A DNA stretch of 64,000 nt, taken from assembly GCA_047967505.1 (NCBI GenBank), contig CM106538.1; one strand, 5' to 3'. The position numbers and the translations under genes were made by a program. Within the stretch, counting starts at the first letter, position 1. Each line of letters starts with the position of its first letter. The DNA comes from Dipteris shenzhenensis (taxonomy: Eukaryota). Of the stretch, positions 1 to 64,000 are shown one piece after another. The notes beneath the pieces were generated by a model. That model ran no database searches, was not told where the DNA came from, and worked only from the letters and a program-made list of their open reading frames with translations.

Positions 1-2
1 GC

Positions 3-2681
3 AGGTAACTGCACCAAGTCCCATGTATCATTCTGAAGTAGGGAGTCCATTTCTGACTGCATGGCTTTCTCCCACTTCTTTTTCTCTGTTCTTCCCATAG
101 CTTCCTTGAAGCTGGAAGGCTCACCACAATCTGTCAACATGATAAAATCAGCCACATTATTGGCTCCTGGAACAAACCTGACAGGAGGCCGTTGTGCACG
201 GGAGCTCCTCCTAACAAAATGTTCCGGATTAGGCTGCTGTCCAGCCTGTTCTTCATGAATGACAGGTGGCTGTACCACCATATCTGGCTGTGCTACAGCT
301 TCATCTGCTGGCATATCCAGTGGTACATCATTGGCAAAATCATCTGGCTGATTTCCAGCCTGTATACCCTCTTGAACAGGGTGATCTGCAGCAGGCTGCT
401 GCTGCATATAAATGGGCATTCTTGGTTGTCCAACATCATCATAAATAACCCTCCTGTATTCCACAGGTTGCACGGGTTCCTTGTGTACACTATCTTCTTT
501 GAAGATGACATCATTGCTGCGTATAATCTTCCGTTTAACGGGATCCCATAACCTGTACCCCATTTCACCTTCATCACCATATCCCATAAAGATGCATCTG
601 ATAGACTTTGGATCCAGCTTGGTGCGTAGATCTTTGCGTACATGAGCAAAGCACTCGCAGCCAAATACCCGTAAGTGCTTATATGAGGGTGGCTTGCCAG
701 ACCACACCTCCTCTGGCACTTTCAACTCCAAAGCCTTATTTGGTGACCTGTTAATAATGTGAACTGCTGTTTGCACGGCTTCTGCCCAAAAGCCATGGGG
801 TAATGCAGCATAAGACAACATACATCGAACCTTCTCCTGAACAGTTCGATTCATCCGCTCACTTGCACCATTTTGAGATGCATTATGAGGGGCTGTGAGT
901 TCTTGTTTGATGCCCTTAGCTTGGCAAAACTGCACAAAAGCATGTGACACATACTCACCCCCATTATCGGATCTGAGGCATTTCAGCCTACGACCTGTCC
1001 GATTCTCCACCTGAGCGACAAATCTCTTGAAAGCATCTAGGGCATCTCCCTTATGCTTCAAGAAATAGACCCACACCTTACGTGTGGCATCATCAATGAA
1101 AGTAATAAAATATTTGGCACCCCCTAGTGATAACTGTGGCATCTCACACAAATCAGTGTGCACTAGATCAAGTGGTGCTCTATTCTGAGGAGTTCTCCTC
1201 TTATGAGGAGTGACAGAGTGCTTGCCAAAAATACAATGATCACAAGTAGGCAAATCTGAAAAAGAGAGAGGCGGCAGATAACCCAGACGTGACAGTTCTT
1301 GCATTCCTTTAACAGACATGTGTCCCAACCGGCTATGCCACAATGAAACCTTTGGCAGCTCGGTTATGGCAACAACATGATTACCCACACTGGAAACATA
1401 AAGAGGGTACAAGGTATCACTCTTAAAACCCTCAGCCACTACAGTATGGCCATCAGTAATCACCCATTTGGAATCCCCAAATGTGGTGTGGTAACCACTG
1501 TCATCCAATAAGCCAGTGCTAATCAGATTTTTCTTGATTTGCGGCACATGGCGAACACCATCAAGCATAAATGACTGTCCATCAGGAAGTACTATCTGTA
1601 TACTGCCAATCCCTGCAATCTGACATGCATAGTTGTTCCCAAGATGAACAACTCCATGAGTACCTGTGTAGGAAGTAAACCACTCCCTATGAGGTGTAAC
1701 ATGAAAAGAGGCACCTGAATCCAAGAGCCAGGTGTGCATGTCATGGCCATCAATAACCAAAGCATGTGCTATTACAGCAGAAGAGCATAAAACATCATGT
1801 ATGTCACTGTCACTGTCCTCTGCTGCAACATTCACTGCATCCAAGTCATCTGCCTTGGCCTTGCCTTTGCCTTTGCTTGCATTTCCTGCATCCTTCGTTT
1901 CAGCCTTCTTGGCTTTCTGATCCCGTATGAACTTGAAGCACTTCGACTTCACATGTCCCTTCTTGCCACAATAAAAGCATTCAATGTCCTTTTTGCCACG
2001 GGACTGACTACGGGATTTGGACTTACTAGCAGATCTCCCCTTCTGCTGAGTCCTGCCTCTGTCCTGTACCTGCAAAGCACTTGAAGACTTGCTGCCCGCA
2101 TTATTCTTCCTGCTCATCTCCTCCATAAGGAGAGAGCTCTCTACATCAGCATAAATAAGAGTGGCATTTGAGTTTGACAGGGTGGTCTTGAAAGTGTCCC
2201 AACTCTCAGGAAGAGTACACAACAAGAAAGTAGCCTTGAACTCCTCATCAAGGTTCAACCCCTGTGCAATCAGCTGTGTAAAGATAGCATTGAACTCACT
2301 CAAGTGTGAGGTCATAGCTGTACCTTCCTTCATGCGAAGATCGACCAGCTTCTTCAGCCAATAAACCTTACTGGCTGAGCTCTTTTGGGCATACAGTTCT
2401 TCTAGTCTTTGCCATAGACCATAAGAGGTCTTTTCAGCCTGTACATTGAACACAAGAGTGTCTGAAATAGTGAGCATGATAGCTGCCCTCGCAGACAGAT
2501 CAAGCTCTTCCCAGTCATCAGCTGCCATATCAGATGGCTTGACACCCTTTACCCTTATGGGCTTAGCAATCTTCTTTAACAGAAGAACATTCAAGCACTG
2601 TTCTGCCCATAATGCATAGTTATGTGCTCCTTCCAGTTTCTTTATGTTCAGAATTGAAGAATCACCTCCTCCTGATGCCAT
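3..2681 (-). CDS. copia gag-pol polyprotein, 3'-partial (gag, CCHC, protease, GAG-pre-integrase, integrase, start of RT)
   Basis: Manual translation: MASGGGDSSILNIKKLEGAHNYALW..., CFYCGKKGHVKSKC, WLLDSGASFH, LWHSRLGH...CDHC, TFIDDATRKVWVYFLK, LRSDNGGEY, KWEKAMQSEMDSLLQNDTWDLV at the window edge. Start and edge are in the same frame. Its absence from the ORF track fits a frame with no stop before the edge. Confidence 0.9.
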   Translation of the reverse strand, partial: MASGGGDSSILNIKKLEGAHNYALWAEQCLNVLLLKKIAKPIRVKGVKPSDMAADDWEELDLSARAAIMLTISDTLVFNVQAEKTSYGLWQRLEELYAQKSSASKVYWLKKLVDLRMKEGTAMTSHLSEFNAIFTQLIAQGLNLDEEFKATFLLCTLPESWDTFKTTLSNSNATLIYADVESSLLMEEMSRKNNAGSKSSSALQVQDRGRTQQKGRSASKSKSRSQSRGKKDIECFYCGKKGHVKSKCFKFIRDQKAKKAETKDAGNASKGKGKAKADDLDAVNVAAEDSDSDIHDVLCSSAVIAHALVIDGHDMHTWLLDSGASFHVTPHREWFTSYTGTHGVVHLGNNYACQIAGIGSIQIVLPDGQSFMLDGVRHVPQIKKNLISTGLLDDSGYHTTFGDSKWVITDGHTVVAEGFKSDTLYPLYVSSVGNHVVAITELPKVSLWHSRLGHMSVKGMQELSRLGYLPPLSFSDLPTCDHCIFGKHSVTPHKRRTPQNRAPLDLVHTDLCEMPQLSLGGAKYFITFIDDATRKVWVYFLKHKGDALDAFKRFVAQVENRTGRRLKCLRSDNGGEYVSHAFVQFCQAKGIKQELTAPHNASQNGASERMNRTVQEKVRCMLSYAALPHGFWAEAVQTAVHIINRSPNKALELKVPEEVWSGKPPSYKHLRVFGCECFAHVRKDLRTKLDPKSIRCIFMGYGDEGEMGYRLWDPVKRKIIRSNDVIFKEDSVHKEPVQPVEYRRVIYDDVGQPRMPIYMQQQPAADHPVQEGIQAGNQPDDFANDVPLDMPADEAVAQPDMVVQPPVIHEEQAGQQPNPEHFVRRSSRAQRPPVRFVPGANNVADFIMLTDCGEPSSFKEAMGRTEKKKWEKAMQSEMDSLLQNDTWDLVQLP

Positions 2682-4289
2682 ATCAGATGAGGAAAGTACG
2701 TGACTCCCTGGAAGTAAAAAGACTGAATAAAAAGGTTCTGATTTCTCAGAAAAGACTGCTCTATTCAAGAGCCAGAAGCACTCTCAAAGGTGCTGTTTTT
2801 ACTGTCAGTAAAATCTGCAGCAAAACAGTAAATGTCCCTGCAAATACTGTACCTTCTGACAAACTGTTCTGAGCTCAAAAAAGGCATAAAAACAGTAATT
2901 TCAGACTGCTGCTGCTGCTCAACAAGAGCTTAACAGTGCATAATTATCTGACAAAACCACCAACACTGCTGTAAACACTGCTGTACTGACTGTACTGATC
3001 ACTTCTCCCACCTCAGATGAGGTATGTCACTGACTCAAATTGCAGAAACCACTTGACAGACACCCCAAAAAAAAAAGTAAGTGACCCTTCAGCCTGTCAC
3101 AAAAACCTGCAACAGTAAATGGGATAAATCCCAAGCAATCACCCTTATACCAAGGGGAGAAAATGCATCTGAAGATCTCTGTCGGTAACCCAAGTGCTAT
3201 CAAACAAAGTCTGGGCAAAAGCCCCTTGATCTGACACCTGAATCAAGTGGAGAACACCTCAACACTGAGGTAGCATGCAAAATGAAATCTCTCTAACACT
3301 TATACCTGACAATGTGTAATGCAGAGACTGCTTCTGTGTACTCGGTAACAACACAACTCACAACGTACAGACACCAGGAAGAAAATCTTTTGAGCACTGT
3401 CAACGATGGGCAGTTAGGGACCGAGTAAACTCGATGCGCCCTGACCAAGCGTGGCTCAACTGAGATTTTCAAAGTGCGTACAAAGAATGCGACCTGCAAC
3501 AAATGTCACCAAATGCACTGCGGAAATAAAGCAAATGTGTGCTCCCTGGATACACACTGCCTCAAGGCATATACTGCATACACATCCAGGCAAAAGCCCT
3601 TTGATAAAATCACCCAAAACTGAGATTTTCACTCAGTAAATGCATAGAAACTTCTGCTGTACTGCTGTCCTTCTTGTAGTGCTGTACTTCTTGTAGCACG
3701 CGCTTCCCAAAAAAAAAAAACTTTGCAGCAAAAAAACACCAAGTCCTGCGTTCGACGCCAACCCCTGTGTATCTGCAGACGGACTGTCGTCCGTACCTAC
3801 GGACAGTCTGTCGTCCGTACCTGTGTACGGCTGTCCGTACGACTGTACGGACAGTTCGTACAGCTGATGTACTGTATAGCACAGCAGCTATGCTGCTGCA
3901 CTGCAGCAGGCTGGCGACGCCTACGCACTCCTCAAGGATCTAGCAGCTAGTAGCAGCTGCTATGAAGCAGCTGGCTGCTTGCTGGATGTAATGCCTCGAG
4001 CTGCAGCTAGCAGCTCATGTGTACGGCGCCACCCGCGACCAGCAACCTGCAGATCTGCGTCGAAATGCGCCCGCCTGCGCCGCTCTGATGCCCTCGAAAT
4101 GCGCCGCCCTAGCTGCAAAATGTGCCGCCCTAGCAGCCTGCGAACAGGAAAAACACCGCCGCTGTACTGTCGAGTGGTCTAGATCTGTCCGTACGGTCGT
4201 ACGGACGTCGTACGGCCGTACGGATCGGCCGTACGGAACGGATTTGAAAGGCAGATGAGACTAGGGAGAGGAGGTGTGGCTAGGGAGAG

Positions 4290-4301
4290 GCTCTGATACC
4301 A
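4290..4301 (-). promoter_or_regulatory. primer-binding site (tRNA-iMet)
   Basis: Reverse complement is TGGTATCAGAGC, directly after the LTR end. Confidence 0.92.
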
Positions 4302-4514
4302 GTTGAGAGGGGGAAGAGAGGAGAGGAAGTAAGCAAGAGAGTGAGAGTGAGAGAGACACAATAGTGCGGGTGTGAAGTGATGAGTGAGCCACACCACAAA
4401 CTCACTTATGTTGTATTAGGATTAGGTTTATTCTATGACTGTCTTAAGACAGTCATAGGTGTCCTATCTTTAATTCTTTTAATTAAGGGTAGGCAATGTG
4501 CCTTTACCCCAACA
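4302..4514 (-). repeat. 5' LTR of the copia element
   Basis: TG start at 4514 on minus strand, abuts PBS, interrupts an unrelated gag reading frame. Partner LTR is outside the window, so the boundary is inferred. Confidence 0.8.
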
Positions 4515-5742
4515 GATACTTGTGGCTTTTTCTGCTCCTTAGAACCCGAAGGCTTCTCAGGGCACTGGGTAGCCATATGCCCCTCTTTCCCACATCTAAA
4601 GCATTTCCCATCTCTGCGGAATTCAGCTATTTGTTTAGGAGTGAATTGGGATTTGCCTTTATATGTCTTTGAAAACTGAGTACCCCTTGGCTTTTGAGGC
4701 TGAAACCCTTTCTTCTCAACCTTGGGATACTCTTTCTTTTCTGATTTTGAAAAATCAGGTTTCTTCCTTTCAGTACCTCCTGCTTGCAAGGATGGCATTG
4801 TGGTTGGATCTTGCATATGCATGAGACTGGCTACCGAAGGTGAAAGCATAATGTCTTGAATACTCTTCAACCTCTGAGTATTCACCACTGTCTGAATTTT
4901 TGAATTGAGACTTGCCCTATACTTTCTCAGTTGGGTTCTTTTGGAGATCTTTTTGAAAGGTGCAACCTGCAAATAAGCATCCCAAAACTTTTGATTGTAC
5001 ACCTCCACTGTATCTCCTGCATCCATATGTAAACTGTCCCAACCATGAAGGACATGATCTCTGAATTGTTTAGGCATGAATTGGTTGTAGAAGGCTTTCT
5101 TGAAGCTCTTTCACCTCTTTGGGGCTGACCCATCTGTGGTCTGTGCACTCCACCATGCACTAGCTGTCCTTTAAGTGCAAGCTGACCATTCTCAACTTGG
5201 AGGAGTCTGAAAAGTTTTATGTACCAAATGTAGCATCAAACTGCCTAATGAACTGCATTGCCTTCTCTGTATGACCATATTGACCATTAAAGGTAATAAA
5301 CCTAACAGATTTACCTCCTTCTTTGAACTCCTTGGTCTTGGAAGACTTGCTCTTCGTAGACCTCGTGTTTCCTTCTTTTCCTGGATGGTTTATCTGATGA
5401 AGAAGAAGATACAGAAGTTGAGCTTGAAGTAGACAATGAAGGGCTTGGAGATCGGTGATGATGCCTCGATCTCTTCCTGCTATGAGACCGTCCCCTATGA
5501 GATCCCTCTCTCTCGGGCTGTGCAAGAGAGTGTGCCTCTGGCATTGGCACATCATAAGCTGCACTAGGCATAGTTTCTGCTTGAAATAGATGCTGAGCTC
5601 TTGGATCCCTTCTGAATTCTTCCATCTCCTGCATACGAATGTGTACCATCTGCTCAAACTCTTGTTGAGTTTTCTCCATAATTCTTTGTCTTGGATGTGC
5701 ATCCCTATTTTGTGAATCCCACTGGATAGGTGATTGAGCCAT
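4515..5742 (-). pseudogene. degenerate Ty3/gypsy gag (retrotransposon gag domain plus CCHC knuckle)
   Basis: Frameshifted pieces MAQSPIQW..., FITFNGQYGHTEKAMQFIRQFDATFG, DTVEVYNQKF, CFRCGKEGHMATQC; cut by the copia LTR just after the knuckle. Confidence 0.8.
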
Positions 5743-5784
5743 ATTTCTACAACGCGTCTGAGATCTGCAAGCTCTCACACACAC

Positions 5785-6800
5785 TGTGTATCAGAGGGAG
5801 ATCAGTGAGGGATTTGAGTTTATTCCGCTGCGTTAGGGTTTTTGTTCAAGCAGTCATAATCGTAACATGGTATCAGTGCCTCGTCAGCAACTCCTGATAC
5901 CCCTCGGCCCTGAGCTCTTCCTGAGAAATAGGTAATCCCGTTTCAGGAAGAAGATTTTGTGTATAGTACTATCTCCCCTCCTAAACCTTTCACATCCTCG
6001 TCATGGCTGCTAGACTGCCCGTCCAAGTTTCTATGCTTTTTGGAAGATGAAGATTTGGATCCGCCTGGTGGTTCGAATGATCTGGGAGATTACAACATGA
6101 GTGGAGCTAAAGGTATAGCCTACCAGAAATGCAGCTCGGGCAGCGATGACACCAATGGATCCTGGTGTATATAGTAAGGGATTGGGTAGTGCATGATGCA
6201 AAGGCCTTGGCCATGATCATGGGCACCATTGTAGATTTCGTTCTCCTGTATATTTAGCTTGTGGACACTGCTTTTGGTGCATGGGCCATTCTCAAAGACA
6301 CATATGAGGTCATCAATGCTGCGAGGATTCTCGACCTCGAGACTGAGCTCTACGACATGCGTATTGAAGAGGGGGAATCAGTTTAAGAGCACATCACCAA
6401 GAGGAAGGTGGTAAGAAAAAAACACTCTGCAGTATGTCAACAGATAGATTGGCTCAAATTGCTAGGCTCTTGCTTGGCATGCTTCCAAGAAGCTACAAGG
6501 GTTAAGTAACAATCATGGTCGCAGGGTGACGGTTGGCACCATTGACTTTTAACGAACTAGTGCCCCTTCTCTTGCAAGACGAAGCTCGGGCAAAGAAATT
6601 CAACAGACCTAGTGACAAGGCCTTAAGGTAAAGGTAGAAAGGGTAGGTCTGGAAAGGCAAGCCCAAGGATGATGACGACTCAAAGTTGGGGCAAGTCAGA
6701 AGACAGTGGAGAGAAGAAGAAGAGGAATTGGGATTTACCGTGAGAAGCTAGGCCACATAGCAAAGGATTGCCAAAAGAAAAAGGTGGACCAAAAGTGAAA
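5785..6800 (+). mobile_element. LTR retrotransposon remnant: LTR end, PBS and degenerate copia-type gag
   Basis: ...CGTAACA then TGGTATCAG at 5868. 6180-6420 reads DWVVHDAKALAMIMGTIVD...AWAILKDTYEVINAARILDLETELYDMRIEEGESV*EHITK; decayed knuckle EKLGHIAKDC near 6745-6770. Confidence 0.65.
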
Positions 6801-7612
6801 GGAAGGCGATAAGCCCACAAGCCTATTGGTCGGTTGATAGGCATGAGGAGGCTAAGGCAGCCTAGTCGGCTTGTCTATGGCAGGGGGGAGCCCCTTTATA
6901 GCAAAGGATTGCTTTAAGAAAAAGGTGGACCAAAAGTGAAAGGAAGGCGACAAGCCCACAATCCTACTGGTCGGTCGATAAGTAGGGGGGTCAGCCCCCT
7001 ATTTGGCTGCGTGGCAGCCCTTTATAGGGCAGGAGGTTTCCTTGTGTAGTGCTGTAGTGATTATCTGTTGAGCTGTTGGAGATCCGGATGGGTCAGTTGA
7101 TCGCCAGTGCGTGAATCCAGATGCCTTAGATGAGCCTAGTGAGAAGTTGGATACCCATTGTTACTAGAGCACCAAGGTTCATCGATCTGGGGGGTCAATG
7201 TACCAGTTTGGACATGAGAGAAGCCTGTAAAGCTCTGAGACACAGTTGCCCTTGCAGGGAAGCAGACCTTGCACCGATTGCAGTATCAGTTGGATTATTG
7301 TACGAGTATCGAACCAGAGGAGTATGCATCGCACCTGTGGCCTGGGAGCATCAGTACAAGGTTCTGAGTGATCGTGCTGAGCCGGTTCTTGCCCAGAGGG
7401 GGCTTCTTCGACAGTACCTGTGGTGGTCTTCAGCGATGGAGCATCACACGATGGATTTCTCCCATTGTTCCAGGAGCTCCCCTAGCTCCCTGGAGATCAT
7501 GTTCCATCCAGGAGCTGATAGGGGTGTTGGAGGTCATCTATTTGGCTGTGTGGCAGCCCTTTATAGAGCAGGAGGCTGAGGCGGCCTAGTCGGCCTGTCT
7601 ATGGCAGGGCGG
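6758..7612. repeat. mosaic of short direct duplications
   Basis: 6758-6840 resembles 6898-6982; 6847-6886 resembles 7571-7612; 7001-7036 resembles 7540-7575. Confidence 0.75.
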
Positions 7613-8268
7613 ATAGGGCTGTGTGCCAGCCTCCATGTGCTGTAGGGGGTCGGCCTACCTAGGGCGGGGGTCGGTCCACATGATCAGCCGACCAAGGAGG
7701 GGGTGGCTGCCTATATATAGGCCCCCCTTCCCTCACTCGTAGCATCTTAGTGTGGAGGAGTTTGGTGCCTATATGAGCAGAGGTTTTCCCCAGCAGTTTT
7801 GGGGTTTTGTCCTGAGAACCCTTGCAGTCTCCTGTGTCTATTTCTCTCCTTTCCAGTTCAGTTTGTGAGTGGTTTGCTCTCTCTCTCTCTGTCTCTCTGT
7901 CTCTCTCCATTTCTGCTTGGATCTGCTGGACTTCTCACAGGAACAAGGGATATCTTCTTGTCCAAACATTTACTAGACCATGCCATGGGTGAATGTATCC
8001 AGCATATTGGCTATTACATCATACATGAAGCTCTATTGCCAGGTTTAACAGCAGTCGGAAGATAACTTTTAAGATCTTATAATTAGGTACTTTTAGCAGG
8101 GGTAAATAAATTCAGAACAGGAAAATCAGTTTATTGAGACAGGTATATGCAGGGTACTCCTACGGAAAGATATGCAGACTGGCATTTCTACAAGGTTGAG
8201 TTCGAGATCCATTTTATCTGTTTGATATGTGATGATTTTCTAGGGAAGGGGTTGCATTATTTATCCTT

Positions 8269-8455
8269 CAGGGAGGCCTAAGACATACAGATTGGATTTC
8301 TCCACTATCCAGATTAGCTTGCTTGGCAATCCTACTTGCTGTGCGTGTGCGTGTGTGTAACACAGGGAGGCCTAAGACATACGATTTCAATTTCTCCACC
8401 ACCTAGAATAGCGTGCTTGGCAATGTTCATACTTGCTCTGTGTGTGTGTGTGTGA
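8269..8455. repeat. ~95-bp imperfect tandem duplication, each copy ending in (GT)n
   Basis: CAGGGAGGCCTAAGACATAC...TTTCTCCAC...GCTTGGCAAT...TACTTGCT occurs twice. Confidence 0.7.
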
Positions 8456-8531
8456 CACATGCGTACGCTCACACACACATATATCCGCATGTATACATGC
8501 ACACATCTCTGCCCTCATGCCCGCACCCCTG

Positions 8532-8584
<53 letters not shown>

Positions 8585-8725
8585 TCTCTTGCAAGCCAAG
8601 CTCATGAGTCGAGCTAAATATCTCTTTGATTATTTGTACCCTAGGCCACTTCATGAATCACAATCTTTGAATGCCTGATAATCATGGTAGCTGGAGTAAG
8701 TTTTGATTGGATCTGCAAATACATG

Positions 8726-9222
8726 CATAGTTACTAGAATAACCGTTTCTGGCTTGGAAACGGAAAGGTGGAAACAGAAATGGCGTTTCTTCCAGAAACG
8801 CCATTTCGTAATCACTGTTTTTTGCCCTCTTTTGATTATATTGTTTTTCTCCCTCTTTTGATTTAACTTCTAAATTTCAGATTGTTGTAAGTTGCAACTT
8901 CAAACTTGTTAGAAGTTAGAAGAAGTTAGAACTTGTTCATGACACATGTTGATTGTTGAAGCATCATTCATGGATAACAGATGATTCTAGATAGATCAAT
9001 CATCATAGGAATTTAGAATCATAGAAGCATGCATGGTGCTTCAAGTATAGATAATTGTATCATGTATAATTTGCCCTCTATTGATAATTGTATTATGTAT
9101 AAAAAAATAAAAATTTATCCATAAATTGTACCATATTGCCGTTTCTTCCATTTCCGTTTCGGCACGGGTCGAAAACTCCGTTTCCTCAGTTTTTCCCGTC
9201 TCCGTTTCGGCTGGCAACTATG
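8726..9222. mobile_element. non-autonomous hAT-like element (MITE)
   Basis: TIRs CATAGTTACTAG / CTGGCAACTATG (10/12). Flanks AATACATG / CTTACATG (6/8, degenerate 8-bp TSD). Subterminal GAAACGG and CCGTTTC repeats resemble Ac/Ds AAACGG motifs. Confidence 0.7.
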
Positions 9223-9300
9223 CTTACATGCTTAAACAAGAAAGAGTAGTTAATATGCTGTTGTATTGTCGAGGTGAATTTGCTTGAGGTAGTTGGACAG

Positions 9301-9460
9301 AAGTGTTACCAGAAAACACGTTTCGTAGGTTTCGTTTAGAAACGTATCGAGATTTGATTCGAGTTTTGCCTAGAAACACGATCTAGTAATACATTAAAAA
9401 TACATAATATATAAAGTATTCTAGACATAATTATCAATACATAAAGTCTATCATATATGG

Positions 9461-9507
<47 letters not shown>

Positions 9508-9584
9508 ACACATATGCCGCACACACACAGTCACACGCATGATAAAAAACCAAAAACCCCAAAACGCGTGTTTTAGTCACTATG
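9301..9584. mobile_element. non-autonomous hAT-like element (MITE) carrying a (CT)n tract
   Basis: Perfect 8-bp TSD TTGGACAG (9293-9300, 9585-9592). Imperfect TIRs AAGTGTTACCAGAAAACACG / CGTGTTTTAGTCACTATG. Confidence 0.75.
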
Positions 9585-10679
9585 TTGGACAGTGACAAGA
9601 TCCCAGTCTGCAGCTGTGGTGTTTCAACTGTCTTTCTTGATATTGTGGTGATTTTGTGTCAAGTTTTTAGCGGCTCAAATCCGTCCAATCAATGACTTGC
9701 CTTGCCTTTTTGTAATGACATCTCGACCAATGTACCAGTGCTTTTTTCTGTTTTAACATCACAAATGTTTAGTACTTGGGAACTTTTGATTGCATTTATG
9801 TTTCTCCTTGATTTTATTTGTGAGCTCTCCTCAGGTATTGGGCTCTGGCTAAAGTTTGCACATATTGTAGTGTAGCGGTGAAATTTATAGCTGGTTGTCG
9901 GAGCTTATGGCTGGATGCAGACTGAATTATATTGGCTGGACACAAAGCTTAAGGAAATGTGCATATAGAAGTTTGCAGTTGCATGGAATGGCATATAATT
10001 TTAAATCATGTAACCAGTTTTCTTGCCCTGATTAGCCAAATGAGAATGTGCAGTTGCTTTCAGGGACTTATGGACCACGGTCCCCACTGATTTGTACAGG
10101 GATACATTGCATATAATTTTTTGACTCCTTGGGAAGAAACCTCTTGTTTTGGAATTTGCTGCTATAGTTGAATTGACAATGAATGGAACGTTAGTGATTA
10201 TAGGATCATATGAAACTTGTCGATTACATAGCAAGGAGTAGTTTGTGGTTTTCAAAGCATTTCTCCTTGTCTTCCTTAGAATCCATTTACATTTTAGATA
10301 TTGGAGGTTGAGAACTCTGCAACGCCCCTCCCCTCCTTTCCTCATGAGGTTCTGCTGTTCTGGGTGTTGTGAGTGATTGGCCATGGACCTCACTGTCTTG
10401 TCTCAGTATAAGGAGCTTGAATTTGTCCCAAATTTTCATGATTATGGTCTTCAAATTTAACCATGATTGTCAACAGGTTTATGACCTTCTCCCCTGATTG
10501 AGCAAGTTCTCTTGCCTAGAAGGAAATCAGGCTATTAAATGGGGTTTTACAATGTCTGGGTGTTAAAAAATGTTTCCTTGCTTTCAATGTGCATAGTGCT
10601 CTGTGAAAGTTCTCTTATTTTGTTTCTATAATGGTCTGTGAAAGTGCCTCTTACTTAGTTTCTATGTGGTACGTTGAAG

Positions 10680-11086
10680 GTCATGTACCTAAGCCATCCG
10701 AAAAAGGATATTCGAGATACTGCTGTATATGCACCTTTGCGCAGGTAAATTTTTCTGGCAACTGTCGTTTGTTAATAGTAGTCCTATAGGCAGGTAAAAG
10801 GTTTGTATGTTTTCTCATCATGCAGTAAAAATGGACGTCCAAGAGCTCTTCGGCATTTGGCAGCTGAAATACTAGGTGTGGAAATACAAGAAGGCGAGCA
10901 CTGTTCAGTAAGTCTACGCTAGATCTTGTAAGAGATTGGAATGATTGGATTACTTTTTTGTCTTCCTTTACTGTAATTAAGGTAACTTATATGGGTCAGG
11001 TACAAGATGCTCGTGCAGCCATGTATGTCTACCAACATCTGAAGCAAGAGTGGGAGAACAGCTTATTTCAGAGGCTGAAGTCCTAA
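10680..11086 (+). CDS. REXO4: RNA exonuclease 4 (REXO4/Rex4-like, DEDDh), last three coding exons: 10680-10744, 10826-10907, 11000-11086
   Basis: GT-AG introns with consistent phases. Spliced translation VMYLSHPKKDIRDTAVYAPLRSKNGRPRALRHLAAEILGVEIQEGEHCSVQDARAAMYVYQHLKQEWENSLFQRLKS* matches the Rex4 C-terminal pattern (HPKKDIRDT; ExoIII H-x4-D). Upstream exons not found in the window. Confidence 0.9.
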
Positions 11087-12274
11087 GGCATGAGGTGTAA
11101 TTGTAAGGTGATGGTTTTATGTTCTTGGAAAATTGGTTTACGTACAACTATGGTGATACAGATTAGTTGTGCCCTAATTTGTGTCACTGTTGAGTTGCTC
11201 TGTGGCCTAGACATAAAATGACCCCAGTGAATGCTTTTCATGCTTAGCAGAAATCTGCACAACCAACGAAATAATGCTAGTTGTCTGACCAAGACATTAA
11301 TATTTTTGTCATCCCATAGGGTCACAGCCTGCTGTGTAAACAGATTGACTCTAATAAATGGTGCAAATGACGTTTTCTCAGAAGATGCAACTTTTTGTAG
11401 CAGAAATTAGAATCACATCAAGCTAAATCCAAGATTGTTCATATGTTTATAATCTGGAAGAGGAACAGCTGCTAGGAGCAGATTGACTGCAATGAATGCT
11501 GATATTGCAATAAATTCTTTCTATTTTAAGTGGTGCGTTGCCGTATGAGCTAGATGATCTAAGCATTCTCTTACTTGGGTGCTTGTTTGGGAGAGACTAG
11601 AATGAAATCGTATAGCCTTCACAAGCAGTTGTAGCTTGAATGAATTTAGACTACTTTTTGATTACCATTCTCCTTTAGTGCTAGCCTTTGTCACGGCTGA
11701 GTCTGCCCTTCACCTCCGGAGTGCCGACAGAAACTCTGTACGAAGACTTTTGTATAAATGGATGCTCAAGTATGTGTGGATGTGTGGATTTGGGTCGGAG
11801 AGCATATGTTTATAGTCCCACTGTTGGGTGCTGATGACAACAGTGGGGATGTCATAGTAGCTAGTCCCTGCTATGCGTGATAGAGTTTATGGTTCTCAAC
11901 CTTATGAGTGACTATCATGAGATTGATATTGCATGTTGTGTTGTATTTTTAGAGGATGAGTTTGGGCTTGTTCCTGGATTCATCTAGATATATGCAGTGA
12001 ATGGTGCAAACGACCTACTCTCAAACAAGGCCCGATTTCAACAATCTTCAATAATAAATGCATTGTGGATGCAATGGATTACGCATTTGATGTAATCCCA
12101 CTCAAAACTTCTCCTTGCACGTATGTTTTACTCCTAAATAACTATTTTGACTAACCAGAAATCCATTTCAATATTGTAGATTACATGCTTAGATGCTTGA
12201 GTGGTTCTTTTGCTTTCTCACAACGTTGGCTACATAGGTAGTACACATGTAGATTAACGTCTTTGTGAAGTCTT

Positions 12275-12277
<3 letters not shown>

Positions 12278-12313
<36 letters not shown>

Positions 12314-12317
12314 TCTG

Positions 12318-12355
<38 letters not shown>
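12278..12355. repeat. compound microsatellite (GT)n(CT)n
   Basis: Directly visible. Confidence 0.95.
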
Positions 12356-12357
<2 letters not shown>

Positions 12358-12489
12358 TAAGGAAGTCCTTCCCCTCTAAGTGCTTACCTTTGGCCTCTAG
12401 CTAGGTTGCTCCTTCCATAAATCCCGGATAAAGCAAGCCCTACACTTGCCATGTTTGTTTGGCTTTGTTTTTAATTATCTCGTAATCTT

Positions 12490-12815
12490 GGCTGCCTTTT
12501 TTGAATAGGCTAAATCTCAAATACAATCCAATTATAAGTATGAATTATAGCATGGCTCATGTTTAGAAGATTAATGTGGTTGGAGAGGTGAGGGACACTT
12601 TATTGAATCAAATGTTGCCACACTATATTGAATTAAATGTTGAAATTGTGTTCAGTTCTTCCATAAATCAAGCCCTAGGCTGCCTTTTTTGAATAGGCTA
12701 AAACTCAAATACAATCCAATTATAGCATGGCTCATGTTTAGAAGATTAATGTGTTTGGAGACGTGAGGGACACTTTATTGAATCAAATGTTGAAATTGTG
12801 TTCGGCATTCCATAC
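12490..12815. repeat. tandem duplication, period ~190 bp, two copies with indels
   Basis: GGCTGCCTTTTTTGAATAGGCTAAA...CATGGCTCATGTTTAGAAGATTAATGTG...GAGGGACACTTTATTGAATCAAATGTTG at ~12490 and ~12678. Confidence 0.85.
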
Positions 12816-14439
12816 AATCAGTCTTTACAAACACAAATTGCATAATAGAGTGACATTTGACAACATTGATACAATAGAAGAATTCTTGAATCCCAATATG
12901 CCTTTCTCGATGTTTACATCAACCCACAAATAGAAGCTCATTGATGTGATGAGCAATTCCAAATAAGACATCCAAAAGTTCACAAAAGCATGTTCGCTTG
13001 TTCTATATTGCAACTTTATTTGTGCATCTAGCTCTCCCACATTAAAAAGCTCATGAGGTCAGAAAGCTCATGGGGAAATTGAACTTGAAACTCCTACCCC
13101 ATCTCTCTAGTCGTGTCTTCTACATAGTAGGGAAATAAAGTATCCCTTAATATGTAACCAAACCATAAAAATTTGTAATTCTTGCCATTCCTAGGAAAAG
13201 ACAATCATTTTTGTCCTAGTAGTCAACATGTGCGAAGGTGCCCTAACCTTCAAATGTGTAATGGAATCAGTGAGCTTGCCCTTGGCATTGCTTGTGGTAC
13301 TTTAAAAGCAATGGTTAATTGTGGCTTCTTCGTCAATGTCAAATGCAATTTTGCCACTCATAAATAAAATATTTTCATTCTTATTTGGTAAACATAAATA
13401 AAAGAGAGTGAACCTTGATTTGCATGGTTGCCATTGTTAATTCTAAATTGGGCACCCCAATCTTCCCACTTGCGAAAACCGAAGACAGCACCCACCAGCA
13501 AACATGATGCACATTTACAATTTGGGTAGATATAGCTCACAAACAATGTACATGTTAGTACTATATATTTTGTCATAGTAAACATCGTTACAAGAAATCA
13601 CAACTAAAATTCCAAAAATAATGATATAATTACTCATCACAAATGATTGTTGTGGAAGTAAACTATTGTAATAGGCTAGCCTATGATGGTAAGCTTCGAG
13701 TGACATAAAGAATGCGAATGTTCACATCCAAATGTTCACATAGCTTGTAAAAGCTTGTAAAAGTCAAATTTTGCAAGCTACTAGTAACATATAAAAGAAA
13801 TGAAGAACCCCACATGTAACGAAGGACAATTTAAAACTCAATTATCAATACCATTGAATAATACATAAAACCTTATTATTTGATGGGATGGTATAGGATA
13901 GAATGTCTTACATAGCCAAAAAAATCATTTCAAGTCTTGCTTATTGCATGAAGTGTACGATTTCTCATCCCCCAACTTGAACCGCTAATCTAAACTTGAT
14001 TACGGTAGCAAAAAGGAAATACCACTTATTTCCATGCTTGGGATCCCCAATTCTTACTAGAGTTGACATATAGTTCCCCTATTTCTTTCTCACCTCATGT
14101 TGCTTCTCAAATTTTCCTTATGACCTTGAATTTGCACTCTTTTCATGAATTTCCTCCATGTCTTACTCTATCTCAACCTTTATGAAAGAACCATACAAAA
14201 GAATCCATATATATAAGAAATATTGACTTATACAACAAAGCAAAATAAACCATACAAGTTCAAAAACGAGATGGTGTTGAATGTTGTACATGTCACAAGG
14301 TACCTTACTGACGGATACCATGAGAATTGTGCAATTTTAGCCTCATGTTCACTCAACTAGAAACACACACCTAACTTGCTGCTTGTAAACTTCACAATAC
14401 ATTTATTATGAAAACTTATATTGTGATATCAAATTTGAA

Positions 14440-14805
14440 AAGAAATGGCATAATGGCTTACTTGCTAATCCTCCACTAACCTAATTCAAAGCCGCTATCA
14501 AAAGAAAATAATTTGATTGTGCAACCATTGTATATGTAGCTCTTACACAAATATGGCATCACGAATCAGGGAGAAAATGTTAATGGACCTCTTTCATTAT
14601 TTATGATTTCCATCCCAATAAAAAATGGCATAATGGATTACTCGATCTCCCATTAATCTGATTCAAGCATGCTTTTAAGGGAAAGCAATTCGATTGTGCA
14701 ACCATTGTCTACGCGTTTCTTACAAAAATATGGCATTGAGAACTAAGAAGAATATGTTGTGAACCACTTTCACTATCATATGATTTGCATGCCAACATGA
14801 AAAAA
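14440..14805. repeat. diverged ~180-bp tandem duplication
   Basis: AAATGGCATAATGG...GATTGTGCAACCATTGT...AAATATGGCAT...ATGATTT repeated. Confidence 0.7.
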
Positions 14806-16499
14806 TCTTGCCTAAAAGATGTTGGTTCTAATTGGGATTTGATTAAAGAAATTTTAAAGTTCTCCATTTGTGCCAGTTCACATAGAGCCCACATCTTCTC
14901 TTTAGTGCATCAATAGCATAGAGAGGCACTCCATCAACTCCCACTGTAGACAAAACAAAGGATGACCCTTTCTTGTACATGTCTATGCTTCCTCAAATTT
15001 GAGTTAGGTCTTAATATGAGATTTAGGCATCTTTTCCATTGCAATCTTAGCCCCACAGCTAATAGCTTGTCAAAGTGATTTTCTATGGCCTAGCCCTAGA
15101 TTTCTCATAGTTCTTTATGTTAGCCAATAACTCTTACATTATCTTCATAAGCATTGTCAAAAGTGTAAAATCTTTCTAAATGATTAAACCACAATACTTT
15201 ATATTCTCAAATGCATCTCATACCCATATTATTCAAATTAAACAAGGGGCTATAGGATGTTAAAATAAGCATCAAATTTTCAAGATTGTCAAAATTGAGG
15301 AACAAAGACTATCGCAAAAATAATGTATGCAATGGGGAATGCCAAAGAAATAAACATTCATCATACAATTACCTTCAAAATCATTAGAAACTTGTTGGCA
15401 AGAATTGATAGAAACAAGAAAGACATTGTGAGAAACTTGCTACATGAAAGAAAACAAAGAACAATTTATGTGCGTTATTGCAATTTTTAATGCAAACATA
15501 AATTCATAGTGTGTGTGAAACACTATTATGTATAAATCGGGTAACATTATGGATAAACGAGAAGTAAATGGAATATTTCATTTGTAAATTAAAAAATGAG
15601 AGTCTTCCCACAATATTTGAAAACACCATTGCATTATATTACTATGAAAAAAGAAGTATGATCGTAGAAAGTTTTAAAAATCACATGTTTTAAATAACTC
15701 TTAGAAGCACAATACATTTTCCATATCGCTTTCCTTGCAATCCAAGGAGTTGAAAAGTTTTGCAATTTTTTTGATACAATTTTTTCAAAAGACATGAACG
15801 TTTGTATGACTACACGACCAAGAATGGGACACAGATTGTGTTACTTTATGATTGCATCCCCTTCTCTTTATCGGAACATATTTTTTCATCATGATCAAGA
15901 TCATCATCATTACTAGATGAAGAATTGGATGATACATCCTCTCCAGCACTATCATTAACAAGAACATTCATTTCATCCTTATGGAGACCTAATGTTGCTT
16001 CCATTTGCAATCGAGTCAACTTCAAGGAGGAGCCAATGAGACAAAGAAGATGTATGCTATCTTCTTTAGGAGGCATACATCATTTGCAAGTATAGAATAA
16101 ACTTTATCTATGAATATGAAAAGATGGTGTGGATCCAACATGCCTCAAATGAGGGCTTTGGTGGATACTTGTGCTTGCTCAACTCATGGCCATTGCAACT
16201 GGACTTGGAAGTTTTTATTGCTTTGAGTCACTTGTAGCTTGTGACTCCCTAAGTCTTGTAGCACAAGAAACTAAAACACATGATAAAAAAATACCTTTGG
16301 TCTTTCCTTCTTCCAATTGCTAGTGGATGAGTAGCCTAATATAGCAAAAAGAAGTGGTCTGATATAGCAAAAAGAAGTGGGGTAGGGTGATTGAGTCATG
16401 TTCCGATTGACATAAAATTTAGTTGTAGATTCGTGAGTAGAATTTTGACATAAGAAACATACACAGGCCCAAGTACCATGTCTTTCGATGCTTCAATCA

Positions 16500-16960
16500 A
16501 GAAATCCCATTCCAATCTATAATAGGATTTGCAAAAATCCACTTGAGAAATAGATGTCTTGTGAATAACAAAGAGGAGAAACCTAAAATTGATGACAAAA
16601 AAATCTTCCTTTGGGAGAGTCTAAATGAAAAAGCTTTGGGAAGCATTGGCTTAGGACTCGTTGATAATCTTACCCATTATGTGGATTTTGGTAAGATATC
16701 CAATGAACTTTGGGAGAAGCTCAAGAATCTTTTTGGCATCAAAATAAATAAACACAAGTTGTTTCTCGAGAATTTCCAATGTGAATATGAGAAAAAATGA
16801 TACTCTAAGTGAGCATTTGAGAACTTTAAGTTCTCTCTTCAACAACTTGCTCCATTAGGGCAAAGGTTGATGAAGATGGTTGGAAGGTAGTCTTGCCTTC
16901 TAGCATTGAAAATCTTATAAAATATAATGAGATACTTACCATACTCAGAGTGGCCAAAGG
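16500..16960 (+). pseudogene. degenerate copia-type gag fragment
   Basis: WESLNEKALGSIGLGLVDNLTHYVDFGKISNELWEKLKNLFG...DTLSEHFENFKFSLQQLA parallels the gag at 25800-26400. Confidence 0.6.
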
Positions 16961-18429
16961 AATGGCTTATGATGAGACAATTTCTCCACTCTTTGACTAA
17001 AGTTGTGAATGTGAGGAAATACTTCAATCCAACATGAGATCTTAAGGCGATTAGACAATAAATATCTAAGTGGGACAATTTTAGTGGTTTCGTGGCTTGG
17101 ATCATGGCAAATACTGAGAAATAATCTCAGTGCTACTGCCTTCCATGCAAGCTCTACATGCTTTTTGACTACTGACAACTTGTGGAAGCCCATCCATCAT
17201 TTGAGATTTTTGTGTTGCATCTAAAATCTAGTATCCATCATGATTATATCTCTCATGCCACGTCTTCAAGGCATCCTATCATCCTAAAGTCATAGGATAT
17301 GTCCTATAGAGGCCTTCCGCCTCTACTCTTTTGGAAATCATTGCTCTTCATCGAAGACCACACCGACCCTATTTCTTGCAAGATGGATGATGATGGAGAG
17401 AAGGATCTTGCATAAATTCAGGATGTAAAGTACCTCTTTGAGGACTTTTAATCTTTGATGATCATATTGAATGGCACTATCCAAATCCCCTTTATGGGAA
17501 AGATTGTGGATGCCACCAACGGTGATTTAGAATCACTCTAGGGATGGTTGGAAACCATTTCAAGTCTTCAACATGTGCTTTAATGCACCACTATTTGCAT
17601 AGAATATCTTCGCCACTTGAAGTTATTCTAAGTGCAAGACATCCTCCATCACCTGACTAGTAAATAGATTTTCCTTAATAGCACATTATGTGGAGTACAT
17701 ACATAGAGAGTGAATCATTCTTTATATGGACATTCATGGTACCATGTTGTAGAGGTTCGTAACCCTATAAGCACACCAAATCTCTAGGTGATTTTTGGAG
17801 AGCATTGTGGCATCACTTTGATCTCACCAATGTCCATAATGGTGGCATCTTGCAAGTAAGGAGGAGCATACCGTATGGACATAGTTGAGGGGAAGGCGCT
17901 ATGGAAGAGTGTGCTTACAAGGGGGCGATGGAAAGAGAAGAGGGATGACATTCAAGAATAGGTACATGTACGAGGGGGAGAAAGACACGAGGGGGAAGGG
18001 AGTAGGGGAGGAGAGAGAAGCTAGAGAAAGGGAAATGAAACTCCTTGAGGAAGGCTTATTGCATTGAGACCACTATTAGATGCAGCCTAAATGGGAGAGT
18101 ATGAATGTGAGTGTATACTGCACCAAACAAGAGCACTCATTTAATAAGCCAATTCTTCCCTCATTGGATGTCATAATTGGCTCCCACGTGCATAATTTGG
18201 TTGGTATTATCTTCCATGTGAGCAACTTTTCCCGATGTATGCCAATGGGGTGTGGCAACCCTTAGCCTCATTTTCCACATAGATCAAGATCTCATTCCCT
18301 AACTCAAGCTGGATGAATCACCTCCTTGGTCTTTTCCCCTATATTAATATGCACACAGAGCATCTAGGAGGACAAGAGGGGGTTGGCAAAAAGATACTTG
18401 ATAACACATCTTACTTTCATCCTATAATA

Positions 18430-18655
18430 TACTACATGCATGGACTACGTATAACCACCCCATGCACACAGGGGGCCATCCACATGGAGGGGTTGGCACA
18501 TGAGTAAGCTTGCACCTCAACCATGGGCTCATAGACCTCTTATTATATGTTATACATGGATTCACTATACACCATCCACATGGAGTGGTGTGGAACAAGA
18601 GTAAGCTTGCACCAGTAATGGGACCATAGCCCTTGATTATATACTATACATGCCA
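18430..18655. repeat. ~115-bp imperfect tandem duplication
   Basis: CCATCCACATGGAG...GAGTAAGCTTGCACC...ATGGG...CATAG...TTATAT repeated. Confidence 0.65.
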
Positions 18656-18983
18656 CTTCACATTGCAACCATTGAAATTAATCACATGGTCCTTTTTTTC
18701 AAATTCACAACACCCACATCCTCACACACAACAGATGAAAAATGCACCCCCACATAGCCATGACACTCATTTGTGGCACTTCCTAATTCCATAGTCATGA
18801 CATACAACATACCAATGAAAGACAAATGCATGTGATACAAACAAAATACATAGGAGCACGATGATGGAGAGAGATTGCGTGCGCGCGTTGTGCGTGCACA
18901 CACACACAATAATTTTGATAAGTTCATGTATCTCACACACACAGACACTTATTTCTTTACACACACACACACACACACACACA

Positions 18984-21120
18984 TTTTTTTTTTGTGAAAC
19001 TAAGAACATTGTATTATGAAACAACCATTTTACAAGAGGGCAGGGCTCCAGAAAAGAGCCAATGCCCTATCCATCAGAATAATAAAAGAAAAGCTCAATG
19101 TAAGAAACATCCAAATCCTCCTCATGCAAGGCATCATATAAGGACTACCGCAATGAGGTCTGGAAGAACTCATAAGGATGCTAAGGAGATGAATTCGTAA
19201 ATGCATGATTTTGCTGAAGCCAGAGGGTCCACAACACCCAGTATCTGGTCCAATGGAAGAAAAGAGAGTATTGCAGCAAAGGAGCTGGTAATTTGCCAAA
19301 CATCTAGAAAAACCTCGAGAACCTGTGTGCCGAAAATCTGAGAGAGAAAAAATAGGTGATCCTATCCAGAAGGTCTCTAGAATATGAACAAAACCACAAT
19401 AAGTGCTGAATACTCTCAGGAGCATGATGACATCTTGGACAAAGAGGAGAGGCAATCCGTCTTTGAGCCAATTTCACTCCCACTAGAAAAATACCAATAA
19501 TGCATCTCCAAAAAAAGAGTCTCTGCTTTAATGGCATTTTCAGCTTCCATATTAATTTCAAGGTTGCTTTCCACCAAGATAAAGACTTATTCAGATGCCA
19601 AAGAGAATTGGATGATGAGCAATTCATGGAGGAGGTAAAATCAATCTATAAGCCTATATGGAAGTCTATAAATGCAAAGGTTGAGAGGATAAGCTTGGAC
19701 TTGAAGACTTAAGATGCCAATCTTGAAGCCTGTCTCTTACTGCTTATTGCTGATTTTCCAGCCAATTGGATAACCCAAATGCCTTACTATGTGCTCAGGA
19801 ATGTGCTCAGGATGAACAATTTGACCTGGCCAAAGAAGAGCATGCCAATCACAAAGCTTGAGAGGCAAGACTTTTGATTTTTGAAAATTAATACTTAGAC
19901 CAGCTACCAAACCAAAATAAAAAAGGGTATCCATCAATAAGCAAAGCTCCAGAGGACATTTCTTTGGCATGAAGAAAGAATCATCTGCATAAGCATGTGC
20001 AATAAAAGGCCATGAGCCAAGAATCAGTAGCCCCACAAGTTGTCCAGTATCAACTAGATGATCCATATAAAGAAGCAAAGGATGAGAAGCAATAGCATAG
20101 AGCAAAGCACTGAGAGGGCATCCCTATCAGACTGATCATCCTAGAGTCCAAGACTCAAACAAATGATTCCCTTAAAGCATTGAGCAGCGGAATCAGAGTA
20201 AAGCCAAGAAATGCCATTAACTAGCTTTGGCCCACCAACCAAGTCTCTGGACATGGTTTGAGAGACATAATCCCACTATACGGTATCAAATTCCTTTGCC
20301 ACATCCACCTGCATGACCAAAACATCTTGATTTGAATATTTAGCATATTCCATTGTAGTGAGAGTATTGGAGATATTATCATGTATATGCCTTCTTGGAA
20401 CAAAACCATATTGCCTGGGATGAAGACCATCATGAAGAGTATCCTTTATTCGGTGAACCAAATTTTGGCAATAAGTTTATATATAACATGCATCAAAGTG
20501 ATGGGTCTCCAGTCAGGCATAGTATCATAGAGGAGTTTTTTGGGCACAAGCTTGACCAGCAGAGGCTCTTTCCACCACCTCCTTAAACCACTTGAAATCC
20601 GAAACATACACATATAAGTGCAAAAAGTAAATCTTAATAATATCTTGGATTATGCCACAACAATCATCCATGGCTCCATTGATTCCCTCAAAGCTAGCAA
20701 TGATGCCGCAATCTTGTGTGTTTCTCTTATCATCAGTCTATTGTGTCTAAAAATGCTTTCCCTTATACCATATATCATTGAACATAGTACACTACACCAA
20801 GGAAAAATCAATTGAATAAGAAATCTAAATTGTTGAAAGCTCCTGACTTTTGCAAAACATTCTATATACCAACCTTTTGCATGAACCCTCTAGCATACTC
20901 CCATTATTCCATTGTGATATGCATCCCCTCTCTCCTCTCTCCATTTCATCAAGTAGCCAATCGACATGAACATCTTTTAGAAGTTCTCTTAGATGCTCTG
21001 GGTACAACACATTATATCCATGGTGTGTACGAAAGGGGGCCCTGTCTCCTTGTCTTCTTGCCTTTGCATCCTTATCTAAGAATCCATATGTTTTTCTATA
21101 TTCCTAGGTAAAGCAATAAC
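18984..21120 (-). mobile_element. L1-type LINE, degenerate 5'-truncated ORF2 (RT plus zf-RVT)
   Basis: DWRPITLMHVIYKLIAKI, QYGFVPRRHIHDNI, VDVAKEFDTV, AYADD, GLSINFQKS, IWKLKMPLKQRLFFWR...CPRCHHAPESIQHLLWFC. Poly(A) tail is T10 at 18984-18993. Many stops and frameshifts; 5' limit approximate. Confidence 0.9.
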
Positions 21121-21849
21121 AAGCCCAGGAGAACAGGCATCACCTATCTACCCAAACGTAACTATGATGTTCTAACACCTAGTTTGTTTGGATGGTGGCA
21201 AGTAAGTGGACCCCAACCTCGGAACCGGGACTGCCTAAGGATTCAACATCTTTTTTCAATACTATGTTTGTCAAACTCAATATTATTAAAAATTCTTAAT
21301 TTTGGTCAAAAGTTTTGCAAACTCTAGTTGTATTTTTCAACTTAGATGTCTCAAACATTTTTTTCCATATATGTTTGCCTTTTTTCAATTTCCTATCCAG
21401 TTGATGGAATTAATTGTATGTCTCAATTATTGATGGGAAATTTCAATCTAAACACACACCCACATACACACACACACACAAGCACGCACGCACGCACAGA
21501 TGCACACACACTTTTTTTGGTTGACACCATTGATTGAATTAATTAATGCAATTTACAATCACCACCAGCAAGTGTGGTAACTAGAAGCAGTGGGAAAACT
21601 CTTCCAAATGATGCAAGGAAATGTCACCTAGATGATAAGCATCATATAGGGACGTATGAAAAGAATGCCTGAAGAGTGCATAGGTATCAATAGGAGTATT
21701 AAAGGACATGCAAAGGATTCTATCATGCCAGATAGTCCAGTATGTCATGAATCAAACCCACTAAAAGAGAGGGATATAGTCAGCAAGGGATGAGTGAAAT
21801 CGCCCAAATATCCAAAAGTTTGGAGAAAATATTGATGAAGTGGGGAGTG

Positions 21850-21852
<3 letters not shown>

Positions 21853-21888
<36 letters not shown>

Positions 21889-21912
21889 AAAGGATGAGTG
21901 AAATTGCCCAAA

Positions 21913-21989
<77 letters not shown>

Positions 21990-21996
21990 GGGGGGA
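21853..21996. repeat. (GA)n microsatellites with a poly-G run
   Basis: Two (GA)n tracts; GGATGAGTGAAATYGCCCAAATAT occurs before the first tract and again between them; a G-run follows. Confidence 0.95.
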
Positions 21997-22025
21997 GTGC
22001 ACATGATGTAGCTACCTATACACTA

Positions 22026-22120
22026 TGTTGTATTGAACATGAACAAGAATATATACATGAGAAACCCTTAGGGTTAGGGTTAGGGTTCCCTAATGCCCTA
22101 CCTAGATAACACCCCCTCTT
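22026..22120 (-). repeat. probable 3' LTR plus PPT of an old minus-strand LTR element (non-coding body to ~27.6 kb hosts the gag-only element)
   Basis: Minus strand AAGAGGGGG followed by TGTTATCTAGG...CAATACAACA; contains (CCCTAA)3. No partner LTR identified. Confidence 0.45.
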
Positions 22121-24640
22121 AAATTGTGCTTGGTAAGAAGAGGATGCATGTACAAGAACTTTTTGTTGATTTTGTTTGGCGCATATGATAGCATCCAAAA
22201 TTGAAAGAAAACTGAAGAGAATTAGAGTAGTATGTGCATGTGTGAGCACAGTGACTATGTAGCATAAGTATGTACAATGAGTAAAACTTATGTGGCCCTG
22301 TATAGAATGTGGATTTCCCATTTCCCCCTCTTTAGTTGTGGGTCAACCTTCAAATTTGGGAATAAAACCGAGAAGATAGGCCGAAGGGAAGAGGAAGGAA
22401 ATATGAAGAAAGTCAAGTCCACTTGGATCAAAGACCTGGTCAATCGAAAGATGATTGCGTGCATAGCTGCAAGTATGGATGTGTACTGAACATGTCATAA
22501 GTCACTGTGGACTATGTAGCTTCTCTATAGAAGAGGCATCCAAATGTGAAGCTAGTTGAAGTGACATACAAGGGTGTCACCAACCCAAAAGAACTGACAA
22601 CAATGTCAGAGGTGTGCTGTAGTAGAGTAATCTCTATCATATGATGTTGTGTCAAAGAAGACCACATAATCGGTGTGGATAGAGTGATCCAGGGGCTAAA
22701 AATTTGGGATTGAAGGTGCAGGTATTATACTTTGCTGCTCTGCTGAGAAGAAGAGGGCCTATAAAACTAAGAAAGTATGCCAACTTATCAAACTGTATGT
22801 TCAACTATCATGAGCTAAAGGTCATCTGATGTGTGCATGAGCTAACAATCCTTTAGCATGGGATGTAGCATCTATCATAGGATCAAGATGGAGCTGACAG
22901 TACGAAGGCCTAGAAGCCTAAAATAAAACTAAGAAAACATAAGGTGTCCATGAGGCATAGAAGGTGCCGAATGCTAATGTTGGGATTGGTCTGATTTCCT
23001 GGATCCAACCACTAATCTGCATCAATGGACTGTATATGATAGCCATAAGTGCATAATGAAACACTGAGGTTCTCCAGGTTGCACTATGGCTGAACCTGAT
23101 GATGTCCACTACACTGGGGCAGGACTACACTAATGTGTAAGTGTCCTTATGTTGAGGAATGATCTCATGATCTAAGATGGTGGTGATGATTGGATCCAAG
23201 CATGATACAATGAGGCATGACTAAATCAGATGTCAAAATGTCTTGAAGACTGATCTACTGATATATATCTACTACTGATGGAAATTGTATCCATGCTATG
23301 TTCCGTGTCACAGGTGAAAGCATTAGTGATCGATGCTGGAATGAAATCACCTCAAGAGCTGGATGCATTGTGGCATGTATTTGTGCATGCTGCAAAAGAT
23401 GTGAGTGTTTCATACTGAGGACTTACCTACTGAAAAACTGCATGATCATAACGGAACTCTTGCTATGTATCTACATCTGATGTGATAGTAGATGGAGTCA
23501 AATCCATGCATGAAATTGATGGCTGTACATCACAAGAATCTGACTGTGCTGATGTGGATGAGACTGCCTTATGCTGAGGGCTTATTGTCAAATATGCCTC
23601 ATACTAAGGGCTTACCAAGAAATGTGCATGATCAGAGATGTGGGATGATCCATGCTAACAAGTGGTAAATTTGCATCTGATCTCTCAAGACCAATGATCA
23701 AGTTGGCATCATAAATCAGTACATACCCTGTGGCAATGAATGGTCAAAGGAGGTTTTCTTTCCACTCATGGGTCTCATTTGAAGTCATGACTAGTTTAAC
23801 ATCAACTGTGTGATGTTAATAACTCCATGCTAGAGGTGGTTTGGTGCTCTATGCAAGAGGCTTACCCATGTACCAGTGAAAGTGTCTACCCATGGGAACA
23901 TTAAGAGCTATCGCCGCTGGGGGCTTACGCTGCTAAAAGGATCAAAACAAAGTCACATGAGAACATGTGTATGCAAAATATCAAGCATGTAGTATAATGG
24001 TGAAAATTGTGTGTCGGAGTAGCCAAGAGGCTATATAAGGCTGATGGATATGTGTAGGAATCAATGCCAAAAAATAGTCAACAATGTGTGCTTTTACATG
24101 GGTGGCATGTGTGTCTGCAAGAATAATGCAACAATCCTGAATCCGAGAGGAAGATCACTCTGCCAAGTGTCACTAATGTGTGGAACTACCAAATGCCAAG
24201 TGTATTGAATTGGTGTCAGATCTCTGAATGTGAATACCAATGATAGGTCCAAAGGGATTGACACTACTACAGGTAATGTGGTAATGTCTTACTTAGCTTG
24301 GTGGAGTTGAATCTCCTCTAAGGCAGTGCTAGTCTACCATTAGGCTGCATGTCAAAGCACAAAATGCAACAAATGAATTTTATATGGATTCATTTTATGT
24401 GTTGGGTATGGTGCAATGGATTAGGAGGTGGTTTCAACAATGAGGATTCAGTGTTTTTGACATGTGGAAAATTCATAATGAAGACATGAATTTTTTATTG
24501 TGTAGATCATGATCTGGCAATCATTTTATCTTTTTATAGCTCCGAAAAATACCACCTAGATCAAAAGTTATGGCTCTCAGAAGGATGGCCAAACTTTGAT
24601 CACAAGGAGGGCCCAAAAATGATGACCTGGCATATGAAGT

Positions 24641-27293
24641 TGATGGGATATCTCAAGGTGTATGCCTCAGGCACACCTTATGTTTCTATGTGTGAGTGCT
24701 AGACGCACAGTTAGGTGCCCACAAGCACAGTTAGGTGGTGGAGAGCCACATAGGATGATTGAGAGAATCTAGGAGCAGATTGAGGAGATGATTGTGGAGC
24801 TCTGAGGTCATCAGTGATGTCAATGAGCATGTATGAGGTGCCTACTTAAGGACCTCACTCTTCTTCATTCTACAATGGAAGTAATGCAAGTATTCTGAGT
24901 TTGTGTCCACTCTACTCTTTTCCTTCAGTTTTCCAACATGGTATCAGAGCCATTTGATCCCCCTTGAGCCCATTTCTGCCACATCATCATCATCATCATC
25001 ATCATCTTCTTCTTCTTCACCATCTCTCCCTCTTCTTCCCAAAATTTGCTTAAGCCTGTTCTCCTCAGGTTCTCAACCATTTCCCACGCCCTTCCTGCTG
25101 GAGATCCACCTTGAAGGGGCGAACTTCCGGCTGCAAGGAATTGAAGAACCTCCATCTCTGCTGGTCGCCATTACACGGTTTTCGTTGATTTCTCTTCCTG
25201 TGTTTTCTCTGCGCCTGCTCGTTCTTTCTCTAATTCCTTTCAGGGGAAGCTTCTCCATCCTTGGGCTACCTTGTGCTGAAATCTGAGCAGCAATGGCTGC
25301 ATATTGAAGGAGAAAATAGAGAAAAACCAGTCAACTTTGTAGAAGGAAGAGAAGGCGACCTGACACGTTTTTGCACCTCTTCTTCCCAGAGGATCTACTG
25401 TGGTATACCAGCTTTCTTTTGCCTCAGAAAGCCCCCTTTCTTTTGCTTTGAAGAGTGAGCTATAAGCCCTCCAAGTTCAGCTCTTTAGTTTTGACAGTTT
25501 TGACAAGCTTTTGAAGATGATGCTACATAAAATGCTACTCTAGCATTTCTGGTCTTTTGAAGCTTTCAATAACTTCAGTACAAGTGTGGATTCAGTTTTG
25601 TTTTGAATTGCTAGACCTTGTTTTGATTGGAAAGTATTCATTTCACCCACTTCTATGAAGCCTGTAAGAAGAAGCATCACTGTTTGAAATTTGGTCACTA
25701 GTCTTTGCTACATCAAGTGCTCATATTTTGGAAGTCTTTCACTTATTTTTGCCTTGTAAGAGAGATAGATACTGCCCAATATCTGGGTTAGACCCTCTCA
25801 TGGCTACCCTATTTAATCTTGAGAAGTTCAATGGAAAGGGCTTCCATACATGGCAAATGAAGGTGAAATTTGCATTGATGAGGGAGAACTTATGGGGACT
25901 TGTCAAACCCACTCCTATTGCTTCTACAGCCTCCAATGCTAGAGAATCTTCAACACCGACACAACCGGCAAGGGATTAAGCTAGAGAAGAAAAGCATATG
26001 GTATAATTGCTCTTGCTCTAGGTGATGATTATATACACCATATCTCTGACTTGGAGTCTCCTTCGGAAGCTTGGCAGAAGCTAGACATGATTTTTGGTGC
26101 AAGCTCTCACATCTCTAAACTATCACTTAAAATCTCTTTCTTTGAATTGAAGATGGCTAGTGGTACTACTTTAGCAGCTCATATCAACTATATGCGGACT
26201 CTTATGACTCAATTAGCTTCTATCAACTCTCCTATTTCTCCAGATGATGCTATGGCAGTGTTACTTAAGAGCATGCCTGAAGATTATGATCACATAGTTA
26301 CCACTTTGAAAAATCTTCCTAATCCTAATCTTGAAGGTATTATCTCTGCTCTCCAAGAAGAAGAAAGGCATATGGAGCTCAGGAAAGGCAATGACACTGT
26401 TTATGCTGTAAAAGTCTAGAAGGGCAAGTATACTCCTTGCAATCACTGTGGAAAGACAAATCACCTGTCAAAGGACTGCTTCAAAATTAATCCATGCAAG
26501 CACTATGGCAAGAACAACCATAATGAGAAGTTTTGCAGATCCAAAGCAAAGAAAGAAAATGCAAATCTACTTTCAGTTGAGCCTCCACAAGATGAGGCAT
26601 CCCATGAAGATTATGCATTTTAATCATCTCTATGTATGCTCTAGATCTCTCCTTTTATGTCAAGGTACTCAGCCTGGATAGTCCTCCAAAATGAATGAAA
26701 TAAACTATTGTGTTTTGTGTGTTTTGTAAACACCTCTGGTCACTTTATGATGTAGGCCATGTGTATGTTTTGCTCCATGGTACCTCCTGCAGACATTGTG
26801 TGCATGTACATGTAGGGGAGATAACCATTGGAAGGTCTTTTTGTATCCCTTTTGTTTACCTTACACCCAAGGGAACCCTTGCTAGCATGAGAACCTAGCC
26901 ATAGATTTATCCTTGACCACCATGAGATGGCATGAGAAACTATAAGACTAGATGTATCCTTGACATAGCCAGAGGCATTCCCTTGAGGGGGGGTTTGATG
27001 GGATATCTCAAGGTGTATGCCTCAGGCACACCTTATGTTTCTATGTGTGAGTGCTAGAGGCACAGTTAGGTGCCCACAAGCACAGTTAGGTGGTGGAGAG
27101 CCACATAGGATGATTGAGAGAATCTAGGAGCAGATTGAGGAGATGATTGTGGAGCTCTGAGGTCATCAGTGATGTCAGTGAGCATGTATGAGGTGCCTAC
27201 TTAAGGACCTCACTCTTCTTCATTCTACAATGGAAGTAATGCAAGTATTCTGAGTTTGTGTCCACTCTACTCTTTTCCTTCAGTTTTCCAACA
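24641..27293 (+). mobile_element. complete gag-only LTR retrotransposon (TR-GAG-like), 2653 bp
   Basis: 298-bp LTRs 24641-24938 and 26996-27293 (TG...CA, 2 mismatches seen), TSD GAAGT, PBS 24939-24950, PPT 26985-26993, gag but no pol. Confidence 0.95.
25800..26623 (+). pseudogene. copia-type gag with two zinc knuckles, disrupted
   Basis: MATLFNLEKFNGKGFHTWQMKVKFALMRENLW...; stop at 25977, frameshift near 25990, stop at 26417; then CNHCGKTNHLSKDC and CKHYGKNNHNEKFC; terminal TAA 26621-26623. Confidence 0.9.
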
Positions 27294-28629
27294 GAAGTGT
27301 GGGTCACACATAGATTAAAAAACTATGCATGTGTGGCACTCTGTGTTTAGAAGGAACTACTAAGGATTCATGCTAAAATATTGGGCCCAAAAATCTGGAC
27401 AAACATCTTCAAATCTGTCTCTTCTACTTTGGATTTGTTGTAAACTGCAAATGGATTGCAAGTGTTGATGGGGGTAATCTCTACAACTGAATTGCAGCTG
27501 CAAATGTAAACTACAAATGGATTGCAAGTGCTGATGGTGGTAATCTTTTTTGAAAGGCTTATTGTATTCTATTTGAACTTTACTCTGCTACTCTAACATG
27601 ATGTATGTATGCATGTATATATTAGGTGAAAGTAGATTATAACAACACTTCTCTACAAAGAGATAGCATGTATATTATATCTCACCATCCATGGATTTCA
27701 TAAGCATCTCCATTAAGTCTTTGGAAGAAGGGTAACAAAATTTTCTTTTGTAGGTAGCTCGATCTATTTATGTTGAGCTTGGGCACTATATGGGTCTTAC
27801 CCTAACCATGTTGTTTTCAGAGAGGACAAGCATCTAATGTGGTCTATAGGAAATGTGGCTTTGTCTATTCTCATAACCACATAAGCCATTTTTCTCGCTC
27901 AAGTATGTATTGAAAAAGGCTGCTTGGCTGGCCAATATTTCCATGCTTACATGACAATAATTTGAGCTTGGATTGATCATCCTTTGTTACATGTTTGAAT
28001 GGAAGTGATGTTGCTTTTTGGCTTGAATGCATGCGGTATCCTTGAGCTCTGATCAATGTTGCTTTGTAGCATATCTCTAATCAATGTTTCTTTACAACTT
28101 TGATGAAAGAGAAGCATCATAGTGTTTCTTAAAGGAGGATGAAGACTGAAAGAGGCACATAGTAAGAAATGCAAGATCGATAGATGACATTTTATGTGGT
28201 TGCAAACTTCACTCCCAGTATATTGGTGTAGGTTTGTCCATCTCCAATCTTATCCCTCCGCTCCTTCCACATCAACAATAAGCAGTAGATGTGGGAAAGC
28301 TCAAATGATGCTTTAAGTGGATTATAGAACTTGAAGTTAGAGTAGTTAGTGCACATTGCATAGATATTCTATCCCAGAGTCGTCTAGACATGTGGACATC
28401 TAGTATCTTAAATTATTGCTTGGCCTTGAATGGCTACTTAATTTTGGTGAACAAGGAGCAACTACAAATGGCCATTGTGGAGATTCTAAAAGAAATTTTG
28501 TTTCAAAGATGCTCATGCAAAAGTAGAGGGAGGTGCTACTGAGGCATAATCCCATGGCCTCCTTAGTCAGTGTGAACCCCTCTTTGATCATGGTGGTGAA
28601 ACTCACCAAGGTGGTTGCATCATAAGTTT

Positions 28630-31600
28630 ACTACAAGGCAGACAATATGCCAAAATTAGTTCAAGGGAAAGGCATCCTCCCTATGAACAATTTCACTGGT
28701 ACAAAAGGATTGGTGAAAGATGTACTCTATGTTCTGAAGCTCAGCAAGAACCTCTTGCCAGTAGTTCAAATGAGGGAACACTACTGAGTCATCTTCGATG
28801 GAGATGAATGCACTATCAGAGACAACAAATCCAGAGGATATTAGCTAGTAGGAAAAGCAGTCAAGGAAGGATGCTTGTTCAAAATGCTAGCTACAGTACC
28901 AGATTTGCATGCCATGTTAGCCCAACTACTGCAATAGATGCCACTTTTCACAAAATGGCACAAAAGATATGGACATGTCAATTTCAAAAGCTTGATAGAG
29001 CTCAGGAATCAGAATATGGAAATTGGAATTCCTAAGCTACAGTTTCTTGGAAAAGTTTGTGAAACATGCTGCTTCGGCAAACAAAAGTGAAGCAACTTCG
29101 ACAGAAGCATTTCTCGAGCATGAGGTATTCTTGATTGGATACATATAGATGTATGGGGTTATGCCCAAACTTGTAGCATCAATGGTTCACTTTACTACTT
29201 GACTTTCATCGATGACTACAACATATATTATTGGGTCTACTTTTTGAAAGAAAAATCTGAAGTCTTTTCTAGATTTCAAGAATTCAAAGCCATGGTAGAA
29301 AACCAGACACATAGAAAGATCAAAGTCATGCGATTAGATAGAGGAGGTGAATACATGTCTTCAACATTCATGATTTTTTGCAGAAGCCATGGCATTAAAA
29401 GAGACAATTCATTTGTGGAGACACTCCTTAGCAGAATGCAAGAGATGAAAGGAAGAACTGTACTTTAGTAAACAGTGCTAGATCAATGCTTAGTGAGAAG
29501 CATCTTCTAAATTAGTATTGGGTAGAAGCAATAGCCATTGCAAACTACTTGCTTAATCGGCTTTCAAGCGAACCAATTCAAGGTATGACACCTTATGAAC
29601 CATTCACTGGATATAAGCACACATGGGCATCTTTTCATATTTGGTTGCATAACATATGCCCACATACATGATGATCATCGTAGGAAATTGGATGCAAAGT
29701 CACGTAAATACATCATGGTTGGCTACAGTGAAGAAAGCAAAGCATACAAGCTTTATGATCCCATCAACCAAAAGGTCATTATCTCAAGAGATGTAATCTT
29801 TGATGAGGAATCGGAATGGAAAACCTCAAATACATAGGAGATAGATGCACCAATTACCTAGTCATCTACAGAAAAGGTTGATAAAGAAGAGCAAGAATTG
29901 CTAGAAGCACCCTGAGAAAAACTACAACAACTCAAATAGTCTACTAGGGAAAGAAGACCACCTGCTAGATTGACATATGCTCAGAAAGGCAAAGAAATTC
30001 AAGTTGAAACCACCAATTATGCTCTTATTACTACCATCATGGCTACAAATGAGCCAGTGTACTTCAAAGTTGCAATTGACAAGCCAGAATGGCAAACTAC
30101 TATGAATGAAGAAATGGATTCTTTGTACAATAATAATACTTGGGAATTATGCGACCTTCCACAAGGAAAGAAGGCCATAGCAAACAAATGGGTATACAAA
30201 GTGAAGTACAATCCAGATGGAAGTATTGAAAGATACAAAGCCAGACTAGTTGAAAAAGGATTTCACAATAGTACGGTCAAGATTATGATGAGACTTATGC
30301 TCCAGTAGTAGCAAAGATGGATTCCATACGGTTCTTGATATCACTAGGGACACTAAGCAGATGAAATGTTTACCAAGTCGATGTCAAGAATGAATTTCTT
30401 AATGGTTATCTAGACGAGAAAGTCTACATGCAACAACCAGTAGATTATGTTGAACCAAAAAAAGAGAATCAGGTTTGCCATCTCAAGAAAAGTCTCTACA
30501 ACTTAAAGCAAGCACCCAGAAGTTGGTACAGCAGAATTGATAAATATTTTGCTAACCTGGGATACATGAAATACATGAAATCCAATGTAGATCATACTTT
30601 CTACTACAAAGTTCAAGGGGAAGACATTACTATTGCACTTTTATGCGTAGATGATCTGATTGTGACTAGAAGCAAGGATAGCTTCATCAAGAAATCGAAA
30701 CAAGACTTATCTATAGAGTTTGACATGAAAGATCTTGGACTTATGCACTATTGTCTTGGTATTGAGTTTTGAAGAGATTCAGACAACACCTTCATGAGTC
30801 AACTGAAATATGTTGACAGTCTTCTGAAGAAGTTTCATATGGCATATTGCAAGATTGCAGCCACTCCCTTTTGAAACTTACTAAAGATTCAAAAAAGCTA
30901 CACTCAATGATAGGTACTATTGGCAGATCATCAGATCTCTTATATATTTGACTATCACACGGCCAGATATTTGTTATGCAGTAAGTTCACTAGCATTGTT
31001 TATGACAAATTCAAAACGATCTCATTGGAATGCAGTTCAAAGATTCTTGGGATACATAAGAGGTATAGGATAGTTTGGGATAGAATACAGATGAAGTCAT
31101 CCAAGGTTGCATGGATACTATGACCGTGACTATGCCAGAGATCATGAGACTAGGAGATCGACACAGGGATATGCATTTTTCCTTGGTCAAACTACTATAT
31201 CATGGTTGTCAAACAAACAGCTAACAACTGTTTCCTTTTCTTTGTTTGAATCAGAATATAGGACTCTCACTACAAGTGCATGTGAGGCTATATGGCTCAG
31301 AAGACTATTGTAAAAAACATTTTGCTTTGATGAATCAAAGCCAACAACAATATACTGCATTAATCAATCGGCTTGAGCATTGGCCAAGAATCTAGTACAT
31401 CACTCTAGGACAAAGCACATTGATGTCAGAGAGCACTTCATTAGAGAAAGAGTGTTACTTGGTGATATCACACTATAGCATTGTGATAGCAAAGAGAATG
31501 TTGCAGACGTCTTTACCAAACCACTCGGTAAAGAGATTATTGAGAAACATCGACAAGCTCTTGAGCTCTTGGTTTGATGTAGAGGAAGGACATTCCCATT

Positions 31601-31810
31601 AAAGGGGTTTGATGGAATGTAATGCTCAATCCTAATTCGATTCCCTAGAATCATCATCTTGGGGGAAGGCCTACTTCATGATGTTGATCTTGAGGGAAGG
31701 TGTTGAGAGATTAGCTCAACATCATGTGATCATATGTGCATAGCACTAACACATATAGAGTACTATGAAGGAAAGGATTAGATGCCCTAACCCTAACCCT
31801 AAATGGGTTT
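28630..31810 (+). mobile_element. degenerate Ty1/copia pol (end of PR, INT, RT, RNase H) plus PPT and start of 3' LTR
   Basis: VKDVLYVLKLSKNLL, KWHKRYGHVNF...CETC, TFIDDYNIYYWVYFLKEKSEVF, KWVYKVKYNPDGSIERYKARLV, LKQAPRSWY, LCVDD, RTKHIDVREHFIRE. GAGGGAAGG then TGTTGAG at 31701. Many stops and frameshifts; no 5' LTR found. Confidence 0.9.
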
Positions 31811-31811
31811 G

Positions 31812-32260
31812 TATATTTTCTACATTGTCTAGTACAACTTGAAGTACATTGTCTGAACCCACATTCTCAATTACCTCACCTAATACAGATGCAATGAAGC
31901 GAACTATTTTCTTCTTCCTTGTGCAATCAATTGATTTAAAGAATCCCTCACCTCATGGAGTAGCATCCATAAAATTCAATAAAAGACAATGAGCAACATT
32001 TTTTCAACCATCACAAACGGCATTTTAAACCCTAGACAAACTTTAGCAACCGTAGCAAATGTTCTCTTCCAATGTAGTCTATTTACGATGCTTAAAGAAA
32101 ATCTTGCTCGGCATATTGCATCCATAACTTCCTCTTTTTCTTGCTCGATCAACTGACCTTTAAATGACTTCTCAATTGATGGTTGTTGATACACATGCCC
32201 TCTATGTGAGCAACTAGTTCTTTGAAGTTCTAGTGTAGCCATGAGGTTATTGAAGGATGG
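31812..32260 (-). pseudogene. hAT-superfamily transposase fragment (DUF659-type)
   Basis: ...DAICRARFSLSIVNRLHWKRTFATVAKVCLGFKMP, then (another frame) LLNFMDATP*GEGFFKSIDCTRKKK...GEVIENVGSDNVLQVVLDNVEN, matching the DUF659 pattern LINF...FLKSVD...VGEENVVQVVTDNA. Confidence 0.75.
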
Positions 32261-32749
32261 ATCTTTAGTTTCATGAGTAGAAAAAATGGATGGACCCTAC
32301 CTCCTTGAAATTGTAAATACCTCCTCATTCTATTGACTTTGTGACATTGAAGGAATGTTGGATGGATTAGCATGTTGCATTATCTCCAATTGTAAGGAAG
32401 GCCATTCCCTAGTAAGAGAAACAATGGCTGATTGGACATTAGGACCATCATATTTTCTAATGTTTCCACTCTTTCAACCAAGGAGGTGTGCTTGCATCCT
32501 AGTCCCCGAGCCATGAAATAAACCCTGACAAAAGTTGCACTTCCATTTGGTTGATAACATAGTGACATATCTTCTACTATTATCACTTTTAAGTCCTCAT
32601 GTCTGAGGAGCCATGATATCTTCCTAATAGCAAGCTATAATACATAGCAAGAATACCATAATTAGCCATTCATTCAATCATTTCATTCATGAAACTATAA
32701 GAAGAATGACTTGAAACAACATTTCTATGGATGATCATAGCTTCATCAT

Positions 32750-33815
32750 GATGCCTCACAATTCAAGCGATTGTAGCTTCCCACTAATGCCCATAACTCA
32801 AAGATCATCCTACTCAAATAACTCCGAAAATAAAGTATTTTAAGAGTTTTTTGAATTCTACATATAAGTCAGGATTGCAAATTAGCCCTAATGCCCAACA
32901 ACTCCTAGATCAATGTTGAACCAAAAGTGTTGAACCAAAAGTCAAGAATGAAGGCCAAATTATAATCCCTATGGAATGATTGTAGCAAGTAGAAGGATTG
33001 CATCTTTACCCTGATGCCCCACAACTCCGAGCTTACTGATAAGCTTGGAAGTCAAACATAAAGGCCAAGCCATAATCACAAAGAAAGTGCAATATGTAAG
33101 ACAAAGATAGCTTGCTTGAAGTGATTGCAACTTGGCTCTAATGCCCTATAACCCCTAGCTCATTGATAAGCTAGAAGTCAAGCATAAAAGCCAAGCCTAT
33201 ATTGTACTAAGAAGTGAAAATAAAAAAATAAAAAGTCAAAAAGTGACAAGCTCCACTCAACAATGATCTAGTTGACTCGATACTCACTTAAATAAAGTAA
33301 TTCAAGAGCTTGTTATATTCCACGTGTAAGGGTGGTGTAGAGATACACCATTTGTCTAGAATGATCAAGTTCAAATAAGTTGCTTAATTTCAAGGAATTG
33401 TAGCTTTTGCCTTGATGTCCCACAACTCATAGCTCAATTCTGAGCCAAATAAAGGCTAAGCTATAATCCCCATGGAAATATTGTGGAAGTAGAAGGATTA
33501 CAACTTTGACCTGATGCTCCACAACTCCAAGCTTATTAATATGCTAGAAGTCAAGCATAAACACCAAGCCACGATAGAGAAAGATGTGATTTATAAGACA
33601 GAGATATTTTAACTAACTTGCAATGCCTAACTTTTCCTTGATGCCCTTCAACCCCTAGCTCATCGATGTGCTAGAAGCCGAGCATAAAAGCTAAGACATT
33701 ACCTCCATGGAATGATTACAACACACAAGACAAAGATATTTTAATACTTGAAGGGATTACAACTTCATCCTAGTGCCCCACAACTCATAGCTTGCTACTG
33801 AGCAAAGAGGTAGGC
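32750..33815. repeat. diverged tandem array, ~100-130-bp unit (left part)
   Basis: About 8 copies of GATTGCAACTTTACCCTAATGCCCCACAACTCCTAGCTCATTGATAAGCTAGAAGTCAAGCATAAAGGCCAAGCC-like units. Confidence 0.85.
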
Positions 33816-35479
33816 TATTAACATCCACAGAGTACGGTCACCAAATGCAGGGTAATAAATGAGTAAAGGTGATCAAGCTGAATGATCTACTTCAATGGAC
33901 AAGCTCAAGGGAGTTTGATACCCAAATACACCAAGATCAGTGATTACAAGCAATGTGCAAACAGAAGGAGTATAGCTCAAACTCAGGGAGTTTGATCCCC
34001 AAATACCCAAAGTCCGCTCCAAACCAAGGATTCAAGGCACAAGTGGTATGTTCCAACTACTGCCACCTGAAACAAGGAGATGCACACTTTTGTGCCACAT
34101 CCAAGAAGCATGAGGAGTGCAAGCGCCTTGCACTTTTCAGCTCCACATCCACAGAAATAGCCATGCCAATAGCCATGAAAGGAGTATAGCTCAAACTCAT
34201 GGAGATTGTTCCCCAAATATCATCTCGAGATAGGGTTACCATTGAGTGTCTTGCGGAAGCTGAGCCTCGCCACTCCAAGTTTAAGTCTCATGCATCATGC
34301 ATGACCACAAACAGGTGAAGGTGTGAGGGCACTCAGGGAGTTTGAGCCTCAAAACACCCAAGCCTAAGAGGCACGAGGCAAACACAAGCACTATTTGGGA
34401 ACTGGTTAGGTGTCCCAATTGCTTTAATATGGTTAGGACAAGCACTATTTTTGCTAGTAGGGAGAGATGGTAGAATAGCAATATGCCTTGGCACCCTATG
34501 GGCCCAAGAGCCCTTGGTTGTAAAGTGAGGGAGAGTGCTAAAAAGGAAAAGGGTTGGCCCTCCCTTCAAAAGGTGACATGTATAAAAGACCAAATGGTTG
34601 ACTTTGGTCTTCATTGTTGTTTGCACGAAGTTGAATACAAGCTCCCTCTTCTCTTCCAAGAGAGTGTTTTGGGTGTTCTCTTATTTCTTCATAGTGCCTT
34701 TGTGGTTTCACTCTATCCCCCTTCACTCCCTTCTCCTTCTTCCCCTCCTCCTCCCCTCCTTCTCCCTCTCCCCTCCCCTCTTCCTCTTCCCCCTTTCTCA
34801 CGTGAAACCACATTGCAACAATCTGGAGGCCGCTTGCGTAACACTTGCAGATGACTCGTGTTATGCATTGCTCCCACAAGGAGTAGCTAGGAGTGGAGAC
34901 TCCATCGGCATATCTTCAGCTACCCCATGACACATGAGTCACCACTGAGACCCACCACATTTTTGGCACTCTTGTTGGGGATAAAAGGTATTCTTTTTTA
35001 TTTGCACTTATTTTCCTTCGATACATTCCCATTGTACAAGTCTTCAACCTTACCTTGGAGCTTATTAGTGGAGTTGTAGGAGAGAAGAGAGGTGGAAAGT
35101 GAGAGAGAGGACGAAAATCTATTTTTTTTGTGGGAATGCCATTTGTGAGCATGGGAAGCTTGTCTTTGATTCTTTTTGGTGTTTCAAGTTGATAGGAACT
35201 TAGTAGGCTTGATTGCTAAGTGTGTAGGAGGTCTAATCACCCCAAAAAACAACAGAAGTAAGGATTTTTGTCAAGTTTTGAAGTAGTTTTATGTTTTAGA
35301 ACTCCCCTTTTCTGAGTTTTTGTACTTTGGATTTCAAAAAGTGTTTGTTTCCAAGTTTTTTTTCATTGAGTAGGTAGATTAGGTATGTAGCATCCCCCCA
35401 TCATAAAAATCATAAACAAAAACTGGAAAATCATTAGGAATCATCAAATCTTAGTCGACAAAATTGTGTATGACTATCC

Positions 35480-38125
35480 TGTCGGACTGTATGGCCTAGA
35501 AATACATGGACATGAAAGGGGTACTTGCCGCAATGGTGTAGCATACAATCACCATGATGGATGATGTCAGGCCAGTATGGCAACGCCCCTACCCTATGAA
35601 CCCTAAATACACACTCATAGTGAGGGAAGAAATCTAAAAACTCATAGATGCAGGATTCATCTATGAGATCGAGCATACAGACTGGGTATCACCCATTGTG
35701 ATAGTCATGAAGAAAAATGGAAAAATTAGAGTATGTGTGGATTTCAAGAAGGTTAATGCTACCATGAGGTGTGACCATGACCCCCTGCCATTCACAAAAC
35801 ATGTTCTAGAAAGGGTAGCCGAAAAGGAAGCGTATAGATTCCTAGATGGATTTTCAGGTTACAACCAAGTGTCGATTGCCCCCCAAGATCAACACAAAAC
35901 CGCCTTCGCAACCGAATGGGGTGTATATGCATTTGGGTGATGATATTCGGATTAACCAATGCTCCTGCTACCTTCCAACGTATGATGATTATGGTATTCA
36001 AGGAATATCTGAGGGACTTTATGAAAGTATTCTTGGATGATATCTATGTGAACTCGAAATGGGATGACCACCTGAAGTATCTCAGGCTCGTGCCGCTTAT
36101 ACTGCCTATCCCTCAACCCCCTTAAGTGCTAGTTTTGGGTTAAAGATGGTGTCATCCTGGGCCACATAGTGTCCCAGAATGGAATCTCGATGGACCACAA
36201 TAAAATCAAACTCATCTTGGAGTTACCGCCCCCCAGCAATGCCAAGGGAGTCCAATGATTTATGGCCATATGGGCTATTAGTGGAGATTTATCTTGTTCT
36301 ATGCGAGCATAGCCTGCCCATTATACAAACTACTAGTATCCTTTGAGTGGACCGAAGAATGCCAAGCATCCTTCGAAACCCTCAACTTAGCTGTAGCCAC
36401 TGCACCAGTGTTGACGTCACCCGATTGGAATTTAATATTCCACGTCCACATTGATGCCTCTAACTTTGCCATTGGATGTGTGTTAGCCTAACCTGGGAAG
36501 CATAATTTGGATTACCCGGTAGACTTTGCCAGCCGTTAAGTAAATAAGGTCAAGGTTAACTACACTACCACTGAGAGAGGGAGTCTCGCCATGGTCTATG
36601 TAGTAAAGAGGTTCAGGCACTACTTGTTAGCTAACAAGTTTGTCTTCTTCATGGACTATCAAGCATTGCTATACTTGATCAACAAAACCTGCATGATAGG
36701 ATGCATCACTAGATGGATGCTGATCCTACTAGAATTAGACTTCACAATCACTGTACATAAGGGCAAAAACCACGTTCTAGCCAACCACCTATCAAGGATC
36801 CCGAATGCGGTGAGTCTCTGACAGGAGTAGATGATGATCTCCCGACGCTTCCCTCTTCTTCCTTGACATCATTCCCGAATGGGTTGCCAAAATCGGCCAC
36901 TAGTTGGCCAACAGACCACCCCTAGGCCAGGGCCTCAAGTAATTAGAGCCCATAAACTCATTAAGGATGCCGCACCCTATCAGTTGATGATTGCAGGCCA
37001 ACTATACCGCATGGGCAAGGATGGTATACTGCAAAGATGCATGTGTGAACACGAATACATGGAGGTGCTTGAAGAAGCCCACTCAAGAATCGCAAGAGAT
37101 CATTTTACGCTAATGTTACAGCACGTAAAGTGCTGCAAGTTGGTCTCTGGTGGCCAACACTCTTCAGAGACATGACCAAATTCATCAAATGATGTGACCC
37201 CTGCCAACGTATCCAAATCCCGCATAGGGCAGACATGATGCCCCTGACCAGAATCTTAGTCGACCAACACTTCAAAAAATGGGGCATTGATTTCATTAAT
37301 CCCATAAGCCCAATAGCCAAGGGGATCGTGGCACGATACATCATCCTGGCCACCGACTACTTCACTAAGTGGGTAGAAGGAAGAGCCATGGCAAAGGCTG
37401 ATGCAAGAACCACTGCCAAATTCTTATATGAACAAGTCATTACGCAGTTTGGATGCCCGTTGGAGTTAGGCAGTGATCGAGAAACTCACTTCCTCAACAA
37501 AACCATAGCAATCCTGACAAGCAAATTTATGATCATTCATAGAAAGTCAATGCCATACTACCCTAGAGCAAATGGCTTGGCCAAGAGCTCCAACAAGACA
37601 TGATGTAAGATCATCACCTATACAGTAGAAGCTAGTCGTACCGACTGGGAGCATAAGCTCATAGTAACGTTATGGGCCTACAAGACCTCCTACAAAGTGG
37701 CAACACATAGTACCCCCTTTAAGTTAACCTTTGGGGTAGAGGCAGTAATGCCAATGGAGTATGTAGTGCCTAGCCTCCGTTTTGCCCGCAAAAGAAAGAC
37801 TCACAGAAAATGCGTTAGTTGAATGGCTAGTCGACTTCGAAAAGTTAGAAGAGACAAGGTTGCGTGCAACCTACTCTCTTCGAGTAGAAAAGGTCCGATG
37901 TAAGAAGTGGTTCAACCGCAACCTCAAGAACAAGGACCTAATGGAAGGAGACTTGGCACTCCTATACAGTGTCCGCAATATCAAACGTAAGCTTAAGTAC
38001 TGAGGTATGGGTCCTTACCGTGCAGTTGAGATCACTCCTTAGGGGTTGTGCCGAATAGCCACCCTTGATGGAATAGAAATGGATGGCTACCTAAGTAGGA
38101 GCAAACTAAAAAGATACTATGGACC
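35480..38125 (+). pseudogene. gypsy pol: RT, RNase H, integrase (disrupted)
   Basis: WVSPIVIVMKKNGKIRVCVDFKKVN, FLDGFSGYNQV, FGLTNAPATFQR, FLDD, HIDASNFAIG, KWGIDFI, TDYFTKWVE, YYPRANG, GPY, KLKRYY. Confidence 0.93.
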
Positions 38126-38317
38126 ACTCACTCTCTCCACCCTTCAAGCCGTGCATAGAGAAAAAGAACTCAAGGCAGAGGTGGCTAGGATGAAGTGCTA
38201 GGCCATCGAGGAAGCCAGAATTCGTAATGCTAAGATCCGACAATGTAGACAAATGACCCTGCTTAAGGCAACAGTTGAATAGATGCAACTAACGGATGAG
38301 CTAACAATAGAGCAAGC

Positions 38318-38680
38318 AGGTTGCTTGTTCAGCTACAGGTACTGCGCATGCGCATCAAAGCACTCGTGGATCCAGGAGTGAGCCACAACTTCATCTCTTG
38401 AGAGGTATGGGAAAAGCTACAGGTACCCCTAACCCTCACTATTGCCTCAATAAGAGCTATAAAGGCCAACTTCTACAAACTTTGGGTTATGTAAATCTAA
38501 GTCTAATGGTTGTTCACCAAGCCGTGGATATACGCTTTTATGTTCTCCCTACAGAGGCCTCCAAAGAACAGATTATTCTAGGGAGAACTTGGTGCTATGC
38601 CATGAACTATCAAATCGACTAGCACACCTGAACTGCTTTGCTTACCAATGGTGGCCAAATGGCAATAGTCCCATTGTGCA
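38318..38680 (+). pseudogene. retropepsin-like aspartic protease domain located downstream of integrase
   Basis: RLLVQLQVLRMRIKALVDPGVSHNFIS*EVWEKL (DPG at 38369-38377), then after one frameshift GQLLQTLGYVNLSLMV...IRFYVLP...IILGRTWCYAMNYQID*. Confidence 0.75.
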
Positions 38681-40292
38681 GACCACCCGCCCCTTCGGCT
38701 CCGACCTCATCGACCCATGACAATGAAGCAATGTGGCAACGCCAACCAAAAGCCCCAACCACCACTAGGACCCCACTTAAGGGGCCAGCTCAAAGTGAGA
38801 AGCAAGCCTGCCATAGTGGTAAACCAATGCCATTGCCCGCTCGACCGACACCACCATCCTCTGCCCAAGAATGCAAGTACAAGATGCTATCCTCTATGCC
38901 CAACGTCACTTTGATCGTGACTGATACCTAGAGAACAGTAAAGCAGCAACAGCATCTCCAGTCGCTGCCCCAAAAAAGCTTCCTTCAAACCCATCTACTC
39001 CTCGGAGAAAGCCGCGCCTAGCGCTCCCGCCTCATCCATTGCCACACACCCCCAACACTTCGAGCAACACCCCCCGCCTAGGTGGCCAAGGCAAGAAAGT
39101 CACCTGGGTCCAGAAATCAGTAGTGCAAACCTTGAAGGCATCGAAGCACCACAAGAACCTGTCTTCCCGAGATACAGCATCACAATAACCTGCCAATGAA
39201 CCAAACATAGTAGGCTAGCCTCAAGGTACCGAATACGCATTGGTGCCACAGGCAATAGTCTGACTTAACATAAGTATTGCCACAACCATAGGAGCTCTAC
39301 AAGAACCGAATTCCACCCCATGAAGAGTCACACAAGAACCTCCCCTTGGGGACAAACACTCAAAGGTAATGGCACCATCCTACTCATGAATGCAAGGGTC
39401 ATCAGTCTCGAGGATCGCTTTCCCCAAGAGGATGAACCCATCAACAACAATGAAGTTTGGCACAAAAGTGCCCCTGGCATCCAAGGTAAGGAACAAGCTC
39501 GACTCAGTGTGTACATGGCTCCTTACTCACTATGCCATAGTATAGCATCCGCCTCCACCGCATGCATCATAATCATTGCATCCAAGTCTAGGTGAGTCAG
39601 TATGGTAGGCATCTCACCCGATGCACCCGCAGCCCACTAGTCCCTATCGAACACACCATACATGCACACACGGTTAGCACCAGGTGATTAGAGTCCATTC
39701 TTGCATTTTTACAAGAGTTCATTCTCTTGCATGCTGACCTCACCCTCATGTGGCATTGCACAAGCGCACTCTACTCCGTCACCCTTTTTCCCCCACCCCA
39801 CTCCTTCCTTCCTTTTCTCCCTCTTACACAGTCACTACCCTGCCGACCGTAGCCAAACTAGTACGCTTCCGACCATTCACCAAACAAGTTTAGCGTTGGC
39901 CACTGCCATCAAAGTACAATGTCGACCGTCATCGAAAAGTACGATGTCGATTGATCCCGATATCCTATTAGTCGATGCCGAAGCCAAACACCACCACTCG
40001 TTTCCATCCCAAATCGCACTGCCCCATCGCCATTCAAGTACCACATCGATTGCAACCTTGGCCACATCTCGTCTACTGTCATCATCAAAGTTCAGTGCCA
40101 ACCGTTGCCATACAGTTTCAGCATCGATCATCACCATACCACTATCCTATCGGTCAGGTAATAGGAAATCTATAAAAGTAGGCCTACCCTGTCGAGTCGT
40201 CGCTATAGTTGTTGCCCTAAAACTCTGTCAAAATTTACCCAAAAATCTGACAGTTTCCTGTCCCCTTCCACTACAATCCAAACAGCAAGTTT

Positions 40293-42450
40293 ATGTCCTC
40301 CCGCTCTTCCTCATCTACTAATTCCATCGTCACTCAACCTCCACTCCTGTTTGTGATGGATTCCGAACACAACTTCTTCGACTTCGAAGCTGACCTAAGC
40401 CTCCACCCTTGCCCTAACTTAGAGGCCATTGGCCCATCAGATTCCCAAAGCACCCCCTTTGGCACAATTTGCATGCCGATCGAGATACCCGTGGAAGACC
40501 TATAGGACGAAGAAACTTCCACCAGGCATGCCACTCAAGAAGAGCCAGCTACAACAGGAATGTCTCCCTTGAAGACATGAAAGTGCACCTTGGTGCCAAC
40601 CGCAGGTGAGTACAAGATCGTGCAATCACAAGCACACTTGCCACTTGGAGAAGCATGGCTCCAAGAGCTAGACGCTTGCGTGATACACTTGTGCTTGGCC
40701 TATGAGGGCCACGACTACACCCTCCACTACCACACAACAATAACATATGCTGCTCTCTAGGAATCGGTAGTTGTGGAGGCACTCCATTTTGCAGGCTTGG
40801 GCAGGATAACCACCCGTCTCCCATGCCATACCTGGACATGACTCTACTGGTGGAATTCCATAAGACATACGATAGCAACACCAATATTGGTGTCTTGCAT
40901 GATGCAACAGGAAATCCCCACCACTACCAGATCAATCAGAATGTGGTGTGGGTAGCGTTCAACTTGCTAGTGGTCAAGGAGAAATACTCCAAGTAGAAAA
41001 AGCAGCTCGGCACCCTCAAGACGTAGTCTGTCACTACGATCGCCACAAGTGCAGGGGCTGCATCCAATTCACTGCCATCCATAAGCCCAAAGTAGAGCGA
41101 CTAGCAAGAGCCTTGCAATGGCTCATTCAAGTGAAGCACACAGACCATCATCAGTCTGTTGTGCCCAATATCTTGCTGAGAATGGAGAGCTTCCAAGAGA
41201 TGAATTGGGCTGACTACTATTGCAGCCAAATGCGAGATGATTTTAGCACCCATGGGGACGTCATCGGTAATCCCATGTTGTACATGCCGATCCTCTATTA
41301 CTTGAAAAGTCAACATTTGCCAGTTGGCTTCGGCCTTGCCAAAAAATTAGCCACCGGTCCTGTATAGACCAAGTAAGAAGAGATAGAAACAAGGCCCAAG
41401 AGAGCAAGGACAACACCAAGTGTCACTCCAGTCACTCAAGTGTAACCGAAAACAAGTCAGCTGTGCTTGGCTGATATGAGGACCGCCATTTGCACAAATT
41501 CATGCAACGACAACTACACCTACAACGGCTAGGTCTTCAAGATAAGGGCAAATAGGTGCAAGGAGGGCCTATTCTCATTGAAGACCTCTAGGGTGATGAC
41601 ACCATCGAAATTGGCCTCCATACAAGAGCTAAAATTATGCTGACAACCCCCGCTATGTCCTTTATCTCAGTCTCCACTAGTCCTCAAGAGACAACATCCT
41701 TTGCTACTGACACCTCTTCCACGCCATGGGCAGGCCTAGCGGAGGCCATACAATTTTGCAGCGTGCCCCAATATAGGGCAACGGGAGGCTATAGCCACAT
41801 GACGGTAGAGCAGTTGTCACATGCAGATGTGATGGAGATGAATCTCTTTGAAGCCATGGCACAACTACCCCAAGTCACTTGCATGATCTTACAGAGGAGG
41901 CAAGAGTAAGCCTCAAAACTCTCCTCCAATCTCATCCCCAAGCCTAGCTCTCTGCGCATGAAAGCCAGTCGACAATGGTCACAGCTCAGGCAACAGGCCA
42001 TGCCGCACTACATCGAGCCAAAGAATACCGGGCCGAGGTGGAAGAGCTCGAGCTAGAGCTTGAGCTCATGCTCTTACGAAGGTCAAGGATGACCTTGCCA
42101 CCAATGGTCCAAATGCTCATAGACCAAGTGGACAAGGTAGAGTCAACCCTACACAGAATGCTAGAGAAGCAGGCATAGGTAGAGCAATGGTACGCCCGCT
42201 TGCAAGAGTCCCACAACCAATAGATTTGCTCCTTACAAGATATCATGGCACAAGAGAGAAACCTAACAGTCTCCCTCCAAGAAGCAATAGAAATCCAGTG
42301 TGCCATTGGCCAATCTGAGGAGTTGGGTTGGGAAGACCATGAGTAGCAGCACTTCAGGATGTACAGGGAGGTGTTTGCACAATTAGCCACATGCACACTT
42401 GCACCATGCACCATTGCCCAAACCTTGCAAATGCACTTTGATGCACTCTA
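40293..42450 (+). pseudogene. degenerate additional (Athila env-like) ORF with coiled-coil C-terminus
   Basis: Fragmented sense-strand frames including LLVEFHKTYDSNTNIG...YQINQNVVWVAFNL, MNWADYYCSQMRDD and a heptad-like EYRAEVEELELELE...QVDKVESTLHRMLEKQ. Lies between pol and the 3' LTR. Confidence 0.5.
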
Positions 42451-45329
42451 CGCATAAAACCTCGTCTTCCACATAGACCTCACTACTCCACTTGCTCCTA
42501 ACGCCCTCTAAACTATTCTCTGCTGTAATCCCAACCACTGTCGCCCCATCTTAGCCATGTCATATTTCTCTCTTAAACTTCAGTCCACTTTCCTATCTCT
42601 TCTCTGCCCCTCTGATCTCCAAACACTATCCGCCCATTCTTAATTTTCAAGCCTGGTGCCTCACTAATCCCTTAATTATCATGCGGATGATAAAGTGATG
42701 CAACTCGCGAAGCCTGAGGAACTCACGCCATGGGTCTGCACTCCCAAAAGTTTGCATGAAGACATAAATTGGATGCAGACCTACGATCGAACCTCAGTAG
42801 CAGTCCAATCTCAAGGACACCTTGCGGCCTACCAGTCCACCACCTACCAACCCCTTGGAATAATAATCCTCTTTAATAGGGTGCTACAACTCTCCAAGAC
42901 TCACTCGAGTCCTTGGTGAGCAATTTTGAAACAATTCATGTAGCATACCCTAAGAAGTAACCGAGGAAGAGGGAAAAAATGCAGTCACCCTCTTTAGTAC
43001 CACTGCCCATCCTGCAAATATTTAGTTACCGCCTCCCCTAGATCCTGCCCAACCAACCAAAAACCTCCCCTCCCTCGGACAACACTGCTCGAGTACTCAT
43101 CTAATGCCTCTAACACCACCACCACCTAGCACGGACCCTCCTTGTCCATCTCCTTCATTGCAACACGCTACTCAAAGCAGCACATTTTGTACAAAGCACT
43201 GACGCCGCAACTTCTACAGGCCCCACAGCCAGAGCCCATGCTACTTGCAGCATGACGAAGCTCTGCCATCCCCACCAGTTTCTCCCCTTGAAGATGTTGC
43301 TTGGACTTACAGTCCTTCTAAGAGCTACCAGATAGCACACTAATGCACCATTCGAAGTGCCAGCTCAAGGGCTCCCACCTCCACCTCTATGAAATTCTTG
43401 AGGTGCACCCCCTCACATAGTTCATAGTGCAATCATTCGATGACTGGTGCCACATGCATCCCAAATGCATGAGAGAAGGATACAACCTTGCCTCGATGCC
43501 CCACTCTCAGTGATGATTGATGCAGATGTTGGCCTACTGCCAAAGTGGTGGCTCCCATTCTTAAAGCTGGAGAAATTTTGGCGCTACTACTGCAGTGTGC
43601 CCATCAATCATCGAGTCCACCCACTCTACATGCCCATGGAACGATGTTGGACTTGGGCTGCCTTTTGAGTTCTCCAGCAGTAGGACTAAGTACAACTTTC
43701 CCAAAGAAATGATGTAGGAGGGTTTTTGCTTCCACCTGCAGCCATTCAACGACACATACGCTTAGTGCCAAATCTTGCTGTCACCACTGTCGTCCATTTC
43801 AACTCCCTCATCCTCTTACTCCTCTGTGATCTTCCCACCCACAACCACCCCATCGACGATGACCACATCCACAATGTGAACAACCAAAGTGTCTTCAACG
43901 TCGACATCAGTCTCACTCAGTTCCAAGACCTCCACCTCTACCTCCGCGTCCATAATCTCCACGTGCATCACCTCCGCACTTACGAGGATATGCCAGCCAC
44001 ACATTTTTGGAAGTACCGCTCGTACCTCACTCGCCTCACATCAAGGCAGCTGGACCGCTATGCCATCCTGTAGTCAGTCCTCACCACCAATGTCCTCCAG
44101 CGCAGTTGGATCAACAATAGGAAAGGGGGCATGTTAACATCCACAGAGTACAGTCACCACAATTGTAGGGCAATCAGTGAGTAAAGGTGACCAGGCCGAA
44201 TGATCTACTTAACGAACAAGCTCAAGGGATTTTGATACCCAAATACACCAAGATCAGTGATTACAAGCAATGTGCACATGGAAGGAGTATAGCTCAAACT
44301 CAGGGAGTTCGATCCCCACATACCCAAAATCTACTCCAAAGTCCAAGGATTCAAGGCACATGTTGTATGTTCCAACTATCGCCGCCCGAAACAAGGAGAT
44401 GCACACTTCTGGGCCATGTCCAAGAAGAATGAGGAGTGCAACTGCCTTGCAACTTTCAGCTCCACATCCACGAAAATAGCCATGCCAACAAAAATAGCCA
44501 TGACAAGAGTACAGATTAAAGTCAGGAAGTTTGTTCCCCAAATATCATCCCGAGATAGGGTTACCATTGAGTGTCTCATGGAAGCTGAGCCTCGCCACTC
44601 CAAGTTTGAGTCTCATGCATCATGCATGACCACAAACGGGTGAAGGTGTCAGGGCCCTCAAGGAGTTTGAGCCCCAAATCAACCGAGCCTAAGAGGCATG
44701 AGGCTAACACAAGCACTATTTGGGAACCTGGTTAGGACCACCTCCTAATACCAGGTTTGTCCCAAGCACTTTAATATGGTTAACACAAGGACTATTTCCA
44801 CTAGTAGGGAGAAATGGTAAGAATAGCAATATGCCTTGGCACCCTACAGGCCCAAGAGCCCTTGGTTGTAAAGTGAGGGAGAGTGCTAAAAAGGAAAAGG
44901 GTTGGCCCTCCCTTCAAAAAGTGACATGTATAAAAGAGCAAATGGTTCATTTTGGTCTTCATTGTTGTTTGCACCAAGTTGAATACAAGCTCCCTCTTCT
45001 CTTCCAAGAGAGTATTTTGGGTGTTCTCTTGTTTCTTCATAGTGCCTTTGTGGTTGTCACTCTATCCCCCTTCACTCCCTTCTCCTTCTTTCCTTCCTCC
45101 TCCCTCCTTCTCCCCTCCTTCTCCCCTCCTTCTCCCTCTCCCCTCCCCTCTTCCTCTTCCCCCTTTCTTGCGTGAAACCACATTGCAACAATGTGGAGGC
45201 CGCTTGCGTGACACTTGCGAATGATTCATGCTATGCATTGCTCCCACAAGGAGTAGCTAGGAGTGGAGACTCCGTTGGCATATCTTCAACTACCCCATGA
45301 CACGTGAGTCACCATTGAGACCCACCATA

Positions 45330-46480
45330 TAGGCATAAAGCCATAATCCCTATGGACATCTTGTAGCAAGTAGAAGGATTACAACTTTACCCTAATGGCC
45401 CACAACTCCTTGCTCACTGATAAGCTAGAAGTCAAGCATAAAGGCTAAGCCATAATTCCCATGAAATTTACAATATGTAAGACAATGTTATTTTAAATTA
45501 CTTGAATGATTTCCACCTAGCTCTAATGCCCTAAAACCCCTAGCTCATTGCTAAGCTAGAAGTTAGGAATAAAAAACAAGCCATAACCTCATGGAAATAT
45601 TGCACCATGTACATCGTGTTTTTGTCAATATTTCACCCAAAATATTTATTTTAATAAAGCCCAACCCATAATCCCATGGAGATATTGTAGCAAGTAGAAG
45701 GATTGCAACTTTACCCTAATGCCCCATAACTCCCAGCTCATTGATAAGCTAGAAGTCAAGCATGAAGGTGAGAGATTGTAGCAAGTAGAAGGATTGCAAC
45801 TTTACCCTATGCCCTACAACACCTAGCTCCAACCCCTAGCTCATTGATAAGCTAGAAGTCAGGCATAAAGGCCAAGCCATAACCCCCATTGAAAGATTGC
45901 ATTATGTAAGGCAAATGTATTTTAAATACTTGAAGTGAATGAAGCTTTGGCCTTGATGCCCCACAACTCAAAGCTCATTATTGAACCAAAAGCTAGGCAT
46001 AAAGGCTGAGCTATAATTTGCTTTGTAAGTGTTGCCATAAGTATTTTCTCTCATTCTAACTCGTTGGGTTTTAGCATTTCATCTTAAAGGATCAAGTGTA
46101 CGACATCATTGGAGTTATTAAACACTACATTGAAAATCCTCTTCTACTTCAGAATGTATGTTTAAGAAAAATAGATTTACAATTGAAAAAAGATACAAGC
46201 TATTTCAAGCAATCAATAAATCTCAATCTTTCAATCGTAAACCTAGATTTCATTATCTATACCCTTAGAAAATATATTTCTTATTGTTCTAGTGATAACT
46301 ACCATGTAATGATTACATCGTGTAAGATTGGAATACTTAAAGGGATTACAACTTGTCCCTGATGACCCACAACTATTAGCTCATTAGTAAGCGAGAAACT
46401 AAGCATGAAGGCTAAGAAACCATTATCCACAAGAAAGTCAAAGTATGTACAAGAAGCTTGCATGAAGTGATTGCAATTTG
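45330..46480. repeat. diverged tandem array (right part, continuation of 32750-33815)
   Basis: About 6 more copies of the same unit; the unit split at TAGGC rejoins across the gypsy insertion. Confidence 0.85.
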
Positions 46481-46491
46481 ACTCTAACTAT

Positions 46492-46493
<2 letters not shown>

Positions 46494-46559
<66 letters not shown>
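46494..46559. repeat. (GA)n microsatellite
   Basis: Directly visible. Confidence 0.97.
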
Positions 46560-46561
<2 letters not shown>

Positions 46562-48988
46562 ATTTCTAAATAAATCCCTCCCATAAAACTTGCACTGATT
46601 TGAGTTTTAAAAAACTTATTATAGCGATTACTTATTATAGTTCTCTTTTACATTATGAGATATTGCATCATATAGATCATGTTTTTGTCATCCTTTCACC
46701 CAAGATATATTTCATTCCCATAAGACAACTGAAACCAAGGCATTTTCTCTTCCAAATATTCTAAGAGATTCATAAATTGTGTGTAGAACAATCAAATGAA
46801 GGGACATCTGTGCATGTTTGTGTGTGTTTTGCCTATTAATCCTCCCTGTCTCTTCTCTCTTGCTTATTTTCCTTTTCTCTCCTGTTTTCTAATCCTCCAC
46901 TTCAATCCCACTTTTTCATATCATTTCATGCATCCAACTTCCCTTCCCTATTTCCATTCATTGCTTCTATCTTGGAGTTTAGAGCAGTAATGGCAAGTAT
47001 TTGGGAAGTTCTAATCCTCCTTTTCCTTATACATCTTGTGGGGGTTAAAGGTCATTGTGCCTTTACCCCGATTATGTACAATACTGTGATGCCAAAAATT
47101 GATATTTTTAACTTGGCATTGATATTGTTTTTCTCTATGTTTGATAAGAGTTTGAGTATCAAGTGATAGCCTAGCGGCTCTCACTTATTTCTATTTTCTA
47201 TGATATTGTATGGGATGGAGAGGATGAGTGGAATGGCTCATTGTAAATACCATAGGTATGAATTATAAATACCTTGGTATGGGGTGAGAGTTATTTGTGT
47301 ATGGGATATTATGGAGTTTTTAGAAAATAGGAAGAGTGAGTCATATAAAGTGGTGGGCTCATGTCCATGTGTTCCAATAATATAAGAGAGGCCACATGCC
47401 AAGCATGTGGAAGGCATGTGGAGGAGTGTGAAGTCAAGAGGAATCCTTCTAGAACTCCTATGTGGAATAAGGAGGATGTGGACATGTGGAAAAGAGAGGG
47501 TCCCTATGGGCTCCATGTGGGGAGACTCTTGACTTTCTCAATATTTTAAGAGTCTTGAGCACCTTTTGATGGGACACATGGCAAGAGTAGCCAAAAAGGA
47601 CATGGACGGTGACATACGTGCTTATGTGATTGATGGGGAAAGGAATCTACAGGTAGCAATTGTAAATGGGTGAAGGAGGGTAACAAAATCTCTATAAAAG
47701 GAGCCCTCCTCTCCCTTGTTCATCAGAATCTCTTCCACCATTGGGCCTTATATTGCTGTAGTTCTAGTCTCCGCAAGCCTCTTCCATGAGCCTTCTCTTC
47801 CTCTTGTAGATATTCTCTTATGTAGACTCTTGAGTCCTTCTCTCTCTAGTTTATTCTCTCTCTATGAGTAGCCTTGGAGCTTCTGCTCCCTCTTGTATGT
47901 ATGAAACCTCTTCTTCTCCCTTGTGTTTGTAGTGTTGAGGTGGATTCTCACTCTATTTGTAATGAAGGTCACTTCAGGTTCTCTCTCTCTCTTGAGTGTC
48001 TCTTCCCTTTTCTTTCTTTCAAAGCCTTAAAAGTTCTTTCTATTCGGCTGCTCACTGTGCACACATGGTCCATTTGTTTCCCGAGCCACTATGCAAACTT
48101 CTTCCCCTCTTCTAGGCGAAATCTATGAGGGGTGGATCGTTGATGAAGGTAGAGTCTTGAGGGAGCATCCTACTCAAGCGAAATTAGCTTGTTAGTTTTC
48201 ATGATAGTTTGACCCCCTATTAGTGTTTTGCTCATAACTTTCTGCTATTGTAATGAAATTTATATCAGCGCGAAGCTCTCTTCAAGGCGCATGTTCCTAT
48301 ATAATCAGATCTTAAATCAGATACTGTTGCAAAAAGTTATGAGTCTCTGTGTTTGATAGTCTGTTTTCATGACAGTTTTTACCCCCTTCCAGTAACCCTA
48401 GAAGAGGCATGTGTTTTGATGAGATAAAGAAGATGCTTGGAAGAACTCCATTAGAAGAGATTGCAACCCGTTTAATAAGACTTGAAGATTGTGAAGGTGA
48501 TGCTCAAGCTATTCGCATAGTCACCATGATCATATCCTTTATGTTTGCACTCTTGAATATGTTGGTGAATTGACAATGCCGTCAGCAGGCACAATGATAG
48601 ATTGGGGATTGTTCCATGCACTGGCAGCTTGGTGTAAAGAAGAGTTGAGTCTTTGGGTAGTTTTCGACTATAACAGTGGAGTGGTGATTCTTAATGTTTT
48701 CAACTTCTTTTGCTATGCAAATGATGAAGATTACAATATCTTGAAGCTTTTATGTGCACTTCCTATTGTGAGAAGGGTGATTCTAGAATGCATGTATACA
48801 CAATGTTTTCATGGTGCTGGTTGGTCACTTATTTTTGAAGATTTTGTTGAGGATCACATTGTGGAGGGTTTTCAACAAGTGGTTATGCATAATAAGTTGG
48901 TCTTGGTATACTAAGGCTCTGTGGGATCTTGTTCGGATCTTGTTTGGGATATTATTTCGATCTTGGTGTTTTCTTTTTGTGTTTCATC

Positions 48989-50378
48989 ATGGTGAAGATT
49001 CCAGTGTTTCGAGGGACCCAAGGGGAAGACCCGGAGTCTTATCTTCGAGATTTTGTTCAAGGATGCCGGCTTTCTGGATGGTCCATGAAGGATCGGGCGG
49101 AGATTTTGCCTGATTTTCTTGAAGGTATAGCCTTGAGTTGGCATGAGACCTTGCCGGACTCTACCAAGGAGGACTGGGACCAAGTGGTGGCAGCAATGAA
49201 GCAGAGATTTGGGGCAGTGGAGTTGCCAAATGCTTTGATGTTGCAGTTGGACCGGTTCTATCAAGGAGAGGGTGATTTGGTCTCTGTGTTGGCAATCCGA
49301 TATAAAACTTTATGGACAAAGTATGAAAGGGCAGCTTTGCGAGCTATGGCATCTGCATCATCGGCCCCTCAAAGTCTCTCAGGGATGGAGCACTTAAAGA
49401 TGAGCAAATTTGTTATGGCTTTGGAGCCTCGTCTTCGCTCAAAGGTAATGAGTAAAGATCCAACAACATACGTGGAGGCACTTCGCATTGCGACCAAGAA
49501 AGAAGCTTCTCTAAAGATCGAATCCTCTTTTGTGTCTTCAACAGCTTCAACTTCTAAGGTGGAGGTAATGGGCACTCCTCAAGTACCAAAATCCTCTGAG
49601 TTAAATCATAATATCTCCCAATTGATGGCAGAGTTTGCTGATTTGAAATTGCATTTGGTTAATGCACGACAACCTAGAGCACCAAAGAGTGAAGATAGGC
49701 CTCAAGATAGGAGTGGGGTCACTTGCTATGAATGTAATGAAAAAGGTCACTATCGCCCCGAGTGTCCTAGATTGAGAAAGAAAGAAGAAAAACAAGTATC
49801 CTTGTTAGAAGCTTCTTCAGGGGATGAGGAAAGAGAGGTAATGATGGCTAAACGGGGGCGTGGTAAACCAAAAGAAGAAGAAGAAAGCAAGGAAGAAGTA
49901 GATGAGGAACATCAGGAAGAGGAACACCGTAGTAAGAAAAAGAAGGCATCTAGAAGGAGAATTAGCCGATCAGACTTTCCTTTAGGACAAGGAATTGGAA
50001 GCTATGACTTGTTGTCCGACCTTAAAGAAAAGGAAGCTCATATCACCTTTGGTCAATTACTTGCTTTGTCTCCAAAACTACGGAAGGAATGGGGAAAACT
50101 AGCAAGCACAAGGGTGTCAAAGAAGAAAAAGAAGAAAAGTGCCAATCCTGTTGTTCAAAAGGTAGATATAGATGTTGGTGATGATGTACCTATGGTTGAT
50201 GTGATCATTGATGGTCAAGTGATTTCTAATGTGTACATTGATGGAGGTGCATGGATTAATGTCATGAGTGAGAAGACCATGATTGATGCTGATTTAAAAT
50301 ACTCTAGTACTACCTCTCCTTATCGCATCAAATTGGCTGACAACACTAGGGTTAAGACCTTGGGAGTTGTGAAGAATC
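48989..50378 (+). pseudogene. Tat-like gag plus N-terminal half of protease (interrupted by copia)
   Basis: MVKIPVFRGTQGEDPESYLRDF..., CYECNEKGHYRPEC, VYIDGGAWINVMS. The frame resumes in register (KNLEVDVCG) after removing the insertion and one TSD. Confidence 0.9.
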
Positions 50379-50633
50379 TATAAAGAATAAGGGAGAGAGA
50401 TAGGAGACTCAAGTTCAGCTTTCTTCACAACACACAAAAGAGAGAGGACACAAGGTTGGAGGGTGAAGCCTTTCTTCACTTTTGCACACAACAACAATAC
50501 AATAGAAGAGGGAAATACCCTATATGTCAAACCCTAGAATACGTGGTTCATATGTGAACCCAAACCAAAAACATACGTGGTAGTCTAACTACACCACGAG
50601 TACAACTAACATAGGCGGTGACATAAATGATAG

Positions 50634-53600
50634 TCATCCAAGAGATATATCGGGGGTAGAGCTTGATATCTCAACACTCCCCCTCAAGCTCAAATCCATC
50701 TCACGTACACCAAGCAAGCTCCTAAATCTGCGAAGCTTCTCGGTACCCAATGCCTTCGTAAAAATATCAGCCACCTGCTCCTCAGTGCTGACATAGACAA
50801 GATCAATCTCACCAGCTAGAACCTTCTCTCTCACAAAGTGATAATGCACCTCAATGTGCTTCGTTCTAGCATGATAAACTGGGTTATTAGCAAGCATGAT
50901 GCTGCTAATGTTGTCACAATGAATGACAACTGCTGCATGAATTGACTGTCCCATATCTGCAAGTAGCTTCCGTAACCAAGCTACCTCACATACAGCCATT
51001 GCTGCACCCCTGTACTCAGCCTCTGTGCTCGACAAGGCAACTGTTGGCTGCTTCTTGCTACTCCAACTGATGGCACCACTCCCAAGGGAAAACATAAAAC
51101 CACTAGTAGATCTCCTGTCTGAGACACTACTAGCCCAGTCAGCATCTGTGTATCCATGTACCTGTAATGCACACCCAGCTTCATAAAACAGTCCATAATG
51201 CAATGTGGACTTCACATACTGTAGTATGCGCCTAGCCGCATCCAAATGTGGCTTCCTCGGTGCCTGCATAAACTGACTCACCAGCCCCACAGCATAGCTC
51301 AAATCTAGTCTGGTTATAGTCATGTAAATCAAGCTACCTACTATGCGCCTGTACATAGTAATATCTTCAAGAAGCTCACCTGTCTCTGCATTGAGCTTCA
51401 CATTCTGCTCCAATGGAACAGAGATAGGCTTACAGCCTGTCATCCCATATTTGGACAGCATGTCCAAACCGTATTGCCTCTGCAACAGCCATATCCCACT
51501 CGGGGATCTAATAACCTCAATGCCCAAGAAGTAACGCAGCTCTCCCAAATCCTTCATCTCAAATTTTTGCTTCAACAGCAGCTTCACTTCATTAATGTCT
51601 GCATCACTATCACCTGTAATAATCAAGTCATCAACATAGATGACTACAAGCACAATCCCTCTGTTTGTCCTTTTCACATAAAGTGAAAAATCTGAATTGG
51701 AAATCTGAAATCCAATAGTGACAAGATATTGCCCTATCTTGTCTGACCATGCCCTCGGTGCCTGTTTTAAGCCATACAAGGCTTTGCGCAACCTGCATAC
51801 AAAATCGGGGTGTGAATTATCCTCATAACGTTCTGGCTGCATCATATAAACCTCTTCCTGCAAATCACCATGCAAGAAGGCATTTTTCACATCCATCTGA
51901 TGCAAAGACCATCCCTTTGCAATAGCCATAGCAATTACTGCTCTCACGGTTGCCATCCTTGCAACTGGGCTGAAAGTTTCCTCATAGTCAATTCCATATG
52001 TCTGCGCAAAACCTTTGGCAACCAATCTTGCCTTGTACCTGCTAACAGACCCATCAGCATTGTGCTTTACTTTGTAAACCCACTTGCAGCCAATAGCCTT
52101 CTTATCATGAGGCAAAGGCATCAAATCCCAAGTGTGGTTTGCATCCAAGGCAGCCATCTCTTCATCCATAGCTGCTTCCCAATTTTTATGCCCTGTTGCA
52201 TCCTCAAAACATGTGGGCTCTGGCTCCTCTAGAACCTTGACCATATAAGCATAGTGATGTGCTGTATACCCATCATATCTCAGCCTGTCAACTGGATACT
52301 TAATACGAGTGGACCTCCGTACAACTGGATCAGTTGCAGGAGTCTTTAAATCATGCCTGCTTTTCCTTGCACCAGGTGTAACAACAGAAGGAATCCCAAG
52401 TTCCTCATCAAGGCTCATTTCAGAGCTGCTTGACTCTCCATCAACATGAGAGCTACCAGCAGACACATCAAACACTGGAGCATGGTCTACTTTTTCTTTT
52501 CCCTTATGTGATACCTGCACAACACTATCAGGGCTGCCATGTGACGATTCACTAGATCTCAATCTCCTTGTCCATGCATTAGATCCACTAGTAGATGACT
52601 CTCTGGGTCCACTCAAGGCTTGAGATTGCTGCTCTGCATTTATTGCAACATTCCCATTTCCTGCATCTGCATCTCCTACCATAACAGTTGGTGCATACCA
52701 GCTGCTCATTTCATCAAAAACAACATCTCTGCTCACTTGCATTTTGCGGGTGGAAGGGTTATAACAGCGATACCCTTTCTGGTGCAGAGCATATCCAATA
52801 AAGATGCATTTTTCTACCTTTGGATCCAGCTTTGTTCTCTTCTCATCAGGAACATGAACATAAGCTATGCAACCAAATACCTTCAAGTGAGAAATATCTG
52901 GTTTTTGGCCTGTATACATTTCTTCAGGCGTCATGCCATGGACAGCTGCAGTGGGGGTTCTGTTCATAATATAAACAGCAGTTGCTACTGCTTCAGCCCA
53001 AAAATAATCAGGCATGTTTTTCTCATTTAGGATCGCCCGTCCTACTTCTGCAATATGCATGTTCTTCCTTTCTGCAACCCCATTCTGCTGAGGGGTAGAC
53101 CTGCATGAGTACTTCCTTTGAATTCCCTGTTCTTTCATATATTCACAAAATTCTTCTGAAAAGTACTCTCCCCCTCCATCAGATCTTAGCACTTTAATAT
53201 GCACACCTTTCTCTTTTTCAACCATGGCCTTAAAAGCCTTGAAATGGCTGAACACTTCACTTTTGTGCTTCATAAAATAAATCCACACCTTCCTAGTGTA
53301 GTCATCAATAAACGTCACATAATAATGGCATCCACCAATAGAAGCAGCTTTGGTTGTCCAAACATCTGAATGGATCACTTCCAAAGGTCTTCTACTCACC
53401 TTAGCATTTTTGGGAAATGCATGTCTGGCCTGCTTACCCATTTGGCATGCTTTACATACCTTTTGCATTCCCTCAACTCTGAATTTAGGCAAACCTACAA
53501 CAATGTTTTTCGTTTGCATAGATTTCAGCCTTTGTATATTCACGTGCCCAATGCGCTTGTGCCATATCTCAATATCTGCAATGACACCTCTCCCATGCGC

Positions 53601-54038
53601 AAACATAGCAGCTTTCACCTCAAGCATATCAACATCCAAGGTGAACATTCTGCCATTTTTGTTGCCTTTTGCAACCAAGCGGCACTTATTTTTCAAGTCC
53701 TCAACAAAGCATCCATCAGGATTAAATCTAACCTGCAGACCTTGCTCAACCATCTGGCCAACTGAAACCAGGTTCTTAGTGATTTTTGGAACATGAAGTA
53801 CATCTGCCAAGTACTTCGTTTTGCCATCCTGCATAGCCAATGGCACTTTACCAACCTGTGTAATTGGGTGCGCAGTATCATCACCTGTTTCAACATAACC
53901 TGGCTTATCCAAATTTCTAACATCATGAAACCACTCACCATGACTGGTCATGTGGTTAGAGGCACCTGAATCAACATACCAAACATCATTGCAAGCTGCA
54001 GCATCTCCTGACATGGAGTTAACCATATGCTGCATCAC
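50634..54038 (-). CDS. copia pol (protease, integrase, RT, RNase H), open 1134 aa; stop lies inside the 3' LTR
   Basis: WYVDSGASNHM, WHKRIGH...CKAC, IHSDVW, LRSDGGGEY, QNGVAERKN, YKARLVAKGF, YVDD, YTDADWA, RTKHIEVHYHFVRE. Confidence 0.95.
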   Translation of the reverse strand: MMQHMVNSMSGDAAACNDVWYVDSGASNHMTSHGEWFHDVRNLDKPGYVETGDDTAHPITQVGKVPLAMQDGKTKYLADVLHVPKITKNLVSVGQMVEQGLQVRFNPDGCFVEDLKNKCRLVAKGNKNGRMFTLDVDMLEVKAAMFAHGRGVIADIEIWHKRIGHVNIQRLKSMQTKNIVVGLPKFRVEGMQKVCKACQMGKQARHAFPKNAKVSRRPLEVIHSDVWTTKAASIGGCHYYVTFIDDYTRKVWIYFMKHKSEVFSHFKAFKAMVEKEKGVHIKVLRSDGGGEYFSEEFCEYMKEQGIQRKYSCRSTPQQNGVAERKNMHIAEVGRAILNEKNMPDYFWAEAVATAVYIMNRTPTAAVHGMTPEEMYTGQKPDISHLKVFGCIAYVHVPDEKRTKLDPKVEKCIFIGYALHQKGYRCYNPSTRKMQVSRDVVFDEMSSWYAPTVMVGDADAGNGNVAINAEQQSQALSGPRESSTSGSNAWTRRLRSSESSHGSPDSVVQVSHKGKEKVDHAPVFDVSAGSSHVDGESSSSEMSLDEELGIPSVVTPGARKSRHDLKTPATDPVVRRSTRIKYPVDRLRYDGYTAHHYAYMVKVLEEPEPTCFEDATGHKNWEAAMDEEMAALDANHTWDLMPLPHDKKAIGCKWVYKVKHNADGSVSRYKARLVAKGFAQTYGIDYEETFSPVARMATVRAVIAMAIAKGWSLHQMDVKNAFLHGDLQEEVYMMQPERYEDNSHPDFVCRLRKALYGLKQAPRAWSDKIGQYLVTIGFQISNSDFSLYVKRTNRGIVLVVIYVDDLIITGDSDADINEVKLLLKQKFEMKDLGELRYFLGIEVIRSPSGIWLLQRQYGLDMLSKYGMTGCKPISVPLEQNVKLNAETGELLEDITMYRRIVGSLIYMTITRLDLSYAVGLVSQFMQAPRKPHLDAARRILQYVKSTLHYGLFYEAGCALQVHGYTDADWASSVSDRRSTSGFMFSLGSGAISWSSKKQPTVALSSTEAEYRGAAMAVCEVAWLRKLLADMGQSIHAAVVIHCDNISSIMLANNPVYHARTKHIEVHYHFVREKVLAGEIDLVYVSTEEQVADIFTKALGTEKLRRFRSLLGVREMDLSLRGSVEISSSTPDISLG

Positions 54039-55003
54039 AAAAAGGTGCTCATTTCTGTCGTCACCATGCCCACTTGATGATGCATAGTTGCTTTGCTACA
54101 ACTTCCCACTTTTGATGTCATTCTGCTTTTTATAGCATGTATTCTCCTTGTGTCCAGGCTTTCCACAATAATAGCATTCTGTGCTGCTATTTACTTGCTG
54201 GTTCCTTTGCCATGAACCACGGCCTCTTTGGCTCCCCCTGCCTCTAGAACTACCACGTCCTCCTCCATAGGACTGGTTTTCCTGTTGTTGCTGTTGGTTC
54301 TGATTTCCTACATGGCCACCAAAACGGCCTCTTCCTCTACCCCTGCCTCTACCTGTATTCGAGTAGAAATTCGAGTAGAAAGCAGTCTCTTGAGAAGTTG
54401 AGGTGGCTGAACCACCATTCCTTTGCTCTTCACTCACAGCAAGAGAGCAATAAGTTCCTGAAAATCAGGAAATGTTTCACGGACTCCAATGGATGTCCGA
54501 AACTGTGCATAATCTTTCCCAAGACCATTCAAGGTCACGGACACTAAGTCCTCATCATCAACAGGTGCTCCAATGGAGGCAAGAGAATCTGCAAGGCCTT
54601 TCACCTTCAAGGAATACTCATTGATATTCAGATTTTTCCTTTGCACATTGTGCAACTCCTGCTTTAGCTGCATCTTTCGTGCTTTGGTATTTGTGCTATA
54701 CAGCTTCACCAATGTATCCCATGCCTCCTTAGGCATCTATACATCCTGTATATGCACAATCATAGAATCTGAAATGCTAACAGATAGCCAATACAGGCAT
54801 TTTCTGGCTTTTTCATGCCATTCTTTAAAGGCCTTCAATTCAGCAAGAGTGGGAGCAGCACCCAAAACTGGTTCTGCAGTTTCACCACTGATGTACTCCC
54901 AAACTCCCTTTCCCATAAGGAAGTTTTTCATCCTGAACTTCCATGCTTGGAAGTTGTTCTTGTCAAGCTTCTCACTAACAATGGTAGACAGATTCTCAGA
55001 CAT
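54039..55003 (-). pseudogene. copia gag, disrupted
   Basis: MSENLSTIVSEKLDKNNFQAWKFRM...; TAG at 54737, frameshift ~54437, TAG at 54096; RG-rich tract and CYYCGKPGHKENTC. Confidence 0.9.
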
Positions 55004-55879
55004 TTTACAAATCACGAATTGCAACAGCAACGTGTAAATACAGCAAATGCCTCACAAGGGCAAATAGCAAAACTTCTGCAAAAAGCCTCACAGGGGCAGA
55101 TCTGCAACACTGATGAAAGTGGTATTTCACCACACAGTCACTTCCCAGTGACGATTTTGCATCAACAGGCAACAGGCATGAATCTGCAACTCCCAATATC
55201 TCTGCACACAGGCATACGATGCAATTTCTGTGGCACCTTTCCACCGACTTTAGCCGCACGCAGTGGTCGCACAGTGAAAAATAGGGCCTTTTTCTGAGTG
55301 CCTGCGAAGAACTTCTGCCTTCAAAACGGGCCCCGAAACGGCCTCAAATCAAAAAAATAAAGTCACCGAGGGCTTCGCCATCGCCCGCTGCGCTCTCGCC
55401 ACATCGCGAAGGGCCTCTCAATCTGAAACAGTGCACTCCTGCACTTCTGGCTGTGCTACCTGTAGAGATTTGCTCCCAAACTCGAAATAGGAAAGCAACA
55501 CTGGTCCTCTTACCAGGACACCACAAAATTGGCTTGCTTTCTTGAGCTCCTTACCACGAACAAGGCTCTGATACCATGTAAAGAATAAGGGAGAGAGATA
55601 GGAGACTCAAGTTCAGCTTTCTTCACAACACACAAAAGAGAGAGGACACAAGGTTGGAGGGTGAAGCCTTTCTTCACTTTTGCACACAACAACAATACAA
55701 TAGAAGAGGGAAATACCCTATATGTCAAACCCTAGAATACGTGGTTCATATGTGAACCCAAACCAAAAACATACGTGGTAGTCTAACTACACCACGAGTA
55801 CAACTAACATAGGCGGTGACATAAATGATAGTCATCCAGGAGATGTATCGGGGGTAGAGCTTGATATCTCAATAGAATC

Positions 55880-58446
55880 TAGAAGTGGATGTATGTGGAA
55901 TTTCTATGCCGACTACTTTTCAGGTGATCCCTACCAAGCCAGATGCACATGCCTATCCATTGATTTTGGGAGGGCCTTGGCTACGCAAGGTGAAGGCTAT
56001 TCAAAAGTGGGATACTGGAGAATTGATTTTGCAGGGAAATGATAAGAAGGTGCGCTACAACATCAGAAGCCGCAAAAAGGAAGTTGTCAAGGAGGAGTCT
56101 TCAACATCAGAGAGTTCAAGCTCTGACTTAACCGATGAAGAAAAAGAGACAAGGTGTAGCTCCGAGGAGTCCAACTCAGAGGGTGAGGTGGAAGGAGTGG
56201 CCTTTGGTCTTTGTCTTGGTGCTGATTGGGATGAGTCAGGAAGGAACAAGGTGGTGGTGCAAGAAGATCCTGTAGAGACACTTCATGTGGAGGATGTGGA
56301 GCACATTAAACGACGCCAACGCAATGAAGAGCTTCTTGGTGATTCTCTATCAGGTAGTGAGAAGCTCCAGTACTTAGATATGCTAGATGATTTTCCATGT
56401 CTCTTTGCAACAAGCTATTCACAGGTTCGGCCAGTATCTCTTGTGGAGCACAAGATTGAGTTGAAGCCAGAAAGCAAGCCAGTTGTGCAACGCTTAAGGC
56501 GATTGGGGGTGATCCAAGCTGAGGCATTAAAGAAAGAGGTAACACAACTACTTGAGGTGGGATTCATCTTTCCTGTTGATGATTCAGAATGGATATCTCC
56601 TGTAGTTGTCACACCAAAGAAAGGAAATAAGTGGCGAGTTTGTGTGGACTTTCGTCCTTTGAATGCATGCACTAAGAGGGATCATTTCCCTTTGCCATTC
56701 CAAGATGAAATACTAGACCAAGTAGCAGGGCATGAGATGTATTCTGTATGTGATGGGTATTCTGGGTACTTTCAAATTCGTATTCGGGAGGAAGATCAAA
56801 AGAAAACATCATTTGTCACCCCTTGGGGAGTTTTTGCTTACAGAGTGATGCCTTTTGGGTTGACCAATGCACCAGCTACATTTCAAAGGTTCATGAGTCA
56901 AGTCCTGGAGCCTTACTTGGGAAAGCTCATAAGGGTGTTTTTGGATGATTTTTGCATTTATTCTCAACGCATAGATCGCATGGACAAGTTAAAGATGGCC
57001 TTAGCTAGGATTGATGAAGCAAAAGGGTGTCTAAATCCTAGCAAGTGTCATTTGGCTCAAACAAAAGTAGTCTTGTTGGGGCATATTGTGTCTCAAGAAG
57101 GCTTGCAAATGGATCCTGACAAGGTTCAAGCAATCATGGCATTGCCAAGTCCTGAGAGTGTGACTGGTGTTCGCAGAATTCTAGGAAAGAGCAAGTATTA
57201 TCAACGCTTTTGTGATGATTTCATAGAGATAGTGCATCCCATGAACTTGTTGACAAGAAAAGGAGTTTCTTTCCAATGGGGTGTGGAGCAACAAGAGTCT
57301 TTCCAGCTACTTAAGGAGGCCATGAGTAAGGGCCCAATATTGAAGCCCCCTGATTGGTCTCACGACTTTTATGTAAATCCAAGTGTATCTTTGCATTCAG
57401 TTGGTGCTGTATTGCTACAAAAAGGAGAGGCAGGTAGAATGCAACCCATCTATTATGCCAGCCGACAGCTTACAGATGTGGAAACAAGGTATGAAGAAAT
57501 GGAGCAGCAAGCTCTCTCTTTGGTGTTTTCTGTCAAAAAGTTTCGCTCCTATTTATTACCTTGACCATTTTTCTTCCTTACCTCTCAGTCTGTATTAGCA
57601 TATCTAGTTCGCAAGCCTAATCCGGGGGGGAGATTTGCAAAATGGTTGTCAGAGCTTCAAGAGTTCTCTTTCTCTTTTGTCACTGAAAATACCACTAGGT
57701 CCACTATGGCAGATTTGCTCACAGGACGGGAGGATCTAGGAGAAGAAAAGAGATGTAAGGAGAACATTAAAGATGAAAGGGATACACCACCAATAGCTTT
57801 TGTTTTGTATTTTGATGGGGCTTTTAGTCCTTCATGCCAACAAGGAGCCGGGGGGACAGTCTTGATGAATCCTGAAGGTCAAGAGGTATGGGCAAGAGGA
57901 CAAGAGCTTCCAGGTATCACAACTAACAATGCAGCTGAGTATAATGCTTTGATTCTTGGTTTGGAAGGTTGTCTTCAAAGTCAAGTTAAAGAATTGGAAG
58001 TAAGAGGAGATTCTCAGCTTATTATAAAGCAAATGCAAGGGCATCACAAGACAAGAAGTCCTCATTTGAAGGAGCTTAATCAAAAGGCTATGGCACTATG
58101 TACTCAGTTTGATTTTTGCAAGTTTGTTCATATGAACAGAAAAGAAAATCAAAGGGCAGATGAGTTAGCTAAAGCCATTGTAGTGCCAGACCGGGGGGTG
58201 GTTTCTTGGGTAGACACTGGATGGCCAAAACTACAAGATGTTCAGCAATATGTGGAAGAAGGCATGTTTCCTCGAGGGTTAACTCCACAACAGAAGCAGA
58301 GATTGGTTACTTTTGGCCACGCCTCCATAAGGATGTATATGAATGTCACGAATGGAACCTATCAGCTTGAGGATGTTGATGGCATGGTGATACCCGGATG
58401 CACCAATGAGTATCGCCTTAAATTCTTCTATGCTCGACCACCTTGA
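55880..58446 (+). pseudogene. Tat-like pol: protease C-half, RT, RNase H, additional RNase H, integrase remnant
   Basis: LILGGPWL, WRVCVDFRPLN, FGLTNAPATFQR, FLDDF, PIYYASR; one in-frame TGA at 57562; LYFDGA...TNNAAEYNALILGL...VRGDSQLII...RKENQRADELAK. Confidence 0.93.
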
Positions 58447-60861
58447 GGGCCAGCAGACCCTCTCTGTACTAGAGAGGATCTGCTGGGGGGGGAAAGATGT
58501 GATGCCAAAAATTGATATTTTTAACTTGGCATTGATATTGTTTTTCTCTATGTTTGATAAGAGTTTGAGTATCAAGTGATAGCCTAGCGGCTCTCACTTA
58601 TTTCTATTTTCTATGATATTGTATGGGATGGAGAGGATGAGTGGAATGGCTCATTGTAAATACCATAGGTATGAATTATAAATACCTTGGTATGGGGTGA
58701 GAGTTATTTGTGTATGGGATATTATGGAGTTTTTAGAAAATAGGAAGAGTGAGTCATATAAAGTGGTGGGCTCATGTCCATGTGTTCCAATAATATAAGA
58801 GAGGCCACATGCCAAGCGTGTGGAAGGCATGTGGAGGAGTGTGAAGTCAAGAGGAATCCTTCTAGAACTCCTATGTGGAATAAGGAGGATGTGGACATGT
58901 GGAAAAGAGAGGGTCCCTATGGGCTCCATGTGGGGAGACTCTTGACTTTCTCAATATTTTAAGAGTCTTGAGCACCTTTTGATGGGACACATGGCAAGAG
59001 TAGCCAAAAAGGACATGGATGGTGACATACGTGCTTATGTGATTGATGGGGAAAGGAATCTATAGGCAGCAATTGTAAATGGGTGAAGGAGGGTAACAAA
59101 ATCTCTATAAAAGGAGCCCTCCTCTCCCTTGTTCATCAAAATCTCTTCCACCATTGGGCCTTATGTTGCTGTAGTTCTAGTCTCCGCAAGCCTCTTCCAT
59201 GAGCCTTCTCTTCCTCTTGTAGATATTCTCTTATGTAGACTCTTGAGTCCTTCTCTCTCTAGTTTATTCTCTCTCTATGAGTAGTCTTGGAGCTTCCGCT
59301 CCCTCTTGTATGTATGAAACCTCTTCTTCTCCCTTGTGTTTGTAGTGTTGAGGTGGATTCTCACTCTATTTGTAATGAAGGTCACTTCAGGTTCTTTCTC
59401 TTTCTTGAGTGTCTCTTCCCTTTTCTTTCTTTCAAAGCTTTAAAAGTTCTTTCTATTCGGCTGCTCACTGTGCACACATGGTCCATTTGTTTCCCGAGCC
59501 ACTATGCAAACTTCTTCCCCTCTTCTAGGCGAAATCTATGAGGGGTGGATCGTTGATGAAGGTGGAGTCTTGAGGGAGCATCCTACTCAGGCGAAATTAG
59601 CCTGGGTGGAGGATAGTTTTCATGACAGTTTGACCCCTTGTTAGTGTTTTGCTCATAACTTTCTGCTCTCGATAGTCCGATTGTAATGAAATTTATATCA
59701 GCGCGAAGCTCTCTTCAAGGCGCATGTTTCTTTATAATCAGATCTTAAATCAAATATTGTTGCAAAAAGTTATGAGTCTCTATGTTTGATAGTCTGTTTT
59801 CATGATAGTTTTTACCCCCTTCCAGTAAACTGTCCATATCTCTTCAACCGTTTGTCTATTTTCAATGAAACTTATATCAGCACGAAGCCCATCTAAGGCG
59901 CATCTGTTTGTGTACTTGAATATCTTTGATATCATGTCTCTACTAAAAGTTATAGGCCTATGTGTCTAATGACAGTTTGTAGAGTGTTTTGAGCTAAGTA
60001 TAAAGGTGTCTATGAAGGAGGTGCAATGTTTCCTTGGAATCTACCCATCCGACCTAATCAACCCCTTCAAACTCCTCGATATATATCAGTTCATGTCATG
60101 TTGAGCTGCAAGATCTTCTTTCAACAACGTATCGCTCTTCTCTTTGGTGCAGATCGGCTCGCTGAGATTATGGCCTCTGCTGATCCTTTCCTTCTCCCTA
60201 TGCTTGACTACAACATCACTTGGGATGTTACCATCTTCATTCTCATCTAAGGGAGGAAAGTATGGTGTGGTATCTTGGCATAAAAGCTTCTTTCTAATGT
60301 CTCATTCTCAATGATAAGTATCTTTGGCAGTCAGTTCGAATGCTGCAGGAAGTGAAGAGGTGCGTGAAGTTTATTATCCCCAACTTCATGTCACAATACT
60401 CAAACACATATATAAATGAATGAAAAAAGAAGATTAGGGTGGTTCTACACCCACTAAAACTTGTGTGACTCTCTGTTTCTCTCTCTCCCTCTTCTGTTCT
60501 TGCTTCTGTTCAGAGCACTCTCAACTGGTATCAGAGCCCGGGTGATCTAGCTGAGCGTGCGTGAATGCTTAAAGCTCAGCAACTCTGTGGGAGGAAGGAG
60601 AAGCTCTGTGGGAAGCTTTGTGGGTGAGTTTACTTGCATCTGAGTTTGTAGAGACCTTGGAGGAACCTTTGGAAAAGCCACTTTGGTTTTGCAAAGTGGT
60701 TTTGAGAGCCTGTCAAGTGTTTTCAAAGAAAAAGTCATTTTTTGGGCTTTTCCCTATTTTGTTCTTGTTCGATGACAGAGACTCCGTATTGACTTGTAGA
60801 GGCAACTATTGCTTGCTTTTGGTATCCACTTCACTTCAAGAGCTTGGAAACACTCATTATT

Positions 60862-63800
60862 GTTTGCAGCCTATTCTCTACGACTCGAGCTCTACCATGT
60901 GCTATCCACCCTTCAAGTGAAGACCTAGATCCATCCTTTGTATGACTGCACAGTACGACTTGCTGGCTCTGACTTTTGTACTTGGACTGTGCCTTCATAG
61001 GGTTGCTTGACCCGATTGTCTCCTTCATACTCCTCAACCCACATAGTCTCTTGTAGACTCACAGGTTCTTTATTACCTCGTTATCCTCTTTTTTTGTTTG
61101 CCTTTCTTTCTTACCTCCACGCCCCCGCTCCTTGCCTATCCTTCTATTTTTTACTAAGCACCCCCCCTTTTTTTCTCTTTCCCCCTTGGTGTTCTTTATC
61201 TACCTCTCTTTTAACCCCCCTTTTTTCTTCCCCCTTAATTAGTGTTTTTAATCTCCCTCTCTAAAAAATCCCTGCTCCCCCCTTTTTAATCCTTCTCTCC
61301 CTTAAATCCCTTTACATTTAATTTGTTGTTTTAGACTCCCCTCCCCATTCTTTCGGGCCCCCTCTTCACCCGATTTTTAATTGCTTTATAGTTTTATATC
61401 CCCCACCCCCTCTTCCCCTCAATTTGCTTCAGCTCTCTCCCTCTCCTCTTTCTTTACATTCATTATTAATCCACCTACTTCTAATCCTAAAGTGTATTTC
61501 TAAGCTTATGCTTGTACTTCAATTTCTCTCCCTCCTCACGCTTTCGGTATTTGGCAAATTCCCCCTCATTTTTTGGTATAAAGACTATCTACCTATTTCC
61601 TCCCAAAGCCATCGATTTCTTGTACTAAAAAACCCCCCCACCCACTACTTCTCTACTCAAACTAATTCCTTCTAAGCTCTTCCCCCACCTCTTCTTTGTA
61701 ACCACCTTAAAAATATCCCCCCCTAATTGTGGTCACCTCGTTCTCCCCTTTTATTTATCCCCATTTATTTATATAAAAATTTCCTTTATTGATCACCCCA
61801 AGTAATTGTGCTAACCCTATATTTTTCTCAATGTGTATAATTAAAATTTGCTTTTGATACACAGTTCCTCACAGAACCACTCATCTTAAACCTTTTTCCT
61901 AATATGCTCTACCTAATCTACACTTGAAACAAACCCATCTTTTTTACTTTTTTTTTAAAAACATCATGCTGGTTGAGTTTAAGGCTAAGCTTCTTGTTTA
62001 TTGTGACCCCGATAACAAGGAGGGTTTATGACACCTATCTTCCCAACTTAAGTTAACCTGATTCTTATCATGTTTTCTTGTTGGATGGTGGCAGGTAGGC
62101 AGACTCTCCTCTTCAATAAAAGTGATGCTTGCTAGGACCTATCGACTTCTATACAGTTTCCACAAAGTCATTTCTACAAAAGGGCCCACTGCTAGTCTCC
62201 TTTATAAACAAGGATTCACCGACTTGTACAAACTTTTTCGTTAATGCAATTAGTCCTATTTCATTGTCTAGCTTCGCTCTTTTGTCTTTTTACTATGCAA
62301 AGGGGTGTTGTAAAATCTTCCACACACAGGTCATTTCCCTTGCAACTCTGTATGGTTGCATATAGTACACTTAAGTCATTAAGGCCGTTTTGGCTTCTTG
62401 ACTCCCCTCTTTAACTTGTTCTTTATTTGTTTTATAAACATCTTTCTAATCCCACTGTTGTCCTTGCAGAATTATTCATCAAATGTCACAATCTGAATCC
62501 AAAACTATCTATAGCCCTCCCCTGATTTCGGCTCCCACCTCCCAAACAATACATTTAAGTCATCATGGCTTTTGGGCCTTTTTGACTCCTTTCATGTCTC
62601 TTTTTAGCAACACTATTTTATTACACTTACCTTGTGTTAGTTTTTTCCCTTTTTATATAAAACTCTTCTAAACTAGATTATTGTCATTACTGTCCACTTC
62701 CTTTACTTGCCTAATATTACTATAACCACAGCTTACCCATATATATGTTAAACCATTTTGCTTCCATACTATTTACCTACCTCACTCAAGTACCTCTCTT
62801 CCATTCCTTTTCCATTACTTTAAGTTGCACTTCTCAATACTTCTTATTCTCTTCGGGTAGATAGTAGATCATCACACTAGGTGATGACCTATTGTCTCAC
62901 CTAGTGTGTTCTATCCTACTTGCGTAAAGGTGGGTACACACACACACACACATTCACTTCCTACATTGGTTTGGTCACTTGCTCATTAAATCTCCCCCCG
63001 ACAACCTGCCCCCCCGCCCAAATCCCTCTTTCAATTTCTCTCCCTAGTATTTCCCTCTTTTCACCCACTCTCCGTTCATTTCCCTTGCATTTCCCTTATT
63101 TCCCCTTTATTGTCTTACTCTATTTATTATTTTTTCTTAACTAAATTTATTTTTTTCATTATTTTCCTTAATTTTTTGATTTCTATTTTTCCTTACTCTC
63201 TTAATTTTCTCCTTATTCCCCCTTTTTTATTTCTTTATCCCTCATTAGACTCTCTCCCCCTAGCTTACCCTCCTTCTACCTAATTTTTGATGTCTTGGTG
63301 GCCTGCATTACAAGGTTACTTTTTGGCTCTTTATCTACCATCTTCTCCTTAATTTTTTCTAATATTTTCTTAATCTTTTCCTAAGTATTCCCCTAATTGT
63401 CCTATTCCCCCTCTCCTAAAAACTTTAAGTTTTATTCCCTATAGTATTTTTCCTAAATTTATTCACTTGGTTAAAACATCCTAACCTATTCTTAAACCCC
63501 TCTAATTAAATGTCCCTAACTAAATGTAATTACTACTAACACGATATGCTAACTATTCCCTAACCAACTTATAACGTGACTCCCCTTTCCTAAACCCTAT
63601 ATCCCGACCTTCCCCAACTTAGAGGATACCATGCCTATAAATGCCCTCCTCCCCTAGTCTATTCTCTCACTTTCACTCCTGCTCATATCCGTCACTACGT
63701 TTGTATATGACACCATTTTCCACTAACTCTCCCGCCTAGCTTCCTACCTCCATTGTGCTACGTTGCTTGCCTATGCGGTCTATCTAGCTCCAAGACTTTT

Positions 63801-64000
63801 TTCCCATGCTCCTCCACAGTCCATAGACTCCACACTATCTACGCTAGTACTCACGCTCGTGCATCATTAGCTCCATGGCCTCGTGCATACAAACCTAGCT
63901 TCTGCACTGCTACAACCACCTTTACTCTATAGGTTTGCAGCCTATTCTCTATGACCTGAGCTCTACCATGCACTATCCACCCTTTAAGTGAAGACCTAGG
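60862..64000 (+). repeat. pyrimidine-rich non-coding region bounded by a direct repeat (probable long LTR sequence)
   Basis: 60862-60928 resembles 63933-63999 (GTTTGCAGCCTATTCTCTA...AAGTGAAGACCTAG); TATA-like CCTATAAAT at ~63634. Confidence 0.5.

Follow-up and report, generated by a model that had tools for sequence, protein, structure and literature searches.

What is the retropepsin-like segment that follows the integrase (INT) of a Ty3/gypsy element in the window, the 64,000-nucleotide stretch of Dipteris shenzhenensis DNA analysed here, and does it belong to the element? A sequence-only reading had proposed either a second protease or a permuted pol. The segment is a second retropepsin domain, termed PR2, in a decayed state, and the layout gag-PR1...INT-helix-PR2 seen in its intact relatives is new for Ty3/gypsy architecture, the window holding a fossil copy. 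A search of the full-text literature returned no description of a protease after integrase; such elements may be among the supplementary data of the REXdb and Tat papers.

The PR2 remnant is housed in an 11.5-kb LTR element (33816–45329; features are on the + strand unless stated), bounded by the target site duplication (TSD) TAGGC, read directly at 33811–33815 and 45330–45334. The 5′ LTR (TA...CA, 33816–34959) and the 3′ LTR (TG...TA, 44132–45329) were located by blastn self-comparison, with their ends read from the letters, and share 87% identity over about 1.2 kb; because of this level of likeness, and with the TSD intact, the copy is regarded as an old insertion. A decayed primer-binding site (PBS), TGGCACTCTTGTTGGGGA (34964–34981), matches 13 of the 18 bases of TGGCGCCGTTGCCGGGGA, the sequence at the corresponding position of L001, an intact relative, and is presumably of a non-tRNA-Met type; the window contains no tRNA gene. 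A polypurine tract (PPT), AGGAAAGGGGGCA (44119–44131, read directly), adjoins the TG that opens the 3′ LTR. Diverged flanking repeats of ~127–131 nt are also present in the window and were missed by TRF.

Between the 5′ LTR and pol lies a leader without coding similarity (34982–35484; no Pfam or tblastn match), and protein homology to the relatives starts at 35485. The Pfam matches RVT_1, RT_RNaseH(_2), Integrase_H2C2 and rve follow one another on the + strand, giving the order RT-RH-INT. The reverse transcriptase (RT; 35485–36270; RVT_1, tblastn), which carries frameshifts and stops, is 75% identical to P0154 over 150 aligned residues by tblastn (78% with a shorter, 132-aa RT query). It is followed by RNase H (36348–36734; RT_RNaseH_2 E 2.9e-26, RT_RNaseH E 3.1e-22) and by an integrase with a zinc finger, a catalytic core and a C-terminal GPY domain (36945–38111; Integrase_H2C2, rve, tblastn), which is 58% identical to P0152 (tblastn) and is interrupted by stops, three of them within 37121–37840. 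Beyond the PR2 remnant and its tail, a 3′ internal region without assigned strand (39162–44118) yielded no Pfam match in six frames and no tblastn match to relatives at E 1 or better. Relaxed tblastn over the same interval returned only scattered short low-complexity matches (E 0.08 or worse). The LTR pair, TSD, PBS, PPT and RT-RH-INT order identify a Ty3/gypsy LTR element. The gag and the upstream protease of an autonomous element are found in the relatives L001, L002 and L004 and are missing here, as is the spacer between PR1 and RT (Pfam, tblastn); the window copy is a 5′-deleted, non-autonomous fossil.

Behind the GPY domain, the letters at 38112–38619 agree with the pattern described in the sequence-only reading. 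The integrase frame passes GPYRAVEITP and KLKRYYGP (about 38100–38130) and enters a helical K/E/R-rich linker (KRYYGPLTL..., 38112–38320), recognized by its identities to the linkers of relatives (22/44 with L001, 24/65 with P0152); four stops interrupt this frame within 37800–38320. The retropepsin-like segment (38321–38619) follows the integrase directly, via these 65 linker codons. Its N half (38321–38467; Pfam, tblastn) lies one frame over, has the pattern ...RIKALVDPGVSHNFIS at 38321–38398 with the catalytic-loop remnant ALVDPGVS, and meets a stop at 38399–38401. Near 38465 the frame shifts again, and the C half (38464–38619; PR2-only profile, tblastn) reads GQLLQTLGYV...RFYVLP...IILGRTW...QID, with a stop at its end. 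PR2 has thus been broken by one stop and one frameshift, and its catalytic triplet reads DPG through a Ser/Thr-to-Pro change.

The resemblance to a protease exceeds chance. The N half matches Asp_protease_2 (E 0.004), gag-asp_proteas (E 0.015) and RVP_2 (E 0.044), all under the Pfam cut-offs (18.3 bits for the segment against a cut-off of 24.3). With a profile restricted to the relatives' PR2 domains, 38311–38619 comes out first (E 1.1e-4) of the 2,735 fragments that the window yields in six frames. Aligned with an X at both breaks, the segment shares 24/83, 25/88 and 26/88 identities with the PR2 of L001, L004 and P0152, with scores of 90–91 against a maximum of 43–54 in 300 shuffles. By tblastn, the Adiantum proteins P0151 and P0152 are collinear with the window over INT, linker and both PR2 halves (N half 43% identical to P0152 over 23 aligned residues; C half 41% identical to P0151/P0152 over 32). 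Collinearity of the window with relatives extends through the tail motif: a P/S/T-rich tail remnant (38623–39161; tblastn) retains, at about 39090–39140, a decayed form, KKVTWVQKSVVQTLKAS, of a motif kept across four lineages, and residues 206–275 of the P0185 tail match 38958–39161 (E 5.5e-4). The INT C-terminus and linker of the window, used as a query against longer proteins, gave nothing at E 1e-5, and none of 150 representatives from the integrase search had a separate PR2 match beyond window position 38050 at E 0.01; in three of these (P0003, P0008 and P0094) the match extends into the window linker.

A broken domain that stays under the Pfam cut-offs might be a piece of another element's protease that reached this copy alone by nesting or recombination, or a chance resemblance. 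We consider this scarcely credible. INT and PR2 are not separated by any LTR, TSD or gag, as the sequence-only reading had stated; collinearity over the linker and PR2 extends to at least 13 further sequences, which represent several lineages; the alignment scores lie far above those of shuffles; and the explanation is further contradicted by relatives whose single ORFs hold two proteases. PR2 as a family trait, beyond the window copy alone, is supported.

Those relatives, the metagenome contigs L001, L002 and L004, contain single uninterrupted ORFs of 2,584, 2,458 and 2,383 aa with the order gag-PR1-spacer-RT-RH-INT-helix-PR2-tail. Integrase and PR2 are thereby joined in one ORF with a canonical protease before RT: Pfam detects two aspartyl-protease stretches in each, on either side of RT-RH-INT, and D[ST]GA occurs twice. 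The catalytic motifs of the two retropepsins of one chain are about 1,300–1,600 residues apart. In L004, PR2 (residues 2011–2094) exceeds the cut-offs of both gag-asp_proteas (35.1 bits against 28.2) and RVP (24.9 against 20.7). The gag of the relatives comprises Retrotrans_gag and a CCHC-like knuckle. In intact members the spacer between PR1 and RT is poorly conserved (about 220–490 aa), the helix between integrase and PR2 has about 40 residues, and the C-terminal tail (about 270 aa) is rich in P/S/T/K and contains W-x-[PR]-K motifs; no Pfam family matches this tail, the PR1–RT spacer or any ORF that follows pol. A model of P0094 covering part of INT, the linker and PR2 has a pLDDT of 49 and was used for secondary structure alone; in it the linker is predicted as a single helix (residues 240–280, pLDDT 63–79). 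In members of the clade, a helical linker always precedes PR2, and the fusion is in frame.

These ORFs also separate the two options of the sequence-only reading. In a permuted pol, the sole protease would have been relocated from before RT to after integrase. The window copy, with no protease between its 5′ LTR and RT (Pfam, profile), as the sequence-only reading had noted, would fit such a move, and so would P0185, whose ORF likewise opens just before RT. Yet the co-occurrence of PR1 and PR2 in the single ORFs of L001, L002 and L004 contradicts it, and continuous ORFs with PR1 upstream are found in P0186, P0188 and P0171, which share 77–85% RT identity with P0185. Spacer sequence precedes RT in P0154 (78%), P0155 and P0156, the nearest to the window by RT, and gag too is missing from the window copy, which is therefore a deletion derivative that lost gag, PR1 and spacer. 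A spliced RNA in which the leader is joined to the start of RT would account for 5′-deleted copies. Permutation is thus very improbable, and of the two options it is the second protease that stands.

The order INT-helix-PR2 is also found in proteins of the fern Adiantum nelumboides, the only host of PR2 elements named so far. It is carried by P0094, P0151, P0152, P0185, P0008 and P0225, and it occurs at 7 of 80 metagenome loci; viral contigs scanned with P0185 gave no match. In an integrase tree of 83 rows, one branch (SH-aLRT 89) parts 16 rows with PR2 from 37 without it, and Pol continues for 432–449 codons beyond the end of INT in intact PR2 loci, compared with 2–72 codons in loci without PR2. 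Pfam finds no chromodomain in the window element, L001, L002 or L004. One non-chromoviral Ty3/gypsy clade bears PR2 as a constant extension of the Pol C-terminus, and the PR2-bearing gypsy-type group is fern-associated.

PR2 is supported as a genuine retropepsin homologue. D[ST]GA is present in 12 of the 14 PR2 sequences, the exceptions being the window and P0224, an otherwise readable PR2 in which NTG replaces DTG; because the motif is so widely kept, the DPG of the window is attributed to decay, one of the possibilities raised by the sequence-only reading. Conservation in alignment A1 is complete at A22 and A28 and almost complete at D25 and G27. Modelling of the P0152 domain predicts that PR2 folds as a retropepsin: the AlphaFold2 model, whose input alignment included PR1 sequences, has a pLDDT of 87.3, and its best Foldseek matches are Ddi1 RVP domains (TM 0.70–0.78), followed by the XMRV and HIV-1 proteases (E 5.7e-6 to 3.5e-4 among the matches listed). 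A homodimer is predicted with a score of 0.62 (best control, 0.00), a mark that 21 of 30 proteins with structures solved as pairs attained, against 0 of 23 solved as single chains, although the prediction may recall solved retropepsin dimers. At least 96% of contacts are shared between the dimer runs, with a partner pLDDT of at least 90 and a D25–D25 contact, all subject to the same possible recall of solved structures. ESM Atlas points to retropepsin families with scores of just 0.77, which we treat as a lead only. PR2 may have arisen through duplication of PR1 or through capture; in the protease tree the PR2 group has a support of only 37/0.

Sequence comparisons indicate that PR2 changes much faster than PR1. 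Between L001 and L003, dN/dS is 0.44 for PR2 and 0.02 for PR1; by region, it is 0.42–0.63 for the linker, PR2 and tail against 0.02–0.06 for PR1, RT, RH and INT. The 3′ part has a low dS, which may reflect recombination or an RNA element. The PR2 value lies below 1, the signature proposed for a domain under selection, but only marginally, with about 19 substitutions in 102 codons and L003 being a decaying copy. Where RT identity between elements is about 80%, that of PR1 is 63–72%, and that of PR2 is about 22% or too low to detect. Given this difference in rate, putative catalysis by PR2 is therefore graded as likely, not proven.

Such rapid change would also suit a conserved, non-catalytic module of retropepsin fold that dimerizes or scaffolds the integrase C-terminus or the tail, or binds a host factor, in the manner of Ddi1-type RVP domains within larger adaptor proteins. 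The nearest structures are indeed Ddi1 RVP domains, not retroelement proteases, a canonical PR1 is already on hand for processing, and P0224 carries NTG. However, the PR2 lineages with D[ST]GA otherwise share about 20–35% identity, conservation in the PR2 alignment peaks at the catalytic-loop columns, and the G-R/K-x-W motif is kept too. We regard the non-catalytic module as unlikely, though clearly less so than a permuted pol.

The reading we prefer, and consider moderately probable, is that PR2 is a second retropepsin domain of one Ty3/gypsy clade that putatively acts as a C-terminal protease of Pol in live elements. There, PR2 would dimerize in the fashion of retropepsins, with both catalytic Asp residues face to face, and the helix preceding it may aid dimerization. 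The dimer would be a second aspartic protease that cuts the C-terminal end of Pol and releases integrase and/or the tail protein, classical gag/pol processing being left to PR1. The sequence-only reading had raised, as a speculative role, the processing of downstream extra ORFs by PR2. More tentatively, PR2 may be an active protease with a job of its own, either freeing both integrase and the tail protein or pairing with PR1; the latter would form a pepsin-like pseudo-dimer inside one polyprotein, making Gag-Pol dimerization unnecessary.

If catalytically active, PR2 would make this clade the first among LTR retroelements to combine two working proteases in one polyprotein. The layout raises the question of how a polyprotein with two retropepsins in one chain is processed. 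The set of PR2 sequences also offers a natural series of fast-evolving retropepsin domains. Domain gains known from plant LTR elements include the chromodomain, an extra RNase H and an ALKB domain, and a duplicated protease fused behind integrase differs in kind from these. New domains are rarely gained stably by plant LTR retrotransposons, according to PMC9289625. There is a practical warning for annotation. In the sections available of the REXdb survey, elements with unexpected domain order or multiple copies of a domain were removed as likely mispredictions and ferns go unmentioned; standard pipelines may therefore discard or split the PR2 clade in very large fern genomes.

Among known systems, the non-chromoviral Ty3/gypsy elements of the OTA group (Athila/Tat/Ogre) resemble the PR2 elements in LTRs with a 5-bp TSD, presumably in a PBS of a non-tRNA-Met type, in the order gag-PR-RT-RH-INT and in a long 3′ region that, in the window element, has no recognizable genes. 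The REXdb paper describes a primer tRNA other than Met for non-chromoviruses, large non-coding regions in most OTA elements, and an env-like ORF or Athila ORF-1 in only part of the Athila elements. The PR2 clade differs from OTA elements in its in-frame second retropepsin after integrase, its very long spacer between PR1 and RT and its gag of Retrotrans_gag with a CCHC-like knuckle. It also differs in having no Pfam match to an env-like ORF or Athila ORF-1 (six frames of the window element and, for L002 and L004, the tails plus the ORFs downstream) or to an additional RNase H (aRH; window element, L001, L002 and L004), and the Athila-like label of the sequence-only reading is a tentative one. 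Tat elements have a 'post-integrase' additional RNase H (aRNH) structure, as described in PMC13468544; there too a pol-type catalytic domain is duplicated and the second copy lies downstream of integrase, but what is duplicated is RNase H, sometimes in a separate ORF, rather than a protease joined in frame to a helical linker.

Chromoviruses likewise carry a clade-defining add-on fused to the integrase C-terminus, in their case a chromatin reader for targeting rather than a protease fold. With the retropepsins and Ddi1-type RVP domains of clan AA, PR2 shares structural similarity (at the TM values given above), the D[ST]GA loop, the G-R/K motif and a predicted symmetric dimer with apposed Asp residues; unlike them, it sits after INT and appears to change much faster than the PR1 of its own element. 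The order of pol domains in LTR elements can change, as in Gmr1-like gypsy elements and Ty1/copia. There the order is truly permuted and each domain is present once, whereas the PR2 clade keeps the canonical order and adds a domain to it.

The element at window 33816–45329 (+ strand) is a fossil, 5′-deleted copy of a Ty3/gypsy clade in which Pol ends in a helical linker, a second retropepsin-like domain after integrase (PR2) and a tail, and in which the canonical protease before reverse transcriptase (PR1) is also present. Self-comparison of the window yields one LTR pair around the PR2 region, with 87% identity between a 5′ LTR at 33816–34959 (+ strand, TA...CA) and a 3′ LTR at 44132–45329 (+ strand, TG...TA), the ends of which were read directly. 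TAGGC, a perfect 5-bp duplication, flanks the pair on both sides, and 33816–45329 is therefore one insertion, with contents that were inserted together or decayed in place. The 18-nt primer-binding site (PBS) matches that of the intact metagenome locus L001 at 13 of 18 bases. The only Pfam matches between the LTRs are RVT_1, RNase H, Integrase_H2C2 and rve, all on the + strand, and homology to relatives' proteins begins at 35485, approximately 520 bases past the PBS. Neither gag nor a protease was found upstream of RT with Pfam, the PR2 profile or tblastn, in agreement with the protease-less start of pol described from the sequence alone; Pfam and tblastn likewise found no coding similarity on either strand of 39162–44118, 4.9 kb inside the element. 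This copy is dead.

The 5′ deletion (34982–35485) stops within approximately 10–25 codons of the ORF start point of the relative protein P0185; this proximity could be coincidental, could mark a deletion derivative common to both, or could stem from copying of a spliced RNA. Diverged repeats spaced by approximately 127–131 nt and 60–90% alike, which TRF did not score, occupy both flanks (32856–33803 and 45338–46411), so the element inserted into a repeat array. A second gypsy element (47085–59828; LTRs 96.7% alike) has a canonical protease at 55876–56091 directly before RT, which starts at 56335. An oppositely oriented nested element, lying between repeats of 99.3% identity (50381–50674 and 55579–55872), interrupts the protease region of this second element. 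Two 299-nt direct repeats (24640–24938 and 26995–27293), separated by 2.4 kb and with 99.3% identity, may represent a small, young LTR element. A Ty1/copia-type RT fragment lies at 29940–30772, and the copia-like end of the relative protein P0151 matches 29841–30200.

In the window, the integrase frame passes GPYRAVEITP and KLKRYYGP and enters a K/E/R-rich stretch (38112–38320). The N-terminal half of PR2 (...RIKALVDPGVSHNFIS, 38321–38398) lies one frame off this linker and is followed by a stop, and the C-terminal half (GQLLQTLGYV...RFYVLP...IILGRTW...QID, 38464–38619) follows a second frame change near 38465. The course from integrase through a helical stretch to a retropepsin-like pattern, as given by the sequence-only reading, can be read directly at 38112–38619. 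Its protease assignment is matched by three Pfam families in the N-terminal half, but all fall under their cut-offs (Asp_protease_2, E 0.004; gag-asp_proteas, 0.015; RVP_2, 0.044). A PR2-only profile of relatives ranks 38311–38619 first among 2735 six-frame window fragments (E 1.1e-4). With X at the two breaks, identities are 24/83 with L001, 25/88 with locus L004 and 26/88 with the protein P0152, and alignment scores are 90–91, against at most 43–54 in 300 shuffles. The retropepsin likeness proposed for this segment is real.

An exhaustive HMMER search with the window integrase gave 150 representatives, and in three of them (P0003, P0008 and P0094) the integrase C-terminus is followed by a homologous helical stretch and by ALLDTGA or ALVDTGA. 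Searching with the post-integrase tail found P0151–P0153 of the fern Adiantum nelumboides; P0151 and P0152 each hold, in a single protein, integrase, linker, a complete protease-like domain (LLDSGARHN...NLGRQW...IIDW) and more than 200 further residues. The tblastn matches of the Adiantum proteins to the window are collinear (integrase, 58% identity; integrase C-terminus and linker, 42%; PR2 halves, 34–43% and 41%). A search with the window RT gave at least 120 relatives among the matches listed. P0185 (1434 aa) comprises RT-RH-INT-linker-PR2-tail within one ORF, and P0186, P0188, P0171 and P0242, with RT identity to P0185 of 68–85% (77–85% for the first three), have the order gag(CCHC)-protease-spacer (approximately 330–460 aa)-RT. 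Together, these sequences suggest two proteases per element; PR1 and PR2 were not found in one sequence among these protein relatives.

The PR1–RT gap spans approximately 330–490 residues in P0186, P0188, P0171, P0242, P0264, P0041 and L004 (ORF residues 511–920), 79–234 in 32 other gypsy relatives and approximately 220 in L001. The long spacer has no Pfam match and is conserved at its end only (FK.YTIQDR...YDGP..K.IDLA.PGE..KP.YIA.DL). Integrase_H2C2 is matched in two stretches in P0185, P0161 and L004, and once in the window copy and L001. P0170 and P0262, plant-type RT proteins labelled Enterobacter cloacae complex, are probably plant DNA contaminating bacterial assemblies.

An alignment of six relative proteins, used to scan metagenome contigs, yielded 80 loci. 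L001 (2584 aa, 3′ open), L002 (2458 aa) and L004 (2383 aa) are single uninterrupted ORFs with Pfam matches to Retrotrans_gag, PR1, RVT_1, RNase H, Integrase_H2C2, rve and a second aspartyl-protease stretch, PR2. PR2 of L004 (2011–2094) exceeds the curated cut-offs of gag-asp_proteas (35.1 vs 28.2 bits) and RVP (24.9 vs 20.7), and D[ST]GA occurs exactly twice per ORF (951 and 2228 in L001; 413 and 2017 in L004). L001 and L002 share 99.7% DNA identity; L003, which is interrupted by in-frame stops, matches L001 at 87% identity, and no DNA-level similarity was detected between L004 and L001. PR2 follows integrase in seven of the 80 loci (these four plus L005, L006 and L018). Of the two alternatives initially offered, a second protease is upheld by PR1 and PR2 in the single ORFs of L001, L002 and L004, and a permuted pol is contradicted by the same ORFs, where PR1 lies upstream of RT. 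Loci with PR2 in frame after integrase contradict a nested fragment, and the relatives' loci contradict chance resemblance.

In an integrase tree of 83 rows (the window, nine proteins and those 73 of the 80 loci that had an HSP of 190 residues or more), one branch (SH-aLRT 89) parts 16 PR2 rows from 37 without PR2, defined by at least 900 bases of downstream sequence with no PR2 match; 30 further rows are too short downstream to score. The rows closest to the window are L001–L003 (62% identity). Independently of PR2 matching, the pol frame runs 432–449 codons past the integrase end in intact PR2 loci and 2–72 in loci scored without PR2.

D[ST]GA is present in 12 of 14 PR2 sequences (L001 and L002 being near-copies), the exceptions being P0224 (NTG) and the window (DPG), and the G-[RKL]-x-W motif is retained. 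One of five AlphaFold2 models of P0152 PR2, built on an alignment containing PR1 sequences, reached pLDDT 87.3 and pTM 0.80 (other four, approximately 54–56). Its best Foldseek matches are Ddi1 retroviral-protease-like domains (7d66_A, E 5.7e-6 and TM 0.76; 5yq8_A, TM 0.78), followed by XMRV and HIV-1 proteases. The predicted P0152 PR2 homodimer is canonical, with D25 facing D25, and scores 0.62 against 0.00 for the best control, passing a mark that, among proteins with solved structures, 21 of 30 pairs and 0 of 23 single chains attained; runs agreed in no fewer than 96% of contacts, at pLDDT of at least 90. This pass may reflect likeness only, because retropepsin dimers have already been solved. 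We infer that PR2 is probably an active, dimeric aspartic protease that would act on the Pol C-terminus; its main rival, a non-catalytic dimerising or scaffold module, seems rather unlikely.

The P0094 model, which is of low confidence (pLDDT 49), shows the linker as one helix of approximately 40 residues (pLDDT 63–79) between SH3-like integrase C-terminal strands and PR2. The P/S/T/K-rich tail after PR2 (L004 6338–7150; L002 6578–7375; P0185 1207–1434) has no Pfam match. Four lineages share a tail motif of approximately 27 residues, W-x-[IV]-[PR]-K-x2-L-x2-Q-G-[YW]-x2-G-x3-W-[ILV]-P-K, which has a decayed copy near 39090–39140 in the window; this motif and further W-x-[PR]-K repeats in the tail could be cleavage or binding sites.

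Judged from identities and substitution ratios, PR2 is under less constraint than the remaining pol. Identity between P0185 and the P0008/P0224/P0225 lineage is 80–82% in RT, 72–74% in the integrase core, 51–53% in its C-terminus and 41–48% in the linker, and for PR2 the only match in that lineage covers 26 residues of P0008 (E 1.4); P0185 PR2 is approximately 22% identical to that of P0152 (Adiantum lineage). PR1 is 63–72% identical between elements with RT 80–86% identical. Segment-wise Nei–Gojobori dN/dS for L001 vs L003 is 0.02 in PR1, 0.03 in RT, 0.03 in RNase H, 0.06 in integrase, 0.02 in its C-terminus, 0.11 in gag, 0.14 in the PR1–RT spacer, 0.42 in the linker, 0.44 in PR2 and 0.63 in the tail. 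The PR2 ratio, which the sequence-only reading proposed to test against one, lies marginally below one but reflects few changes and a decaying L003; it points to relaxed, not absent, constraint. Across the gag–integrase segments dS amounts to 0.41–0.70, compared with 0.115 for PR2 and 0.244 for the tail, and the low values could reflect recombination between lineages or RNA constraint. The extension of approximately 430–450 codons, open in both L001/L002 and L004, which are mutually saturated at the DNA level, is stronger evidence of selection than dN/dS. In a protease tree, PR2 sequences sit on long branches and group together only weakly (37/0), separate from the PR1 sequences of this clade, which form a group with strong support (100/98).

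Full-text literature searches returned no account of a protease located behind integrase. The authors of the REXdb survey state that they dropped, as likely mispredictions, elements whose domains stood in an unexpected order or were present in multiple copies, and 'fern' is absent as a word from that paper (PMC6317226). The nearest analogue of PR2 after integrase is the extra 'post-integrase' RNase H described for Tat elements (PMC13468544).
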